This document shows positions 1 to 64,000 of a stretch of DNA of 64,000 bases, one piece after another. The notes below the pieces were generated by a model. The model saw only the letters and a program-made list of their open reading frames with translations, did no database searches and was not told the origin of the DNA. The position numbers and the translations under genes were made by a program. Every line of letters begins with the position of its first letter. Positions within the stretch are counted from its first letter, which is position 1. Source of the stretch: Salisapilia sapeloensis CBS 127946 (lineage: Eukaryota; Protista; Oomycota); assembly GCA_023334545.1 (NCBI GenBank), contig JAADVB010000038.1, positions 1 to 64,000 on the forward strand, read 5' to 3'.

Positions 1-1
1 C

Positions 2-310
2 GTGGACTATGCCGGCCATGACATTCGCACCGTGAACGTCGACCTGCCTTCACTGTGCTGCGACGAGTGCTCCAAGACGGAGGGCTGCAAGGCCTACACG
101 TACGTCAACAACAACCCGGGTCAGCCTGCCTGCTACCTCAAAATGTCGGCAGCGGGAGTTGCGAACAACACGGTCTACCTCTGGAAAACTCAACTAGAAA
201 GATACTTAATAAAGATAGTCTCTTTGTTCACTCCTGATACAGCACTTCTCTACGCGTCCATTACTGCCCATCGTCCTCCCGGAGCTGCCCAAAGTAGTCA
301 CCAGCGATGA
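2..310 (+). CDS. PAN/Apple-domain protein (CBEL-like), 3' part; truncated by the window edge
   Basis: DYAGHDI...[16 protein letters not shown]...ACYLK matches the Cys pattern of the PAN/Apple domain common in oomycete secreted proteins. The true 3' end is uncertain. Confidence 0.7.
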
Positions 311-983
311 CGATCACGACGTTCAGAGCCCTCAGTGTCGAGTCGGCAATGTCCCCAGCCGCACTCCGTTGCTCCCAGCACTGGCGCAGTAGCTGGCGAA
401 GCAGTGCCGCCGTGTCGGCATGCAACGGCTTGTCCAGTCGAGCTAGCAGAGCGTAGATCCACGCCGCTCGGTCCTGAGTCAATGGTGTCTCCTCCAGCCA
501 CTCCACCTGGTATCCGAGGAGCCATCTCGTCAGGACCTGGTCGAACTGGAGAAGCAGTCGCAGATGGGGCGCGTGTCCGTCTGTGTCTCCGTCTCCGAAG
601 AAGAAGGTGTGCCACGCCTCCGCGTCTTTCATCCTGGGGACCTTCACCAGCTCCTGCGGTTGCAGAGCCTTTGCTTCGTGCCAGCGACCGACAAACTCGC
701 GCAGCGCGCCAAAGTCCGCTACCACATCCTTTTTCCACACCTCCGTCGGCACTCTTCCTGTATCGGCCACCTTGGCAAATGCAGCCGGGATGTGCGCTTC
801 CTTCGGCTGGTCGTTGTGATACCGACCTCGATCCAGCTCAGCTACCACGACCTTGGGTATGCCTTCCGCTTCGAGCCGCACGCGCCACATATACTCTTGC
901 ACACTACTAGGAGGCTCTCCTCTCCGCATCCGAGCCACCACCTCCTCCACATCCGTCTCGCTCACCGGCAGCACGCCCTCCAT
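261..983 (-). CDS. GEMIN2: Gemin2/SIP1 (SMN complex subunit)
   Basis: N-terminal '[25 protein letters not shown]' and C-terminal '[28 protein letters not shown]...[14 protein letters not shown]' are Gemin2-like. ATG at 983. Confidence 0.85.
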
Positions 984-1041
984 CCAAATTCGGCAAATGT
1001 CTTGACTTTTGTATACTTTCCACCAGAACCATTCCCGAGGT
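984..1041. promoter_or_regulatory. Putative 58-bp bidirectional core promoter
   Basis: Spacer between two divergent ATGs. CCATTCC on + and ACATTTGCCGAATTT on - resemble the oomycete initiator (YCAYTYY) and flanking promoter region consensus. Confidence 0.4.
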
Positions 1042-1780
1042 ATGGCGACCACGACCTCCAGTCCGCTGGACACCGCCGAGCAATTACAGGCCAAGGTAAC
1101 CGAGCTGGCACCAAGACGTAGACCACAAGTACTTCGTAAAGGCGACACGTACGGTGTCGGCGTCCTTCACGAACTATGCACCACGGAAAAACAGACCAAG
1201 GAATTGCATGAACTGCTGGAGCAGGCCAAACCAAGTGACCGGCCGGATGCCCAGCCATTCGTCCTTGCTCATTTAGACGTGAAAGAAAAGGTGTACAATG
1301 TAACGCAAGTGGAGTGGCTGGACGACATGGACGCCGCTATTCATGAGCTCGCACGCTTCGTCGAACTGCAGGTGGAGAACCCAAATGAGGTAGGTCTCAG
1401 TTGTCGTACCACTGCACTCATCTTGCTAATGTACTCGTATCTACTATCCAGGCATCCAAGGTCATTGCCCACTTCTTGGAAACCAACGGCCATGCGCCGG
1501 ACCAAGTCGGTCTGGCCGAAGAGTGCTTTGGCGCTGCGTTCGCCCTCCAGACCATGCTGCGGTACGTCCAGCACCTATTCCAACGCTAGTACAAGTCGCT
1601 AACATGTCCTGCAGAGGATTCCCGCGACTCCCGCTCGCCATTCAGAACCGTGTCGTCGAGGTCGATGCGACAACAGACATGTCATCTCTCCTCGGCCCTC
1701 TCTTCCCTGGCCAGCGCAAGCCAACCAAGGCGAAGAAAAGCAAAAAGACAGGCAAGAAACGACCACATAAGTCGACCTAG
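1042..1780 (+). CDS. Hypothetical protein, three exons, basic C-terminal tail
   Basis: ORF pieces 1042-~1389, ~1452-1560 and ~1614-1780 are joined by GT-AG introns with CTAAT/CTAAC branch points. Ends in KKSKKTGKKRPHKST*. Confidence 0.6.
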
Positions 1781-1815
1781 ATAGACGCAAATACATTCTA
1801 TTTTCCTCAGTAACA

Positions 1816-2283
1816 TCATTCCGCAGCAGCTTCAAGCGTCCGCGATTTGGACAATTCGCTCCCGCTACTGCTCCCCATCTGCTCCCTCACTCGCTCCAGA
1901 ATGTGTCGCTTGATCTCGAGAAACGAATCGATCGTCTCATCATGCACGAGCAGTGGACAGCTATGCAGGAGCGACGTCACGTAGTACCCGAGATCGCGCT
2001 GGCGTTTGTCGACAAACTCGGCCGACATGGACGAACCAATGTATTTCTTACTTGGCAGCATCGGAAATAGCGACGCTCGCGACGGGTATTTCTCTCGCAG
2101 CAAAATGTCCACGGCGCAGAACTCGCGGTACCGGTGCGTGACGTCCCATATCTCTGGAGGACCGTCCTCTTCCTTCCACGTACACCGAAGGACGTACTCG
2201 GTGTAAAACTTGCCGCTATCCAGGTCGAGCGATTCCTGCGTCCCGAGCATATCGACTCGGAAGTCTCCTTCGAGGCCGCGCAT
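1816..2283 (-). CDS. PX (phox homology) domain protein
   Basis: 'WDVTHRYREFCAVDILLREKYP...FPMLPSKKYIGSSMSAEFVDKRQRDLGYYVTSLL' carries the PX RY..F, LP.K and R...L motifs. Confidence 0.85.
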   Translation of the reverse strand: MRGLEGDFRVDMLGTQESLDLDSGKFYTEYVLRCTWKEEDGPPEIWDVTHRYREFCAVDILLREKYPSRASLFPMLPSKKYIGSSMSAEFVDKRQRDLGYYVTSLLHSCPLLVHDETIDSFLEIKRHILERVREQMGSSSGSELSKSRTLEAAAE

Positions 2284-2414
2284 CTTTCTTTCTGATTTTC
2301 TTTCGACCGGAGTGAACAAACTGGACACGCACATACAGGAACCAACTTCAAATGGATGAGATTTATGAAAAACACCATGTAAAAGTATGAAAAGACAAGA
2401 AAGAGGAGACGAAG

Positions 2415-3113
2415 ATGACCGAGGTCGTCGGGAATGAAGAGCTCCGTGCGCTCGTGCAAGCCATCACGTTCGCCCATCCGGATTTTGGCGCCAAGCGCGT
2501 TACGGATGAAATCCACTCCCACGGTGGCAAGTACGCCGCTGTACCGTTAAAAAGGGTCCGAAAGTATCTCCAGAAGCTCAAGTCGGACGACACGCCGGAT
2601 GCGCCGACACCCGAGATGCTGGACTTGCGCAACCGCGCGACCAAGGCAGGTGATGCCAGTGGCAACATCCGGCTCATGACCGTCGGTGGAGGTGCTGCGG
2701 TGGCTTCAGCGCCAAGTGCGGACGCCGAGGAGACCGAGACCAGCGACTGGAAGCCCGTGAAGCTGGACGAGCCGGCGCAAAAGGTGGACGAGTACCCGTA
2801 CCAGGCCGTCATCCACATGTCGACTAGCGATACGGGCGAATCCGAGACGGATATGGGTGAGCTTTACAAGTTGCAAGTAGCCGTTGGTAGCGGCACCTCG
2901 TCGCCTATGCTCCTGTACAACAAGGCGCGGGATCGGAAGACGTTCGTCCACGTCGATTCGCCGGCGTACAAGCCGATTCAGCGGCTAGTACTGACCCAAG
3001 GCCAACGCGGAGCTGTGGGTGGCTTCAAAGCTTTCTTTTACGGCCGAGTCAGCCACGATAAGAAACTCGTCTACCTCCTAACGACGCAACTCGCGCCGTT
3101 CCAGCAATGGTAA
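2415..3113 (+). CDS. Hypothetical protein, 232 aa
   Basis: Intact single-exon ORF with GC3-rich codon usage. No family recognised. Confidence 0.7.
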   Translation: MTEVVGNEELRALVQAITFAHPDFGAKRVTDEIHSHGGKYAAVPLKRVRKYLQKLKSDDTPDAPTPEMLDLRNRATKAGDASGNIRLMTVGGGAAVASAPSADAEETETSDWKPVKLDEPAQKVDEYPYQAVIHMSTSDTGESETDMGELYKLQVAVGSGTSSPMLLYNKARDRKTFVHVDSPAYKPIQRLVLTQGQRGAVGGFKAFFYGRVSHDKKLVYLLTTQLAPFQQW

Positions 3114-3147
3114 AAGAAAAAATCAATGTTTCAAAGAATTGGACGGT

Positions 3148-4560
3148 CTACCGGGACGTCGGAACGCCCGTGCCGAACAGTCCACCTGCGTCGTCACTGT
3201 CGCTGAAGCTGTCGCTGTCACTGTCGCTGCCTTCGCCGCCGAACAAAGAGCTGTGGTGCGCAGGCGGTGGCACGGCGGCAGGCTGCACCGGTGCGTCCGT
3301 CTCTTTCTTGACTTGTTCCTTGCTATCCTCTTGTGCACTTGCACTTGCGCTGGGTTTCTCTTTCTCATCCTCCCACTCCTCCTCGTCACTCTCATCGTCC
3401 GGCTCAACGCCAAAGAGCATCTTGTTTCCAGGTAGAGGCACTGCGGGTGCCGTCTTTGGGATGCCGAACAGATCCTCCGCTGTCCACTCCTCATCATCCA
3501 CGGGTGGCGGACCGGTGAAGCGAGCTTCCTTAGGCGGCTCTGGCGCAGAGCGACTAGGCGGGTACGATATCGGTTCGTCCACCGTACGCAGCTGCGGCGC
3601 AGCGTATTTCGGCTTTTCCTCTACCTTCGCTGGCTCTGGAGCTGATTGCACCGGTTCTTCCACCGGGCTCTGGGGAGCGGAAGCTGGTGCCGGCGGGGAT
3701 GCCGGCTGTGCAGGAGGCGGATCCGCCTCCTGCACCAGCTCTGCTGGTACTTCCGCCGACATGTCGGTCAGAGAGTCTTGCTCTGCAGCTGGCGACGGGA
3801 CCGGTGCCGCCTCTTCTTGTTTGGGTTCTGGAGTGGCCATAGGCGTCCGGACAGCACCAGGTGGAGCGCGTGTGGGAGCTCGTCGCTTGGGGCCAGGAGC
3901 TCGCGACATGGTGGCGTGGCTCACCTCTGGCTCCTTGGATTCCGTCGGCGCGTCTTCCTGGTTGGCAAACCGACCGGATTGGGCTAACCCAGGCATGGGG
4001 ACACCAGAACCCATACCAGGCATCCGAACGCCCATGGCATGGGACTGGCCATAGGCCTCGCCTGTCGACATGATCGACTCCGAGTTCCCTCCTGCCGGTC
4101 GACGGTATCCGCCGCTAGAGACAATGTCAGCACTGTTTGAGTATCATAGGGAAGAGGAGGCATACCCGCCAGGACGGAAGGTGTTCATGTTCAATGCGCC
4201 GAGGTTGCCCTGTAGCTCCTGGATCTTACTCGATCTCCGGGGCGCACGAGCTTCCGGCTCGGACGGTGCACTCGCACTCGCATCCTCCTGTTCCTTATCA
4301 GCACTTGGCGTCGTGGGTGGAGGCGTCCACCGCGACTGCGGCTTCTGTAGCGGCGCAACGATCGGAATGCCGCTACTCGACTCGTCTGCACTGCTGCTCT
4401 TCCCCTGCTTCTGCAACGCCGCGATGCGATCCGCAATCGAGCCTGTTTTTTTCTCCGCGTTCGAGGCTGAGGATGCCAACGGTGCGGCCGATGGCGCTTC
4501 TTCCTCACCTCCCTGACCGCGCCGTCGCGCGAATATCGCCTGTAGCTCGTTCGATGCCAT
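3148..4560 (-). CDS. Disordered Pro/acidic-rich protein with a capping-protein-interaction (CPI)-like motif; one intron
   Basis: ORFs 4144-4560 and 3148-4071 join through a GT...CTGAC...AG intron of ~50 nt. Contains 'VSHATMSRAPGPKRRAPT' and several LFG+acidic motifs. Confidence 0.6.
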
Positions 4561-4721
4561 CTTCCTTCTGCCTCACGGTCGTGTACCTGTCTCTATCTCT
4601 CTGATTGGGTGGATTACGTCAAAAGCGACGTTTTACGTCTGAATTAACGCAATTCGTCAACTAGGCCCATCGGAATACCAGGAAGACATGTAGGAAGAGT
4701 AGTAGTAGACACAATCATGTT

Positions 4722-5849
4722 TTATTTGTGCTTCCGCCGGTTCTGACGGAGAGACCGGAGGTGGTCGCAGGCAGGAGCTTTCATGTCCATAGCCGCCTTC
4801 ATCGCGCTCTCTCGCTGGTCGCTCCGCGCGTGCCGAGCCTTGTGGATCGCGCGCTTCTGTTTTCGCTTCTGCGACTCGCAGCTTTCGGCTAATTGAGACA
4901 TATACTGCTGCTCTACCTGTATCTCTACACGCTGCAAGTCGCGCCAGTGCGCCGTATACGTCCGATCAAAGTCGCGGTCGACATAGTACGGAATGTTCTT
5001 GGTCACGGACCCCACGGACGTACTCCGCTCGACATTGTACTGCTGCGTAGGCTTCATACTAAACGGCTCATTTGGTCCGGACGGTAGCGAAAGTAGCGCT
5101 AGTAACACCATGAGCAATAGCGGCAAAAGCTGCGTGAACGACATTTGCTGCGCCTGTGCTTGGTGCGGCGGCTCCCGGCGTCGCTGCGTCGGTCGCGGCC
5201 GAGGCCGGCGCTGCGCCGGGTGGAAGCCACCGCCAAAGAACATATTGAAAATCTCTTCCGGACTTACGTCCTCTCCATACGCCTGTCTGTAGTGCTGCCG
5301 CTGCGGCCTTCTACTCGACGCGGCGCCGGCCGGCCCGGCGTCGCCGAAGCGGTCATAGTCCGACCGTTTGTCCGGGTCACTTAGCACCGCGAAGGCGCGT
5401 CCAACAGCCTTGAACGCGTCCTCTGCACCCGGCGCTCGGTTCTTGTCCGGGTGCAGCTTGAGTGCTAGTTTTCTATACGCTTTCTTAATCTCCTTGTCCT
5501 CCGCCGTTGTCGCGACGGACAGCACCTCATAGTGTGTTCGACACGACTGGATCTTGCGGACGATATTCCGCTGCTCCTCCGTGTACGACGCGGCGGCGGG
5601 CTCTGCCGGTGCGGACGCTCGCCGGCGTAAATTCGACGCGTCCTCGGACGCAGAGGAACTGCTCGCGGCACTCTCCTGCTCTTTCGCCAACTCGTTCTTT
5701 GCCCGCTCGCGCATACCCTCTACGCCCGGGAGCGGGTAGAGCCGTTGGGACTTGTCAAAGAACCGTACTGCCTTGTCAAACTGCCCCGTGCGCAGCGCTC
5801 GCTTGGCGATCTCGAGGCACTTCTCCGCCTCCCCTTTGTTCATCTCCAT
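4722..5849 (-). CDS. DNAJB12: DnaJ subfamily B member 12/14-like ER co-chaperone
   Basis: N-terminal '[15 protein letters not shown]', J domain with HPD ('LKLHPDKN'), G/F-rich linker, TM segment and a DUF1977-like C-terminus. Confidence 0.9.
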
Positions 5850-6095
5850 GATTGCGCTCGGCGATTGTGAGTTTTTCGGGTGGAGGGGATGTCGAGCGTG
5901 TATGCAATGGAGAACGAGGTGGCAGGTACGAGGTCGGACGGCGTGCCGACGACCAAGAGCTACAGGTCACGCGTTCGATAGTTAGCGTCTGGAGATGTTG
6001 TCAAGAGGTCGAGCTATTCTGTCGCATACGTTGTGCAAGATAAAAGTACTGTTCGGAACGCCAAAAAAGAGATTTTATCGAATACTTTTTCATTT

Positions 6096-7190
6096 TTACT
6101 TTTTGCTGAAAAAGGTTTCCAAGGTCTGTTGGTCATGCGACTTGCCTCGAGCCTTCTTCCTCGATGGACGTAGAGGAGGATCTTCACTCGGTCGTTTCTG
6201 ACCGACACTAGCGTCCTCTTCCTTAACGTTTTGGAAAAACCACGAAATGTCCGCTGTAGATCGTTTTAGCGTACTACCAATTCTACTAGTCGAAGGAGCG
6301 TACCTCCATGTCGAATGTCCACTTTCTTCGCACAGTCCTCACCTTGGTACTTCATCGAGCCAACTAGTGACTGTGTTGGTACTTGCTGCCAATCGATTAT
6401 CTAGTCGTCCTACCTCGTTTGTCCACGGGGTGCCACGCCAAGTCATCTCCCGTGTACGGAGCCAGCAGCGCTTTGACATCGTCAAACTTGGCATCCGATA
6501 GCCACTTGTCCGCCTCGTCGTCACGCAGCACAACCTACATCTATTTTAATTTCCATTCCATTCCCATCTCCCTACTAAACGAACTGGCACTCGGTTGTGG
6601 AGCCATTGGAGTTTAGTCGGTGCTTCCGCCGTGATGATCGTAAAGGTGTGCATGTCCTCCTGCCCAGTGCTCCATACATCATACAGCCCTGCAAACTACT
6701 TTCCATGAACACTCGTCTACCTCCTTTTCATATATCCAAACTACCTTGAGCGGGCCGCGAGTCCTGTAGCAATAGTGCGGCTGCTTCTCCTTCTTCCCTA
6801 CCTTTTCCCACTCATAGTACCCGTCGGCCAGCACCACGCACCGGCCGCTCTGCACCAACCGACGGAACGCCGGTCGCTCGTGCAGCGTCTCGCTCCGAGC
6901 GTTGAACATCGCAAAATGGTCCGGCTGAGTGTCTCGCTTGTAGAACCCCGGCACGAGGCCCCAACGCATGGCCTGCAGGCACACGCCGCGCTCGCCCTTC
7001 TTCACCACGGCACCGAAACGTCCCGGCCCGGCGTTCTCCACGGGCGAATCTACACTACACGCATGAGCTCAACGCAGCGAAGACTAGACTAGATCCTACA
7101 CTCGTGCGCATCTCGAGAACGCGCTATTGGCACGCCCGCAGCTTCCGCTGCCTGCGCCCACGTGAGGGAGCAGCGGAAGCGACCACACAT
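6096..7190 (-). CDS. HMCES: SRAP-domain abasic-site protection protein (HMCES-like), multi-exon
   Basis: Starts MCGRF (catalytic Cys2). Contains 'MRWGLVP', 'FNARSETL', 'RCVVLADGYYEW' and 'FTIIT...WLHNRVP'. Several short introns. Confidence 0.85.
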
Positions 7191-7231
7191 AACAAAAACA
7201 AAAAGTGACGCAAGCATGTTTCATTCTCTCT

Positions 7232-8713
7232 TTAGCAGACACCGCGCGTCGGTTGTCCTGACTTCTGGTGCTTTATATTGGCCTGGATGGCATGGACGAC
7301 GTCGCGGAACTTTTGCGTCGCAGCCTTGGGCGAACTCATGGCCGTCGCCACGAGCGTATGGTGCTTCTCCAGCACGTCGATCGCCTTGAGAATGTCGCTC
7401 ACGAGCATGTCGACCATGTTCCGCGTAAAGTTCTGCTTGACCACGACGCGCATGATCACGAGCGACTCGGCGCCAGAGCTGCAGCTATACGCCGGTACGA
7501 TCCAGCCGCGACTACGCAGCTTGTCCTGGATGTCAAAGCACGAGTATCGCGACGCGTCTTTCAGCGCAAACGCCACCAGCGGCATGTGCTGCTTATCCAC
7601 CACGTTAAAGTGCCCGGTCTCCTCCAACGCCGAGCGGAGGCACTGCGCGTTCTCCATACTTGTCTCCATGATTGCCTTGTACCCATCGAATCCGAAGCGC
7701 AGGAGGTTGTAATACTGCGCCACGACGTTCCCGGCGCCCTTGCTAAAGTTGAGCGTGAACGAGCTCTGGTCGCCGCCGAGGTAGTTGACGTGGAAGACGA
7801 GGTCTTCCGGCAGATCCTCCGGTTCGCGCCAGAGCGCCCAGCCCATGCCGGCGTACACGAGTCCGAACTTGTGGCCGCTGACGTTAATGGACTTGACGTT
7901 GGGCAGACGAAAGTCCCACTCGAGCTCTGGCATGAGGAATGGCGCGATGAAGCCGCCGCTCGCGGCGTCGACGTGGATCGGGATGTTCCAATCGTTCTCG
8001 GCGTTGACCTCGTCGATCATATCGCTCATGGCCTTGACGTCCTCGTATTCGCCGTTAAACGTGCTGCCGAGGATTGCGCAGATGCCGATCGTGTTCTCAT
8101 CGATGAGCGGCTTGGCGCGCTCCGCCGTGAGCACCAGACAGTCCGGCGACACGTCTGCCTCGCGCCCTTCGATCTCAAAGTACTTGCACATCTTGTGCCA
8201 GCACACTTGGACGTTGGAGCCGAACACAATGTTGGGCCTGTCGGTCGAAAGACCTTTGGCCTGGCGTCGGTCCTTCCACTTGCGTTTCATGGCGAGACCG
8301 GCGAGCATGATCGCCTCCGAGGAGCCGATGCAGCCGGTGCCAGTCGCCTTCTGGCCTTGCGCGAGCGGCGCGTGGTACAGATTCGCCAGCATCTGGACGC
8401 ATCGGTTGTGGATCTCGGCCGTCTGCGGATACTGGTCCAAGTCGATATAGTTCTTCCGGAGGCCCTGGATCATCAGATCATCCGCTTCCGGCTCCATGTA
8501 GGTAGTTACAAAGGATGCGAGGTTCATCTTGGGGTTTCCGTCTAATGCCAGCTCGTCCGTGATGAGCTGGTGGGCCACGCGTGCCGGCACAGACTCCGTC
8601 GGCAGATGTTCCGTCGGGACTTGGCCGGACATGAGTGGATGGCCGTACAGCGGCCGGTTGTCCTTGCCGCCTTGAGACTGGCATGCATACGAGTTTTCGC
8701 TTGTGGTCTGCAT
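7232..8713 (-). CDS. GAD: Glutamate decarboxylase (PLP-dependent, plant/bacterial type)
   Basis: 'DELALDGNPKMNLASFVTT', 'IHVDAASGGF' and 'SINVSGHKFGLVY' (PLP lysine). Intronless. Confidence 0.95.
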   Translation of the reverse strand: MQTTSENSYACQSQGGKDNRPLYGHPLMSGQVPTEHLPTESVPARVAHQLITDELALDGNPKMNLASFVTTYMEPEADDLMIQGLRKNYIDLDQYPQTAEIHNRCVQMLANLYHAPLAQGQKATGTGCIGSSEAIMLAGLAMKRKWKDRRQAKGLSTDRPNIVFGSNVQVCWHKMCKYFEIEGREADVSPDCLVLTAERAKPLIDENTIGICAILGSTFNGEYEDVKAMSDMIDEVNAENDWNIPIHVDAASGGFIAPFLMPELEWDFRLPNVKSINVSGHKFGLVYAGMGWALWREPEDLPEDLVFHVNYLGGDQSSFTLNFSKGAGNVVAQYYNLLRFGFDGYKAIMETSMENAQCLRSALEETGHFNVVDKQHMPLVAFALKDASRYSCFDIQDKLRSRGWIVPAYSCSSGAESLVIMRVVVKQNFTRNMVDMLVSDILKAIDVLEKHHTLVATAMSSPKAATQKFRDVVHAIQANIKHQKSGQPTRGVC

Positions 8714-9239
8714 CGTGGTGGAGCTCGCGAAGGCGTAGAAGCGCAAATGAGCGACTCGGATCCTTGGATCGTATCCTGATTCTTTTATGGCGAAAAGGTG
8801 ATACTTTGTACATTCTGTTGACGGATTAGGATAACGGTATACAAAGGTCAAGTGCAGAGTAAATCAGGTGCGACGGAAGGCGCATGTCCAACACGTTCTC
8901 TACTAATCGATCGTCATGGCATTGGGTGCGACCGGCTCATGCGCCACGTAGATGCAGAGGATAGGGTGCGCAAGATATCTTGTATGTATAGAAAGTAGAC
9001 GAGAGAATGGAGTGGAATGGGCATTGATATGGTAACGTTCGTATAACAATCTGGCGGTGCTGATCGAATCCTCCGCCTTTTCTGCAAATGTACCCAGGAG
9101 AAGAGTAGATGATAAGCATGCGATCTACCTTCTACCTCCCTTTTCATACGGACATCTATCAGATCTAGACATATACCTCAATGCAAAGAAACAAAGTAGA
9201 GAAGACGTAATGAAAAAGAAGAGAAACCTGTCGATATAT

Positions 9240-10912
9240 CTATTGTGCCTTTTGCTGAATGTCCTGCCGGACCTCATCCTGGAGCCGCGAGAAGAACTCT
9301 TTCGAGTTGCCGTACCGCCGGTCATCTTTGGTGCCTTCGCTCACATTCCTGGCGTCCGCTAGCGACTGCGCCAGCTTCTTCTTCTCATACTTGTTGCCCA
9401 GACCAGGGTTCATCTTGGCCACGAGCCGCTCGTCCGCCTCGCGCTTCCGCTTCTCCTTGCGCTTGCCTCTCTTCTTGGCGTTTCGCTGCGCCTTGCGCTG
9501 CTCCTGCGACATCTCCTCCTGACTCTTCACCTCCTTCTTCTTTTTCCCGTATACCTCCTCGGGTGCCTGGAGGTTGGCGTCGCTCACGCCCACTGGCACA
9601 GCCTCCTCCATCGCGAGCGCCGGCACGCTCGGCTTGACCTGCAGCTCGGTCGTCGCCGGTTTGGGCGTGAACTGGTAGTTGGACAGCGCGTCCAGCTGCC
9701 AGCACAAGGTCTTGAACATGTTCTCGATTTCCTCCTCGTCCTTCTTGCTCTCGTCGTCCTGCTCCATGCCGAGCGCCGTCTTCTCGTACTCGCGCGCATA
9801 CACCTCTCCTAGCCCCTCCTTGCTCTTCTCCGTCGACACCTCCGCCTGCTTCTTCTCCGCCTCGTTCTCCCCAAGTTTCCGGATCACGTCGTCAAAGTTC
9901 TCGTCCAGGATCCGCTGCTTGATGACAGCCTCGAGGCCGACCGATACGTCCGTGGTGACCACTGGCGCCACGTTCGTCGGGCGCTCATAGTCCAGCACAG
10001 CCTCCAGCAAACTGTTCTCTGGACGAGCGCCGGACTTGACCTCGCCCTGCATCTGCCAGTGCTTGGTGCCGATCGCCTCCTCCTCGAACGTCTTGATCTG
10101 CTGCTGCAGCTTGCTCTGCTCCTGTTGGTGCGATGACAGGATGCCACGTTCGGCCAGGTCGTCCTCATCTACGTCTTCCAGCAGAGGCTTTGGCTGTGGC
10201 TTTGGCATCTCTTCTTCCTCTTCCTCCTCTTCCTCCTCTTCGTCTTCATCTTCCTGCTCTTCAGGTTCATCGAAAAAGTCCTGGTAGGTCATGTCAGCAT
10301 CCTCCTCATCACTCCCGACATCGTTGATATCGTCATCATCCTCTTCACTATCGTCCTCCACCTCCTCCTCCTCTTCCTCTGCTGCCTTCTCCATCTCATC
10401 CCAATCGAAAAACCCGTCCTCTCCTTCCTCCTTCTTCTTCTTCTTAGGCACCACCTTTTTCGTCTCTTCCTCTTCTTCCTCTTCTCCCACTTCCTCCTCT
10501 TCTTCCTCCTCCTCCATATCCTCTTCCTCAGACTCTTCGACAGTGTCCTCCTCCGACTCGACTGGAGCTGTGGTCATCACTGGTTCCTCCGCCACCTTCC
10601 GCCATTGCTTGACTCGCTTACTCATTCCCTTCAATACAGGCTCATTCTGCAGTTTAAGCTGCTCCCAAATCTGATCAGCGTCAAAGCCGTCGACGTATAG
10701 CTGATCCAATGGTGTCGAGACACCTAGACGGGCACAAGCGTCGAAAGCAGACTTGGTGAACTGCTTCACTTGGTTCGCGACATCTTCCGACGGAGCAAAG
10801 AAAACCTGTGCATGCAGTCAGATACGTGCCAAAGTAGCTATTATACTACCAAAAGTACCTCTGGTTTGCCAAGTACTTCCGACTCGAACCGCTCGACCGT
10901 CGTACTCTCCAT
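9240..10912 (-). CDS. MPP10: U3 snoRNP protein Mpp10
   Basis: 'FDADQIWEQL', 'DGFFDWDEM', 'WQMQGEV...RPENSLLE', 'IKQRILDENFDDV' and 'LDALSNYQFTPKP'. A short first exon (MESTTVERFESEVLGKPE) is spliced to the main exon. Confidence 0.92.
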
Positions 10913-11289
10913 CTCTTTTCCACTTGCTTTGGTTGGTGTCGTGCCCACGTCGTGTCATTGGCTATAATCCACAACCTCAGCGTTCCAATTGGACAAAATC
11001 AACATGGCTACAGGAGCGAAAGTCTCAGCCAGCAGTCACCGCGAATAAGATGGAAACGTCAGGCCTAAAAGCAAACACGCCGAAAGCTATAAATACATGC
11101 TTCCATCTACTTCCTCCTTTTTCCTTTCAAACGCATCGAAAACATGTTCTTTAGCCTCGACCTCTTACACGCAATTCTTCCATCCGATTCGATCAAAGAG
11201 TTTCATGTGTTTAACCGTTTACGTCAAATCTTCGCCCCCACATCTTCAAGCGAGAGACCACATATCAATCTACCACGCACGACATAAGC

Positions 11290-12159
11290 ATGCTACGCTT
11301 CGACGGAAAAGTTGCCCTCATCACCGGCTCTGGCGCCGGCCTTGGCCGCTGCTACGCACTCGAGCTCGCCAAGCTCGGGGCCAAAATCGTGATTAACGAC
11401 TTTAACAAGGCTGCGGCCGACAGCGTCGTGCAGGAGATCAAGCAGCAGGGCGGCGACGCCGTTGCCAACTACGACAGCGTCACGGACGGCGAAAAGGTGG
11501 TCGCGACGGCCATCAAGGCCTACGGCCGCATCGACGTTCTCGTGAATAACGCCGGCATCCTGCGCGACGCGAGCTTTGTCAAGATGACCAAGGACAATTG
11601 GAACGCTGTCGTGAACACACACCTCCAAGGCACGTTCGCCGTCACGCACGCCGCGTGGCCGCACATGCGCAAGCAAAAGTACGGGCGCGTCGTGCTCATC
11701 ACGTCGTACAACGGACTGAACGGTCAGTTCGGACAGACCAACTACAGCAGCGTCAAGGCCGCCATGGTCGGTCTCGGCAAGTCGCTCGCCAAGGAGGGCG
11801 CCAAGCAGAACATCAAGGTCAACGTCCTGGCGCCCGGCGCTGGATCTGCCATGACCAAGACCGTCATGCCGGAGGCCATGGTGAACGCGTGGAAGCCAGA
11901 GTACGTGGCACCCCATCTGGCCTTCCTCGCCCACGAGCAAGTGCCGTGCTCTGGCAAGGTCTTCGAGAGCGGCGGAGGGTTCTTCGCCCAGGTCAAGTGG
12001 GCCCGCTCGCCCGGACACTACTTTAACATCGACAAGCCGTACACGATCGATGACGTCCAGAAGAACTGGAGCAAGGTCACGAACTTTGCCGAGTACACGG
12101 ACCCGGAGGAGGACGGAGAGGTCATGCCGCAGCTCAAGCAGATCGTCGCGAAGCTCTAA
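11290..12159 (+). CDS. Peroxisomal short-chain (3R)-hydroxyacyl-CoA dehydrogenase (MFE-2/HSD17B4 SDR-domain-like)
   Basis: TGSGAGLG Rossmann motif, NNAGILRD, 'GQTNYSSVK' (YxxxK) and C-terminal PTS1 -AKL. Confidence 0.88.
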   Translation: MLRFDGKVALITGSGAGLGRCYALELAKLGAKIVINDFNKAAADSVVQEIKQQGGDAVANYDSVTDGEKVVATAIKAYGRIDVLVNNAGILRDASFVKMTKDNWNAVVNTHLQGTFAVTHAAWPHMRKQKYGRVVLITSYNGLNGQFGQTNYSSVKAAMVGLGKSLAKEGAKQNIKVNVLAPGAGSAMTKTVMPEAMVNAWKPEYVAPHLAFLAHEQVPCSGKVFESGGGFFAQVKWARSPGHYFNIDKPYTIDDVQKNWSKVTNFAEYTDPEEDGEVMPQLKQIVAKL

Positions 12160-12879
12160 ATCAAACATGAAGACGTTGCCATTCGTTCCGTTTAAAACTA
12201 GTTGGCTCCCTATCTATTCTTTCATGAGGCCTAGACGTCGTAGCTGCATGTGATGATGCCTGGTAGAGGAAGGAAGGAGGGAATGCAGACGAAGCGATGG
12301 CTAGTATCTGGTCGGGGCGTATGATGCTGCTGTAAGCAGTTGGAACGGACCAGACCTTTCCTTGTGGTGCTGTATGCGTATCGCTGTTCTAGATGCTCTC
12401 GGAAGAGTAGATTGTGCTGCCTCCAGACCGTCTACTTGTCATAGTGTCGATAGCGAGTGCGAGGCTTCCAGCATCTTCCTACTCGATCCTTGTCGACAAT
12501 AGACTCGAGTGTGTTCTTTGTATAGCACCCTCCTCCATGACGCATATACCCTCCGGATCGACCCCACACTGCACACAGCCTTCATCAGAAACTTTCATAC
12601 GTATCTACTCGTCTGCCATCCAAATACACTTCAACTCATCCTCAACATCGTAATCTTGATCTACTCCAACAACAAACCTCCTATTCCATCCAACACCCAA
12701 CACCATCCATCCAATCCTTCCTACTTCATCGAGTACCTACCAGCATGTACTCTCATCTCCTACCTCCAAGGCAGCTCCTGCCGCCCATGCACCAACTCAA
12801 TCCATTCCTACGTCTATTTCAGCCAATGAGCGACCTCCTCACGTAGCATTCGAACGCACGTGACAGGAGAGCCGAGACC

Positions 12880-13759
12880 ATGCTACGACTCAAGAAGAAA
12901 CAGGAGGAAAAGGCTCAGCAAGAGGCCACCGAGGCCAGTGAGAATGGAGAGGAGGCTGCCAAGCCCAAGACTCGAATCCTAGGTGTCGGTCGAGGCAAAC
13001 GCACTGGCGGGAGCAAAGAGAAGAAGCGGTCTCCAGGTGAAATCCGCATTCAGAAAGGTACTTCTTGTCGTATTCCAGCACTAGCCTACTTCTCAACGTA
13101 AAGAGCAGATATTTCTGAACTGGATGGCGGTGACACGGCTGCCGTCGAGTTCCCAGACCCGAATGACCTGACCAACTTTAATGTCAAGGTAGCATATCGA
13201 GGTCGATTGTCACGGTCATATGCACTGACACCAGGATAGATCGCAGTTGACACGGGACTCTGGAAAGGAGCCACGTACCACTTTACATTCAAAATCCCAC
13301 AGGTACATGACCTCTCCATCCGCTATCAAGTACAATTATAATCCCTATGTCGTAGCTGTACCCACATGAACCGCCCAAGGTCCGATGTCACACCAAGGTA
13401 CTTGTAGCCCCTACTAAGCAGCCTACACACAGCTAACGATACGCCTAGATCTACCACCCGAACATCGATTTGGACGGGAACGTCTGTCTCAACATTTTAC
13501 GAGAGGACTGGAAACCCGTGCTAGACATCAACTCGGTCATCTACGGTCTCATCTACCTCTTCTACGAACCCAACCCCGATGATCCGCTCAACCGAGGTCA
13601 ATCTCTTCGTATTCTTCCTACAATACAAACCCCTAATCTATACAACAAACAGAGGCCGCTGAGCTCTTCCGGAACGACTACGACACGTTCGCCATGCAAG
13701 TCAAACGGTCGCTCCAAGGCCGGTCCGTCCACGGCGTCACGTTCGACCGGCTCGTCTAA
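12880..13759 (+). CDS. UBC12: NEDD8-conjugating enzyme Ubc12, about six exons
   Basis: 'MLRLKK', 'GEIRIQK|DISEL', '[24 protein letters not shown]' and 'EPNPDDPLN'. Five short GT-AG introns. Confidence 0.92.
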
Positions 13760-13855
13760 CCCAAGAAATACAAACTCCTATTCGTGGCAATCTATGCAAA
13801 ATTCCTCTCCATCCAAACCTCGAAAGTAGCCATTTCTATACTTGGTATCAGCAGC

Positions 13856-15577
13856 ATGAAGTACTTGGCTGTCACGGGCGGCACCGTCTCCGGTCTTGGC
13901 AAAGGCATTACCATCAGTTCCATTGGTGTCATCCTCAAAGCCTGTGGTCTCCGAGTTACTTCGATTAAAATCGACCCGTACCTCAATTGTGATGCTGGGA
14001 CCATGAGTCCATTCGAGCATGGCGAAGTCTTCGTGCTGAATGATGGAGGCGAATCCGACCTGGATTTAGGCAATTACGAGCGATTCCTCGACATTACGCT
14101 ATCGAGAGACCATAATATCACCACTGGCAAAGTCTATCAGCGAGTGCTCGAAAAGGAGCGTCGAGGTGACTACTTGGGCAAAACGGTGCAGGTCGTGCCC
14201 CACGTGACGGACGAGATCCAGGCGTGGGTCGAGCGAGTCGCCCAAGTGCCAGTCGACGGATCTAGCTCCCAGGACACCAGTGCCGAGCCGGCAGACATCT
14301 GTCTCATCGAAGCTGGTGGGACCGTCGGTGACATCGAGAGCATGGTCTTCCTCGAGGCGCTCCGGCAGTTCCAGTTCAAGGTCGGGCCAGAGAACTTCTG
14401 CCTCGTCCACGTGAGCCTCGTCCCAGTCCTCGGTTCCGTCGGAGAGCAGAAGACCAAGCCGACGCAGCACGCCATCAAGGAGCTCCGGAGCGCCGGACTC
14501 AGCCCGGATCTGGTCATCTGCCGCGCGTCCAGTGAGCTCGAGCTCGCGACGCGCGCTAAGATCGGCATGTTCTGCCAGGTCTCGGCCAACCACGTCTTGA
14601 GCGTCCACGACGTGAGCAACATCTACCACGTGCCGCTCATGCTGGCCAAGCAGGGCGCAGCGTCCATCCTGCTGTCCAAGCTGCAGCTCATGAACCGCTT
14701 CCGGGAGCCGCAGCTCGAGACGTGGCAGGCCATGGCCGAGCGCGTGGATAACTTCTCCGAGACGTGCCGCATCGCGCTCGTCGGCAAGTACACTGGTCTC
14801 CAGGACTCGTACCTGAGCGTCATCAAGGCGCTCAAGCACGCGACGATGAAGTGCGACCAGGACCTCGACATTGAGTGGATCGAGGCGGGTGACTTGGAGG
14901 ATGAATGCAAGGCGTCGGACCCGGAGAAGCACGCCGACGCCTGGGCGAGGCTCAAGGCCGTCGACGGCATCGTCTGCCCCGGCGGCTTTGGTGACCGCGG
15001 CGTCGACGGCAAGGTCCTGACGGCGCAGTACGCGCGAGAGAACAAGGTGCCGTACCTCGGTATCTGCCTCGGCATGCAGGTGGCTGTCATCGAGTACGCG
15101 CGCAACGTGCTCGAGTGGAAGGGCGCGAACAGCGAAGAGTTTGACGAAAAGGCCGATCCCAAGGTCGTGGTCTTCATGCCGGAGATCAATCCGGACGTCA
15201 TGGGCGGCACTATGCGCTGTGGAGAGAGACGCACTGTCCTGCACGAGAAAGAGGGCTATCGGAGCATCGTGTCGTACTTGTATGGCCGGAAGACGGACAT
15301 CCTGGAGCGCCATCGCCACCGGTACGAAGTGAACCCGGAGGTCGTGCCGCAGATGCGTGACGCCGGACTCAACTTTATCGGCACGGACGACAAGAGCGTC
15401 CGGATGCAGGTCGTGGAACTCGACCGGAAGGTCCACCCGTTCTACTTTGCGACGCAGTATCACCCGGAGTTCAAGTCCCATCCGACGGCGCCGTCGCCTC
15501 CGTTCCACGGCCTCATCCTCGCCGCCACGGGCCAGCTGCAGAAGTACATGGACGACTGCGACGCCCGCGGCTTCTAG
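13856..15577 (+). CDS. CTPS: CTP synthase
   Basis: '[12 protein letters not shown]', 'KIDPYLN', 'GGTVGDIES', and the glutaminase triad motifs 'GICLGMQ' and 'QYHPEF'. Confidence 0.97.
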
Positions 15578-15678
15578 ACGTGTCGGTCGAAACCTCGTAG
15601 CTAGATTCCTTTTAGTAAACGAACGAGAGACACCTCCTCTTTGCTCGTGTACATGCAAGTCCAAAGCCAAATATATTT

Positions 15679-17562
15679 TTATCTGCGTCGAGCTACCATC
15701 CCCGCCACGAATGTCGCCACTGCCAGACCTGACAGCACGTACGCCAGCACCGGAACGTCCCACTCGTCCTGGATGTCCAAGTGCTTGATCATAAGCTCTC
15801 CCTCGCCCTCCACCTCGTACCCGAGGCGACGGTAAAAGTTCCGGACACCCACGCCGGCGATGACCGCAACCTTCTTGGCTCCTTGCTCCCGCGCAATCTC
15901 CTCCGCTCGCCGCATCAGCCGCGTGCCGAAGCCTGTGTGCTGGGCGTGGGAAGCGTCTAGATCGTCCACGCCGCCGTTCGCCGGTACCTCCACCACCTTC
16001 TCCTTCTTCTTCCCGGCGAGCACTAGCTGACCGTAGACATGTAGCTCTCGCACGAGCGCCGCACCTTCGAGCTCGGGGAAGATGCCTCCTCCAGCCGTCG
16101 GCGACACCCGCAGCCGAGCGAAGGCACAGATCTTCTTCCTGTCCGGCGTCTCGTAGCTTAAGAAGTACTCGTCTCCGCCGTTCGCTCTGTACTTGCGCTC
16201 GACGAGCTCCGCGGCGGCGATGGCCTTCTCGTCTGTCTTAACCTCTCGGCAGCGAATGCACTTGCACCGCTGTCCTCGCTCGGCCATCTTATTCGCAATC
16301 ACCTGCCGGAGGTTGGGCTCATCTGCGCCGCCGAAGATGTATTGGCTCGGGATGTCTCGGATGACGCGATTGAGGCGGATCCACGGGTGCACCTGGCTCT
16401 TGACTCGCATCAAGAGCTCCACCATCTCCTTCTCGCTGTACGGCACAAAGTCGCCCTTGTCGTACCACTTCTTTATGACCGTCCACGGCGTGATTTCGCA
16501 CGGATAGATCTTCCACTGGTCCGCCTGCAGGTCCTCCGAGTGCAAAACGTACTCGAACATCTTCTCATCCTTCTCGGCGTCGCTGCCTGGCAAGTTGGGC
16601 ATCAAGTGGATGTCCGTCTTGTAGCAGCAGTCTCGAAGCAGCTGCAGGGCCTTGACGGCGTCCTCCGTCGTGCACCCGCGATTGATCTTCTTGAGGATGT
16701 CATCGTCCGTGTGCTGCAGACCGAGCTGCACGCGCGTGCAGCCGTATCGTCGGAAGCGCCGCAGTTCCTCTTCGTTAATGCAGTCCGGACGCGTCTCGAG
16801 CGTGATGCCGATGATTTTGGTCTGCGCCGTCTCGTTCGCCAGCTTTTCCTCGTCCAGCGACATGCGCTCTCGGCGGTTCTCGACTGGGTCGAAGAACGTG
16901 TTCGCGGCGTAGAACAAATCCCGGATGAACGTCTCCTGGTACTCGTGCGGATACGACGCCCACGTCCCTCCCAGCACCAGCAGTTCAATCTTATCGACCG
17001 GGTGTCCGTTCATCGCGAGCGTCACGGCCCGATCGGCGAACTGGAGGACAGGGTCAAAGTCATTCCGATTCGCTCGCAAGACACTCGGCTCGTCATGCAG
17101 GTAGCTTCGCGGCTGATCCGGTTCGTTCGGACAGTAGTAACAATTCCACTGACAGCTGAATCGCTGCTTCTTCCCTCCTACTTCCGGATATGGACTCGTG
17201 AGCACCGTGATGACGAGGACACCGGATTGACTCTTCTGGGCCTTCTTCACAAGCAGTCGGTCGATCGCCATTCCTTTCTCGACTTCACCTTTCTGGATGA
17301 GCGTGTTTAGCATGAGCTTCATCTCGGACTTGCGAGGAAGGCAGCGGAACTCTCGCCGCAATTGGACAAAGGCCTTTTCGAGGTCCCGAGGCGTCTGCGG
17401 ATCGAGGTCGACGAGAAAGCGGACCATGTCTTCGTACAACGGCCGCTTTTCCGCCGGCACGAGGTTCTCCCATGTCGAGTAAATGTCCTCGAGCGTCTCG
17501 TTCTTCCAGTCCGGACCTTGGATGCTCCGTTTGTACGTGTTCGGGTCCTCCAAGTCGCCCAT
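15679..17562 (-). CDS. ELP3: Elp3-like radical SAM/GNAT acetyltransferase with a C-terminal transmembrane tail
   Basis: CxxxCxxC ('CQWNCYYC'), 'GITLETRPD', 'VQLGLQH', 'RELHVYG' and 'QHTGFGTRLM..AE', followed by a hydrophobic tail ending in RRR. Confidence 0.88.
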   Translation of the reverse strand: MGDLEDPNTYKRSIQGPDWKNETLEDIYSTWENLVPAEKRPLYEDMVRFLVDLDPQTPRDLEKAFVQLRREFRCLPRKSEMKLMLNTLIQKGEVEKGMAIDRLLVKKAQKSQSGVLVITVLTSPYPEVGGKKQRFSCQWNCYYCPNEPDQPRSYLHDEPSVLRANRNDFDPVLQFADRAVTLAMNGHPVDKIELLVLGGTWASYPHEYQETFIRDLFYAANTFFDPVENRRERMSLDEEKLANETAQTKIIGITLETRPDCINEEELRRFRRYGCTRVQLGLQHTDDDILKKINRGCTTEDAVKALQLLRDCCYKTDIHLMPNLPGSDAEKDEKMFEYVLHSEDLQADQWKIYPCEITPWTVIKKWYDKGDFVPYSEKEMVELLMRVKSQVHPWIRLNRVIRDIPSQYIFGGADEPNLRQVIANKMAERGQRCKCIRCREVKTDEKAIAAAELVERKYRANGGDEYFLSYETPDRKKICAFARLRVSPTAGGGIFPELEGAALVRELHVYGQLVLAGKKKEKVVEVPANGGVDDLDASHAQHTGFGTRLMRRAEEIAREQGAKKVAVIAGVGVRNFYRRLGYEVEGEGELMIKHLDIQDEWDVPVLAYVLSGLAVATFVAGMVARRR

Positions 17563-18037
17563 CGTGATACGCACTGGATGAGCTTGGCTTTCGGTGGTCA
17601 CTTGGCACGAGCAATTGTTGGTCGTGGTTGGTGGGAGTACATTTAGCACACCGTCTGAAGTAGCCCAACTTATGATCGGAGGACGGAGACCAAGGCGAAT
17701 GGACCGGTGTAGATTACTAGATTAACAAGGACGATACCGTACATGTCGGTTCTTCAAGTACATCAGCAATGAGTCATGCGTTATCCATTTCCTACTAATA
17801 GACAAAAGTAGACGTATGATGTCGATGGACAGTCGAAACCTATCCGACGAAGGATGTACCCATCCGCTCGAAACGCAACTAGTCGACGGATACGCACTTC
17901 CTGAAGACTCGAATCGCCCTCTTCTTCCGACACAGCGAATTACTTTCGCTACTTCAAATCGAGATAAAAATTGTTTTTCGTAAGAAAGCACTTCCGAATG
18001 CAAACTGTTCCATTTACCACTTCCCAATCTGCTCCGA

Positions 18038-18877
18038 ATGGATCAACACGGTCTAGACGCTCGTCGAGATGAAAGAAACGGTAATGGGAAACGTCAGGCA
18101 GAGTGTATCAGTAGCAAGCAAGAGGTAGATGACACCAAGGCCAGACGAACGGACGGAAAAGTGCTACGCCGTGGGGACATTGATGACAAGTCCATACCTC
18201 TAGCGTGGAAGTTCCTAGCAGAAGTCATGAACATGCGTGCGATGGCAATGGAAAAGGACCAGAAGATGCATCGGGCGGTACTCATGGCTGACGATATGCT
18301 GCGTCACAAAATCCAAGATCCGTTTAGTCGCTCCAGCTCGGCTACGGACAGCGGTGAAGAGTCATCGGACACAGACCACCCGCACCTCTGTGCCGCACAC
18401 CAGGAGCAAAAGAAAAAGAAGGAGATCAAGAAAGAGTGGAAGTGCCTTACGAATGCGCTGCGAGATCGTGCGACCAGAATTGAGGAAAGCTTGAAAGTAC
18501 GGACCGTGACGCTGGAAGCAACCAAGAAACTGCGCTTGCTGATAGAGGGCGTGCCGGTTCAGCTGAGCGATACGCCTTTTCGTTTGAATGAGATGTCCGT
18601 CAAGGAGGACGAAGCTTCTACCCAGTCCACCGAGACGAGCACGCTGCCGAATGAAGCGCCCTCGAGCAAGTGGGAAGAGCTGGAACAGCGTATCGCTGTG
18701 CAGGGGCAATGGTATAAAAAGGTCGAATGGAGCATCGCCGCGCAAAAGCAACGGTGTGAGGCGCTAGAACAGATCACCAAGGCTCAGTCAAAGCGGTACA
18801 ATATGATCCGAGCCTACCACACGCAAGCCAATCTCTTGCAAGGCTACCGCAACCGGTCGTCGAAGCACGAGCTTTAG
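18038..18877 (+). CDS. Hypothetical coiled-coil protein, 279 aa
   Basis: Intact ORF rich in charged heptad-like helices. No family recognised. Confidence 0.55.
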   Translation: MDQHGLDARRDERNGNGKRQAECISSKQEVDDTKARRTDGKVLRRGDIDDKSIPLAWKFLAEVMNMRAMAMEKDQKMHRAVLMADDMLRHKIQDPFSRSSSATDSGEESSDTDHPHLCAAHQEQKKKKEIKKEWKCLTNALRDRATRIEESLKVRTVTLEATKKLRLLIEGVPVQLSDTPFRLNEMSVKEDEASTQSTETSTLPNEAPSSKWEELEQRIAVQGQWYKKVEWSIAAQKQRCEALEQITKAQSKRYNMIRAYHTQANLLQGYRNRSSKHEL

Positions 18878-19150
18878 CTGGCTCTTTATCGTTGCGCTAC
18901 GTTTGAGCATTAAGTCTGTCGACAAGAATGCACTCCTCTTGATGTAGTCTCCTTCTTTCTAGCGTTAGTGTATATCTTTGTTGCATGTATCCATCCACCA
19001 AAGTGTGATCAGAGAAGCTCCCATCGTCACTAGCAACTTTGGTTTCTACACAGTCTACTATGGTATCCCAGCCGGACCATAAGAAGACCAGCGCATACGA
19101 AGAAGAAGGAGTGCTATCGAGAGCAAACGGAGACTAGTATTGGCTAGTGC

Positions 19151-20389
19151 TTAGTGCTTGTCGCTAGCTTCTCCTCTTTCACTCGCGATTACACTAGCCA
19201 ACAGCTTCTTCTTACGCTCTGCCTGCTGACGAGAGCTCTCTTCCATACGCGCTATAAATTCTCGTCCGACATCCGACCACGCGTTCAGGTGGCGGTACTT
19301 GACGCCGCAGTTCTGACACCGCTTCTTCTTGTCTCGCAGCTCCGAGTACGTCTGCTCACACAGACAAATCGGGCAGCTCTTCTTATCCTGCCAACTCAAA
19401 TCAGTCCAAACAATCCGACCGTCCTGTTTATCGTAGCACATACCACACGCACGTTGTACTCTTCTTCCAGACGTCTCTGCTCTAGTTTCTACACCCCAAC
19501 TCAATTGGACTACCGACAATATACCTCCACATGGAAACCAACGTACCCGCTGCCGATTGCGCTCGGCTGTCTCCATCCGTGTAAGGAACTCATCTCGAGA
19601 GCCGGAGTCAAAGTCTTCCGAGTTGTCAGACCCTCGATTCCCATGACGACGCTTTAGTTGGAACCTGCAGTTCCTTTCCTCATCGTCCAGCGTATACTTT
19701 CGTCCATTCACCTGGACTCTGTGCGGCTGAGCCAACTGCTCAATCCGATCCTACAAACACAAATGAGCTTCCATCGCTACTCTCCTCTACGCCTTGCTAT
19801 CCAAACACCGTACCGGGACCTTTGCTGGGCACATATAGAACATTAGCTCATTCATCATCCGACAGAACACTCATACGCTAAACAAGGACAGCGTACATGA
19901 TGCAAAACGAAGTGTATTCTTCTTCATCGAGCCGTCCACATCCGCACGACTGGTCTTCTCCATCAGCCGTTGCTTGAACAACTGCACTCTCGTCGGACTG
20001 AACAACACATTCGGATACAGACTCGTGGTCGACGAGCCTCTAGTCTTTCGATTCGCTTGAGTACGCTTCGGCTTGTTAGCGTGCATTGCCGGCCCTTTTC
20101 GATGCTCTCGGCCTTTGAGTGATTGGTGGAGTACTGAGCCAAGACTATCCTCTGCTTTCACTGGAGCGTCCTTCACCTGGCTGCTTTGAATCGCAGTCAC
20201 CTTGGCCATCATATCTGCAAGGTCATCATCACTGTCACTGTACTCGTCACCAGATGAATGCAGCTGGTCAGACGCATTCGTATCTGCTTTGCTCGAGCCC
20301 AGCTTTCGCTCCGATCCATTTTCATCGTCATTCACGAATTCCTCTTCATTGTACTCTTCGAATTCGTCTTCCTTATCCATGCCTGTCAT
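19151..20389 (-). CDS. Hypothetical protein with an acidic N-terminus and Cys-pair (zinc-ribbon-like) C-terminus; probably multi-exon
   Basis: Two same-strand ORFs (19871-20389 and 19151-19735). Cys pairs 'CGMC', 'CPIC' and 'CQNC'. Joining them into one gene is inferred. Confidence 0.45.
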
Positions 20390-21899
20390 TGCACTCTTGG
20401 TTGATCTAGATGTTCTCTTTTATCTAATAATAGAGCTATCAACTGCACATCCAGACATGCCACAAAAAGATCTAAATATACGTGAAAGCCACATCTGATG
20501 CATCCTGCAGTGCGAAATCTTTCTACAAACAGGATGAAGCCAGTTGAAGTAGCGTATCTGGTGTCTGAAAGAAGGATTAACGATTTTTACCCGTCTAGAG
20601 TCACTAATCCGTACCAACTATTCGCGAATTTACCATGATATCCTCCAGCGCTTGACTCTTTACCAGCGAATTGAGTAGGGAGGAACAAAATGAAGCAAGA
20701 TGTGTTGAAATTGATCGAAGTTTGTCTGCCCTCAGCTCAAAAGGCGACGTACATACGGAAGCTAGATTACCCAAGCGAAGCGAATGCAAGCGAGTGGGCT
20801 GCACAGTATTATTTCGATCCAATCAATCTGTCGGCGACATGATTTTCATCACCTCGTACACAGTATACCTTTACCAGATTACCGACATTGCTTGTTTAAT
20901 CAACAACATGCACAAAATTCATCACCGTCGATACACCACAAACTCTTTCCCAGTAGCAAGATGCTATCTTTTGCGCTTGCAGACAGGTACTAGTCTTGAG
21001 GAAGCCAAGTTTGCGGAATGCTGCGTTACCTCTAGGCTCGAGAAAAGGTCGGTACTATCCATCATCTGAAAGCGGTACATGTGTAGATACGCCACTTTGG
21101 TAAAAGGCACAAGCAGCATCTTGAAGACAGCCGGTCCTTTCCAAAAACCGTCCAGTGTTCTAGGAGCAGAGCTGGAAAGTGAACGATACATGTGCGCGCG
21201 GGATGTGGGTTACCACTAACGCTGCTCCTGGTATCGTGCACATCGTCTGAGCATTGCTGCATGCGATAGCAGCCCTCCTCCTCCAGCTCGTAGGACCATC
21301 TAGCGCTCCACAGAACAGAACTTCATTCCTGAGGACCAAAGATCACAAATACTTCCGAAGCGACACTTGGGCTGCCGGCGCTTGACATGGAAAAAATCGC
21401 ACAGGACGGGTATAAGCATGCAGCTATTCCTGCTTGTTTAGAGAATCTATGGACCGCTCAGCCACGATAAGGTGTACATGCATGCTAGCTAGCTGTCCTG
21501 TATCGTGTGGTGAACGATGCTGCATTTGTACGCTTACAACAGGCTTCGAAACCAAGCTACAAGCTCTCGTGTGCTTGGAAGGTGCATGCAGACGGAATGA
21601 AGCGGAGACTATCACAGCTAAGCAGGTTCCTACTCGCATTAACAAGTGCCAACCTGCTCGTCCGAAACGCGAAGATTTCAACTAAATAACTGCCTTCGCT
21701 TCTCAAGGTTATCTTCGAGAACCAAAACACAATGCTTGCGTGATAATCGTTTTAATTGCTGCCTCTGCCCCATGCTTGCTGCAATATGACTTTCCTCCTC
21801 GTCCGTGTAGAACTCCGGGTGACAAGCATTCCCACGTGAATGTTAGCTTTAAGTCAAAACAGAGCTACAATAACACTGGCTGACTAGCTATTTCTTACA

Positions 21900-24800
21900 G
21901 TCGTTCCAGCTCACACTTGCTGCCGATGAACTAGCTTTTGCGACTGTAAGGAACGTCATGAGAAAAGCATCTCTAAATACAATGATGCTTTATTAAATAA
22001 GCTTTTCGTCTAAGAAGTTTCAATAATTTAATATTTTACTAATTTTAAGCCTATCAAAGCGTGTACGGCAATGAAGTTTTTGTTTGTGGCGCATTACACA
22101 AAAACTCTCAAAATTTTAACATTATGTGAAGGTTATAACTTTATAACATACTCAGGTCTAAATTAATAAAGAAATGGCAAATGCAAACACAACAACTGCG
22201 TGACATCGCAAAAGCTGAAAAATAGCAACTTCTATGCTATTTAGAAAACACTTTTATTTGTAAACAAATATTTGTCTGTTTATAACAGTAGAAAAAAAAT
22301 TTACGATATAACAAAAGGCTATAAACGTATAGCTGTAGTGAAGATCAAAAATTCCACAGGTATGGTTTCATAAAAACCACATGGAATGTTTCGTAACTAC
22401 CGTCGCAAACTGTTCTACCTTTTATATTTATTTCTCATGTACTATAAAATTATAAACTAGTCGTTTATCATTAAAAATTGCAGATAGTAAATTTAATTGC
22501 AACGCAAACCACAACCAAAAACTGTAAGCACTACCACATCAACTATAAAAAATTTAAACTTTAAAATATAATCCTATATATTAATACAACAAAAAGTTAG
22601 CACTGTAAACATTATAGATTCATATATGTTGAACAAGACACGATACGCCATATAATACTTTATCTAATTAAAAACAATGTGTGAAGTTAAAACAAAAACA
22701 GTATTTACAAACTCGGAGGTAACATTTTCAACATAGTTAAATGGTAGAGCTAAACATTCACAACATGACTGTTTAGAAAAATAACACTAGACGATAACAA
22801 GCAAATATTTTGTTTAAGCAAAAACAGCATACAAAAAGGCTTTATTAAAATAACAAGTAAAAAACAGAAAAATTGTATATGAAATTTTATTACAAAGATA
22901 AAAATGCTACTTTATATAGAAAAAGGCAACTCATGCAAAAATAAATGCTGCCAATGTTTGTTTATTAGTGCATGAATAACCAAACGATGAAACAATGCGA
23001 AAAAACAATATAACACGATACTACATGTATTAAGAACTGTATTATAAACATTATGCAAAGTTTTTACAAATAAAAAAATAAAAGTACACTTTAATTGCAA
23101 TACACATTATATGTAAAGTTTCTTTGTTTGTAAACATTTATAGCAGTTGCTCTATAAAAAATAACGAAATTGCGTATGCAAAACACAACAACAAATTTAC
23201 CAATATTGTCAAGTTTATTGACACAGCAAAATATTAATTAATTAATATTAACTTGTCGTATAATAATTTTGCGTGATATTTGAATTTAAAAAAAAATTTT
23301 TACTTGACAACTTCAAAAAATTGAATGCAGAATATTTACAATAATACAAAACAAAATAGTAGAGTATTTAGCTCAATTAATTTAAAATTCAGTTATTTAT
23401 TATATTTATTTTTTGTATGCTTATGTATGAAAAAGACTAAAAATTAATACAATAGTAAATATTTAAACGCCTATAAACTAACACTATTTAAAACATTTAA
23501 AAAAAAAATAATACTAAATTCAAAAGATTATGTTTTAAATAAATTTTTCTGCAGTAAATCTGTAAAACACAGTGTGTTTTATTGTGTCAAAATAGGTTAG
23601 ATTAAAAAAACATCAATTTTTTATATATAATATTGACACATTATTTGTGATCTGATAGATTTGCATCGAATGTGACAAACTACATTGTGTTTGTATGCTG
23701 TGTTTAAACTTTCTAAACATGACTTTATGTTTATGTTTTTAATCTAGCTTACGTAAATACTATATATATAAAAAAAATTTAACAACAAATTATATCTCTC
23801 AAAAAAATATTGTTTTAACGCTGACAATATAAAATTGATTAATGCGTTCGTTCTTCAGGTTTCTACTTGTGTATGAGACAAGCGATTTTTTTTGTTAAAT
23901 TTTGTTAAACCTATTAGTTTTTTACATAAATCTCTTTTTTAGACTATGTAATTGTTCTTTAAATGAGTTTTTTGTCAAGTATGTATGTATTTAGTTTTGT
24001 TTTGTTCGATGTGTCGCATTTTGCATATAATTTACTGTAAGTTCGTAAATGCTTATTGGTTTAAAGAAATACAAGGCGTACTTGTACTTTGTAATATTTA
24101 CAACTAAAAGATAAATACGCATGATTTTAAGGCTAAATATAGTGAAAAACCCTTCATTTATAAACTGTCTATTGACAATGTGTGTTAAACTCTTGTTATT
24201 CTTTTAGCTATCACATAAAGCGCAATGTTTTTCTTTTTTTTTACGTTCACATTTTATATAGAATTATTATAATAATATAAAGACGTCTGTAGACATTTAG
24301 CAGTTTAACATATTTCTTTTTGACAATTACATATAAGTTATATTGACAAATTTGTTACCTCTAAAATATTTGTGCGTAGCGGTGTTATCTTAAGAAGAAT
24401 ATATTTGTTTGTTTTTAAAGCAATACATTTAAATAGAATATGTTGATTCATTATTAGTTCTACATATTGAAACGGCTATATATGTTTAGCGTTGTAAAAT
24501 AAAGTTGTAAGCTTGTGCGAAATTTCAACACTAATTTTGCATCTACATATGGATTTTCGTTTTCATGTAACAGTAGAACATTGTAGAACCTACCTATATC
24601 TAAGCGTAAGTATAATTTATCTGTATGTACAGTTGCAGTTTATAATACATGCTTTTAGAAATGTGTACCTTCTTGTGATAGAGGTTTTCGTACATCTTGC
24701 CTTAACTTTGCCGCGATGTTATATACGACTAGCTTGGCATATATACCAACTAAAATTGATGTAGAAACTGCGCTAATGCTGTTTAGCACAAGTTTGATGT

Positions 24801-25500
24801 GGTAATTGTATCGTGTTGTTTTGTTAGATACTATTATGATTTGAGTCTTATAGAGGTTGTTTAAACGTGACGTTGCGCTCGTCTTATTAATCAAGGTTAT
24901 TTTGCTAATTTTCCTGATGTATTCTTGTGTACTATTCAAGCTTCTGCTAAACACTTTGTCGATCTGGCTCACGTATTTATTATATGTATCATGAAGAGCT
25001 TTAGATTAAAGAATGCATTTGTAAGGTATTTAGTTCGTTTACAGCCTTTTGGTATGCTCCGGTTACTAGGAGCGTTCAATTTGCTACTTCATTGAGTGAT
25101 CTTACATACCATACGTATTGGTGTATACCTGAGGACTTATGGTGATCAGCTAATGTAAACATATATAACTAAGCCACTTAAATGGTAACTCAAAGTCGTT
25201 GCTGTCGTTCTTGGCGTTATTAGCTTCGTTCCCGCGTCCTGGAATTTTCTAAGTATAATTTTCTTTGAATTTATAGATCGCCGTTCTCTTAAATTGAGTC
25301 TGGCACTACAAGCACATAAAATCGTTAAAAGTAATATGCCATTCATATATATACTCTAGTGCTTGTGTCGGTGCTGTTGGAACAATGTTATTTTATCTTA
25401 TATTTCGATGGCATATTTCAGGGATTTACTTTCAATGTTATGCTTGTTTGCAATTACACCTGTTCTATGAGATGGTTGCTTGGCTATCTATGCTGGGATG
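21900..25500. other. AT-rich, ORF-poor trough with a strand-skew inversion (candidate centromere/origin)
   Basis: Hand counts: line 23401 9/60 GC, 23461 9/60, 22861 10/60, 24241 13/60. No credible ORF. A- and C-rich top strand on the left, T- and G-rich on the right. The composition is certain; the function is inferred. Confidence 0.6.
23206..24349. repeat. Dispersed cluster of TTG(A/T)CAA and TTGACA motifs
   Basis: Full heptamer at 23206, 23304, 23972, 24172, 24320 and 24343. One-mismatch copies at 23218, 23584, 23633, 23672 and 23821. Confidence 0.7.
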
Positions 25501-27531
25501 TGATGCACATGTACTAGGCTCGACGAAGCTAGTAGCTACAGACGAACGATAGGCACACGTTGCTGTTTAAATTAGCTTACAAGCTTCACCTTTCTTATTT
25601 TGTCCGACACTGTTGCTCGACAAGCCTCCCATGCGATATGATCGCTTTTAGGTAGGCTGACTAGCGTGTGTTCGACTAATTGCCGACGACAAATGCTCTA
25701 GTAGAGTGCCGGTTTTGAACGTTGTAGTTGAACAAAATCAATAGGCATGTGAAAGGCGGTCTGAGCTGCCTGGATTGCTATTTTGTATATAGTATTTCAT
25801 TAGTTTGGAATCATGACTATTTTGTAGATCTTTCCGTCGGTGAATGTACTGGACACGGCACTGCCTACTGATTGCATGTAGTATATGTGCGCGAATTCTT
25901 CAGCTCGAATTTGCGGCAAGTCAACGCACAAGAGTGGAGCTATATGATGTTTGCATGGTTCACATCCAACACAGATATACTTCGAAGTCTGCTGCTTATG
26001 TACACTGACTGTACTGCGTTTCGCAATATAACAAAGAATGTCTTGTTCGGTGCTGTATAAGGCAAGTCGAAATACCAGTACCTGGATTATCTGCAACCAC
26101 TCGAGCTCTTTTGTTTACATCAGGAGCACAACGTTACCACAGTTGGGATGAAGCGTTCTCACAGGCTAGGCATAAAAATCTTTTTCGCGTGCAGCAATAT
26201 TACTCGTCTAGATTACTGCAGGACGTCGAAATCAGCTATTGAAGAAAGTAAAGTTTAAAATGTACAACTTCGTAGCGAAAAGTGGCAGCGCACAAGCTGC
26301 TGTCTGGAAATAGAGTACTGTACTCGGTTTTCTTCAACTCTTTTCCTATTGCTTCCTTTCTATACGCTTCGGATTGGTTAACGCACCGTGAGATGCTTCG
26401 CTTGGAGACTTTTGGTGTCATGTCATTTTCAATTCGTGGCTAGTTGTCGTGCGCGACCTCACATTGGATGCCAATACGACAGTCGTGTAGCAAATAGAAT
26501 TCACTAGGTCCTAGATGTACTGACCGCGTTAAGTAAAGCACACTGCTTCATCAATGCCGCAATTCGCTTGCTAGAAAAAGAAGCATGCGACTCTTGTCTC
26601 TCACTACTAAACTACGTTTTCACAAATCTTTATGCATGAGCAGGCAGTAGGATCAGAAGTGGGCCGAAGAGAAAGATCCACTGCTTTCCGTAGGTCCAAA
26701 TCTTGTGTCATAGTCTGTACCCTGAATAGGATTGTAGTATGAACAGTAGCTACGATTGATGTAATCAAAACGACAAGCTTCGTCGGTGAAACGTAATGCA
26801 GGTCAAGTTTGTAATCGCACTTTGACTACTTTAGTACTTCCCGAATACTTTTGATATGAATTGAGATTTCACGGACACTAGACACCGGATTCCATCGTTA
26901 AAGTAGAATGTGTAAATCTAGTGTCTATAGGTCAAGATCCTGGCCGAAGCGGTATTTGTTGTCGTACGAGTATGATGTACTTCAGCATTAATCTCTGTCC
27001 GTAAGCCATTCTTGATAAATAGCACATTCTCTACATGCAAGTCTTGCTACGACGTACCTTTTATCCTAAAATAGTAAATCGAAACGTGAAAGCAGTAGGA
27101 GCAAATCATACGCTTGTCTGTACACAAAGCTATTATGTACTTGGCAAATTTGCGACTTATGAGCGTAACTCCATGGCATGTTTCCGTCAACTTCAATAAA
27201 TGGGCAGCTCAAAGCATATCGGCCCGCCGTGGGCAGAGTAAATACTATAGAATTTCGATTTGATCACTATTGGACTCTACCATAATAGGTCCTGTAGATA
27301 TGTCTAGATCACGGTGTCCACTTCCAAGACCGATACCTGTGTTTCTGTGCCGATGGAGACTCTATTGCCTCTACTTTCAACATGGAAAACTACGTCTTCG
27401 TCTAAATCTCATATCATATTTCCTGCTCTGTCTAGGCCTCATCCGACCACCTTCGGCATGCAAGGGACATCGTCATGCAATATTCGAATAGAAAAGAAGG
27501 ACGGTTCGTGTTGGTAGTCGAAAGTCTATTT

Positions 27532-30500
27532 CTACCTACGTCGCTTGCTGAGACGCCATGCGTCCTGCGGATTGAAGCGGTCGTACAGCGGCTCGATCTT
27601 TTCATTCCGCTTGCGCTTGGACAGTTTCGACGGATCTCCTTTCTTAAAGAACGCAGGCGCGAGTTCCACGAGCCACTTGGGCTCAATCGTCATGATCTGG
27701 CGCATGTACTCTTTCGTCGTCAGCACGAGTTCATGGTAAAGCAGCCACTCTGGACTCTTGTTGAAGAGCGCAGAGGACGGGTGGATGTAGACTGGCTGTC
27801 CCTCGACCATGGTTCTGTAGCCTTCCTGCGGATCCTTCTTGGCCGTGTTGGCGAAGTAGCCCGACACGATGGCTTTCCGTACCTTGTCGTAGCTCTTTCC
27901 ACACGACACGACGTCCATCTTATATCGATCCAAAATCGCCAGCAGCTGCTTCCGGACGTCCTGCGCTCTCCGAATGGCTCTGGCCTGGATAAAGTTCTCG
28001 TAGCACCAGGGGTTGGAGAACTTGCTGTTCTTCCAGGCATCGTAGACCGCCAGGAGCGTCAGGTGGTCTCCCTCTGGCTGGTGGAACTTGGCTTTCTTCT
28101 GGTCCGCCTGCGCCTGCTTCTCCTTGGGCCGGAAAAAGATGTTTTCGACACTGAGCATAGCGACGATCGTGAGCACCTCCTCTGCGCACCCCAGCACGAC
28201 GCTCGTGAGCAGGACCTTGGCGTTCTTGGGCTCGACGGGAAACTCGGCCATTTTCCGGCCGAGTCTTGTGAGCAGCCCTTCGTCGTCCAGCGCACCGAGG
28301 GCAAAGAGGTTTTCGAGGGCGCTGACCATGGCTTGTTGGGGCGGAGGGTCCATGAAGTCAAAGGCCAGGAGGTCGTTGACGCCCATGGCTTTCAGCTGGA
28401 GGACGACGCTGCCGAGGTTGGCTCGCTGGATCTCGGGCACGGTCGTGGGAAGCATTTCGTTCTTATACGCGTTCTCGGTGTAGAGTCGGTAGCACTTGCC
28501 CGGCCCTGTCCGCCCAGCTCTCCCCGCGCGCTGCCTCGCCGACGCCTGGGAGCAAGGCACTACGACGAGCGAGTCCATGCCGATCTTGGCGTTGAAGGCG
28601 TTCTGCTTGCAGAAGCCAGGGTCGACGACGTAGTAGATGCCATCGATGGTGAGGGAGGCCTCTGCGATGTTGGTCGCCACGACGCACTTGCGAGAGCCCT
28701 TGGGCGCCGGCTCGAAGATTCGGGACTGCATCTCGGACGGGAGGGCTCCGTAGACGGGGAGGATGATGAGCTCTGGGGCGAGAGCTCTGTCTTGGAGAGA
28801 CTTGATGCGCTGGTACAAGACTTCGCAGGCCGTGTCGATCTCCTCTTGGCCAGTGAGGAAGAGCAGGATGTCTCCTTCCGGCTCCGACAGGTGGATCTGC
28901 ATGACACACAGGAGCGCTGCGTCCAGGTAGTCCGTCTCCGGTTCCTTGGTGTATAGAATCTCGACCGGGAACGTCCTGCCTGGGATGGTAAAGATCGGGC
29001 AGTCGAAAAAGTAGCGAGAGAACTTGTCTGCATCGAGCGTCGCAGAGGTGATGATGAGCTTGAGGTCCTTCCTCTTCCTCGCGAGGTCCTTGAGCAGACC
29101 GAAGAGGACGTCCGTGTTGATCGTCCGCTCGTGCGCTTCGTCCAGCATCAGAGCACTGTATTTCGAGAGCGTCGGGTCCGCCAAGTACTCTCGCAAGAGC
29201 ATACCTTCCGTCATGTACTTGATGATGGTCTCGGACGACGTGCAGTCCTCAAATCGCATGCTGTACCCCACCTCCTGTCCGAGCTCACACCCGAACTCCT
29301 CCGCGACACGCTTCGCGACAGAAGACGCGGCCACTCGTCTCGGCTGCGTGCACCCGATCAGCCCCTTGGACGTGAGGCCCATCTCGGCCATGTACTGCGT
29401 CATCTGCGTCGTCTTGCCGCTGCCAGTCTCGCCGATGACCACCAGCACCTGGTTGTCCGCAATGGCCTCCATCAGCTGCTTCTTGAGCGTGAACACCGGG
29501 AGCGACTGCCGCTGCTCCAACAGAGACTTGTTCGACACGATCCCGTACGACAGGTTCTTCCCCATGCTCTTTTGCTTCCACTCGGGCTGCTCCGACACGC
29601 CGCCCATGTTGATGCCACGAAGCTCCTGCGCAAAGTGTCTGTCCCCAGCGTCAGGCATCGGGTCTTCCCACGGACGATTCAGGTCCTTGGGAATAGACTC
29701 GATCAGCTCGTTCGCCTGCGCCTGCCGGAGCTCTCGACGCTCCTTGGCCAGACTCGACTGAGTCAGAGCAGCCCGCTGGAGCGTCCCGTCGGGGTTCTTG
29801 ACGATCTTGACGGGAGACAGGTCCTTGGTGGCAGCTGTCTGTCCTCGGAGGAAGACCGGCTCGTCCTCATTCAGCTCCACCTCGTAGTTCTCTTCCGTCT
29901 CCTGGGCGTTCAAGACGCCTTGGTCCTCGTCCAGCGTCGGGTAGTCCTCCATCGACAGGACGCCAGAGTTGATCAGCTGACGAGCCTCCCACCGTTCCGG
30001 AGACGACATGCGCTTCGACATGCGCTGGACCTTGCCATCGTCCTGCTGCGTCTGGTGGCTCATGCCAGGCGCAGACGGATTCACCCACGACCGGTCCGAC
30101 CTCGCAGCCTCTGCCTTGGCTTCCGACAGACCTTCCGACGACCGCATCGGCTTGAGGTCTTCGCCCGTCCGCTGGTCCACCTCCTTCATGGACATGCTGA
30201 GCTTCCGGCCGTTCTTGCTGATGACTTTGACTTTGACCCGGTCTCCTCTGCCTAGCACGTCCTTCGGATTCGACACGCGCTCCCGACGGATGTTGGAGAT
30301 GTGGACCAGACCTTCTCGGTGCTCTGCTTGGACGTCCTGGAGCTCCACGAACGCCCCAAAGTCCATCAATTTCACCACTTTGGCGTCGTAGATTCCGTAT
30401 AGCTCTAATGTCCGAGGGGGAGACCGGCCTCTGCGGCGCCGACCGAACTCGTCTCTATCATCCGACCGACGAGAGTCGTCTCGACCTCGACGCTCTTCCG

Positions 30501-30834
30501 TCGTGGCCATGTCGGACTCTTGGAGACCTGGAATGTCCGACACGGTTAAAGGACCTTCTGGCTTGGAAGAAGGCTTCTTCGCTTTTGCCTTGGCTGGGTT
30601 CTTCTTTGCCGGAGCAGCCGTCATGGTCTGTACGATCCGATGGAGGTTCTGGGCCAGAGCCGTCGGCAGCGGCAGGTCGTTGGCCTTGATGGCCTGGAGG
30701 AAGTCGTCTACAGACGGATTCTCACGGACCATGTCGATGACAAACTCCGCGACGGTCTTGTCACTCATGCCTAGATGTGTCTCGAGCTCCGTGCATACCT
30801 TGGAGACGAGCGATAGTTCCTGCAGCTTGTCCAT
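27532..30834 (-). CDS. PRP22: Pre-mRNA splicing DEAH-box helicase Prp22/DHX8
   Basis: S1 domain ('[13 protein letters not shown]'), '[12 protein letters not shown]', '[10 protein letters not shown]', 'DEAHER', 'SAT' and 'QRAGRAGR'. C-terminus 'KIEPLYDRF...AWRLSKRR'. Intronless. Confidence 0.97.
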
Positions 30835-31093
30835 CTCGCGCCGGCCGAGAGCTCGGTGTCTATTAAGTCTCCGGAGGAAGACGAAAGAGTTGTGGAGGTT
30901 CTTTCGTCTACCAATCACGACACCTGGACATGAGATATATCACCATGTGACCAATAGGACGGAGGAAGGACGCCGGAAAAACAGGCGGAAGGCTTGAACG
31001 GAAGACGGAGGAGGAAGCGAAGCGCAGAGGAGAGCTACTTGGCACAGACAAGTAGCGTTATTATATCCTAAGAGTAGTACACTTCAGAGGAGG

Positions 31094-32071
31094 ATGAGTC
31101 AAGGTGGACACTGGTCAGCGATGGGCGCCATGTCGTCGTCGCCGTCGCTGCCACACGGAGCTTCGTACCTGCCCAAGGCGCAGACGGACGACTTCGCGCC
31201 TATCATCAAGGCCATGAAGGTCGAGGAGAACGCTCAGAGGCGGCAGGGTCGGTATCCAAGTCAGAAGAGTGAGAACGAGGTGTCTGCTGGAGCAGCGTCA
31301 CCCACGACGTCGGTGGCGTCGTCGACGACCAGGGAGAGAGGGAAGAAGCGGTATCCGTGCGAAGAGCCCAACTGCGGCAAGTCGTTTGACTCTCGCTGGG
31401 CCTTGGTCCGGTACGTTTGTAGTAGTAGTAGAGAAAGGAAGGAGATGCTGAGACCTGGGCTAGACACATTCGAGTGCACACCGGCGAGAAGCCTTTTCCG
31501 TGCACGTACCCCAACTGCGGCAAGTCGTTTGCTGAAAAGTCCGCCATGACACGGTACGTCTTCTATAGGTAGACGATAGGCCTGTACTAAGTTGTGGGTG
31601 TATAGACACTTGCAGACGCACTCTCGCGTGAAGCCGTACAAGTGCACGTACGAAGGCTGCAGCAAGAGCTTCAAAGGGAAAGATTACCTCGGTACTCTCT
31701 AGTGTCTTCATCTCGTACCAAGCCACTAACTCTGGACAGAATTCCATCTGAAAATCCATGAAGAAGGGAATCCGTACGCGTGTGAGTTTCCCAACTGCTC
31801 CAAGACCTTTTGCAGTCCCAAAAGCCTCAAGAAACACATGCGGCAAGGCCACGGCCAAGACGTCGACGTCCTGCCGCCTACGCAAGACCCCAAGCCTCCT
31901 TCGGAAGCGCCTGAGAATACGTCCGTGGAGCAGTTCCTCCGCGACCGGATCATCCGGATGGCGACGAGAGACAAGGAGCGTTCGCAGCGGTATGAAGCGA
32001 CGATCCAGGAGCTCCGGGAGGAGAACGAGCGTCTCCAGAGACGTCTGCTGGAGCTCGAGCCTCCCCTCTAA
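31094..32071 (+). CDS. C2H2 zinc-finger transcription factor (four fingers) with a C-terminal coiled coil; three introns
   Basis: '[16 protein letters not shown]|[13 protein letters not shown]', '[13 protein letters not shown]' and '[19 protein letters not shown]', then '[19 protein letters not shown]'. Confidence 0.88.
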
Positions 32072-32147
32072 CGTCCTAGTATCAATGTATGTGGAAAAGC
32101 AACAAGATTCGTTTTTGTCAACTGTCTGTCTGTCGCTCGTGTTCAAG

Positions 32148-33785
32148 TTACATCCCGCGGGGCTTGGGGCCTCCTGCCGGCTTGCTCATGATGATCTGGT
32201 CCACGCGGAGGACGGTGATGGCGGCGTCGGCGCCTAGTCGGATGGCCGACTGCTTGGTCTGCAGGTGGTCCCAGATGCCCTTGGCGAGCGCGTCTTCCAC
32301 CACGTGCCTGTCGCTATAGTCGTCCACTTCGACGCCGGCGCTGCTCTTGCCTGCTGCGTGGAGAGAGTAGAGTGCCGAGAGCACTTCCGTGGCCTGCTTC
32401 CCAGAGTTCTCGGCCAAGATCCGCGGCACGACTTCAATCGCGTCGCCAAACTTCTTGATGGCGTACTGGTCGAGGCCTGGCGTGGACTCACCAAAGGCCT
32501 TGATCTGACGAGAGAGAGAGAGCTCGGTGGCGCCTGCACCTGCCACGAAGGCGCTCTGTTTGCACGTCGCCTTGAGGCAGTTGACGCCGTCGTCGATGGC
32601 GCGCTCCATGTCGTTCAGGACGTTGTCCGTGGACGCTCGGAGGACGATGGTGGAGATCTTGGCGTCGTCCGACTCCTGCGTGAAGAGCGTGACCTTGTTG
32701 CCGCCAATCTCCTTGACCTGGACCTTGTCGCAGAAGCCCATCTCGTCCGGCGTCGGCGCTCCGAGACGCACGAGCGCGTGGGCGTTGACTGCTCGGCAGA
32801 GGCGACGGAGCTCCCACTTGGACGTGATCTTGACGGCCATGAGCTTGTGCTTTTCTAAAAAGTGGAGCGCCATCTCGCTGATGCTGCCACCGGACACGAC
32901 GACCGAAGCGCCACTGTCTGCGATGGCTCGGATGGCCTCCTCCAAGTGCTGCTCCTCGCCCTTGTTGTAGTTCATGAGCTCGTCGGCGTCCTTGATGAGC
33001 ACCGTGCTCTTGGCTTCGGTCGAAGAGACCTCGAGGCCGCAGCCAAAGACAGCGACCTTGGCGCTCTCGGCCTTCTTGATGTTGCCCTCAGCGTTCCGCT
33101 GAACCGCCATGCCGCGCACGACCATCGAGTCGTGGACGTTCCCGCCGCGGAGCTTGCAGACGCGGATGTTGTCGACGTTGATGCTGGGCTTCTTGGGCTT
33201 GGCCGGCATCACGTTCAGACAGGCCTCTGCCACGAGGTTGGAGAGCAGATCTTCGTACCCGTACTGCTTGGATGCGAGAGACGTCTTGACGGCCTTCTGG
33301 AGCTCCGCAAGGTCTCGGACGTCGGATGGGCCGGTCGTCGGCGCCTGTTCCAGCAGCTCGACGCACTTGTCGTAGGCTTTCTGGTACCCCGTGACGATCT
33401 CGCTCGCGTGGAGACCCATGCGCAGGAGCGACGCTGCTTCCATGAGCAACTCGCCTGCGAGTGCGACCGTGAGGCACGTTCCGTCGCCATAGTCGTTCTC
33501 CTGCATCTTGGCGGCCATGACGACCATCTTGGCTGCTGGGTGCACGACCTCTAGCTCCTGGACGATAGCTGCCGTGTCGCTCGTGACAAAGATCTTTTCC
33601 AAGTGGTTGATCACGAGCTTGTTCATGCCGTTCGGTCCGAGCGAAGAGCGTGTGATGGCCGCGAGCTGTTTGACCGCGTCAATGTTCTTCGCGACGGCTT
33701 CGTCAACACCTTCAAAGTGCTTATGTCCTTCTTTGAGGAGGGAGGAGAGCCCTCCGGCGACATTGTAGCCCATGGATTTCGACAT
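32148..33785 (-). CDS. CCT8: T-complex protein 1 subunit theta
   Basis: 'SSLGPNGMNKLVINHLEKIFVTSDTAAIVQELEVVHPAAK', 'GDGT', 'IERAIDDGVN'-like motif and 'DQIIMSKPAGGPK'. Confidence 0.96.
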   Translation of the reverse strand: MSKSMGYNVAGGLSSLLKEGHKHFEGVDEAVAKNIDAVKQLAAITRSSLGPNGMNKLVINHLEKIFVTSDTAAIVQELEVVHPAAKMVVMAAKMQENDYGDGTCLTVALAGELLMEAASLLRMGLHASEIVTGYQKAYDKCVELLEQAPTTGPSDVRDLAELQKAVKTSLASKQYGYEDLLSNLVAEACLNVMPAKPKKPSINVDNIRVCKLRGGNVHDSMVVRGMAVQRNAEGNIKKAESAKVAVFGCGLEVSSTEAKSTVLIKDADELMNYNKGEEQHLEEAIRAIADSGASVVVSGGSISEMALHFLEKHKLMAVKITSKWELRRLCRAVNAHALVRLGAPTPDEMGFCDKVQVKEIGGNKVTLFTQESDDAKISTIVLRASTDNVLNDMERAIDDGVNCLKATCKQSAFVAGAGATELSLSRQIKAFGESTPGLDQYAIKKFGDAIEVVPRILAENSGKQATEVLSALYSLHAAGKSSAGVEVDDYSDRHVVEDALAKGIWDHLQTKQSAIRLGADAAITVLRVDQIIMSKPAGGPKPRGM

Positions 33786-33928
33786 GGTGGTAGATAGACG
33801 TACGAGGTGTCTGGTAGATCCTAAACGCCACTTTGATCTTTGGACACTGGCGGCTGCTTTCTTATTGGACAAAAACTAGATCCGACAGATGTAATTGGAC
33901 GAAAAGGAGCAAGACGGTGGAAAGGGAC

Positions 33929-35068
33929 TTAGGCTTGTTTGGGTTTCCGGCTGCGGCCATAGTAGACGACCGTGGTGTCCATGAAGACACCGTAGAGGAC
34001 TTGGAAGAGAACGAGGACGGGAGACAGCAGAGACTCCAAACACGTGTTGTCTCGACGCGTACCACCGTTGGCCAAGATGCGCAGGATGTAGCCTGCGGCA
34101 TCACTTGCAATCGAGTACTGACCATTCGCCATGCCTTGGATGAGCGACTCGGCCACCTTGTCAGGATGCTCTACGTCACTCGGACCCTCAATGACCATCG
34201 TCTCCTTGGGCTTGGTCTTGTTCTCCTCCGCGTACCCTGGCGAGTCGATGTTGCCAGGGATGAAGATGCGGACGTGGACGCCCTGAGGCTGCATCTCCTT
34301 GGACAGCGCCTCTGCGAAACCTCGGAGAGCGAACTTGGACATGCTGTACTGCTGGTAGCCGACGAACGAGATGATGCCAGCAGCAGAGCTGACCATGACG
34401 ACCTGTCCGCCGGCCTGGATGTGCGGCAAGGCGGCCTTGACCGTGTTGACGCAGCCGAGGTAGTTGATCTTGACGGTCGAGTGGTGGATGCTCACGTCCT
34501 GCTCTTCAAAGTACCCTGGTTTCGCCACGCCGGCGCAGCAGATCAAGTGGTCGATCGACTTTTCATGGAATCTTTGGGCGTTCTCCACGGCAGATTGGAC
34601 CGCCTCGAGGCTGCAGACGTCGCAGGACTGTGTGAAGATCGGAAGTCCGTTCGGACATGCTGACTCTAGCTCCGACTTGGCACTCTCGAGAACACTCTCC
34701 TTCCGAGAGACGATCGACACCTGATGCAGTCGTTAGATGTATCGGTAGGCTCTAGCTAGTTCGTAGGGAGAAGTACTTTGGCACCAGCGGAGAGGTATCG
34801 TTTGGCGACGGAGAGTCCAAGGCCTTGGGAGCCACCTGTAGTGTACTGGTTAGATGGTGGGTGGTGAAGGTAGAAGGGAAGGACGCACCGGTGATGAAGA
34901 CGTGCTTGTCCTGGACGTGCCATCCTGGTCGATTGCGCTTGGAGATGACGCTGGTCTATTCTCTACGGTCATATATGGATGGTGGAGTGGAAGGTGGGGA
35001 CGTACGACGACAGCTCCGACTGCTAGGACGGCGTAGAGACCCAGTGGGTAGTACCAGATCGACTCCAT
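33929..35068 (-). CDS. KDSR: 3-ketodihydrosphingosine reductase (KDSR/Tsc10), multi-exon
   Basis: N-terminal hydrophobic anchor, 'DKHVFITG', 'GGSQGLG', 'YQQYSMSKFALRG' (YxxxK), 'PGNIDSPGYAEENKTKP' and a C-terminal hydrophobic segment. Confidence 0.82.
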
Positions 35069-37965
35069 TGCTACTTGTCGCGAGGTAGGTCGGATTGTCA
35101 AGTCTGATCGTATCAATTGTTAGAGGGAACAAGTCTCCGGCACTGGAGGAGCTGTCCAGTCTACCAGCCTTTTGTTATGTACGCTAGCTTTATGGACACA
35201 GGGAATTTACTCATATGCACCACTTCTGGCTGTGGGTAAAAGTATGGTTGCCAGTTACCAAGTGCCAATAGTTAGGACAGTGCTATAAGGAATGTACTTG
35301 CCTGCACTGAGTTTGTAGACACACAGTGGCCTTGTTTGTACGAATTGTCTTTATAAAGGTTTTTGGTTCTATGAGTTTGGGCTGTTGCTTGATTGCAGCA
35401 CCATAGTGGCGCAAGTGGAGGGAATAATTTTTTGCCTCAGTCTGCTCTGGATAGGACACCATGCCCATCGATCTCGTTGTAGCACGATACAGAGATAATT
35501 GCGAGTTCATTGCAAAGTTACGCTCATCTAGATCATGCTGAGCTACCACAGAACAGTCTATCTCGATACTTATCGGAGGCTTTCTTGCATGCACATGGAA
35601 GGACGTCCTTTGGCTAATAATTGTACGAATGCCTACGCTGATATCTGTAGAGGATTCTATGTATTTACAATATCGAGAGCATATCTATCTTTCAGCAGTC
35701 GAAACCCAACTGGGATGCGGTCTTAATGGTAAAGAATCTGGCTACGCACTAGATGTCCGAAGGTCTCTTGTCATGCGAGTCATACCACTACGACAAAATG
35801 CTTGTATGTGATACCTTGCAGCGAAATGTGCTCATACGATACGATTGTACTAGAGAGACACGTTTGATTCAAATCGAATACACACGCTAACGAAACTTGG
35901 CACGAAGGATCGAGATGGCGGCACGAGTTACAGGCAGGATATGTAGACATGAGGCAACATCACACTTACTGGGACATGGTGTGCACGATAATCGAGATAG
36001 ACGATTAGACCACTTCGTGTTGCATCGATGCCAGTAACTCGAGTCGCTTTAACGTTTGCAGTAACACACGCCAAGTATCCGATCATACGGTCATCTACAC
36101 TGTTTCATCATGTTTAACATGCACACACTAGAGGTTCTTGTAAAGCAAGCACTATCGATATATAAGCTGCACCACTGGTCACGACGAGGTTTCCGATGTC
36201 GACACCCGTGAGCGCCGTTCGAATATCAATTGCATCTTCCAAACTAATCAAGCGATCGGTGCAGCTTGGAGGTAGTTCTGTCATCTTTGTTTATACGCTG
36301 GTAATATGCACAGTCATCTGAACACAGGCGAGTGCTATCCGCAGTGACGCTCCATCTAATCTTCAAGATACATCCTGGAGATGTTTCCTAATGAGTATAG
36401 ATAAAGATTCGAGCAAGACAGTCTAGACGAATGGCATACTGATGCAGTCTCCTGATCTGCAGTGTATTCTCTACGGCAGTGCATGGAAAGTGAAGGAGAG
36501 ATCTGGTAACTTGTGGCTGATCTGTTCGATAAGTGTTTATGCTACGGAACCTGATCTGTCTGTTTACTTTCTGGCTGATCCTCTCTTTCATGTGAACCGG
36601 CACACGAGCTTTTATCTGGTCAGATACATCCTGCAGAGCGAACACACGGATCCAGGTATAGGCAAGATGTGCATTACGTTCTAGCATGGAGGGTTGATGC
36701 TTGGAGAGAGCAGATTGCAGCATGCCATGCGGAATATGTATTAGAATCGGATCGGAAGCGTAAATAGACTAGTGTGACTTGCAGTGGCGTGCTGAACCTC
36801 AATACCACTCCGTTCAGAGCTGTACTAATTAGCCACGCTGTCGTAATCTCCACAAGAGTACTCGTCTATGGATGAAAGTGCGGACGTCAAGCAGGGCGTT
36901 CCAACCGCCTATACTCGTGTCCATTGTCTTTGCCTCAGTATCTTGTACCGTGTAGCCATGTAAGCAAGCTCCAATTGCGATTCCTACGATCGATGCTAGT
37001 CGTCCTATTTTCTTGCTTTTAACACGACCGAGCACGGAGCGAGATACGCTTCGACCCAGCAAGTAGCATTGCAAATGTAAAAACGTCGTACATTCCTTTT
37101 TCCCATGACGCACGTGACTACAAGATGGGCGTTTCATAGCAGACTAACTTTTGCGATGCTTTCGTGCTATCGGATTGAACTTTTCGCTGTCAATTCGTCT
37201 TGTTGTGGCGTCCGAGGCTGAAGGACCCGACGGAAAGAAGGGTAGATGGTATCGACTAGTTGGTCACGAAGCGAGTATTGGAGCACAGAAGGATAGAATG
37301 TGCCGTTAAGGTACCCCTCCTAGGTTACCATCCATATTCTTCCATACTTGTTCTAGTGAGACGCTCGTGGAGGCGTTTCCCTCCGAGCCTGTAGAGTAAA
37401 GGCACGACAGCAGAACAGGTCAAGGACGGAAGATTAGAACGAGGCAGCGGCCCCTCAGGATCGGACAATTCCACGACAGCGTGTCAATCTGGGACGTATC
37501 GGATGGCTCCATGATCTTTTTTTCTCTCTTTTCTTCTGCGTCCGCACCCAGGTGCCCCTTGCACGTCTACTAGATGTATCCTGTGTTGCCTATCTTCCCT
37601 ACTCTCGAGCGTATAAGCAGGATGATTCTGCTAGAGGACGAGCGAACAGGAGGCTGGTCGCTCGACGTATAGATCGTGGCCACAACGGGCGATGCGGCTG
37701 GGTTACCAACGGCTTGGCGCGTCATGTGCATTTCCAACCAAACGCAGTTCCTTTGGTCGCACTTGGGCTTTGTATCGGGGGAGGCCGTTGGATTGAAAAA
37801 AACGTCTCGCCTCGGTGATTTCCAACACGACGACGCGCACTGGCTCTCCATGTTGCTCACTACCACCTCCGACCTCATTTCCCCATCGCCATCTCTTGCT
37901 CCAAGTCTCTGTGCACACGCCGTGCCACGGATTCCATCGGAGTTTGAATCGATACAATAGAGACC

Positions 37966-40900
37966 ATGGCCCCCGGAACGGAACCCGCGCCGGCACAAGC
38001 CTCCTCTACACCAGCAGCTTCCGACCCGCTCCAGTGCGTCAAGTGCAGTCGGGACGTGTCCGAGTCCGACGCCTTTTGCATCTACTGCGGCACCAAAGTC
38101 AGCGTCACGCTCGCGCAGCGTCAGCAGCAGTCGGGCAAGTCCGCCAAGCCGGACATGCCACCACCAAAGCCAAAGACAGAGGCTCCGAAGAAGCCAGACA
38201 TGCCGCCGCCAAAACCCACGACAGAAGCGCCAAAGAAACCGGACATGCCGCCACCAAAACCCACGACAGAAGCGCCGAAAAAGCCAGACATTCCCCCTCC
38301 GAAACCAAAGACAGAAGCCCCCAAGAAACCGGAGGCCCCGGCCCCCAAGAAACCGGAGGCTCCTGCTCCCAAGAAGCCGGAGGCGTCCAAGCCAAAGGCC
38401 GAGACGTCTAAGAACCCGACGAGTCCTCCCAAGGCTTCAGGTGCCAAGCAGCCTCCTGCTGCGCCGTCGTCGTCCTCTTCTTCCACCAAGACGGCTCCGA
38501 CGTCTCAGGAGTCCACACGCTCTCCTCCGACGTCGTCTTCTTCGACCAAGGCCTCGGCAAAAGAGTCCAAGCCAGCTGCGTCGTCTCCGCAAGAGACCAA
38601 GCCGACAAAGACGCAGAGTGCACAGGAGCTGCGTACGCACTCGCACTCGCACTCACAATCGCGTGCCTCTCGTTCGTCTCGCGACAGCTTTGATCATTCG
38701 TACCCTGGTCTCAAGTCGAGTGAGTCTGCTCCTCCCGTTGCTCTTCTAGAGCAACTGTGGGTGCCAGACAACTTTGCGAGCGACTGCATGGACTGCGGCG
38801 TGGCGTTCGGCTGGCCAAAGCCTCGTCGCCACCACTGCCGTGTCTGCGGTCTTCTCTTTTGCCGCAACTGCGTCCAGAACAAGATGCAGATCCCGCCGTC
38901 CTTTGGCTACGGGAACAACATGCAGCGCTGCTGTCGAAACTGCATCACGGCGCTGCAGACCAAGGCGATCACGACGCCAGCGGACGTCTTTGCCCAGCGC
39001 AAGGGCGGCGCGCGTCAGATGTCTAAGTCTTCCCACTACGACCTCTTGGGCGTTGGTCAGGACGCATCGCCGGAAGAGATCAACCAGCGCTATCACGACC
39101 TGACGTCGACGATGAACCCTGAGAACAAGGACGATAAGGAGCAGATTGAGCAGATCAACCAGGCATACGAGGCGCTGCGAGACCCTTCGCAACGATCTCG
39201 CCACGACTCGGAGCTGAACCGCACGTCGTCGCAACACGAGACGCAGTTTATCTCCGAGACCGCTCGGTCGGGACAGACGGAATGCCAAGTGTGCTTCCGT
39301 CCGTTCAAGCTCGGTCGACGACAGCACCACTGTCGACGATGCACGCGCAGCGTTTGTAACCAGTGCTCGGAAGGCACTAAGGCGATCCCGGAACTCGGGT
39401 TCCCGCAGCCCGTGCGACACTGCAGCGCTTGTCTGGACAACCCGCCAAAGTTCGTCAAGCCGGTGCTCGAGGCCGTCGCCAAGCCTCCTGCTGGCTTCGA
39501 GTTCCTATCCAAGCTCGATGTCCACGTGGACGTGAAGCCGCAAAAGTCTTCCGGCCAGTCCGACGACGAGCCGTGTGAGGTGAAGCTCTTCTGCGAACCG
39601 AACGCCGACGCCGTCAAACAGGCCAACTACACGCTGACGGACTCGGACCGGCAGCTGGCGAACGAGTACTCGATCGTCCAGGCGCGGTCGTTCCCGGAGT
39701 TCGAGTGGCTCTTCCAGGCACTTGGGGAGCACACGAACATCAAGGCGCTTCCGTTTTTCCCAGAGAAACGCGTGGCCAAGTCGGAGCGGGAGAAGAAGGC
39801 GGAGCAGCTGCAGACGTTCTTATACGGCTGTCTTCTCCACCCGCTGCTTCGTGACTTGGACTGCTTGAAAGCCTTCCTCGTCCTTCCGCCAGACGAGTTC
39901 TCGACCTTCCGTCGCAATGGCGCTAAGGGCAAGTTGTACCAGAACGCCAAGTACAGTCCTTTGACCATGTCCCTCCGTCTCGAGTTCGAGAAGGCGCAGA
40001 TCCGGAGCAAAGTGGATGAGCTCAAGGAACGCGATCGCGCGCACAAGGAGCGGATGAAGGAGCAGCAGAAGCGTCTGGAGCAGCAGAAGCGTCGAGAAGA
40101 AGCGCAGAAGCAGCGTCGAGATCGTGCGGACGCTCGATACCAGGCGCTGGAGGCTCGGAAGGAGTCTCAGACGGAGCGCATGGAGAGGGAAAAGGACCGG
40201 TACGAGAAGCAGAGTGGCGCGGTCCACATCCTGTTCTTCGATACGGTGCGAGACGAAGCGGAGAGGCAGACGGAGGAGGAGTCTCGAGAGAAGGAAAAGA
40301 TCGAGTTCACCAAGAGCAAGGACTCGTTCCAGGCCGACACGGTCGAGTGGAACTCAGACATGGCGTCCTGGAGCAAGCACCGGGCGGACTGGTCGGAGCA
40401 CAACAACCCGGCCTTGTCTCGAGACATTGCCAACGCCTGGATCATGCGCTCGTACGGCGTCTACTACTCCCACCCGAGCGACACGAGTGACGTGCCCAAG
40501 GACCTGGTGGACCTCCAGTCGCAGATGGTTAAGATGCAGGAGAAGGAGCCAGAGTTCCTCGAGGCGGAAGGAGAGGCCGTGGATGACGAGTGGATGAAGC
40601 TGGCCAAGGAGCGAGAGCACTGGACGCAGGACCGGTCCAACATGAAGCGAGAGGACACCATGTGCAAGGACGAAGACGTCCGGTACGACCAGGAGCACAA
40701 CTATGTCAAGCTGGAGAAGGAGGCGAGGCAGAAGAAGGTGTCGGTCATCAACGCCGACTTGGAAGCGCTCAAGCGGACGATCGCCAACTGCGGTCGGTCC
40801 ATCGCCCAGCGTCGCACGCGTCATGAGGCACTCCAGGACGAGTACGACAACGAGTGGTGCGTCATCCAGACCAAGCGCGACACGGACACGAACGCTCGTC

Positions 40901-43266
40901 TCAAGGAGCACGACGCGCGCATTAGTCGCGGCAAGAAGCGCAGCGAGACGTTCAAGGACCAGCTCGAGCGTCAGACGAACAGCAAGCGCATGCTGCTATT
41001 CAAGCGCGCGGCGTTGACGGAGGAGCGCAAGAAGGACGTGGCGCTCTTCGGTGAGCACAAGGAGGACTGCAAGACTGCTTTGGAAGAAGCCAAGAGCGCG
41101 CGTACGGTCACGCCAGAGTACGTGTCTCGTCTGGAGGCGGACATGAAGATCCGGGCGGATGAGCTGCAGATCGTCGTCGAGAGCAACAAGCGTACGGCGC
41201 AGGAAGGCGGCGACGCCGATGTGGACGAGCGAGATGAGTTCATGAACCAAGTGCGGGAGCGTCGAAAGCAGTTCCAGCAGGAGCTGGATGATCAGAAGGC
41301 GCAGCTCGAGACCGAGAACAAGCTGTGCTCCGGTCTGCTCAAGTCGATGCATGAGTTCATCGCCAAGCTGGACAAGGAGGTGGAGAATGCCGGTAAGGAG
41401 GACGAGTTTATCAGTACGTACGACCGGGTGGTGGAGGAAGAGAAGAAGCTGGTGCAGGACGAAGAGGCCAAGCGGGAGGAGAAGAAGGCTGCAATCACGG
41501 AGCTCATGAACGACGCTGGCAACTGGGTCCTCGAGGCACTGCACGAGCACTCGAAGCGCAAGAAGCGGGAGGCCGACCGTCTGGTGAAGCAAGCGGTGCG
41601 CGCGGCGGACTTGCAGACGCTCGTGCAGCACTTTACGCACCGTGTGATCGAGCAAGAGGAGCGCATCATGCGACAGAAGCAGCGCATCCTGAACGGCGAG
41701 CACAAGGTCGAGATGCTCAAGAGCTCCGAGAACTGGTACCAGTACGTGACGGGGCACAGTCCGGATTTGAGCAAGAAGGACTACAAGGTGATGGAGGCAG
41801 GGCAGACGCAGCGTCAGACGGACCTCAAGGAGGCGAGTCGGCTTCAGAAGGAGGACGGGAACGACAAGGGCGGCGTTGACAAGGAGCTCGGGACGAGTCG
41901 AGACGTGTCGAAAGAGAAGGAGGAGAAGCGCAACGTCTGGGCCCAAGTGGAGGACGTGTATGCGCAGGAGAAGCCGCAGGAGAAGGACGAGGACATGATG
42001 ATGACGAGTCAGATCCGGGGTCTGCTCCAGCAGCTCGGCGAGGCGTTCGAGATGCTGACCAACCGTCTGATGGAGGAAGAGGACTCGCTGACGCACGCCA
42101 TCTCGCAGCTGGACGGAGAAGTCGAGAGCATCCACGCGTTCATGGAGCGCATGGAAAGCGAGGAGAACGCGCTTTGCACGACGGAGAAGAACTCTCTCTC
42201 CAAGGAATCCCAAGTCCGGCATAACGAGAGCGACTTGATCGAGCAGCGCGCTCGTGCGCTCATCGACAGCTACAAGCAGATGCAAAAGGAGCATTCCAAG
42301 TACCCTGTGGAGCTGGAGAAGATCAAGAGTCAGCGAAACGAACGCGAGAAGCCGGTGGTTCCGCGAGACGGAGAGGTGGAAGCGGCCAAGAAGATGATGC
42401 AGGGACGCAACTACTACGACAAGAAGGCTTGCGCCGAGTTTGTCAAGAAGTTCAAGGCCGAAGGAGACTTAAAGGACGCGCGATCGGTCCTCGAGTGGCT
42501 CAAGCTCGTGGTCGACACGGACATTAAGCGCGACGAAAAGTGGCTGGACGCGTCTCGGAAGGAGCGCAAGGCCATGGAAGCGCTCAAGGTCAAGGGCCTC
42601 GAGGTCGATTGGGACCAAGACCTCTTGGCGCGTATCCCGGCCGTCAAGAACGTCAAGGCCAAGCTCTTGGCGCACTCGAACAAGGCAGAGGCCGCCAAGA
42701 ACGACATCCATCCGAGTGAGCAGTGGATCGTCGACCTGATCACGCTGCGCAAGAGCATCGAGGACATCGACTCGGGGCTGCTCAAGAGCGTCGACCAGGC
42801 GACGGCGAGCGCGAGCGAAGAGGAGAAGACCGTCCAAGGACACTTGCACACGATCAAGGACCACAAGGAGTTCATCCTCAACAGCCTCCGCTTCATCGAC
42901 CAGGAGGAGGCCAAGGCCGTCCGGTCCACCGGCAAGGGCATGGTCAACGGCCGTCGCACGCCGACCGACTCGGAGAACGGCTCGCTCCTCCAGAATGACG
43001 ACACGCCTCGAGGAAGCAAGCAGGAGGCTTCTCGCGTCTCGTCCAACTCGAACAAGGACAGAGCGTCCAACTCGAGCAAGGACAAGGCGACGACGCCCAA
43101 GCCATCGCCCAAGGACAAGGCGCCCAAGGACAAAGCGCCGGCGGCGTCGCCCAAGGACAAACCGACCAAGGAAAAAGAGGTGAAGCCTCGCGGCCCAGCG
43201 CCCAAGCCGGAGGAGAAAACGCCTGCCAAGGCTGCGCGCAAGGAGGTGCTGTCGGAAGAGTTCTAA
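37966..43266 (+). CDS. 1766-aa protein: zinc ribbon, Pro/Lys repeats, FYVE, J-like, FYVE, PX-like and a long coiled coil
   Basis: 'CVKC...CIYC'; 'WVPD..CMDC..RRHHCRVCG'; 'HYDLLGV..AS.EEI..Y...INQAYEALRDP'; 'CQVC..RRQHHCRRC'; 'RSFPEFEWL..LPFFPEK'; about 1000 aa of E/K/R/Q-rich heptads. Confidence 0.85.
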   Translation: MAPGTEPAPAQASSTPAASDPLQCVKCSRDVSESDAFCIYCGTKVSVTLAQRQQQSGKSAKPDMPPPKPKTEAPKKPDMPPPKPTTEAPKKPDMPPPKPTTEAPKKPDIPPPKPKTEAPKKPEAPAPKKPEAPAPKKPEASKPKAETSKNPTSPPKASGAKQPPAAPSSSSSSTKTAPTSQESTRSPPTSSSSTKASAKESKPAASSPQETKPTKTQSAQELRTHSHSHSQSRASRSSRDSFDHSYPGLKSSESAPPVALLEQLWVPDNFASDCMDCGVAFGWPKPRRHHCRVCGLLFCRNCVQNKMQIPPSFGYGNNMQRCCRNCITALQTKAITTPADVFAQRKGGARQMSKSSHYDLLGVGQDASPEEINQRYHDLTSTMNPENKDDKEQIEQINQAYEALRDPSQRSRHDSELNRTSSQHETQFISETARSGQTECQVCFRPFKLGRRQHHCRRCTRSVCNQCSEGTKAIPELGFPQPVRHCSACLDNPPKFVKPVLEAVAKPPAGFEFLSKLDVHVDVKPQKSSGQSDDEPCEVKLFCEPNADAVKQANYTLTDSDRQLANEYSIVQARSFPEFEWLFQALGEHTNIKALPFFPEKRVAKSEREKKAEQLQTFLYGCLLHPLLRDLDCLKAFLVLPPDEFSTFRRNGAKGKLYQNAKYSPLTMSLRLEFEKAQIRSKVDELKERDRAHKERMKEQQKRLEQQKRREEAQKQRRDRADARYQALEARKESQTERMEREKDRYEKQSGAVHILFFDTVRDEAERQTEEESREKEKIEFTKSKDSFQADTVEWNSDMASWSKHRADWSEHNNPALSRDIANAWIMRSYGVYYSHPSDTSDVPKDLVDLQSQMVKMQEKEPEFLEAEGEAVDDEWMKLAKEREHWTQDRSNMKREDTMCKDEDVRYDQEHNYVKLEKEARQKKVSVINADLEALKRTIANCGRSIAQRRTRHEALQDEYDNEWCVIQTKRDTDTNARLKEHDARISRGKKRSETFKDQLERQTNSKRMLLFKRAALTEERKKDVALFGEHKEDCKTALEEAKSARTVTPEYVSRLEADMKIRADELQIVVESNKRTAQEGGDADVDERDEFMNQVRERRKQFQQELDDQKAQLETENKLCSGLLKSMHEFIAKLDKEVENAGKEDEFISTYDRVVEEEKKLVQDEEAKREEKKAAITELMNDAGNWVLEALHEHSKRKKREADRLVKQAVRAADLQTLVQHFTHRVIEQEERIMRQKQRILNGEHKVEMLKSSENWYQYVTGHSPDLSKKDYKVMEAGQTQRQTDLKEASRLQKEDGNDKGGVDKELGTSRDVSKEKEEKRNVWAQVEDVYAQEKPQEKDEDMMMTSQIRGLLQQLGEAFEMLTNRLMEEEDSLTHAISQLDGEVESIHAFMERMESEENALCTTEKNSLSKESQVRHNESDLIEQRARALIDSYKQMQKEHSKYPVELEKIKSQRNEREKPVVPRDGEVEAAKKMMQGRNYYDKKACAEFVKKFKAEGDLKDARSVLEWLKLVVDTDIKRDEKWLDASRKERKAMEALKVKGLEVDWDQDLLARIPAVKNVKAKLLAHSNKAEAAKNDIHPSEQWIVDLITLRKSIEDIDSGLLKSVDQATASASEEEKTVQGHLHTIKDHKEFILNSLRFIDQEEAKAVRSTGKGMVNGRRTPTDSENGSLLQNDDTPRGSKQEASRVSSNSNKDRASNSSKDKATTPKPSPKDKAPKDKAPAASPKDKPTKEKEVKPRGPAPKPEEKTPAKAARKEVLSEEF
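38146..38397 (+). repeat. Coding tandem repeat: four 45-bp units (KPD[M/I]PPPKP[K/T]TEAPK) then three 24-bp units (KPEAPAPK-like)
   Basis: Visible directly in the translation. Synonymous positions differ between the units. Confidence 0.9.
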
Positions 43267-43584
43267 TTGTCAGTTGGCGTGTGCTACGAGGGACTAGATG
43301 CGCACGAAAGGAAGTGTTTGTCGACCATGCCCCGCCCCTTCTTTTGATTTGATTTACATTTTGCATCCCATTTTGCCTGTGAATATGGGTCCTAGTGACT
43401 ACTCGAGCTTCCATCGGAACGAGCTCGAGGATGGTCGCTCGAAATGAAGCAGCAGCGACGCGCTTCTTAATAAAAGAAAATTTCAAACCTTTATCCTTTT
43501 CTTTTTCTTTGGACAACGAGTAGCGCATCTGCTCTCGAGGTGCATTCACCATCCTCCCGTACGCCTTCGACTGCTCACAAAGGA

Positions 43585-44707
43585 ATGGATTCGGCGGCGT
43601 ATATCGCTCCGGCAGTCGTTGTCGGTCTCTGTGTCTACTCAGTCCTATGGACGCTAATCACGGCGCCAGGCTTTCGTGTCAAGGACAAGCATGTCTTCAT
43701 CTCCGGTACGTCCTCCTGTCTGTTGTTTACGACAAAGCCCTCATGCACATCTAGGTGGGACCAAAGGCACTGGTCTAGCCATTGCCAAGAAGTATGCTGC
43801 CTCGGGAGCTAAAGTACGCTTTCCATTAACTATTGTGTCGACTATTATCTAACACGCACTAGCTGTCGCTCGTCGGTCGCTCCATGGATAGACTCCAAGC
43901 GGCTGAAAGTGCCATCAAGGAAAAGTGTGGCGACAAGGTTTCCATCTTCCTAAAGCAGTGCGACGTCTCGGCGTACGAGCAAGTGGAAGAAGCCGTGGCG
44001 GAGGCCAACGACTTTCACGCTCGAGCGCCCGACCACGTCGTCTGTGCCGTCACGCCTCGTCCTGCTGGCTTCTTCCTCTCCCAGCCGATCGAAACGCACT
44101 ATGACGCACTCAACACGGGTCTCTTTGGCGCTTTGCACCTTGTCAAGGCAGCTCTTCCGTCCATGATTGAAGCGAAAAACAAGGGAAGAGTAGTATTCGT
44201 CAGCTCTGCGGAGGCCTTCATGCTGCCCATTGGATCCACAGCCATGAGTGGAGCGCTATGTGGCATCCGTGGACTCGCAGAAGGTCTGCGCAACGAACTC
44301 AAGCTGTACGGCATGCGCGTTTCGATCTTTTACCCTGGCTCGTGCCCGCCGTCTCTCGTGGGCAACAAAAAGAATGACGACTACCAGGCCATCAATGACA
44401 AAGTAGACGTCAAGCAGGACGATGCAAACGCCCAGACGCTCGTCAATGGTCTTCGCTTAGGTTTGCTCTTGCTCTTTATCCTTTGTGAGATAGAGCATTT
44501 ACTTATTACGCGATGGATGCAGGTCACTTTGCCATCACGACGACTTGGCAGGGCTGGATGGCTCGCATGGTTGCGAACGGAGTGGCTCCGAGGATCAACA
44601 CGCCACTGGAAACCTTGCTGCTTCCGTTTGCATTCCCGATCCAGTCCTGGTACACCTCTCGTATGGCTTCTCATGCGTCCTTGGAGCCTACTCTCACCAA
44701 GCAGTAA
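43585..44707 (+). CDS. KDSR-like SDR paralog lacking the catalytic Tyr and Lys; three introns
   Basis: TM anchor, 'KDKHVFISG|GTKGTGLAIA' and the same layout as the KDSR gene at 33929-35068, but YSMSK is replaced by MSGAL. Confidence 0.78.
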
Positions 44708-45316
44708 GTTTTGATGCTGGACCGCAATGCACGCGTCTTGCCTATGCTTGAGTCTTTTGACTTTCTTTACATAATTTTTCGGTCTTCTTTGCTATCCTCC
44801 TATCAGCGCAATGAACATACCTCCCAGAGATACGAACTAGAGCTTTGAACTCTTGGTAGTAGTATTCACCACGATATGGAAGATGATAGCTGCAGCAACA
44901 AACGAAACGAATACACTTTCTTTAGCACGTTTCAAGACAATTTACGGTTCGAACTGGAGTTGATATGTCTAATCATGTCTTTCACATGCACTTGCATTGC
45001 TCTTGTTCTGTTCATAGAGCATTGCCAGTCCATCTTTCCACACAGCAAACGTCACATACAGAATTTGTTGAAATGAATACTAGATACTAGATGCGGCAGT
45101 CTAAAGTATTCATTTCTTCCGCACGAAACAATGCTACTCTTTTCTTCCGCAACAGGAATTTCTTGCATCCTTGCGTTCGACTACAATGAACTATAGTAGA
45201 TAGGCAATTTAATATTCCTTTTAGATATTCCAATACGAACTATCTTCAGTCGTAACCACGGACAGAAATACACACGAATTTCGTACCAGCACTTTCACCT
45301 GACTAGTCATAGATTC

Positions 45317-46933
45317 ATGGCTAATCACATTCTGCTCTCAGTGAGGGAATATGCCGTGCTACTTGTTAACCAGTGGAAACGTTGTCAAGTATCTCGCAAA
45401 GGAGTCTACACGATTGAACGTCTAAGGGCACTTCAAATGTATTCTGCCAGCCATTCTCTCGTGCACAGCATTGCTTTCTCGGTACTGATTCCAATGCCTG
45501 TGTTTGCTATCATTCTACTCTTTGATGTATTCCCATTGGCATCGCCAAGCGACCCGTGGCAAGCCAACTACGTTGCTTTCGGTCGCGTCTTTTGCATGAC
45601 CTTTGTCTGCTCCATTGGCGCTGTCACTCAGATCTTCCAACTAGTTCCATTGCTTCACTTGAGATGGCGAGATGTACTCGTCGTCGCTTCTTCCACAAGT
45701 ACGTTGGTCGTGATAATCCTGATTCTCTTGGCCGAGTACTGGGTGTACCCCACACCATTCGCTCTGCTTTTGCTCCCTGCTGTCTTTATGCTGGTCGTAG
45801 GCGCACTCTGCAGCTCCAAATTCGGCACATCGCCGTCTCTAGAGCTGCGAACGCAGATACGACGTCTCTTTGCCATATATCTCAGTCAGGCAGTAATTGT
45901 CATAGCCTACATGGGATACACGATAATCTTCTACCAACTTCCAGCAAAAGGCCAAGCCTATTTTGTCTTGCTTTTACCAATGATCAAGTTCGCAGGCAAG
46001 CTCGTTATCGCATGGTTACTACACAACTCTCCTCAGGACATTCCAGAGACAACCGTTTTCATCAGCGAGCTTTTCAATGCCTTGTACGCTGCCAACTGCA
46101 TGCAAACGAGCACTTCGAACTGGGCAACGATCCTCCTCATCGGATTCGACGTTGGCAGCTCTATCATGTCGCTCACCGATTTATACTTATCGTCCAAGGT
46201 GATCTACAACTTTAACAGGAGAAATGAAGGCCAAAGCTTACTGCATGAAGCGTTGGAGCTATGGGAATTCTCGACCGGTGAGACCAGTCGGTGCATCTCG
46301 CGAGTACCATTTAATGCTGTCGTGCCAGTTCATCGACAGGAGAACGTGAATGGCAGACTGTTAGTAGTGCTTCCAGCTAGGTGCAGCACATCTGAACTCT
46401 TCCGACAAGATTCGGCACACGATGATAAGAAGTTGAGGCTGTTCAAATGGACACAAGGGGAGCAAAAGATATTAGTGGAGAAAACGCAGGTACTATTGTT
46501 TCGAAGCGAGTACTTGATATTGGTGGAATATGTCGAGTGCATCGTGCCCATGATCTGCCTGACCTATGTCTGGATCCTCCATTACCTACCAAATGCCAGG
46601 TACCATCTCTATTTGAGGAGCATCGACGAGGGCCAGCTTGAACGAGCAAGTCGCAATTTGCTGCTTTACGTTTTGATGGAATGCATATCGTTCATTGGGC
46701 TCATGGGTCTACTACGCTGGTGCTTTGGCTTTTCACCCGTCAAGCAAGTGGCGTTCGTCCTTGAGAACCAGTCTACATCGATCCTCGGTCGCTTTGCCAT
46801 GTGGCTGACACTCGTACTCCACATTCCCATCCTCCACTTTGGTACGTCTATTCTCTATCTCTTGCATGCAACCTACGACTACGACTAACTGGACACAGGC
46901 CTAGCGTTTGGTCTGAACTGGTCCTATTTCTAG
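45317..46933 (+). CDS. Oomycete-type multipass membrane protein of unknown function
   Basis: 'YTIERLRALQMY', 'FPLASPSDPWQAN', many hydrophobic segments, 'EYLILVEYVECIVP' and 'KQVAFVLENQ'. A short terminal exon follows an intron. The family is recognised from memory only. Confidence 0.7.
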
Positions 46934-47197
46934 CTCGTTCCTCATCTACGACGTCTTAGGATCCATGTTCGAAAGCCCGCCAAATACTTATGTCGATACG
47001 ATTTTCAAGTACATTTTGCGTTTTGAAAGGCATTCTTTCGATTGGCTATAATTCAAATCCAGGCGCCGGATTGGTTGTTTTCATATACTGAAATTCCCGC
47101 TCGATAAGCGTCGGAAAATCGCGGGAGACGGAAGTGCTCTCGTCTGCAGCCAGTACGCGAGCTACGATCACTTGCAGATTTATTAAGATACACTACA

Positions 47198-48442
47198 ATG
47201 GACTTGCTTGGCGGATCCTTCCACCTAGGTACTTTTTATATCGTCTATTGCTCCCTATCGTCTGTAGATGCCGACTAAACGTTGTGTCGAGTAGACGGAG
47301 AAGATCTCGAGACATGGGCTGGAGGCAACGTCACGGACCTAGCGCCACTCGTGGGCTCATTCATCGATGACGATCTGCATCAGTCGTCGGAAATCAACGC
47401 TGCAGCGCACGATAACTGGCTGACGTTTCTAGACACGTACGAGCCGAATGCGTCGACTTCAGGTCTTTCGCTCGACCATGACGTTGCTCCTTTTACGACT
47501 TCCGAGTCAGAGGCGTCGACAGAGCCAACGAGGAGTCGAAAGAAGCGAAAGTTGTCCGAAAACGTCGACACCAACCTAAAAAAACGCAAGGTAGAGCCGA
47601 AGCACGAGAGCCATTCGCCTACGAAAGCGTCCGTACGCGTAGCACAAGAGAAAGTAGTTCATTGGCCGACCGTCCGTAGCAAAAGGACGAAACAGTCGAG
47701 TCCTGATAAGAGTCGTAAAACGTCTTCCGAAGCGTACTCGACGCCTCCGACGAAAGCATCCAAGAGCGCATCGCACGAGACGTTCGTGACGCCTCCACCA
47801 ACGGAGGCGTATGCTCTAGAGAGCTTCTTTTCATCTCCAACGCCTCAGAACAGGAAGAAGAAGAAGATGTCTGTGAAAATGCGTTTCGTTCCTTTGGACA
47901 GCAAGACGCGGAATTGTGTCGCGGCCTGTGGGTGCAACCCAAAGGTCGAATTAGCCCTCCGGACGTCGAAGAACGTGTCGAAAGTCGTAGCATACATGCG
48001 TCGCAAGTGGAAAGAAGTGGATGAGATCATGCCAGTCGGGACGTCTCTCCATCTCTCTCCGACAGAAGTTTGTACGACGAGTTGGACGGAAGATAGTACC
48101 GAGGTTTCTTGTCTAGATATTTGGAATGAGTATGGAAAGAAGGTGAATGGAGAGAGCGTCGTCATGGTCTCGTACGTATGGAAAGCAGCTACTGGATCAC
48201 CTTCAGACGCGCAAGAGTCCAAGGAAGAGGACTCGACTCCTCCTGCCACTGCATCAGATGCAGACAAAACGAAAGCAAAGGAGGACTGGGGTCTCGGGAT
48301 GGAACTCCCGGAAGACGTGGCGATCCCGGCACTTTCGACACAGCAAGAGGCGAAACCGAAGAAGAAGCTTCGACGGATCACACCGACACTTGTATCCAAG
48401 TCGGTTATGGAGGAGCTGGAGAAAGTATTTAAGGCAGAGTAG
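47198..48442 (+). CDS. Protein with a TKI1/Cramped-like C-terminal domain; one 5' intron
   Basis: 'VKMRFVPLDSKTRNCVAACGCNPKVELALRTSKNVSKVVAYMRRKW' resembles plant TSL-kinase interacting protein 1 and CRAMP1. Preceded by a basic NLS-like, Ser/Thr-rich region. Confidence 0.55.
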
Positions 48443-48520
48443 TGTACGATCAGAGACGAGTAACATGGCTTGTTTTCACATTATGTTTCCGTCGCAGGTC
48501 TTGCGATAGACTCTTTCTTA

Positions 48521-49411
48521 CTACTCGAAGGCGCTCGGACGGTCACGGCGCTGTTCATACGCTTGACGGGCGGACATGCCTGCTGGCATAGTTAGACCAA
48601 TGTGTAGGAAGGATAGAATAGGACGTACGGATGGACACTTGGCTTTGGCGTTATGGGAGAAAGTAGTAAAGGTCGAGCGCGGAGGACGGTACGTTCCTGG
48701 TCCAGGAGGCACGTCCGTATTCCGCATGAACGTGACTTCGGACTCGTTCCGGCGCTGGATGTTGCCCACGAGCCAACTGCTTCGACTCCCGACGTTTGCA
48801 TGTGGGTTCCGGTCTTCCTTGGGACTGCCTGGTGGAGGGTCTCGACGACGACTGCGTGCTGGGGAAGCTAGTCGTCCGCCTGCTACGTCTGGTTGATGTG
48901 GCGCGTAGATCGGACCAGGAGAGAACTCGCCCATGTTTTCCCGCGTGTGTTGAGACGAATAGAACTGTACGCGTTGGTTGTTCATCTTTGCACGATCTTC
49001 CTCTTCTCCATGTCGATCGCCAAAGCGACTGGCGTTCCCAAAGACAGCACCAGTGAGGTGTCGAGGTGTGGATTTGCTGCTCGGTATATTCGAAGCAGAC
49101 GTTGGCTTTCCATGATGTGCTGAAGCAGTTAGTTGCTGAAATTTATCTCCCTCCGGCCTCGGGATGGATAGAGGAGTCGTTGTCGATATGAGCACGCCTT
49201 TGCGATCGATACACGAAAGCCAGGACTCGCGATGTCCACGTCGTGGACTGCTCATTTGCGGTAACCTCGTTCTGGACGGTGGTGCGCTTGGCGCTAAGGA
49301 GAACGAGGTTTGCTTTATTTTGCCTCCGTTGGCATGATACGACTCAACATTGTACTTTGGACCGGGACTATCACATGCCGTGAGCTCTCGCTGGTGACCA
49401 GGTCCGGTCAT
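48521..49411 (-). CDS. Protein with sperm-tail PG-rich (SHIPPO/ODF3-type) repeats
   Basis: Repeated (S/P)PGP.Y motifs: 'DSPGPKY', 'FSPGPIY' and 'PPGPGTY'. Gene ends are uncertain. Confidence 0.6.
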   Translation of the reverse strand: MTGPGHQRELTACDSPGPKYNVESYHANGGKIKQTSFSLAPSAPPSRTRLPQMSSPRRGHRESWLSCIDRKGVLISTTTPLSIPRPEGDKFQQLTASAHHGKPTSASNIPSSKSTPRHLTGAVFGNASRFGDRHGEEEDRAKMNNQRVQFYSSQHTRENMGEFSPGPIYAPHQPDVAGGRLASPARSRRRDPPPGSPKEDRNPHANVGSRSSWLVGNIQRRNESEVTFMRNTDVPPGPGTYRPPRSTFTTFSHNAKAKCPSVRPILSFLHIGLTMPAGMSARQAYEQRRDRPSAFE

Positions 49412-50319
49412 ATTGGCTAGAATCGTATCGGAATGTCAGTTACCTACTTATATGTATCGTTTGGAAGGGCTCAAGTACCTCGTTGTGTTTGGAAACGCTC
49501 CGCTTTGGGAATGGAAAGTTGGGGTGCTCTTTTCTTGGTCAATTCAACATTCAGATTGTACTGACCCACAGCTCCTTTATCCTCTGATGGTTTTATACAT
49601 AAGTACGTGTGTCTGAAGGATGTACATGGAGGTGCTTGGCATACCTTTTGATACGACTGGTATGTGCGCAGACGGCGCGCCTATGACATTCATGGTGATC
49701 ATTAGACTGACTAGAGCATTGCATCGAAATATGAAACTCCTCTACCTCCAATCCAGCTCTGTCGCTTATGCCATTGCTTCTTCTCATCCACTGGATGGTA
49801 TTCTGGTTTCATCACCGCATAGCTCTTAATCGTCCTACTCTCTCGTCCATATACCGGTCCTGGCGATTTAGCTGTTCTGACTGAGTTAGCTATTTGATTT
49901 CCAATGGGAACCCTGCTATCGATGGAACATACCTGCTTCATCTGGGAAGCGATCAGAGCAGCCAAACATACCTCTACTACAGTCTCAGTGAAATGAGGGA
50001 TTCGTGAATCGAGAGCCCACAGCAAAGGTAGTAAGGAGATAAATATGGCTGAGCACCGATTGCTCTATCCGATTGGCTTACTGTTTTTAGCTTTATTCAT
50101 GGAAACTCTGCGAAATTACTTAGTTGAAAATTCTTACTAAAGCTACTACAGTATATCTCTAGCATCTTCATCTTTAAAGCAGGAAGTAGACACTCTTGCT
50201 CGCCTTGCGCTACATATTGAACATATGACAATGACTTTTAAACAAGTGTACAATATCGTTCCAAAATAGACTAAGGTAAAGTATTCTTGCACAAAAGACA
50301 CAACACCAGACACCAAACC

Positions 50320-51287
50320 ATGCAAAGCTGCTCGAGGCGTTCGATGCGGGCTTTGCGGGCGGCTACTCACTCCCCACAGCAGTCCTTGCTCTTGCGATCA
50401 CTTGCATCTTCTTCAAAGGCGAGTGGCGGATCGAAAGAACCTTCTAATGTGTTGGAAGGAGCAGAAACGAAGCCACAGGCGACTGTGAAAGCCGAGAACG
50501 AGGAAAAAGTGAAGAAACCACGCAAAGGTATGCGTGGATTTCTCGAGTCACTGGACGAAATGGTCGAAGAGGCTGACCGGAAGGTCGAGAAGAAGTACCG
50601 ACCGAACATGTTTGCCGAGTTTAAGCAGTTTAACGACACAAATGGCAAGGTACAAGCTCATTTCGTTGGATCTGGCCTAGACATGTACTTATATTTCGTT
50701 TCATAGGTGGTTGAAGGACCATTTGATTTAACAGAGGTGTCGAACGCTCGGACCGTGACGTCTTTACCAGTGACGAATCTAGAGGGCGATTCGACCGACA
50801 TGGAAAAGCTCGTGGCGCGAGGCAAAGTCTCGCTTGTGCTTACGTCATTTAAGAACAACGGACTGAACGCGTTGCCTGCTTGGCGAGAGTCTTTCCTCCG
50901 CTCTTTTGCAGCCAACCCTCATGTTCAGGTCTTCACGCTGAGCATCATCGAGGAATGGTACATGCAGCTAGTCAAGCCTTCGATCCTGAATGGCCTGCGG
51001 AAGCGTATTCCGAAGGAGTTCCATGCACACTCGTACGCATACTTTGGACGTAAGGATAAGTTCCGTACGTCGATGGATATGTACAATAGTTTTGTTGGGT
51101 ACGCGCACCTTGTCGATGGCAAAGGACGCATTCGATGGATGTACGTTTATTCATAGCTTTATTGGTTCATAGAAAGCTAATAACCGAATGTAGAGCTGGA
51201 GGTGAAGCGACGGAGAAGGAGTTGAAGCGAATGTACAATGCGACATCGCTGTTGTTGGAGCAGAACGCACAGAGCAGACGTAGATAA
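50320..51287 (+). CDS. ATP10: Mitochondrial ATP synthase assembly factor Atp10; two introns
   Basis: Arg/Ser-rich presequence, 'GKVSLVL', 'MYNSFVGYAHLVDGKGRIRWM|AGGEATEKEL'. Confidence 0.82.
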
Positions 51288-51328
51288 GAATGGTCAAATA
51301 GACTACATTTGTCTTGAATGGAACTTGT

Positions 51329-53299
51329 TTAAGATGTATCGGGGAGAGGAGTGACTGCAGCTGCTGTGTGTTGACTAGGCCGGTCTGTGTTTGTAGGTGA
51401 GTCGACCATACCTTTGCACATAGGACATGTCTACACAGTATGAACAGTACATGGTTAGCACACGTCTAGTCTGCAATCCAAAGAACATGCTTGGACGTAC
51501 TGGATTTCGCTGGAGCCACTCGTCAATGCAGTTTAAATGGAACGTGTGCTTGCATACGAGATTGCGGACATCGTCGTTCTCTTCGAACTCAACCTAATGG
51601 CACTTAGTTATTAGAAGTAAATCCTCGTAAGACGTATAATAGCGATCGAGGACGCACCAGACAAATCGGACAGAGCTCCTCTTCCTCTTCCATTTTTTGC
51701 ATATCGCTTGTACCATCACAAACTTGAACATGAATTTGACGCGGTGATCTGTACTTGGTTGCACCTAGTTGATTCAGCTTCTCTTTTGTCAGTCCACGCA
51801 CGATTGACATCCCTCGCGCTTGAGCATGGTCAAGGTCTCGCCGATTACGACGTCTCCACCGGATCAAGAAAGTTAGCAAGAGAAATCCCATCGCTGCGGC
51901 GGCACATAGAAATAGGAGAGCGAAAATTGCTGCACCAAGTGTCCACCACGTCGAGCCATGCGAGACGTCAGGCTCTTTTTGAAGGTAGGCGAGTGACATG
52001 TTGTACATCCATACATCACCGAGCTCTTTAAGGTAGCTGCCGCCGTATATCACGAGTCCATCGTTGCGCCATAAACCTGCGCTGTGATCGTACCGCACGA
52101 GAGGGCTATGACCGTCGTTCATTAATACAGATCTGGAAAACTCTAAATGCACTGCCTTGGAAGCGAAAAAGTCTAGCTTGACAGCAGAGACGTCACCATG
52201 GACATATGCACTACCTGACCTTCCCGTTGTGCTCGAGTACCCACCAAAGAACCACATTGTGCTCGAGTAAGGTGGGAGAATGATCGAGGTATATGCTCGA
52301 GAAATAAAGACTGTTGTTGGCAATGCAGATATCCATTCATTCGACGTGAGCGAGTATAGCCACGCATCTTCTGCCATTTCCCATGACACCTTCCTCTCAC
52401 CAAGCTTCCGTCCACCAAAAACGAACAAATATTGATTACCATGGGCATCCGATATGATCTGGACCGAGTGTGCAGATCGGGCAGACGGATTTCTCCGACT
52501 TGACGGCATCATCTCGGACCATTCGCAAGTACTCAAGTTGTAAATCCAAAGATCATTGTACTCGATCGGAGTTTCTCTTCCAAAACCATCGTAACTGATT
52601 CCTCCAAACATTAATAGTGTGTTTTCAAATATTACAATGCCGGCTTCCGATCGTGGTGCAGGTACGAGCGGGCCGTCTTCGACAACGTCCTCAATCCATT
52701 GCAACGGAGAGCCATCATACACTTTTGAGTCAAGTGCTAGACGCCATACTTGGTTATGCTGTACCAATTGAGTGTGCTGCCAAGACCCCACCGCTTGCGT
52801 CGCTTCTCTATTTACGCTAATACCTCCAAAAATGACGATCTCCTGGACACTTTCGTTGGCATGCAAAGCCTGCAGTTGCAAGAGGAGTGCCATGGCATTT
52901 AGTCATCGAAAGTAATTACAAAAAATAGATAAGGATACAGAGGCATGATGAAAGCGTGAAGCAGGCTTCTCAGCACTTGGAATGCCTACTTCTGTCCATT
53001 TTAGCTCTTCCAGGTCGAAAAACCACGTATCATCGTACTCTAGGAGACTGCCAGTCGATGTGGAGGCTACGCCACCATGGATGAAAAAACCATTTTCTAC
53101 CATGACCATTGCATGTGCAGCACGTTTGGGCGGCTCATCAAATGTGACACGACTATGATATTCCCAAAGCTTTGTCCATTGTGCAGTTGCCAAGTGAAGA
53201 CTGAACGCAATATAAGCTAGTATGCACACTGCAAGATACTGGTTAGTTTAACGCTTCAAATTGAAGTGCTAGAGGATACGTACGGCGAAGATTGATCAT
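51329..53299 (-). CDS. Signal peptide, Kelch repeats, TM and RING-H2 protein (membrane E3 ligase), multi-exon
   Basis: Spliced signal peptide MINLRLCILAYIAFSLHLATA; Kelch GG/W repeats; TM 'WWTLGAAIFALLFL...LLLTFLI'; RING-H2 'CPICL|...CKHTFHLNCIDEWL..|TCPMC'. Confidence 0.8.
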
Positions 53300-53934
53300 C
53301 TTGGTCACAGCAATCTACGTCTTCGGCTGATCTTTCACAATCGAGTAGTGAATGTTGAACATGAGGCTACAAGACCGTTTTTACAGGCAATCCCTAGATC
53401 TATTTTTACATGGGCAAACGATCTTACGCTTGCATGATAAGAAGAATACAGACAGCTACATTCGTGCCAAAATTAATTTGTTTGATATTAACATTCGGTG
53501 TTTCCATCACTCTGCTAGAAGGCACTCCTTTTCCGACAACTTGATCGCACGAAATTATGTGCAATAAGTATGATCAAGACATTAGGATGAGGATTCTTCG
53601 TCCTGGACCGATTGAATCGGATCGTGATGCCGTTGGGGATCCTCGGATGTATCTTTCTTACCTTCTTCATTGGGCTTATTCACATTGAAGACTGACCTGT
53701 AGACATCCATATCGTCTTTACTTAACCCACACTGGAGCAGAATTGCTCGCCACTATGTGGACACAAGCGTTAATGGTAAGACACGATAGAGATCAAGCTC
53801 AAAGATTACATTGAGCTCTATGCTTGCAATCGATTTCATTTCCATCTGACTAAAGACCGAGCATCGGTTCCAAGGTGGCTCCAAGCTCTATTTAACATGA
53901 TTACAATCCACTCGCGATACATTTAAAGCTGAAG

Positions 53935-56900
53935 GCAATGGATACGTACCTCATCCGACGCTTCGTCTGAGTCCAGAACACCTAGAGGCACCTCCAGTTT
54001 CTCGCATATGGAGGTGATATGAAGATCCAAGAGGCTAGCAATGACTTCATTTGACAATGACAAGTTCACTTCTTTAGCTGAGATTCCGTCTAGAATAGTT
54101 TGGTCGACACAGCGCAATGCGAGGTGACCAATCAATCGGAGACATATTCGTCGAAGTTGGTTGATATCTAATAGAGTCAGGTGTAAGAAGGAGAGCAGGA
54201 AATACTAGATGACGTGGAGACTTACCAGTATAGCGATTGTGGTCGTGATGTAGAAAGAACTTTTGGAGGCTTTGAATCAATCGTCTTGCTCCACAGACAA
54301 AGTATATAATGTCAATTTTCCATTGCTGCAAGCGTGTTGTGGACACTTTCAGCGATACATATACGTTTTCCAGACATGAAAACACTTGGACAGAAGTAGA
54401 TGCAATGAGTCTCATGGCCTTTGCTGCAAACGTCCAACTTGCACTGCTCTCATGGAGACTTGGATGTACTTTTATAAGGACAAAATCAATCGTTCCTTGC
54501 AATCGATACAAGAGAAATTGGATGGCATAGGTACAACGGCCATTGGAAAGCCATGCTTGGTTCGCTGTCCAACACTGCTCTCGTATCGCTGGAAGTATAT
54601 TCGAAGTGCATTCTCGGAAGATCTTCTGATGGAGCTTCGTCTCTAGCATCGAAACTAGTTTACTCAGCTCATCTTGTATTCGCATTGTCGCAAGCTTGGT
54701 CCAGGCGATGTGGAGGTCAGTAGATTGATTGGATGTTTTACTCGCACTTGCTTGTACTTGATGAATGTGTATTCGCTCGCAAAAGTTATGCCAGACGAAC
54801 AAGAGGCGAGATATACTGGTATAGACTGCGAAGGCCGATTGTATACTTCTTATGGACAAATTTGCGTGAGGTTTACCGAAAACATTGAGCTCGATAGTCG
54901 ATTTGTCTACGAGAAGAGCAACATACTCATCGAGTACTTGAACGAAAGCACTTGCGATCGTCTGATTTGGCGTGTCTAAACTTGATCCTAACAGCTCTAC
55001 TTCCTCGAGGATATGGTGCGCAAGTTTGTCAAACGTCCACGGGGATAAACGTTCACTAGACGAAGCTCCACTATCAACTGTCCACTTTCCAAATGTTCCA
55101 TCCTCTAGAAAATAACCTTCCTCTGGCATATCATTTTCTGAACCAGGATAGACGTATGTACGTTCAGCTACATTCTTTTGACTTGGTGCACGGTAACTTG
55201 CGTTCAATTCTCGTATCGACTGAAACGCATATCGAGCGTTCGAGGTCGCTGATCGGATCGAAAGAGATGAAAAGGAGCGCTGACGGGTATGACCTGTCTT
55301 TGGTTCTTTCAACTGCTTCGGCCTCGAGTAGATAGACGCTGTGTGGAGAGCTGAGCGAAGGTAACGCGCGTAGAGATGTCTGACTTTATCGAGAGGCTCG
55401 TCAAGCGACTTCCACAGAGCAATATTGGCTCGAAGAGTCAAGTTTCTATCCGGAAGAACGGAAGTCATTTCGTCGACATTGCTAGCTAAGATATGCAGCA
55501 TGTCCTGAAGCTGCTTTCCTTGATACAACCGATAGTGTGGATTTGCAGGTGCTGGGTAGTAGCGTAGACTTCGAATGGAAACCCATCTATTAAGTCCAAT
55601 CGATTGATAGTGATTCAATGATCGGTATGATCGTTCTAACCAAGGACATGGCACCAAGAAACACCTTTTATCTTCTACTTTGTCTACGAACACTTCAAGC
55701 CATCGAGTGTCTTTGCCTTTGAAGTTCACGAGCATCCTCTCGCCAACGTAGTTTCGAATTGATGGGGATATTCCATTGCGACCGAAGCGACGAAGGACAT
55801 CGTTTAGATGATGAAACAGGATGGGCACGTAGATTTGTCCGTCGAGTGACTCTTGCCTCTTGTCTATATTATGGGCGGGGTCAGTGTGAGAGACACAAAT
55901 GTCTGTATCCGTGCGTGAGACGACGTGCTTTTCCCACCAAACGCCGATGATATGCGGATCAGCCACGAGGAGATCGATGTCGGATGTTTCTTCATGCAAA
56001 ATATGTTCTCCAGACTGCAGCACAAGAGACCGCATGGTCAACTGCTTGTCGAACTCGAAGGGTTGTAGAGGCAGACCTCCCATCGTGTCTGGAAATAGAT
56101 CCATCTTGGACCGGAACTTGCGTCGTCGAAAGTAACACTGTGCGATCGGATGATCAAGTAGGTCCTGATCGGATGCTTGTCCCAGTTGCTCTCGTTCTTC
56201 CCACCCTTTTGCAGTGGTTACCGTACTATCGATGATATTTGTCGCTGTTACTGATATATGTTTGCTGTAGACATCGACGACGAGTGATTCGAACCGATCA
56301 CCGACACTCGGCTGGTCTGATTGTGCCGTGTCTCCGAAGATGGTTGAGATGGATCCTTCCGACGTAAATACACAAAGGTTATCGATGTCTTGCTGAAGAT
56401 GTTCTTTGATCGATTGTCCTTGCATCAGCAGCGTTTTCACGTTTGGCAGTTTCCACCGTGAGTACTCTGGCGATAGTGAGTCTAATTCTAGTGCACGATC
56501 GACCTGCACTTGTCTCGCATCCTTGTATGCTGTCCACTGATGGGAAACGGGCATGAATCGAACGTAGTACAAGACAGAAGACATTGCCAAGTGTCTCTGC
56601 TGAAGCTCATCGCGTATACTTTGAGCTAGCGTATCCCCGAGCTCTTGAAAAAGATTTTCGACTTGATTAATAACTCCTTCGCTTCGGACGGTGGTATCTG
56701 CTTCGGAGGTCAAAAGGTCTTTGATCGTAGGACCTTTTGCTAGGTCTCTTTGAAAGGGATCAGCGCGACCGATCTGACGCTGTAACTTGGGTTTGCCTCC
56801 CATATGCACCTTGGTGTGCTTCTCAACGACTTGAAATGCATCGCGAGTGTCTAGATAAAGTTTGGCTGCAGCACATAGTCGTTTCGATGTGTCTACTTCG

Positions 56901-57019
56901 ATGCCTTGTGACACCAAATGCTGGATTTGGAGTAGCAATTTGAGTACGACTTGTGCGTCCTCCGTTATTGACTGGTGGTCTGGTGGAGACAAACTTGGGA
57001 GCTTCAGGTTGGCATCCAT
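53935..57019 (-). CDS. Large (>1000 aa) mostly helical hypothetical protein; 3' end continues through further introns
   Basis: A 981-aa ORF plus a downstream exon ('DINQLRRICLRLIGHLALR...'). Lower GC than the housekeeping genes. No confident family. Confidence 0.6.
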
Positions 57020-57497
57020 CTCGTTTTGCTATCGTGCTATCGAAACTGCTCGAGATACGTTTCATTTGTCTACTCATACTCTAGTGCCTGATAAAAGTAG
57101 ACCAAGTACCTAGCAAGTACTCCAGACTAGTTTTGTTCCTTGTTCGTAGGAAAGGATGCTGAATGCTAGTCAACAACTCCATTCGATCTGAATGACCAAG
57201 GTTTGCCAATAAGAATATCACATACTTTTAGCTATGGTAAAAGTACTTATAAATAGTAAGTACCGTCAAAAGGGACAAGTATCCAAGGAGGATGCAAGTT
57301 GCCCACCTTACCATTCGAGCTGAACCTCCCTCCCTAATAGAACACCTCTCTTTCCTAAACATCTCTCTTTCTGAATATAAAATACCTATATGAACGTACA
57401 TGAAGTAAACAAAAGGTGTTTCTAAAATAATCGAACCACCCATTTTTCAGACAGCACGACTGACAGTCAAGGTCAGTTATTCTCGTTCTTCTCTAGC

Positions 57498-58523
57498 ATG
57501 ACAGATAGTGTAGAAGACGTAGACCTCGGGATGGATGCGATACCAGAAACCACTCAGGGAGCCAATCCTGAGAACGAACGTAGCCTCGACGACGTTTATG
57601 AGCTGTCAAATGCGATTCGAGCCATCATTCGTGATGGCGACTTGGAAACACTATCTCGACGTCGCGTGCGACTTCAATTGGAGGATCAGTTTCAGACCGA
57701 CTTGTCTAGTTATAAAGAACTGATCAACACATATATCCTGCAGTTCATTCGAGAAGAACAGGAGGAAGAGGAGGAAGAGGCGTCAAAAGGGCTGTCCGCA
57801 CCGAAGCGCAAACGGTCGGAAGAGACAGAGTCGGATGGGACGGAGAAGGAAAAGAGTAGCACAAATCCATTCCAGCGGGAGGTATCTATCTCTCCGGAGC
57901 TAGCACGTATCGTTGGATCGAATCGTTTGCCTCGAAACCTGGTCGTAAAGACCTTGTGGGCCTACATCCATGCGCATGAGCTACAGGACCCGAAAGAGCG
58001 TAAGATGATCCTGTTGGACGATAAGCTCAAGGAAGTGTTCAAGCGTGACTCATTTACGTGCTTTGACATGAACAAGTATCTGAAGCGACATATGCGCAAA
58101 CCAGAGGACTTGCCGGTTGGCGGGTGGGACGAAATTCCTCGAGACGGTGCGTCTAGCGAGGAAGAAGAGGCACCAAAGAAGAAGAGAAAGTCTAAAAGAG
58201 ACAAGCCTGTTCGAGGCGAACGGCCACCACCTCCGTCGAGAGATCTGTCCGTGTCGCCGGAGCTAGCGGAAGTGATCGGGGACAAGATGCCTCGGACGCA
58301 GGTCGTCAAGAAGATGTGGGATTACATTAAAGAAAAGGATCTGCAGGATCCCAAGGACGGAAGGCGCATTATCTTGGATGAAACCTTACGCAAGATCTTC
58401 CGGACGGATAGCATGACCATGTTCTCCATGAACAAGTATCTCAAGGGCCATTTGAAGAAGCCGGAGGACTTGCCAGAGAGCGGATGGGATGGCCTCGAGC
58501 GTGTGCTCCCGGACGATGTTTGA
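57498..58523 (+). CDS. DEK-C plus two SWIB/MDM2 domains (UAF30/Spp27-like), copy 1
   Basis: 'LETLSRRRVRLQLEDQFQTDL' (DEK-C-like) and two SWIB domains ('SPELA..G...R..VVK.LW.YI....LQDP....I.LD..L'). Confidence 0.85.
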   Translation: MTDSVEDVDLGMDAIPETTQGANPENERSLDDVYELSNAIRAIIRDGDLETLSRRRVRLQLEDQFQTDLSSYKELINTYILQFIREEQEEEEEEASKGLSAPKRKRSEETESDGTEKEKSSTNPFQREVSISPELARIVGSNRLPRNLVVKTLWAYIHAHELQDPKERKMILLDDKLKEVFKRDSFTCFDMNKYLKRHMRKPEDLPVGGWDEIPRDGASSEEEEAPKKKRKSKRDKPVRGERPPPPSRDLSVSPELAEVIGDKMPRTQVVKKMWDYIKEKDLQDPKDGRRIILDETLRKIFRTDSMTMFSMNKYLKGHLKKPEDLPESGWDGLERVLPDDV

Positions 58524-60239
58524 GTCAATACAACGTTTAGTTCTTTACTATATACCTTCTCTACTCTAGTTTATCTTTATGTCCGTGGGCGCAACGTACG
58601 AAAGGAAAGCAACGAGTATGGCGCCATGATGCAGTTGGATCTGCAACAGTTGAATGGCATTGTGTGGAGAGAACGGAGTGTTTGTAGTTTTTAGCGAATG
58701 GAACTTGATGCGGATACTGGTACTAAAGACTCGATGCCATCCGAATGTCAATTCTATGTGGCACTTTTATTCACGTTGCTACGTGTGATACTAGAATAAT
58801 TTCTTGCATCCGTAAAATTACTTGTGAATAGCAAGTATTGTCAAAGAGGACATGCACAGAAGAAAGATGCAAGTCGCCCAAATTACCATTCAAGTTCAGC
58901 CTCGTTTTCTAATAAAACACCACTATCTTCTAATGAAACTATTTTGGTATACAAAATAACCATGAAATAGTGCATTTATCAAAAAACGCTGTTAAAGTGG
59001 TAATCACGCCAACCAGTTTTTGGACAGCACGGTTGACGGTCGAGGTCAGCTCATCTCTCGTTCATCTCCGGCATGACAGAAAGCGTGGAGGACGTAGATG
59101 TCGGCATGGAGTCGATGCCAGATACCACTGAGGAAGCCAAAACTTCGAGCGAAAGTAGTCTCGAGTACGCTATTGAGCTGGTGAAGGCGCTTCGAGCCAT
59201 CCTTCGCGAACACGACTTGGAAACGCTGTCTCGCCGTCGCGTGCGACTTCAATTGGAGGATCAGTTTCAGACCGACTTATCTACTTATAAAGACTTCATC
59301 AACTCTTCTATCCTGCTGTTCATTCGGGAACAACAGGAGGTAGAGGAGAAGGAAGCGAAGCGTAAGCGGCCGAGGAAGCAATCGAATCCGAATCCGAATA
59401 TCAGAAATCGTTTACACACTCCTTATGTGGAGGTGTGTGTATCTCCGGAGCTAGCACGAGTCATCGGATTGGATCGTTGTAAACGAATCGAGGCTTTGCG
59501 GAAATTATGGGCCTACATCCAAGAGCATCGGCTACAGAAAGCGAATTGCCGTCGGGTCATCCGGCTCGACGATACGCTCAAGAAAGTGTTCAAGCGTGAC
59601 ACTATGACGAACGCGACGATTCACAGATATCTGGCACGACATATGCGCAGACCACAGGACATGCCAAAGGGTGGGTGGAAGAAAATCCGTCGAAGTGGTG
59701 CGTCGAGCGACGAAGAGGAGGAGGAGAAAAAGGTAGAGCCACCAAAGAGAAAGCGACGGAAGAAGATGAAGGAGAATGATAAACGCAGGCATGCAAAACT
59801 CAACGAGAAGAAGGTGTCTGTGTCGCCCGAGCTGGCAGAAGTGGTCGGGGACAACATCCCTTATGCGCAGGTCGTCAAGAAGATGTGGGATTACATTAAA
59901 GAAAAGGATCTGCAGGATCCCAAGGATAGACGGCGCATTATCTTGGATGAAACCTTGCGCAAGATCTTCAGAATCGAATCTGTGAATGCGTTCACCTTGA
60001 ACAAGTACGTCTATAAGCATTTGAAGAAGCCGGAGGACTTACCGGAGAATGGGTGGGACGGCGTCGAGCGTGTGCTCCCGGACGATGTTTGAGTCAATAC
60101 AACGTTTAGTTCTTTACTATATACCTTCTCTACTCTAGTTTATCTCTATGTCCGTGGGCGCAACGTACGAAAGGAAAGCAACGAGTATGGCGCCATGATG
60201 CAGTTGGATCTGCAACAGTTGAATGGCATTGTGTGGAGA
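58495..60239 (+). repeat. Direct repeat pair from a ~1.57-kb tandem duplication: 58495-58670 and 60064-60239
   Basis: A 176-bp block covering the last codons and 3' flank is identical apart from one mismatch that I found (TTATCT[T/C]TATG). Offset 1569 bp. Confidence 0.9.
59073..60092 (+). CDS. DEK-C plus two SWIB/MDM2 domains, copy 2 (tandem paralog)
   Basis: Same architecture as copy 1. The first SWIB is divergent; the second is close to copy 1. Confidence 0.85.
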   Translation: MTESVEDVDVGMESMPDTTEEAKTSSESSLEYAIELVKALRAILREHDLETLSRRRVRLQLEDQFQTDLSTYKDFINSSILLFIREQQEVEEKEAKRKRPRKQSNPNPNIRNRLHTPYVEVCVSPELARVIGLDRCKRIEALRKLWAYIQEHRLQKANCRRVIRLDDTLKKVFKRDTMTNATIHRYLARHMRRPQDMPKGGWKKIRRSGASSDEEEEEKKVEPPKRKRRKKMKENDKRRHAKLNEKKVSVSPELAEVVGDNIPYAQVVKKMWDYIKEKDLQDPKDRRRIILDETLRKIFRIESVNAFTLNKYVYKHLKKPEDLPENGWDGVERVLPDDV

Positions 60240-60278
60240 ACAAGAGACCCTCGGAGCGTTTTCAGAATTTTTGAGCGA

Positions 60279-63200
60279 ATGGAAATGGACATGGAGGACG
60301 TGCCGCGTGCTGACGGTCTTCCTGCGTCCATGGACGGTAGTGGACTAGAAGACGATGGCGCGGAGTGTCGTGTGTGTCGTGGAGAAGCAGTACGTTCTTA
60401 CATATCGTATCTCAATCGTATTGAAAATGGATTCATCGTGTGCTCTAGGAACCCGGTCGACGTCTCTTCGCTCCATGCAAATGTAGTGGTAGCATCCGCT
60501 TTACCCATGACGATTGTCTCGAGCAATGGCTTGAGCACTCGAACAAGAGCTTTTGCGAATTGTGCGGACACGAGTTCCAGTTCAAGCCTCTTTACGATGA
60601 AAACGCACCAGCGGTGCTACCGTGGTCCGAGCTCTTTTCGACCATGTTTGGTCTCGTTTTCACTCGTTACGTTCCGTACTTGTTCCGTGTCTCGCTCGTT
60701 ATCATCATGTGGCTCGGCTTTGCGCCGTGGGTCACGAGTTGGTTCTATCGCATGTGGATGCTCCGTGCGTCGGCGATGAGTCAAGTGGATTTCACCCAGC
60801 CTTCGCGTGTCCTGTCGGACATTTACGCCGGCATCATCCTTGTTGCTCTAATCATCTTTTCCTTCCTCGCTCTCATGTCTTTCGCCGACTTCCTCCGCTT
60901 CCATCTCGACGAACTCGATGCGGACTCCCAGGAAGCACAAGAACCTGTGCGTCCTCGAAACATCCCGGAAGGTCCTGTTCAACAGCAGATGTGGGAGGAT
61001 GGAGACAGTGACGACGAATGGCAGGAAGAGGAGCAAGCGGAGGACGTCGCGAATCGACAAGATGCTCGTCCGCCTCCTCCGCCGCCGAATAATAATCAAG
61101 AATGGGATGATGATATGGGGAATATGGAAATCAACATTGATGTGGAAGAGCTGCTGGGTGTCCGAGGTGACATTGTCGTCCTCTTCCGGAATGTCTCGTG
61201 CCTCGTGGCGTTCAACGGCGCCTACCTCGGTCTCTTCGCCTTCATCCCCTACACACTCGGCAGCACCATCCTCGCAGGCTTCACACGCCTTGTCCTGTCG
61301 TTTCCTATGCTCGAGACTGGTGTGAACACCTTGTCGTCCGTCATCCAGACGTACGAGACGCCGCATCCAGGCAGCTGGCGCTTCCTCGCGGCTTTCACCG
61401 GTCGAAAGCTCTTGGAGAGCATGGAGTCTGCGAATGCTAATGGTGACTGTCTTCGTCTCATTGACTTTTGCACCTGTATTGCTGGTTTGTTGTCCATTTG
61501 CTCCACGATCGTCCTCTGGCGTTTCGTCGTGAAGCGTATCGCCAAGTACGTCGATCGTCCGGTCTTGTCCGGTCTGCTCTGGGCCTTGAGGTACTTAACA
61601 GCTATCGTCAAAGTCTCGACGCTCTTGATCCTCAAGATGATGGTGCTTCCCATCGTCCTCGGCCTCGGCATCGACTTTGCGACGCTCCAGTTGTTCGAAG
61701 CGACAGCAGAGGAACGCGTCGAGTTCTTCATGACGTACATGCTCGGCACGTTACTCTTGCATTGGGTGCTCGGCATCACCTTTATGCTCTTTGTCACTGT
61801 CGCTGTGCTCCATCTGCGTGAAGTCATGCACCCGGACATTCTGTCTAAGGTCATTCGACCACAGGAGAACCATCCAGACCTCTTGCGGACCTTGTTGAGC
61901 GAGCGATGGGGCAAGCACATTCGTCGTATGATGCTGTCTCTAGCCATCTACACTGCTCTCCTCGTCGTCCTCGTCCATCTTCCTGTCCGAACTGCTCATG
62001 CTCTTTTGCCATCCTTGTTCCCTCTCGTCATCCGTCTTCAGTACTTCCAAAAGGACGTCCAAGTGCCACTTGAGCTCTTGGCCGTCCACTTTGTCGTGCT
62101 CGCGGTCTTGGAACTGACGAAGAACCAGATCGGACGCTTCCAGCATATTGCGATTAAACACTCTTGTCAGCTCCTTGGTCTCTCCGACTACCTTCTCCCG
62201 CGTATCCCCAAAGTCCGTCGATCCCACCGTCGTGGACAGCAACCGGCAGATGTCCATATCCTCCCTCCTCCTCCACTCCACTTCCACCCGCTCGTACGTC
62301 TGCCGCCAGACCAATTACGTGTACAAGGTCGACGGTACGTCCCGTGGCCGGAAGAAGGCGTGGAGTACCCGCAGCCGATGGAGTTTGACCTCCTACCACG
62401 TAGTCGACCTACTTACCTCTGGCTGCGTCTCTCTGGTCTCTTCCTCATTGGCTGGATGCTCTGTGTCATGGTCCTAAGCATCGCTCTCTTCGCCACGCTC
62501 TGGATCGGTCGTGTCAGCACACGTCCATTCGAGCGTCTCACGGGCATCGAGCACGACCCGCTCGCCTTTGCTGCTGGCGTCGAGATCGGCGCGTCCCTCC
62601 TGCAGGCGCTGCATGCACTCAATCGCTTGACTCTTCCGAGAAAAGCGATCGACTCGTCTCTTCTACGACGTGGCTATGGCGTCCGGAACCTAACGCCATG
62701 GAATGGTGTCCTTGCGGCCGTCGGATGGGGCTTCGTAGCGCCCATGATGACCGGACATGTTGTCCATGCTGTCTTCCCTGCCGCTAAGTGTTCTCTCCAC
62801 GAGATCTTCTGGCTCGGCTACTTGCTCTTCAACACTTGTTCCTGGCTCTTGTGTGCCTTCCGATCGCGCCATCGAGCACAGCACGCTCGGCAGCGACCTC
62901 CGGAAGGAGACATGTGGGCCGTGATGGAAGAGCTGGAGCAGGAGGAAGAAGAGGAGTTTCTGAATGAGATGCAAGTGGAGGAAGACGAGGTCGAGGTCCA
63001 GACGGAAGCCGAGGAAGACTTTGTATCGGCCTTTCGACGTGTCTATCGGCAAGTCCGCTTCACGGTGCATGTCCATGAAAGCGATGCCGTGCGACTGCGT
63101 GATGATGATCTGCGAGACAAGTGTCTCGACGTGCGTTACTTTGTCAAGCAAGTGCTTGTACCGATCTTGACGTTTTTACTCTGCATGTTGCTCGCACCGA

Positions 63201-63409
63201 CCTTGTTGTCGTTCGTGACGCTGTTTCTAGTCGCGGATGCATCTAGTCTTGAGAAGACGTCGTTTGCGATCACGGCGTTGGGTCTCGTGTCGGGATATGT
63301 CTTGATCTGGTCTCACAAGCGCGTGAGTCGATGGCTGGCGAATGTGTGCGAGTCCATTCGGAATGAACGGTACTTGATCGGACGACAGTTGCAGGATATG
63401 GCGAGATAG
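60279..63409 (+). CDS. MARCHF6: RING-CH (RINGv) multipass E3 ligase MARCH6/Doa10; one intron
   Basis: 'CRVCRGEA|EPGRRLFAPCKCSGSIRFTHDDCLEQWLEH...CELC', many TM segments and a C-terminal 'IRNERYLIGRQL'. Confidence 0.93.
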
Positions 63410-63578
63410 ACGAATACAGAGAATGGCAAATTGTATCATGCAAGTCTTATTTGGCATCAATCGGATGGAGGTAGAAGGGATATCATATCCTGCAGACACT
63501 TAGTAGACTGTAGGGATACATGGTAAATCGGTCATCTAGCATACTTTAATCAATATATTTTCTGGAAAGAGTCTATTG

Positions 63579-63914
63579 CTACTGTTCCAATCTGAGTATA
63601 ACTTCAAGGACACGAGGTGAGCTACACGAGGGCGCATCGTATTCGATCTGCTTCGATTCGAGGTAGATAGGCCATGAATGACGGTGATGTAGTAACTTAT
63701 ATGCGATTGCACGGTAGATACGAGCTTGGAACGGTCGTCCAACTTTACTGTCATTCTTGTAAAAGGCCGTTGCTACATATATCACACAGACATGAGGAAG
63801 GTCGTATCGGACGTGGCTCTGCCCAAGGGACTGCACTCGGAGAGAATCAAGTGGCTGTATGAAGGTGGTGCAGCAGGAGCAGATACCAAGGCTGCTGACT
63901 TGAAAGGATATCAT
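63579..63914 (-). CDS. Possible 3' exon(s) of a gene extending beyond the window
   Basis: A protein-like 111-aa ORF converging on MARCH6. No family recognised. Confidence 0.25.
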   Translation of the reverse strand: MISFQVSSLGICSCCTTFIQPLDSLRVQSLGQSHVRYDLPHVCVIYVATAFYKNDSKVGRPFQARIYRAIAYKLLHHRHSWPIYLESKQIEYDAPSCSSPRVLEVILRLEQ

Positions 63915-64000
63915 CTACTCTACTGGATGCAGACGTCCATGCGAACACGTTATAATTATGCTCTCGGTACCTCTTCTCCACTACTTTGTTATATACTTTA

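Follow-up and report, generated by a model that had tools for sequence, protein, structure and literature searches.

The window analysed here is the whole 64-kb stretch at positions 1–64,000 of contig JAADVB010000038.1 from Salisapilia sapeloensis CBS 127946 (assembly of 22.4 Mb). It contains a ~7-kb gene desert, among the largest of this gene-packed genome, inside which an AT-rich trough is located. The desert is bordered on the left by a 172-aa ORF (19,871–20,389, minus strand) without a Pfam family, beyond which lies the Elp3 gene (15,679–17,649, minus strand). The first gene on the right encodes the DEAH-box helicase Prp22/DHX8 (27,532–30,918, minus strand), with the Pfam domains S1, DEAD, Helicase_C, HA2 and OB_NTP_bind. 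Prp22 and Elp3 had been named as the flanking genes in an earlier sequence-only reading of this DNA, and both identifications are confirmed. A microsynteny block shared with Pythium oligandrum (TCP1–x–Prp22) breaks off at Prp22, that is, at the border of the AT-rich island. The best full-length Prp22 identity in the searched collections, which hold no close relative, is ~81%, and a Prp22 tree places S. sapeloensis inside the peronosporalean clade. Flanking tRNA genes of the kind present at fission-yeast centromeres were not found.

In 500-bp windows, GC content below 35% is confined to positions 21,776–25,474 of the 64-kb window, whose mean is 51.7%, and reaches its minimum of 19.0% at 23,040–23,539. 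The AT-rich core, a candidate centromere core or CENP-A domain, spans 21,950–24,749 (25.6% GC; delimited by 300-bp windows below 33% GC). It is flanked by a left shoulder at 20,400–21,949 with 43–51% GC and a right shoulder at 24,750–27,500, along which GC climbs from 30% to 48%; neither contains a long ORF. No ORF longer than 105 aa is present in the ORF list between 20.4 and 27.5 kb, and the frames of at least 60 aa in the core amount to one of 62 aa and, at its right end, parts of two longer ones (83 and 105 aa). Searches of the trough revealed no satellite or meaningful repeat, no Rfam family and no tRNA, and a second copy of the core is absent from the whole 22.4-Mb assembly. The trough in a gene-free zone, devoid of satellite arrays and long ORFs, thus stands as first described, being the only stretch below 35% GC in the 64 kb. 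By comparison, the graded edges ascribed to it were recovered on the right only; the left wall drops from 45% to 28% GC over ~500 bp, and the bottom is flat.

The shoulders also differ in transcription, as judged from sequencing runs that we only guess to be RNA and at a contig level to which low-level transcripts are invisible. Contigs of 1.2–1.3 kb from these RNA-like runs cover ~20,645–21,985, consistent with a ~1.3-kb transcript in the left shoulder that ends at the trough edge. Three runs (X2, X3 and X5) yield contigs on 21,000–21,930/21,985, extending 264–355 nt to the left of 21,000, and none of the three RNA-like runs that cover the left shoulder provides a contig in 21,985–26,900. The proposed silence of the zone is therefore retained for the core and for the right shoulder as far as 26,900, and is abandoned for the transcribed left shoulder.

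A class of uniform islands across the assembly

Elsewhere in the assembly, our census listed 45 places with an A/T run of at least 24 nt, 31 of which were inspected. Nine of the 31 share the anatomy of the window island (six complete, two cut by a contig end and one filling a 2.7-kb contig), while 20 have GC minima of 32–47%; the other two are mtDNA and a 1.5-kb all-AT fragment. The GC minima of the inspected places are bimodally distributed. Together with the window island, ten islands on ten contigs are confirmed, with flat-bottomed cores of 2.7–3.3 kb at 24–26% GC and gene-poor shoulders at 40–45% GC. The mean GC profile of six islands is a flat-bottomed U with walls of ~0.5 kb and shoulders of 40–47%. 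Nine further clusters of A/T runs of at least 21 nt are probable members, and the class is put at about 13–24 islands in 22.4 Mb, or about one per Mb. The nine candidates are located at C1:109.7–110.1k, C358:40.2–40.8k, C423:3.1–5.3k, C519:5.0–6.3k, C1167:44.4–44.9k and C1189:59.1–59.7k and on contigs C1159, C1228 and C1253. Two islands never occur on the same contig among the ten verified and about nine probable members; the contigs are no longer than 160 kb. A figure of one island per chromosome is to be read loosely, because a rough island count and contigs of this limited length stand behind it. TTTAGGG and TTAGGG telomere arrays, looked for as a means of counting the chromosomes, are absent from the assembly.

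Neither the DNA of the islands nor its translations are similar from one island to another; the one exception is an unrelated dispersed repeat present in two shoulders. This match (C1289/C863; 68% over 352 bp) was considered as a pericentromeric repeat and rejected, as its sequence recurs in at least 40 dispersed copies that are unlinked to the islands. Two candidate class motifs failed as well: TTGWCAA has six copies in the window island and zero to two in each of the nine others (16 observed versus 11 expected), and the window island does not contain the best 8-mer, TAAAACCA. AA/TT helical periodicity was not detected in the islands.

Mirror-image strand skews and loss of TpC

The two halves of the window island have opposite strand composition, with A>T and C>G in the left half and T>A and G>C in the right half in windowed skews. 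The cumulative (A+C)–(T+G) curve has its maximum at core position 1526, corresponding to ~23,525 in the window. From the cumulative and windowed curves, the switch point of both skews is located at 23,450–23,650, the putative site of bidirectional initiation. The half-core AT skew is +0.17 on the left and –0.09 on the right (permutation p<0.001), and the GC skew is –0.09 and +0.06, respectively (permutation p=0.028). The same mirror-image polarity is observed in 10/10 islands and in the averaged profile. Both the (T–A) and the (G–C) skews jump upward at the island centre, which is the behaviour expected of a replication origin.

In addition to the skews, the cores are depleted of TpC/GpA (observed/expected 0.72), as compared with the shoulders (1.01) and the other A/T-run loci (1.13). 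The corresponding value for CpA/TpG in the islands is 1.22, and that for CpG is ~1. RIP-type hypermutation and CpG decay were rejected on these grounds, CA/TG not being depleted and the islands being mutually unrelated. The skew switch and the TpC depletion point to a local, strand-asymmetric C-to-T mutational process, by deamination linked either to replication or to transcription. As such, these signatures mark mutational asymmetry rather than kinetochore function.

A candidate short regional centromere

The stretch is few-kb in length, unique, non-repetitive, ORF-free and strongly AT-rich relative to the genome, in keeping with the sequence properties of a short regional centromere. The most likely reading, at a probability of roughly 0.55, is that it serves as the centromere of its chromosome, a candidate ~3-kb regional centromere resembling those of diatoms or Candida lusitaniae and with an embedded fixed replication origin; such a centromere would be defined by its composition, not by its sequence. 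CenH3/CENP-A nucleosomes would occupy the AT-rich core, which offers space for ~15–20 of them, and the kinetochore would assemble there, as in diatoms, Plasmodium and Candida lusitaniae/auris. The uniform mirror skews, with T>A and G>C on the outward strand, and the loss of TpC from the core suggest a fixed bidirectional origin in the middle of the island. Cytosines of the exposed lagging-strand template may have been deaminated to T over long times, and such deamination could give rise to both the AT-richness and the skew. The cause offered by the sequence-only reading, a long-term loss of recombination and GC-biased conversion, finds no specific support in the flat bottom, the sharp wall, the skew switch and the TpC depletion. 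The short, transposon-free centromere that it proposed gains from the unique, repeat-free and silent core, the existence of an island class, the skews and the scarcity of Copia, and the kinetochore role remains its inferred part. Copia reverse transcriptase matches number three in the whole assembly (C881, C672 and C685), with one intact element, on C881, and none on the contig of the window. A short-read assembly could collapse or drop transposon-rich centromeres of the CoLT type.

The strongest competitor, which we nevertheless regard as unlikely, sees in the islands fixed bidirectional origins of high efficiency, or AT islands shaped by replication, that have no kinetochore function; the true centromeres would be transposon-rich regions that the short-read assembly lacks. 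In all ten islands both skews jump upward at the centre, a classical origin signature, and the loss of TpC is compatible with deamination of single-stranded template DNA. Furthermore, the oomycete centromeres known so far are of the CoLT type, and an intact Copia element is present in the assembly. However, ~20 origins per 22 Mb are far below the number of general origins, and the islands, being too few for these, would need to constitute a special origin class. Origin function also leaves the 7-kb gene desert with its silent, uniform 3-kb core unexplained, and skewed origins of this sort are in Candida the centromeres themselves.

A role in non-centromeric chromatin, as scaffold/matrix attachment regions, domain boundaries or silent heterochromatin whose AT-richness is maintained by a local mutational bias, appears improbable. 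Such elements would be consistent with islands that are AT-rich, silent, non-coding, discrete and uniform in size, but attachment regions are usually much more common than one per Mb and variable in size, and the centre-symmetric skew switch is not accounted for. It is very improbable that the islands are decayed insertions of AT-rich foreign DNA (mitochondrial DNA, plasmid, virus or transposon) that a TpC-specific deaminase has hypermutated. The mtDNA contig C952 is similarly AT-rich (23.5% GC) and TpC is depleted in the cores; however, the window core has no similarity to anything else in the assembly, including this contig, the identified mtDNA being a 5.3-kb piece. ORF remnants, rRNA and tRNA are all absent, and an organellar (NUMT) origin was rejected accordingly. 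The mutual dissimilarity of the islands, the dispersed shoulder repeat aside, and the missing RIP signature further argue against this explanation, as do the equal lengths and the centre-symmetric skew, which are not expected of independent insertions. An assembly chimera or contaminant join has a negligible probability: AT-rich islands often interrupt the assembly and several lie at contig ends, but a 47-kb Logan contig of depth 41, from another assembler and probably from the same reads and hence not fully independent, crosses 21,000–26,900 with zero differences, and seven complete islands with both flanks have the same structure.

If the islands are centromeres, a compact oomycete would be using 3-kb centromeres defined by composition, a drastic switch of centromere type inside one clade that would tie the oomycetes to the diatom solution. 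The islands would then also provide short candidate sequences for stable episomes, which to our knowledge are a tool missing from oomycete genetics. A long-standing idea holds that centromeres are ancient fixed origins whose base composition is a by-product of replication; with a uniform skew switch and a TpC signature, the islands make it testable in a new lineage. In a tentative scenario, less likely than not, a long-branched lineage within the peronosporalean oomycetes may have swapped the ancestral transposon-rich centromeres of more than 100 kb for sequence-independent AT-rich ones of ~3 kb. Each of these would have formed around a fixed bidirectional origin whose single-stranded TpC deamination made the AT-richness, so that replication would produce the very composition that specifies the centromere.

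Comparison with known centromeres

Oomycete centromeres are known so far only as huge Copia-rich regions. All those mapped or predicted in Phytophthora, Peronospora and Globisporangium are rich in Copia-like transposons (PMC7082073, PMC11139960). The ChIP-mapped centromeres of P. sojae are repetitive, enriched in a Copia-like transposon, have genome-average GC and extend over 115 to >270 kb (PMC7082073, PMC11139960). The islands share with the CoLT type the organismal group, the paucity of genes and the poor transcription. They are distinct from it in other respects, as the window core measures 2.8 kb in a 7-kb desert, is repeat-free and has 25.6% GC, a structure that does not fall within the CoLT type.

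Plasmodium and Cyanidioschyzon resemble the islands in having AT-enriched, non-repetitive centromeres of 2–4 kb, there one per chromosome (10.1101/096016). The contrast with the genome differs: Plasmodium centromeres are ~97% AT in an 80% AT genome, and those of Cyanidioschyzon form only a small dip. In Candida lusitaniae, C. auris and their relatives, the centromeres are, like the islands, unique, ORF-free, GC-poor loci of a few kb at scaffold GC minima with GC/AT skews (PMC8262905). The switch of GC/AT skew at the Candida centromere has its counterpart in 10/10 islands, and early origins linked to centromeres, with such skews, are established in Candida species. Centromere positions are syntenic among the Candida relatives (PMC8262905), and the likeness is convergent at best, because Candida are fungi and not stramenopiles.

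The diatoms are stramenopiles as well. In Phaeodactylum tricornutum, 25 CENP-A peaks were found in 33 scaffolds of a ~27-Mb genome (Diner et al. 2017, 10.1101/096016). These peaks average 39% GC as compared with 47% for the genome, 500 bp below 33% GC suffice, and function was demonstrated by ChIP and episome maintenance (10.1101/096016). By comparison, the islands are candidate centromeres with a much stronger contrast (25% versus 52% GC), a uniform size, and a skew switch and TpC signature, neither of which is reported for diatoms in that study (10.1101/096016). Diatoms typically have one centromere per chromosome, and consecutive A/T runs matter there (10.1101/096016). Diatom centromeres and the islands are alike in being unique, non-repetitive, low-GC regions (2–5 kb in diatoms) that have no common motif and occur at about one per Mb.

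Anatomy and surroundings of the AT-rich island

The AT-rich island is genuine, discrete and unusual within the window, where GC averages 51.7% and genes range from 56 to 62%. When the entire 64 kb is scanned in 500-bp windows, GC below 35% is confined to 21,776-25,474, where all windows fall below this value, with the lowest (19.0%) at 23,040-23,539. At 300-bp resolution, the low-GC core spans 2.8 kb (21,950-24,749; 25.6% GC) and is enclosed by a zone lacking long reading frames (20.4-27.5 kb), in which the longest ORFs, with a GTG or ATG start, reach 132 and 105 aa. GC is 43-51% in the left shoulder and 30-48% in the right one. No tandem arrays, Rfam families or tRNA genes were found in the island zone, short repeats occur there at chance level only, and the 3-kb core has no match elsewhere in the 22.4-Mb, 1,365-contig assembly. 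The Elp3 gene (15,679-17,649, minus strand) flanks the island on the left and the Prp22/DHX8 helicase gene (27,532-30,918, minus strand) on the right. The sequence-only reading had named both genes correctly, and the gene-free AT-rich trough without a satellite array that it described is borne out; the graded GC edges it reported do not extend to the left wall, which is sharp.

A public DNA run of this organism, put together by a different assembler, gives a 47-kb contig that covers 21,000-26,900 at a depth of 41 with zero differences; the run is probably the source of the present assembly and hence not independent. Three runs from a separate study each contain only ~16% of the words of the stretch and are tentatively taken to be RNA, since DNA from this organism should contain a larger share. 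Each provides one contig of 1.2-1.3 kb starting at ~20,645 or 20,736 and ending at 21,930-21,985, and the left shoulder is therefore transcribed, contrary to the silence anticipated for the region; that silence does hold for the core and the right shoulder, over which these runs yield no contig as far as 26,900. In these presumed RNA runs, the left-shoulder transcript lacks a long ORF and ends exactly at the trough wall. With no ORF above 132 aa, 20,645-21,985 may carry a non-coding or small-protein transcript beside the island.

On the right (27,532-43,266), microsynteny with Pythium oligandrum (L028) is retained in rearranged form: TCP1, a small ORF and Prp22 are neighbours in both, and the adh_short genes and a giant FYVE-DnaJ-FYVE protein, upstream of TCP1 in the window, are found downstream of Prp22 in P. 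oligandrum. Elp3, CTP synthase and Mpp10, located to the left of the island, were not found within 10 kb at the P. oligandrum locus. The island therefore lies where a conserved block stops, an arrangement that at best hints at a centromere.

Islands of the same anatomy across the assembly

The assembly was searched for consecutive A/T runs, of at least 24 bases first and at least 21 later. The longer runs (at least 24) pick out 45 places in addition to the window's island; 31 of these were examined, and nine share its anatomy. Six islands are complete (contigs C269, C590, C1089, C1122, C1289 and C863), two are truncated where their contigs stop (C631 and C878), and one occupies the entire 2.7-kb contig C1213, which is probably a continuation of C1322 because its initial 22 bases also occur at C1322:59,202. 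Another 20 of the 31 places have a GC minimum of 32-47% and are ordinary intergenic DNA containing a single A/T run. C159 is an all-AT fragment of 1.5 kb, and C952 (G000:C952:1-5291, fetched as L034; 5.3 kb, 23.5% GC) is mitochondrial DNA with consecutive nad11, nad1 and nad4L, which any A/T-run census will pick up and which has to be excluded from trough counts. The GC minima of the examined places are bimodal, with none between 22% and 32%.

The ten islands have a GC content of 24-26% and, where complete, a length of 2.7-3.3 kb; their shoulders (40-47% GC, 1.5-3.5 kb per side) extend them into gene deserts of 6.5 to >10 kb. Nine further clusters, each comprising two or more A/T runs (C1, C358, C423, C519, C1159, C1167, C1189, C1228 and C1253), are probable members, and one such cluster, C448, proved not to be an island. 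In no case do two islands share a contig. Allowing for missed and fragmented islands, we put the total for the 22.4-Mb assembly at an estimated 13-24, a density close to one per Mb. At the end of C487 (33,686 to its end at 34,302; L009), GC declines to 32-36% in the final kb, and this may be the wall of a further island severed by assembly.

Blastn and translated searches between the ten island zones revealed no similarity except for a 352-bp piece (68% identity) that the shoulders of C1289 and C863 have in common and that belongs to a dispersed repeat of at least 40 copies without linkage to islands. This repeat, perhaps a transposon fragment, is ~400 bp long with 66-77% identity and frequently lies near contig ends; the two shoulder copies are L026:8140-8488 and L031:1386-1737. 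No k-mer common to the islands is convincingly prominent. The motif TTGWCAA occurs six times in the window's island (23,200-24,360) as compared with zero to two times in each of the nine others, and was rejected as a class motif, being a local peculiarity.

The centromeres of Phytophthora sojae, mapped by ChIP, are of a different kind: 115 to >270 kb long, Copia-rich and of genome-average GC (PMC7082073). Predicted centromeres of its relatives are marked by similar clustered elements, and centromeres of this CoLT type are documented in the peronosporalean clade (PMC7082073; PMC11139960). The full-length Prp22 shares 75-81% identity with its Phytophthora, Pythium and Globisporangium counterparts and ~70% with the Saprolegniales proteins, and a single-gene Prp22 tree places the organism as a long branch somewhere within the peronosporalean clade. 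The whole assembly contains only three Copia reverse-transcriptase matches (C881:3818-4543, C672:4023-4751 and C685:7559-8275), the first within an intact 1,726-aa frame. Transposon-rich centromeres may be hidden from this assembly, as short-read assembly would collapse Copia arrays. Arrays of five TTTAGGG or TTAGGG units are absent from the whole assembly, indicating that chromosome ends are not assembled.

Strand asymmetry and its origin

Both strand skews flip near 23.5 kb, with A exceeding T and C exceeding G on the left, and T exceeding A and G exceeding C on the right. This polarity is identical in 10/10 islands, with an AT-skew permutation p ≤0.012 in each, and the direction of GC skew is the same in all seven complete islands. 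Since the pattern is invariant under reverse complementation, the agreement of all ten reflects a real common process (sign test ~0.002), and the polarity is that expected of a bidirectional origin at the island centre. The dinucleotides are distorted as well. The observed/expected ratio of TpC/GpA is 0.72 in cores, as compared with 1.01 for shoulders, 1.13 for the other AT-run loci and 1.22 for genes, so that depletion of C after T is restricted to cores. CpC/GpG is low throughout (0.63, 0.70, 0.79 and 0.80, respectively), ApC and GpC are over-represented, and CpG is ~1; RIP was rejected because CpA/TpG is 1.22. On each arm, the lagging-strand template, transiently single-stranded, would have gained T and lost C, and cytosine deamination with a preference for the TpC context could have generated all three features at once: AT-richness, skew and dinucleotide bias. 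Skews and TpC depletion do not point to gene conversion, to which the graded edges of the trough had been linked.

If the islands were replication origins alone, the polarity would follow, but the count of only ~20 sites, the uniform size and silent 3-kb core within the largest gene deserts, and the absence of two islands per contig would be left unexplained, whereas a centromere accounts for them. Divergent transcription outward from the centre would yield the same polarity, but the three presumed RNA runs show no stable transcript over the core.

Comparison with small regional centromeres

As the traits match those of known small regional centromeres, we take the island to be, most likely, a short AT-rich regional centromere that contains a fixed origin, which would be a variant new to oomycetes. 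This reading agrees with every sequence-level test run, and we give it, with its putative kinetochore function, slightly better than even odds (roughly 0.55). In diatoms, CENP-A peaks are unique low-GC regions of 2-5 kb without a motif, typically one per chromosome, with 25 in a ~27-Mb genome (10.1101/096016). In Candida lusitaniae, C. auris and C. albicans, centromeres are ORF-free and AT-rich, and lie at GC minima with GC and AT skews (PMC8262905).

What the first reader, a model, noticed from the sequence alone, without database searches (positions are those of the whole stretch)
23206..24349. Quasi-palindromic TTG(A/T)CAA motif clustered around the skew switch
Seen: nine TTGACA/TGTCAA hexamers in ~1.15 kb (23206, 23218, 23304, 23585, 23633, 23972, 24172, 24320, 24343), six of them full TTGWCAA, plus GTGACAA and CTGACAA. 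I saw none in 22.0-23.2 kb or 24.4-25.4 kb. A rough expectation at ~22% GC is under one copy. Two inverted pairs occur (23206/23218, and TGTGTCAA...TTGACACA at 23583-23640). Inference: GC-containing words that survive in an AT-eroded tract suggest selection for a protein-binding site, either a centromere DNA element or an origin factor site.
Basis: partly seen in the sequence, partly recalled or inferred. Interest (0 to 1): 0.7.

Follow-up and report, generated by a model that had tools for sequence, protein, structure and literature searches.

The report
TTGACA word cluster in AT island
Nine copies of the short word TTGACA crowd into the 1.1-kb centre of a silent, gene-free, very AT-rich island in a compact oomycete genome; this is about ten times the expected number, but one island cannot show whether they are protein-binding sites or a lucky cluster.

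Summary
All nine TTGACA/TGTCAA hexamers lie at the stated places. Six are TTGWCAA. There are none in the rest of the 3.6-kb island.

Expected number in the 1,144-bp core is 0.6-1.1 under backgrounds that do not include the motif itself. It is the most over-represented hexamer at the kilobase scale. Among 252 words of the same composition, the mean count is 0.67 and the next unrelated word has 4.

The signal fades with higher-order models fitted to the core, but that is overfitting. Honest multiple-testing correction leaves it borderline. Family-wise P is about 0.05 at the best scale and 0.2-0.3 over all scales and k=6-7.

The sites straddle the AT/GC skew switch (23.52-23.62 kb). They have no fixed spacing or orientation and are not parts of longer repeats. 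The word is not enriched elsewhere in the window.

The island is silent in RNA-like runs. It sits where a gene adjacency conserved in Pythium and Phytophthora is broken. The scan noted similar islands on other pieces of this genome, but none of those notes mentions this word.

My best reading, at about 40%, is a loose cluster of binding sites for a sequence-specific protein in the core of a centromere- or origin-like island. Chance is nearly as likely. The other islands could not be fetched, so the decisive replication test is undone.

The parts
21920..25460 (.). AT-rich island (GC below 0.33 in 200-bp windows; minimum 0.17 near 23230). It has no ORF of 70 aa or more before 24513, and no Pfam, Rfam or tRNA match. 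The only tandem repeats are five micro-arrays of 15-31 nt at the lowest score setting.
23206..24349 (.). Core holding all nine TTGACA/TGTCAA hexamers. The extended form is TTGACA followed by A or C in 9 of 9 copies.
23207..23223 (.). Palindromic pair TGTCAA-GTTTA-TTGACA
23583..23640 (.). Inverted 8-mers TGTGTCAA ... TTGACACA, 42 nt apart. The 8-mer occurs 3 times in the 64-kb window, all in the core.
23302..23310 (+). ACTTGACAA, one of three copies of this 9-mer in the core. The others are on the minus strand at 23206-23214 and 23972-23980.
23521..23616 (.). Switch point of the strand skews: cumulative G-C minimum at 23521 and cumulative A-T maximum at 23616. The plus strand is A- and C-rich to the left and T- and G-rich to the right.
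25461..27531 (.). Right shoulder at intermediate GC (0.36-0.49). It holds only short ORFs without Pfam matches and no RNA-like contigs. It ends at the 3' end of the DHX8/PRP22 helicase gene (27532-30918, minus strand).
20645..21985 (.). Stretch covered by contigs of the RNA-like runs. These contigs stop at the left edge of the island. No Pfam-recognisable ORF.

Best explanation
The TTGACA(A/C) copies are a real over-representation. They are most likely a loose cluster of sites for a sequence-specific DNA-binding protein, kept in the most AT-rich 1.1 kb of a silent, unique island that itself behaves like a short regional centromere and/or fixed replication origin. What is shown: the word count, its confinement to the core, its position astride the skew switch, its absence from longer repeats, and the lack of enrichment elsewhere in the window. 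What is inferred: that the G- and C-bearing word persists against a local drift to A/T because sites are selected; that a protein reads them; and that the island is a centromere or origin. The only candidate reader with data is a TALE-type homeodomain protein. The protein-binding-microarray 8-mers of Phytophthora infestans PITG_05545 include CGTGTCAA, GTGTCAAC and ATGTGTCA, and these contain the same TGTCAA/TTGACA core. The irregular spacing and mixed orientation point to many weak sites that raise local occupancy, as proposed for the 12-bp motif of Malassezia centromere cores. They do not point to a point-centromere style ordered element.
For: Nine copies against 0.6-1.0 expected when the background (orders 0-3) comes from the outer island or from the core with the nine copies cut out. 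It is the top-ranked hexamer at W=1200 and W=2000. Among the 252 reverse-complement-collapsed hexamers with one G, one C and four A/T, the mean is 0.67 and the next unrelated word has 4, against 9 for TTGACA and 8 for the overlapping TGACAA. The intact word (9) outnumbers its eroded forms TTAACA (5), TTGATA (0) and TTAATA (4), although A/T is about 3.5 times commoner per position. The base after TTGACA is A or C in 9 of 9 copies, against 57% in the background. The longer forms ACTTGACAA (3 of the window's 5 copies), TATTGACA (4 of 4) and TTGACACA (3 of 3) are concentrated in the core. There is no enrichment outside the island: genic 0.86x, intergenic 0.92x. The flanks are not alike, so the copies are not recent duplicates. 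PITG_05545 8-mers. For the island context, no RNA-like contigs lie on 22000-26990, the skew switch is at 23521-23616, and the DHX8-KDSR adjacency conserved in relatives is broken exactly here.
Against: The window and the word were chosen after looking. With correction for all hexamers, positions and scales, family-wise P is 0.05 at best and 0.2-0.3 overall. There is only one island, so no replication. There is no conservation test, because relatives have no island at this locus and the only DNA run is probably the source of the assembly. There is no fixed spacing, orientation or extended consensus beyond about 7 nt. Diatom centromeres, as I recall, need no motif at all. Whether this organism has a PITG_05545 orthologue was not tested.
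Confidence: 0.4

Rival explanations
1. Chance. In any 3.6-kb AT-rich tract, some G/C-containing word will look clustered. A reader scanning by eye picks that word and draws the window tightly around it.
For: Family-wise P is 0.05 (W=1200), 0.29 (W=2000) and about 1 (W=600) with a local order-1 null. Over k=6,7 and four scales, 18% of simulated islands hold a word with a nominal P as small as the best word observed (ATATATA, 8.7e-07). TTGACA's own P (2.6e-06) is about three times weaker than that. Over the whole island the count is only 9 against 3.0, P 0.004 uncorrected. Other words (ACCTCTA x3, ATATATA) score as well at k=7. The window boundaries begin and end on hits.
Against: The simulated null is conservative, because it is trained on sequence that includes the nine copies. 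Leave-out backgrounds give 0.6-1.0 expected and P 1e-8 to 1e-6. Two partly independent regularities add to it: A or C after the word in 9 of 9 copies, and the recurrent 8-9-mers found almost only in the core.
Confidence: 0.35
2. Historical relic. The core descends from an old short repeat or inserted element that carried the word. The flanks decayed into featureless AT sequence and the copies are not selected.
For: There are sub-families of sites (ACTTGACAA x3, TATTGACA x4, TTGACACA x3). There are weak flank similarities, such as 23614-23642 against 24324-24352 at 76% and 23290-23310 against 23972-23992 at 76% complementary.
Against: Neutral decay toward A/T should destroy the G and C of the word at least as fast as the flanks, yet the intact word outnumbers TTGATA, TTAACA and TTAATA. 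There is no tandem array beyond five micro-arrays of 15-31 nt, and no direct repeat longer than 31 nt or inverted repeat longer than 38 nt, all at 76% or less at those lengths. Similarities of 76% over 20-30 nt are expected in 20% GC DNA.
Confidence: 0.15
3. Mutational context effect. The process that drove the island to A/T spares G and C in this particular neighbourhood, so the word accumulates without any protein reading it.
For: Earlier scan notes on other islands report context-dependent C depletion (C after a pyrimidine). These are leads only and were not tested here.
Against: Each copy contains one TC/GA step, which is the very context those notes call depleted. Dinucleotide- to tetranucleotide-aware backgrounds estimated without the motif still expect one copy or fewer. 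A sparing rule would also act in the outer 2.4 kb of the island, which holds no copy.
Confidence: 0.07

Closest known systems
12-bp AT-rich motif in the core of Malassezia short regional centromeres (Sankaranarayanan et al. 2020, PMC7025860)
   Same: Both genomes have high GC. Both have a 3-5 kb gene-free trough with an AT-rich core of about 1 kb or less. In both, a short word is enriched in the core, is not exclusive to it, shows no orientation bias, and has unknown function. Some of those centromeres also lie at synteny breakpoints.
   Different: The Malassezia motif was found in all centromeres of nine species, and the centromeres were mapped by kinetochore ChIP. Here one island was examined, with no chromatin data. 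The word here contains G and C, so it is not purely AT-rich, and it is shorter (6-7 nt).
Diatom (Phaeodactylum tricornutum) and Plasmodium short AT-rich centromeres
   Same: They are in the same supergroup, and diatoms are fellow stramenopiles. They are short, simple, non-repetitive, AT-rich regions (cited in PMC7082073).
   Different: By my recollection of Diner et al. 2017, low GC alone supports episome maintenance and no motif is needed. I could not read that paper here. A specific word would be a departure from that model.
Known oomycete centromeres (Phytophthora sojae, Globisporangium, Peronospora)
   Same: Same class of organisms.
   Different: Those are 211-356 kb (my recollection of Fang et al. 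2020, not retrieved in any call), rich in Copia-like transposons and heterochromatic (PMC7082073, PMC11139960). This island is 3.6 kb, unique and free of transposons.
TALE-class homeodomain binding site (TGACA core); P. infestans PITG_05545 microarray 8-mers
   Same: The 8-mers CGTGTCAA, GTGTCAAC, CCTGTCAA and ATGTGTCA contain TGTCAA, the reverse complement of TTGACA. Three island sites read TGTGTCAA.
   Different: Those sites were defined in vitro for a Phytophthora protein studied as a gene regulator. No orthologue was looked for in this organism. Six of the nine sites are TTGTCAA, which is not among the top 8-mers listed for that protein.
Budding-yeast point-centromere elements (CDEI/II/III), the CENP-B box, and the ARS consensus of yeast origins
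   Same: They embody the same idea: a short word read by a protein inside an AT-rich centromere or origin.
   Different: Those elements occur once or in a fixed order and spacing, and have no sequence likeness to TTGACA (my own knowledge). [quoted passage not shown]

Membership tests
Short regional AT-rich centromere (Malassezia / diatom / Candida lusitaniae type) | Occupancy by CENP-A or kinetochore proteins | not testable with these tools
   No ChIP data are reachable.
Short regional AT-rich centromere (Malassezia / diatom / Candida lusitaniae type) | Gene-free, unique, a few kb long, deep GC trough in a GC-rich genome | tested here: met
   GC is 0.17-0.33 over 21920-25460 against about 0.55 in the flanks. 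There are no Pfam, Rfam or tRNA hits, no direct repeat longer than 31 nt and no inverted repeat longer than 38 nt.
Short regional AT-rich centromere (Malassezia / diatom / Candida lusitaniae type) | Transcriptionally quiet | tested here: inconclusive
   Contigs of three runs guessed to be RNA stop at 21948-21985, and none lies on 22000-26990. These are contigs only, and 'RNA' is a guess by the tool.
Short regional AT-rich centromere (Malassezia / diatom / Candida lusitaniae type) | Exactly one such island per chromosome | not testable with these tools
   Only this window is readable. Earlier notes list similar islands on other pieces but give no counts per chromosome.
Centromere-core motif (Malassezia 12-bp type) | The same word enriched in the cores of all or most centromeres of the genome and of related species | not testable with these tools
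The genome is absent from the collections. Relatives lack an island at this locus.
Centromere-core motif (Malassezia 12-bp type) | Word enriched in the core relative to the rest of the chromosome, not exclusive, no orientation bias | tested here: met
   7.9 copies per kb in the core against 0.46 per kb in the rest of the window. After composition correction the ratios are 3.0x for the island and about 0.9x elsewhere. Orientations are mixed.
Genetically defined point centromere (CDE-like) | Ordered elements at fixed spacing within about 125-200 bp | tested here: not met
   The spacings are 11, 86, 281, 48, 340, 199, 148 and 23 bp, with mixed orientation over 1.14 kb.
TALE-homeodomain site cluster | TGACA core with flanks matching the measured specificity | tested here: inconclusive
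   The core is present in 9 of 9 sites. Three of nine match the TGTGTCAA-type 8-mers of PITG_05545, and six are TTGTCAA.
TALE-homeodomain site cluster | An orthologous protein is encoded and binds there | not tested
   The rest of the genome is not readable. No binding data exist.
Replication origin with a consensus element | Strand-skew inversion at the site | tested here: met
   Cumulative A-T maximum at 23616 and G-C minimum at 23521. Divergent transcription or other asymmetric processes could give the same picture.
Replication origin with a consensus element | ORC binding or initiation mapped to the site | not testable with these tools
   No replication data.

The most novel reading that the evidence does not exclude
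The compact oomycete marks the cores of its short AT-rich centromere-like islands with a specific G/C-containing word, TTGACA(A/C), read by a sequence-specific protein (a TALE-type homeodomain protein is the one candidate). Centromere or origin identity in this lineage would then be partly genetic. That contrasts with the motif-free AT-rich centromeres of diatoms and with the transposon-rich epigenetic centromeres of other oomycetes.
Probability: 0.15. Interest if true: 0.75.

Novelty: new variant of a known kind. Interest (0 to 1): 0.4.

Why it matters
If the word recurs in the other islands, it would be the first sequence element tied to a candidate oomycete centromere. It would give a direct handle for finding the binding protein by pull-down or DAP-seq. 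It could also guide the design of stable episomes for oomycetes, as was done for diatoms. It would show too that a short AT-rich centromere can carry a specific G/C-containing word, not just low GC. If the word does not recur, this is a chance cluster, and the island remains of interest only for its composition and skew, which other findings of the scan already cover.

Tried and rejected
- **Fetching the genome's other AT islands.** Exact-protein look-ups of 12 window proteins found nothing. The collections open to DNA scans hold no eukaryotic genomes. The findings index gave titles only, and no note mentions the word.
- **Orthologous island in relatives.** The DHX8 loci of Pythium oligandrum, Phytophthora ramorum and an unnamed Logan oomycete have normal GC (0.44 or more in every 500-bp bin) and no island. 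No footprinting was possible.
- **Conserved centromere position.** The DHX8 and Elp3 neighbourhoods in P. ramorum and Globisporangium splendens are ordinary gene-dense DNA, with Ty3 elements near Elp3 in G. splendens. They give no evidence for or against.
- **Mitochondrial insert or RNA gene.** There are no Rfam, tRNA or Pfam hits.
- **Longer repeat carrying the word.** None was found.
- **General promoter word.** It is not enriched in intergenic DNA of the window.
- **In-sample Markov orders 3-4.** These make the excess vanish. I rejected that test because a 1.1-kb training set containing the nine copies predicts them by construction.
- **First simulation script.** It timed out.
- **Diner et al. 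2017.** The paper is not held.

Full report
**Setting**

The window is nuclear DNA of a compact, intron-poor oomycete. Long ORFs encode DHX8/PRP22 helicase, TCP-1, Elp3, CTP synthase, Mpp10 and a FYVE-DnaJ-PX giant. The best matches of DHX8 and Elp3 are Phytophthora, Pythium and Globisporangium proteins at 73-87% identity, with no near-identical sequence on record. None of the twelve window proteins looked up by exact sequence is in the protein collection.

GC runs at 0.50-0.62 in the gene-dense parts. It falls to 0.17-0.33 between 21920 and 25460.

**Check of the observation**

- TGTCAA lies at 23207, 23585 and 23973.
- TTGACA lies at 23218, 23304, 23633, 24172, 24320 and 24343.
- Six copies are TTGWCAA. 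GTGACAA and CTGACAA are present.
- There is no further copy between 21382 and 23207, or between 24343 and 27000.
- Both inverted pairs exist.
- The cumulative A-T maximum is at 23616 and the G-C minimum at 23521. The cluster (median 23633) therefore straddles the skew switch.

**Statistics**

*In-sample models.* With models fitted to the 1,144-bp core itself, the expected count rises with order: 0.68 (order 0), 1.1 (order 1), 2.5 (order 2), 4.4 (order 3) and 8.2 (order 4). The excess therefore seems to vanish. This is overfitting, because nine copies in a 1.1-kb training set dominate the counts of their own tri- to pentanucleotides.

*Leave-out models.* When the nine hexamers are cut out of the training set, or when the outer island is used, orders 0-3 all expect 0.14-1.0 copies (P for nine or more is 1e-6 or less).

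*Multiple testing.* I simulated islands with a position-dependent order-1 model (plus or minus 300 bp, trained with the copies included, hence conservative). I then asked how often any of the 2,080 reverse-complement-collapsed hexamers in any window reaches the observed P.

| Scope of correction | Result |
|---|---|
| 1,200-bp windows | family-wise P 0.05 |
| 2,000-bp windows | family-wise P 0.29 |
| 600-bp windows | family-wise P about 1 |
| k=6 and 7, four window sizes together | best word of any kind reaches family-wise P 0.18; TTGACA is a little weaker |

*Descriptive support.*
- Among the 252 hexamers with exactly one G, one C and four A/T, the counts in the core are 146 zeros, 69 ones, 25 twos, 7 threes and 3 fours. 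TGACAA at 8 and TTGACA at 9 stand apart, and these two words overlap.
- The intact word outnumbers its A/T-eroded derivatives TTAACA (5), TTGATA (0) and TTAATA (4).
- The base after TTGACA is A or C in all nine copies, against 57% after ACA in the background.
- TATTGACA (4 copies) and TTGACACA (3 copies) occur nowhere else in the 64 kb. ACTTGACAA has 3 of its 5 window copies in the core.

My judgement is that the excess is probably not chance (about 60%), but a single island cannot settle it.

**What the copies are not**

- They are not parts of a longer repeat. The longest direct or inverted repeats in the island are 20-38 nt at 71-76%, which is ordinary for 20% GC DNA. The only tandem repeats are five micro-arrays of 15-31 nt at the lowest score threshold.
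- Flanks beyond about one base on each side are unrelated.
- Spacing is irregular (11 to 340 bp) and orientation is mixed on both sides of the skew switch.
- The word is not a general promoter word here. Outside the island the observed/expected ratio is 0.86 in genic and 0.92 in intergenic DNA.
- Another reader noted TGACA-N4-TGTCA in two promoter-like regions elsewhere in the genome. I did not test that. No such arrangement occurs in this window.

**The island**

It has no Rfam family, tRNA or Pfam domain. This speaks against a mitochondrial insert or a decayed gene.

Three runs of the same organism, guessed to be RNA, give contigs that cover about 20645-21985 and stop at the island's left edge. 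Nothing lies on 22000-26990. The DNA run, probably the assembly's source, covers everything without a difference.

In Pythium oligandrum, Phytophthora ramorum and an unnamed Logan oomycete the order is TCP1 - C2H2 - DHX8 - short-chain dehydrogenase (KDSR-like), with less than 250 bp after DHX8 and no GC trough. Here the island and its 2-kb shoulder follow DHX8 instead, and a KDSR-like gene lies on the far side of TCP1. The island therefore occupies a rearrangement breakpoint and is specific to this lineage at this position.

DHX8 and Elp3 are 105 kb apart on one contig in P. ramorum, and 10 kb apart here.

Earlier notes of the scan describe similar 2.5-3 kb islands with the same mirror-image skew on other pieces of this genome, read as small centromeres or origins. 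I used these as leads only.

**Mechanism**

The plus strand is A/C-rich left of about 23.55 kb and T/G-rich to the right. This is the polarity expected around a long-used bidirectional origin. It could also arise from divergent transcription, which the RNA-like runs do not show.

In several yeasts, centromeres coincide with early origins and skew jumps (my own knowledge).

For the word itself I commit to a loose array of about nine weak sites for a sequence-specific protein that raises its occupancy in the core. Confidence is 0.4. The only candidate with data is a TALE-type homeodomain protein. TGACA is the canonical TALE core (established knowledge). The top microarray 8-mers of P. infestans PITG_05545 include CGTGTCAA, GTGTCAAC, CCTGTCAA and ATGTGTCA, and three island sites read TGTGTCAA. 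[quoted passage not shown]

The rivals are chance (0.35), a relic of an old repeat (0.15) and a mutational sparing effect (0.07).

**Comparison with what is known**

The nearest analogue is the 12-bp motif enriched in the sub-kilobase AT-rich core of the 3-5 kb centromeres of Malassezia. It is not exclusive to centromeres, has no orientation bias and has no known function. The difference is that the Malassezia motif was seen at every centromere of nine species, with kinetochore ChIP.

Known oomycete centromeres are long and rich in Copia-like elements. I found no paper describing short AT-rich ones.

The site layout fails the defining test of point centromeres, which is ordered elements at fixed spacing.

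**Verdict**

The decisive test is the same pre-specified word in the genome's other islands, and the tools at hand could not run it. I score interest at 0.4. The island class is notable and already followed up elsewhere in the scan. The motif adds a testable lead, but one that is not yet replicated.

Noticed in passing
window 20645-21985: Contigs of three RNA-like runs cover this stretch and end at the island's left edge. It has only short ORFs (132 aa or less) without Pfam matches. It may be an unannotated or non-coding transcript abutting the island.
   Followed up: partly
window 27532-34720 and 35100-37900: The TCP1 - C2H2 - DHX8 block is conserved with Pythium and Phytophthora. The KDSR-like gene that follows DHX8 in relatives lies here beyond TCP1 (33932-34720, minus strand). 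The ORF-poor gap at 35.1-37.9 kb, at ordinary GC, may be the other breakpoint of the same rearrangement.
   Followed up: partly
window 25461-27531: The island has an asymmetric right shoulder: 2 kb at GC 0.36-0.49, with only short ORFs that have no Pfam match and no RNA-like contigs. The left edge is sharp by comparison.
   Followed up: no
window 24357, 24679, 24851: The 7-mer ACCTCTA/TAGAGGT occurs three times within 500 bp on the right half of the island (expected about 0.02-0.03). It was the top 7-mer at small window sizes, and eight copies occur in the whole window.
   Followed up: no
L006:12208-14532 (Globisporangium splendens): In G. splendens a Zwilch (kinetochore) gene lies between Elp3 and CTP synthase, and two Ty3-type retroelements lie within 10 kb of Elp3. 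In this window Elp3 and CTP synthase are direct neighbours.
   Followed up: no
window 22250-22289, 23119-23141: Forkhead-like words (TGTAAACA / TGTTTAC) recur in the left half of the island, including a near-palindrome at 22250-22289.
   Followed up: no

What the first reader, a model, noticed from the sequence alone, without database searches (positions are those of the whole stretch)
22000..25200. AT and GC skew both invert inside the trough: signature of a long-lived bidirectional replication origin
Seen (hand counts per 60 nt): left side line 22801 A30/T16, line 22861 A31/T19, line 22501 C16/G3. Right side line 23881 T34/A15, line 23941 T31/A15, line 24361 G12/C4. The switch lies around 23.4-23.85 kb. 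Known: leading strands tend to become G+T rich, so a top strand that is A/C-rich on the left and G/T-rich on the right is the polarity expected of an origin, and such skew flips have been reported at Candida albicans centromeres. Inference: forks have started here constitutively over evolutionary time. No genes are present to explain the skew through codon bias.
Basis: partly seen in the sequence, partly recalled or inferred. Interest (0 to 1): 0.7.

Follow-up and report, generated by a model that had tools for sequence, protein, structure and literature searches.

The report
Strand-skew flip inside AT-rich island
A gene-free, very AT-rich 3.6-kb island in a compact oomycete chromosome switches from A/C-rich to T/G-rich at its centre, as small yeast centromeres with built-in replication start sites do, but sequence alone cannot show that DNA copying starts there.

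Summary
All six hand counts are exact. Cumulative A-T peaks at 23,616 and cumulative G-C bottoms at 23,521. The A/T change point is 23,617 (95% support 23,518-23,843). No block shuffle (0/5000) gives as deep a V, and it is the deepest in the 64-kb window.

The flip is not an old palindrome, a repeat, an oriented motif, an excess of A/T runs or decayed coding sequence. It is a diffuse, mirror-symmetric composition bias centred on the GC minimum.

There are two layers:
- **Local A/T skew:** strong (jump about 0.33) and confined to 1.5-2.5 kb per side.
- **Broad G/C skew:** weak (about ±0.1). It also appears at four-fold sites of flanking genes whatever their strand (p=0.025), and the whole-window G-C minimum is at 23,521.

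The host is an oomycete. The island is unique in the window, repeat-free and sits at a synteny break. It best matches small GC-poor yeast centromeres, where such flips are known and their replicative cause is disputed.

A long-lived origin is possible but unproven. Earlier scan notes describe the same flip on other pieces of this genome; I did not test them.

The parts
21900..25500 (.). AT-rich, gene-free island. GC is below 35% with a graded V-shaped profile: 16-23% at the centre, rising to about 39% at 1.5-1.75 kb on each side.
   Evidence: No repeats or tandem arrays. No Rfam family or tRNA. ORFs of 50 aa or more have no Pfam match.
21900..23525 (+). Left arm. The top strand is A-rich and C-rich, so the bottom strand reads T/G-rich outward.
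   Evidence: AT skew +0.155 and GC skew -0.089. T/A skew on the outward strand is positive in all six 250-nt bins out to 1.5 kb.
23512..23843 (.). Switch zone, given as the 95% support interval of the keto/amino and A/T change points. Best estimates are 23,526 and 23,617. It lies 100-300 nt right of the GC minimum.
   Evidence: cumulative extremes at 23,521 and 23,616
23526..25500 (+). Right arm. The top strand is T-rich and G-rich. The skew continues weakly into the shoulder, to about 26 kb.
   Evidence: AT skew -0.160 and GC skew +0.095. The outward T/A skew is positive in all ten 250-nt bins out to 2.5 kb.
20390..21899 (.). Left shoulder. Gene-free, 45-50% GC, with weak skew of the same sign as the left arm.
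   Evidence: GC skew -0.062, TA skew -0.055. Only short ORFs without coding-like GC3 or Pfam matches.
25501..27531 (.). Right shoulder. Gene-free, about 42% GC, with weak skew of the same sign as the right arm.
   Evidence: GC skew +0.010, TA skew +0.046. No ORF of 100 aa or more. No relic of the genes that follow Prp22 in relatives.
19871..20389 (-). Nearest ORF on the left (172 aa, acidic, weak coding signal). Its 5' end faces the island.
27532..30834 (-). Nearest gene on the right, the DHX8/Prp22 RNA helicase. Its 3' end faces the island. Both flanking genes are on the minus strand, so they are not a divergent pair.
   Evidence: Pfam; orthologues 77-87% identical in oomycetes
23206..24349 (.). 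Cluster of six TTG(A/T)CAA heptamers around the switch. This is the subject of a separate finding; it is enriched, but only modestly once the number of words tested is considered.
   Evidence: 6 observed against 1.1-1.3 expected under Markov-1/2 models; the top 7-mer has z=4.2

Best explanation
The flip is the footprint of a strand-asymmetric process that runs outward in both directions from a fixed point. That point is the centre of a small, unique, AT-rich centromere-like island of the kind known from Clavispora/Candida yeasts and Yarrowia, and compositionally like diatom centromeres.

Shown here:
- The island exists and is gene-free.
- Its two arms are compositional mirror images with no shared sequence.
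- The centre of symmetry coincides with the GC minimum.
- A weaker G/C asymmetry of the same sign reaches into flanking genes at silent sites, independent of gene strand.

Inferred:
- The island is held at mutational equilibrium (AT-rich) because it is a recombination- and selection-poor chromatin domain, most likely a centromere.
- The asymmetry that becomes visible there comes from forks that habitually start at its centre, a centromere-linked early origin as in C. albicans.
- The strong local A/T skew and the weak broad G/C skew may have partly different causes.
For: - Coincident, highly significant flip, the deepest in the window.
- Arms are mirror images in k-mer spectra: left versus reverse-complemented right r=0.98/0.95/0.89 for k=2/3/4, against 0.75/0.74/0.67 for left versus right directly. 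They show no alignable similarity (Smith-Waterman 22 against a null of 22.5±2.8).
- The asymmetry is diffuse. No oriented word exceeds what the single-base skew predicts, and A/T runs match a Markov-1 model of each arm.
- The skew pairs A with C and T with G, unlike the purine-rich sense strands of genes in this window.
- GC rises gradually and symmetrically from the centre, with no sharp insertion edges.
- At four-fold sites the top strand is C-rich left of the island in + and - genes alike (-0.17, -0.19) and G-rich on the right (+0.02, +0.11). The side effect is +0.105±0.041, permutation p=0.025, and peaks at or next to the island.
- The whole-window cumulative G-C minimum is at 23,521.
- The island is unique, ORF-free, repeat-free and 3.6 kb long, and it lies at a synteny break relative to six relatives' loci, none of which has a trough.
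- Literature: skew flips occur at small regional centromeres, with A/T skew plus a GC drop in Yarrowia and C. lusitaniae (PMC2924309), and GC-poor, ORF-free 2.5-4.5 kb centromeres with GC and AT skews occur in the C. auris/C. lusitaniae clade (PMC8262905).
Against: - There are no chromatin, replication or RNA data.
- Known oomycete centromeres are 100-350 kb, rich in Copia-like transposons and of ordinary GC (PMC7082073; PMC11139960).
- The local A/T jump (about 0.33) is several times larger than accepted replication jumps (about 0.09 in yeast), and it fades within 1.5-2.5 kb. These are the arguments used against a replicative cause at Candida centromeres.
- T/A skew at four-fold sites does not flip with side.
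- The broad G/C effect rests on only 23 genes (p=0.025).
- Transitions alone cannot make the skew, because outward strands carry 319 more pyrimidines than purines out of 3,601 bases. Simple cytosine deamination on exposed strands is therefore not a sufficient mechanism.
- One island per chromosome could not be checked here.
Confidence: 0.4

Rival explanations
1. The island is centromere-like, but the skew has nothing to do with replication. It would reflect some other centre-symmetric feature of centromeric chromatin, such as low-level outward transcription of the core, asymmetric repair, or selection on strand composition for CENP-A or kinetochore assembly. This is what has been argued for C. 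albicans centromeres.
For: The large local amplitude and short range of the A/T skew match the criteria used to reject a replicative cause in Candida (PMC3459929). The purine/pyrimidine imbalance cannot come from deamination-type transitions. T/A skew at silent sites of flanking genes does not flip.
Against: The G/C skew at four-fold sites flips with side and not with gene strand, out to 10-20 kb, and the window-wide G-C minimum is exactly at the switch. A purely local chromatin effect does not predict this. There is no sign of selected motifs, runs or helical periodicity.
Confidence: 0.2
2. This is the first reader's reading taken strictly: an ordinary but very efficient and long-lived bidirectional replication origin that is not a centromere. 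AT-richness would serve as an unwinding and ORC-binding element, as in fission-yeast AT islands.
For: The turning points coincide and the polarity matches bacteria and human. The lowest-GC 250 nt (16%) lies next to the switch. The broad G/C skew is consistent with it.
Against: A compact genome needs many origins, yet this 64-kb window holds a single such island, and ordinary intergenic regions show nothing similar. The same amplitude and range objections apply. A 6.5-kb gene-free zone in a genome with intergenic gaps of a few hundred bases is more than an origin needs. The skew direction for oomycetes is unknown.
Confidence: 0.15
3. Outward (divergent) non-coding transcription from a bidirectional promoter at the island centre produces transcription-coupled asymmetry. 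The island would then be a long non-coding locus or promoter desert.
For: In this window the sense strand downstream of stop codons is T>A (+0.05 to +0.09) and slightly G>C. That is the same sign as the outward-reading strands of the island.
Against: The baseline bias is two to three times weaker than in the island. The flanking genes are both on the minus strand and do not diverge from the island. It does not explain the G/C flip at silent sites of genes on both strands. No RNA family was found.
Confidence: 0.15
4. The pattern is a historical accident: two unrelated AT-rich pieces, a decayed inverted duplication, or decayed foreign or organellar DNA that happens to have opposite composition on the two sides.
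For: The island lies at a rearrangement junction relative to relatives.
Against: No residual inverted or direct similarity. The GC profile is graded and symmetric rather than sharp-edged, and the skew switch sits at the GC minimum. No tRNA, rRNA or ORF relics. Earlier scan notes report the same polarity at other islands of this genome (not tested here).
Confidence: 0.05

Closest known systems
Small regional, GC-poor centromeres of the Clavispora/Candida clade (C. lusitaniae, C. auris, C. fructus) and of Yarrowia lipolytica, with GC/AT skew flips (PMC2924309; PMC8262905)
   Same: A unique, repeat-free, ORF-free island of a few kb in a deep GC trough. A/T and G/C skews change sign together at its centre. 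As in Yarrowia and C. lusitaniae, the A/T skew is at least as strong as the G/C skew and GC drops locally. It lies at a synteny break.
   Different: The host is an oomycete (stramenopile), not a yeast. CENP-A binding, early replication and one-per-chromosome are not shown. No clear GC3 trough appears in neighbouring genes: Prp22, the nearest gene on the right, has GC3 0.79.
Candida albicans / C. dubliniensis centromere skew with a constitutive early origin (Koren et al. 2010, PMC2924309)
   Same: The same logic and polarity: G and T enriched on strands reading away from a zero-crossing inside a 3-5 kb centromere. ORC and the earliest replication were shown there.
   Different: There the G/C skew dominates (a jump of about 74%) and GC content is raised. 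Here the A/T skew dominates and GC is very low. The replicative cause in Candida is itself contested (PMC3459929).
Replication-origin skew jumps in bacteria, in human N-domains and in S. cerevisiae
   Same: GC and TA skew change sign together. A weak G/C asymmetry (about ±0.1) persists at silent sites of flanking genes regardless of gene strand.
   Different: The local jump is several times larger than typical values (about 9-14%) and is confined to the island. The T/A component does not persist outside. In yeasts the polarity is reversed (leading strand A/C-rich), so polarity is not diagnostic.
Diatom (Phaeodactylum tricornutum) centromeres (Diner et al., bioRxiv 10.1101/096016)
   Same: A stramenopile. 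A 2-5 kb unique region containing at least 500 bp below 33% GC, with no repeats or conserved motif.
   Different: No skew is reported there (the word does not occur in the text). Function was shown by CENH3 ChIP and episome maintenance, neither of which is available here.
Phytophthora sojae-type oomycete centromeres (PMC7082073; PMC11139960)
   Same: The same broad lineage, and a gene-poor, presumably silent region.
   Different: Those are 100-350 kb, rich in Copia-like transposons, of genome-average GC and heterochromatic. This island is 3.6 kb, transposon-free and 20-28% GC.

Membership tests
Replication-origin skew jump (bacterial / human N-domain type) | GC skew and TA skew change sign at the same position | tested here: met
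   Change points are 23,617 (A/T) and 23,572 (G/C). Cumulative extremes are at 23,616 and 23,521. The G/C change point has a wide support interval (22,590-24,381).
Replication-origin skew jump (bacterial / human N-domain type) | Polarity: the strand synthesised as leading strand carries the excess that is typical for the lineage | tested here: inconclusive
   Outward strands are G/T-rich as in bacteria and human, but yeasts have A/C-rich leading strands (PMC3459929). The direction in oomycetes is unknown.
Replication-origin skew jump (bacterial / human N-domain type) | Modest jump amplitude (about 10%) | tested here: not met
   The A/T jump is about 0.33 and the G/C jump about 0.19 inside the island, against 0.09 at S. 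cerevisiae origins.
Replication-origin skew jump (bacterial / human N-domain type) | Skew persists at neutral sites far beyond the origin, independent of transcription direction | tested here: inconclusive
   At four-fold sites the G/C side effect is +0.105±0.041 (permutation p=0.025) and the window-wide G-C minimum is at 23,521. The T/A side effect is absent: +0.03, p=0.56.
Replication-origin skew jump (bacterial / human N-domain type) | Initiation demonstrated (fork-direction switch, ORC/MCM binding, early timing) | not testable with these tools
   No replication data are available.
Small regional GC-poor centromere (Clavispora/Candida, Yarrowia type) | ORF-free, unique, repeat-free region of a few kb in a GC trough | tested here: met
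   3.6 kb below 35% GC inside a gene-free zone of about 6.5-7 kb. No direct, inverted or tandem repeats beyond chance.
Small regional GC-poor centromere (Clavispora/Candida, Yarrowia type) | GC and AT skew flip at the centre | tested here: met
Small regional GC-poor centromere (Clavispora/Candida, Yarrowia type) | Exactly one per chromosome | not testable with these tools
   Only this 64-kb window could be read, and it holds one island. The genome is not in the contig collection. Earlier notes list similar islands on other pieces, which I did not check.
Small regional GC-poor centromere (Clavispora/Candida, Yarrowia type) | CENP-A / kinetochore occupancy | not testable with these tools
   No ChIP data are available.
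Small regional GC-poor centromere (Clavispora/Candida, Yarrowia type) | GC3 trough in neighbouring genes | tested here: inconclusive
   GC3 falls towards the island on the left (0.78, 0.63, 0.55, 0.55), but it is 0.79-0.82 in the three nearest genes on the right.
Diatom-type centromere | At least 500 bp below 33% GC within a 2-5 kb unique region | tested here: met
   GC is 16-32% over about 3 kb.
Oomycete transposon-rich centromere (P. sojae type) | 100-350 kb, clustered Copia-like elements, genome-average GC | tested here: not met
   3.6 kb, no transposon ORFs or repeats, 20-28% GC.
Ancient inverted repeat / palindrome | Residual sequence similarity between one arm and the reverse complement of the other | tested here: not met
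   Local alignment score 22 against a shuffled mean of 22.5±2.8.

The most novel reading that the evidence does not exclude
This oomycete lineage has replaced the huge transposon-rich centromeres known from Phytophthora with 3-4 kb, sequence-unique, AT-rich centromeres. Each would contain a constitutively firing replication origin, so that a simple skew-plus-GC scan would locate both the centromere and the earliest origin of every chromosome. The two-layer skew would then be the first sequence read-out of fork polarity in a stramenopile.
Probability: 0.33. Interest if true: 0.8.

Novelty: new variant of a known kind. Interest (0 to 1): 0.6.

Why it matters
If these islands are centromeres with built-in origins, oomycetes span both extremes of centromere design: kilobase AT islands and 100-350 kb transposon arrays. 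That would make them a natural system for studying how centromere type turns over.

Short defined centromere and origin pieces are also the missing ingredient for stable episomes in oomycetes, as they were for diatoms.

The case also bears on an open dispute over whether centre-symmetric skews at small centromeres record replication or something else. Here a strong local A/T layer and a weak broad G/C layer can be told apart. This suggests two causes and gives a concrete prediction for fork-direction mapping.

Tried and rejected
Explanations tested and rejected:
- **Ancient palindrome or inverted duplication:** rejected, no similarity above shuffles.
- **Direct, inverted or tandem repeats:** only short chance-level matches.
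- **Selected oriented poly(dA:dT) tracts:** A runs dominate on the left and T runs on the right, and removing runs of 4 or more lowers the skew. However, run numbers equal what a Markov-1 model of each arm predicts. The runs are therefore a consequence of the skew, not a separate feature.
- **Helical (about 10.5 bp) phasing of AA/TT:** absent.
- **Oriented sequence motif carrying the skew:** none beyond the single-base skew.
- **Strand-specific mutation context:** the TpC/GpA and CpC/GpG deficit and the GpC excess are the same on both strands, and CpG is not depleted. The context signature does not explain the flip.
- **Decayed coding sequence or codon bias:** rejected. There are no ORFs or domains, and the skew pairs A with C rather than A with G.
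- **RNA genes or an organellar insert:** no Rfam match or tRNA.
- **Relics of the genes that follow Prp22 in relatives:** none in 20-27.5 kb.
- **Conserved island at the syntenic place in relatives:** none in six loci around Prp22 and Elp3 orthologues.

Attempts that failed:
- **Finding the same genome or its other islands:** three exact-protein look-ups found nothing.
- **Transposon relics read through stop codons:** six-frame domain scanning of the island was not done, because the tools here do not take such translations.
Full report
**Observation.** The window averages 52% GC, with coding regions at 55-62%. It holds one long trough below 35% GC, from about 21.85 to 25.5 kb, reaching 16-20% at 23.0-23.7 kb.
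- In the left arm (21,900-23,560) the top strand has A 713 / T 522 and C 232 / G 194.
- In the right arm (23,561-25,500) it has T 788 / A 571 and G 318 / C 263.
- Cumulative A-T peaks at 23,616 and cumulative G-C bottoms at 23,521.
- Likelihood change points are 23,617 for A/T (95% support 23,518-23,843, LRT 68) and 23,572 for G/C (support 22,590-24,381, LRT 8.7).
- Shuffling 50-nt blocks never reproduces the V (0/5000), and it is the deepest such V in the window by a wide margin.

The A/T flip is beyond doubt. The G/C flip within the island is weaker but concordant.

**Anatomy.** The island sits in a gene-free zone from about 20.4 to 27.5 kb.
- The nearest ORF on the left (19,871-20,389) and the DHX8/Prp22 helicase on the right (27,532-30,834) are both on the minus strand. 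They do not form a divergent pair.
- No ORF in the zone has a Pfam match, and there are no Rfam families or tRNAs.
- GC rises gradually and about symmetrically from the centre: 16/23, 22/25, 26/26, 25/26, 30/34, 30/32, 39/39% in successive 250-nt bins left/right. This does not look like an insertion with sharp edges.

**What the skew is made of.**
- The two arms share no alignable sequence, direct or inverted. The "inverted ancient repeat" refuter fails.
- They are nevertheless compositional mirror images. K-mer spectra of the left arm correlate with the reverse complement of the right arm at r=0.98/0.95/0.89 (k=2-4), against 0.75/0.74/0.67 for the direct comparison.
- A runs dominate on the left and T runs on the right, but their numbers are what a first-order model of each arm predicts. 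There is no 10.5-bp phasing.
- No oriented word is more asymmetric than the single-base skew predicts, and both arms show the same asymmetries.
- The dinucleotide signature (TpC/GpA 0.69, CpC/GpG 0.62, GpC 1.7, CpG 1.1) is identical on both strands.
- The skew pairs A with C and T with G, whereas sense strands of genes here are purine-rich. It is not decayed coding sequence.
- Outward strands carry 319 more pyrimidines than purines out of 3,601 bases. Transitions alone, such as cytosine deamination, cannot have produced it.

**Range and amplitude.** Folded about the centre, the outward-strand T/A skew is positive in every 250-nt bin out to 1.5 kb on the left and 2.5 kb on the right (mean about 0.16), then vanishes. 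The G/C skew is about 0.09 over the same span. The local jump is therefore about 0.33 (A/T) plus 0.19 (G/C).

Outside the island I measured four-fold degenerate sites of 23 ORF-defined genes.
- The top strand is C-rich on the left in plus-strand (-0.17) and minus-strand (-0.19) genes alike, and G-rich on the right (+0.02, +0.11).
- Regression gives no coding-strand effect and a side effect of +0.105±0.041 (permutation p=0.025). The effect is largest when the split is placed at or one gene right of the island.
- The cumulative G-C curve of the whole 64 kb has its global minimum at 23,521.
- The T/A skew at four-fold sites does not flip.

There appear to be two layers: a strong A/T skew confined to the island, and a weak G/C asymmetry spanning tens of kb.

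**Organism and relatives.** Flanking proteins place the window in an oomycete. Prp22 is 77-87% and Elp3 73-78% identical to Phytophthora, Pythium, Globisporangium and Albugo proteins. There is no near-identical hit, and the genome is absent from the contig collection.
- In three relatives Prp22 is followed within 100-200 bp by a short-chain dehydrogenase gene, followed in one locus (L002) by a SIP1 gene.
- In this window the SIP1 orthologue and its neighbour lie inverted at 0.3-1.6 kb, and the dehydrogenase lies at 33.9-34.8 kb. No relic of either lies next to the island.
- The Elp3 side is also rearranged relative to Pythium insidiosum, Albugo candida and Globisporangium splendens.
- None of the six related loci holds a comparable trough.

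The island is therefore lineage-specific at this place and marks a rearrangement junction.

**Literature.**
- Koren et al. reported coincident GC and AT skew flips at all C. albicans centromeres and linked them to constitutive, earliest-firing origins. They used such flips to predict centromeres in C. lusitaniae, L. elongisporus and Y. lipolytica, and found that A/T skew with a local GC drop characterises the latter group (PMC2924309).
- GC-poor, ORF-free, repeat-free centromeres of a few kb with GC and AT skews were later confirmed across the C. auris/C. lusitaniae clade (PMC8262905).
- Marsolier-Kergoat argued that the Candida centromere jump is not replicative. It is far larger than real origin jumps (74% against 9%) and returns to baseline within 3 kb, and genuine replication skew in yeasts makes the leading strand A/C-rich, the opposite polarity (PMC3459929).
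- Diatom centromeres are 2-5 kb unique regions with at least 500 bp below 33% GC, and no skew is mentioned (10.1101/096016).
- Known oomycete centromeres are 100-350 kb, rich in Copia-like elements and of average GC (PMC7082073; PMC11139960).
- I found no paper describing short AT-rich centromeres in oomycetes.

**Weighing.**
- The step to "forks have started here constitutively" is not secured. The local A/T layer fails the amplitude and range criteria of replication skew. Polarity is lineage-dependent.
- In favour of a real fork-polarity component is the strand-independent G/C flip at silent sites with its vertex at the island. That rests on 23 genes.
- My best reading (0.4) is a small centromere-like island whose centre is a fixed point of a diverging, strand-asymmetric process, most likely a centromere-linked origin.
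- The rivals are a centromere with a non-replicative skew (0.2), a plain origin (0.15), outward non-coding transcription (0.15) and historical accident (0.05).

**Relation to earlier scan notes.** Notes on other pieces of this genome describe similar 2.5-3 kb islands with the same A/C-to-T/G flip, and one follow-up reports it for three islands. I could not read those pieces, so this counts as a lead only. If it holds, it removes the accident rival and makes the count per chromosome the key test.

**Verdict.** This is a real, highly non-random feature. It is a known kind of signature (the skew flip at a small GC-poor centromere or origin) in a lineage where it has not been described. The cause of the skew remains open.

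Noticed in passing
window 1-64000 (vertex at 23521): The cumulative G-C curve of the whole window is a V with its global minimum exactly at the island's switch point (-1048 at 23,521, -526 at the end). At four-fold sites the flip follows the side of the island, not the gene strand.
   Followed up: yes
window 1-20389 and 27532-64000, four-fold sites: T exceeds A on the top strand at four-fold sites on both sides of the island and in genes of both strands (+0.08 to +0.17). This window-wide top-strand T excess is unexplained and does not fit an origin model.
   Followed up: partly
window 23206-24349: Six TTG(A/T)CAA heptamers, all within 1.14 kb around the switch, against about 1.3 expected. It is the top-scoring 7-mer (z=4.2) but only modest after allowing for the many words tested.
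   Followed up: partly
window 270-1568, 33938-34759, 43645-44644; loci L001-L003: Gene order differs from relatives. The SIP1 gene and its neighbour, which lie just beyond Prp22 in locus L002, are inverted here at the far left of the window. The dehydrogenase (KDSR-like) orthologue is at 33.9-34.8 kb, minus strand. A second, weaker copy at 43.6-44.6 kb matches in split pieces. The island lies at the inferred inversion breakpoint.
   Followed up: partly
window 13784-17649; loci L004-L006: CTP synthase and Elp3 are convergent here, tandem in Pythium insidiosum and Albugo candida, and separated by a Zwilch gene in Globisporangium splendens. In G. splendens two Ty3-type retrotransposons lie 4-10 kb upstream of Elp3.
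   Followed up: no
window 21900-25500: Inside the island TpC/GpA (0.69) and CpC/GpG (0.62) are scarce, GpC is in excess (1.7) and CpG is not depleted (1.1). This holds equally on both strands. In the rest of the window TpC/GpA is 1.25 and GpC is 1.03.
   Followed up: partly
window 43884-57019: Genes from about 43.9 to 57 kb have much lower third-position GC (0.45-0.60) than genes in most of the rest of the window (0.75-0.86). This is a compositional shift unrelated to the island.
   Followed up: no
window, 150-300 nt upstream of 23 start codons: The sense strand upstream of start codons is C-rich over G (skew -0.10 to -0.16; 17-19 of 23 genes). The sense strand downstream of stop codons is T-rich over A (+0.05 to +0.09).
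   Followed up: partly
window 34800-38400: The gene-free gap at ordinary GC between the dehydrogenase gene (minus strand) and the FYVE/DnaJ gene (plus strand) shows the strongest inverted V of keto skew in the window (depth 169). This is the opposite polarity to the island.
   Followed up: no
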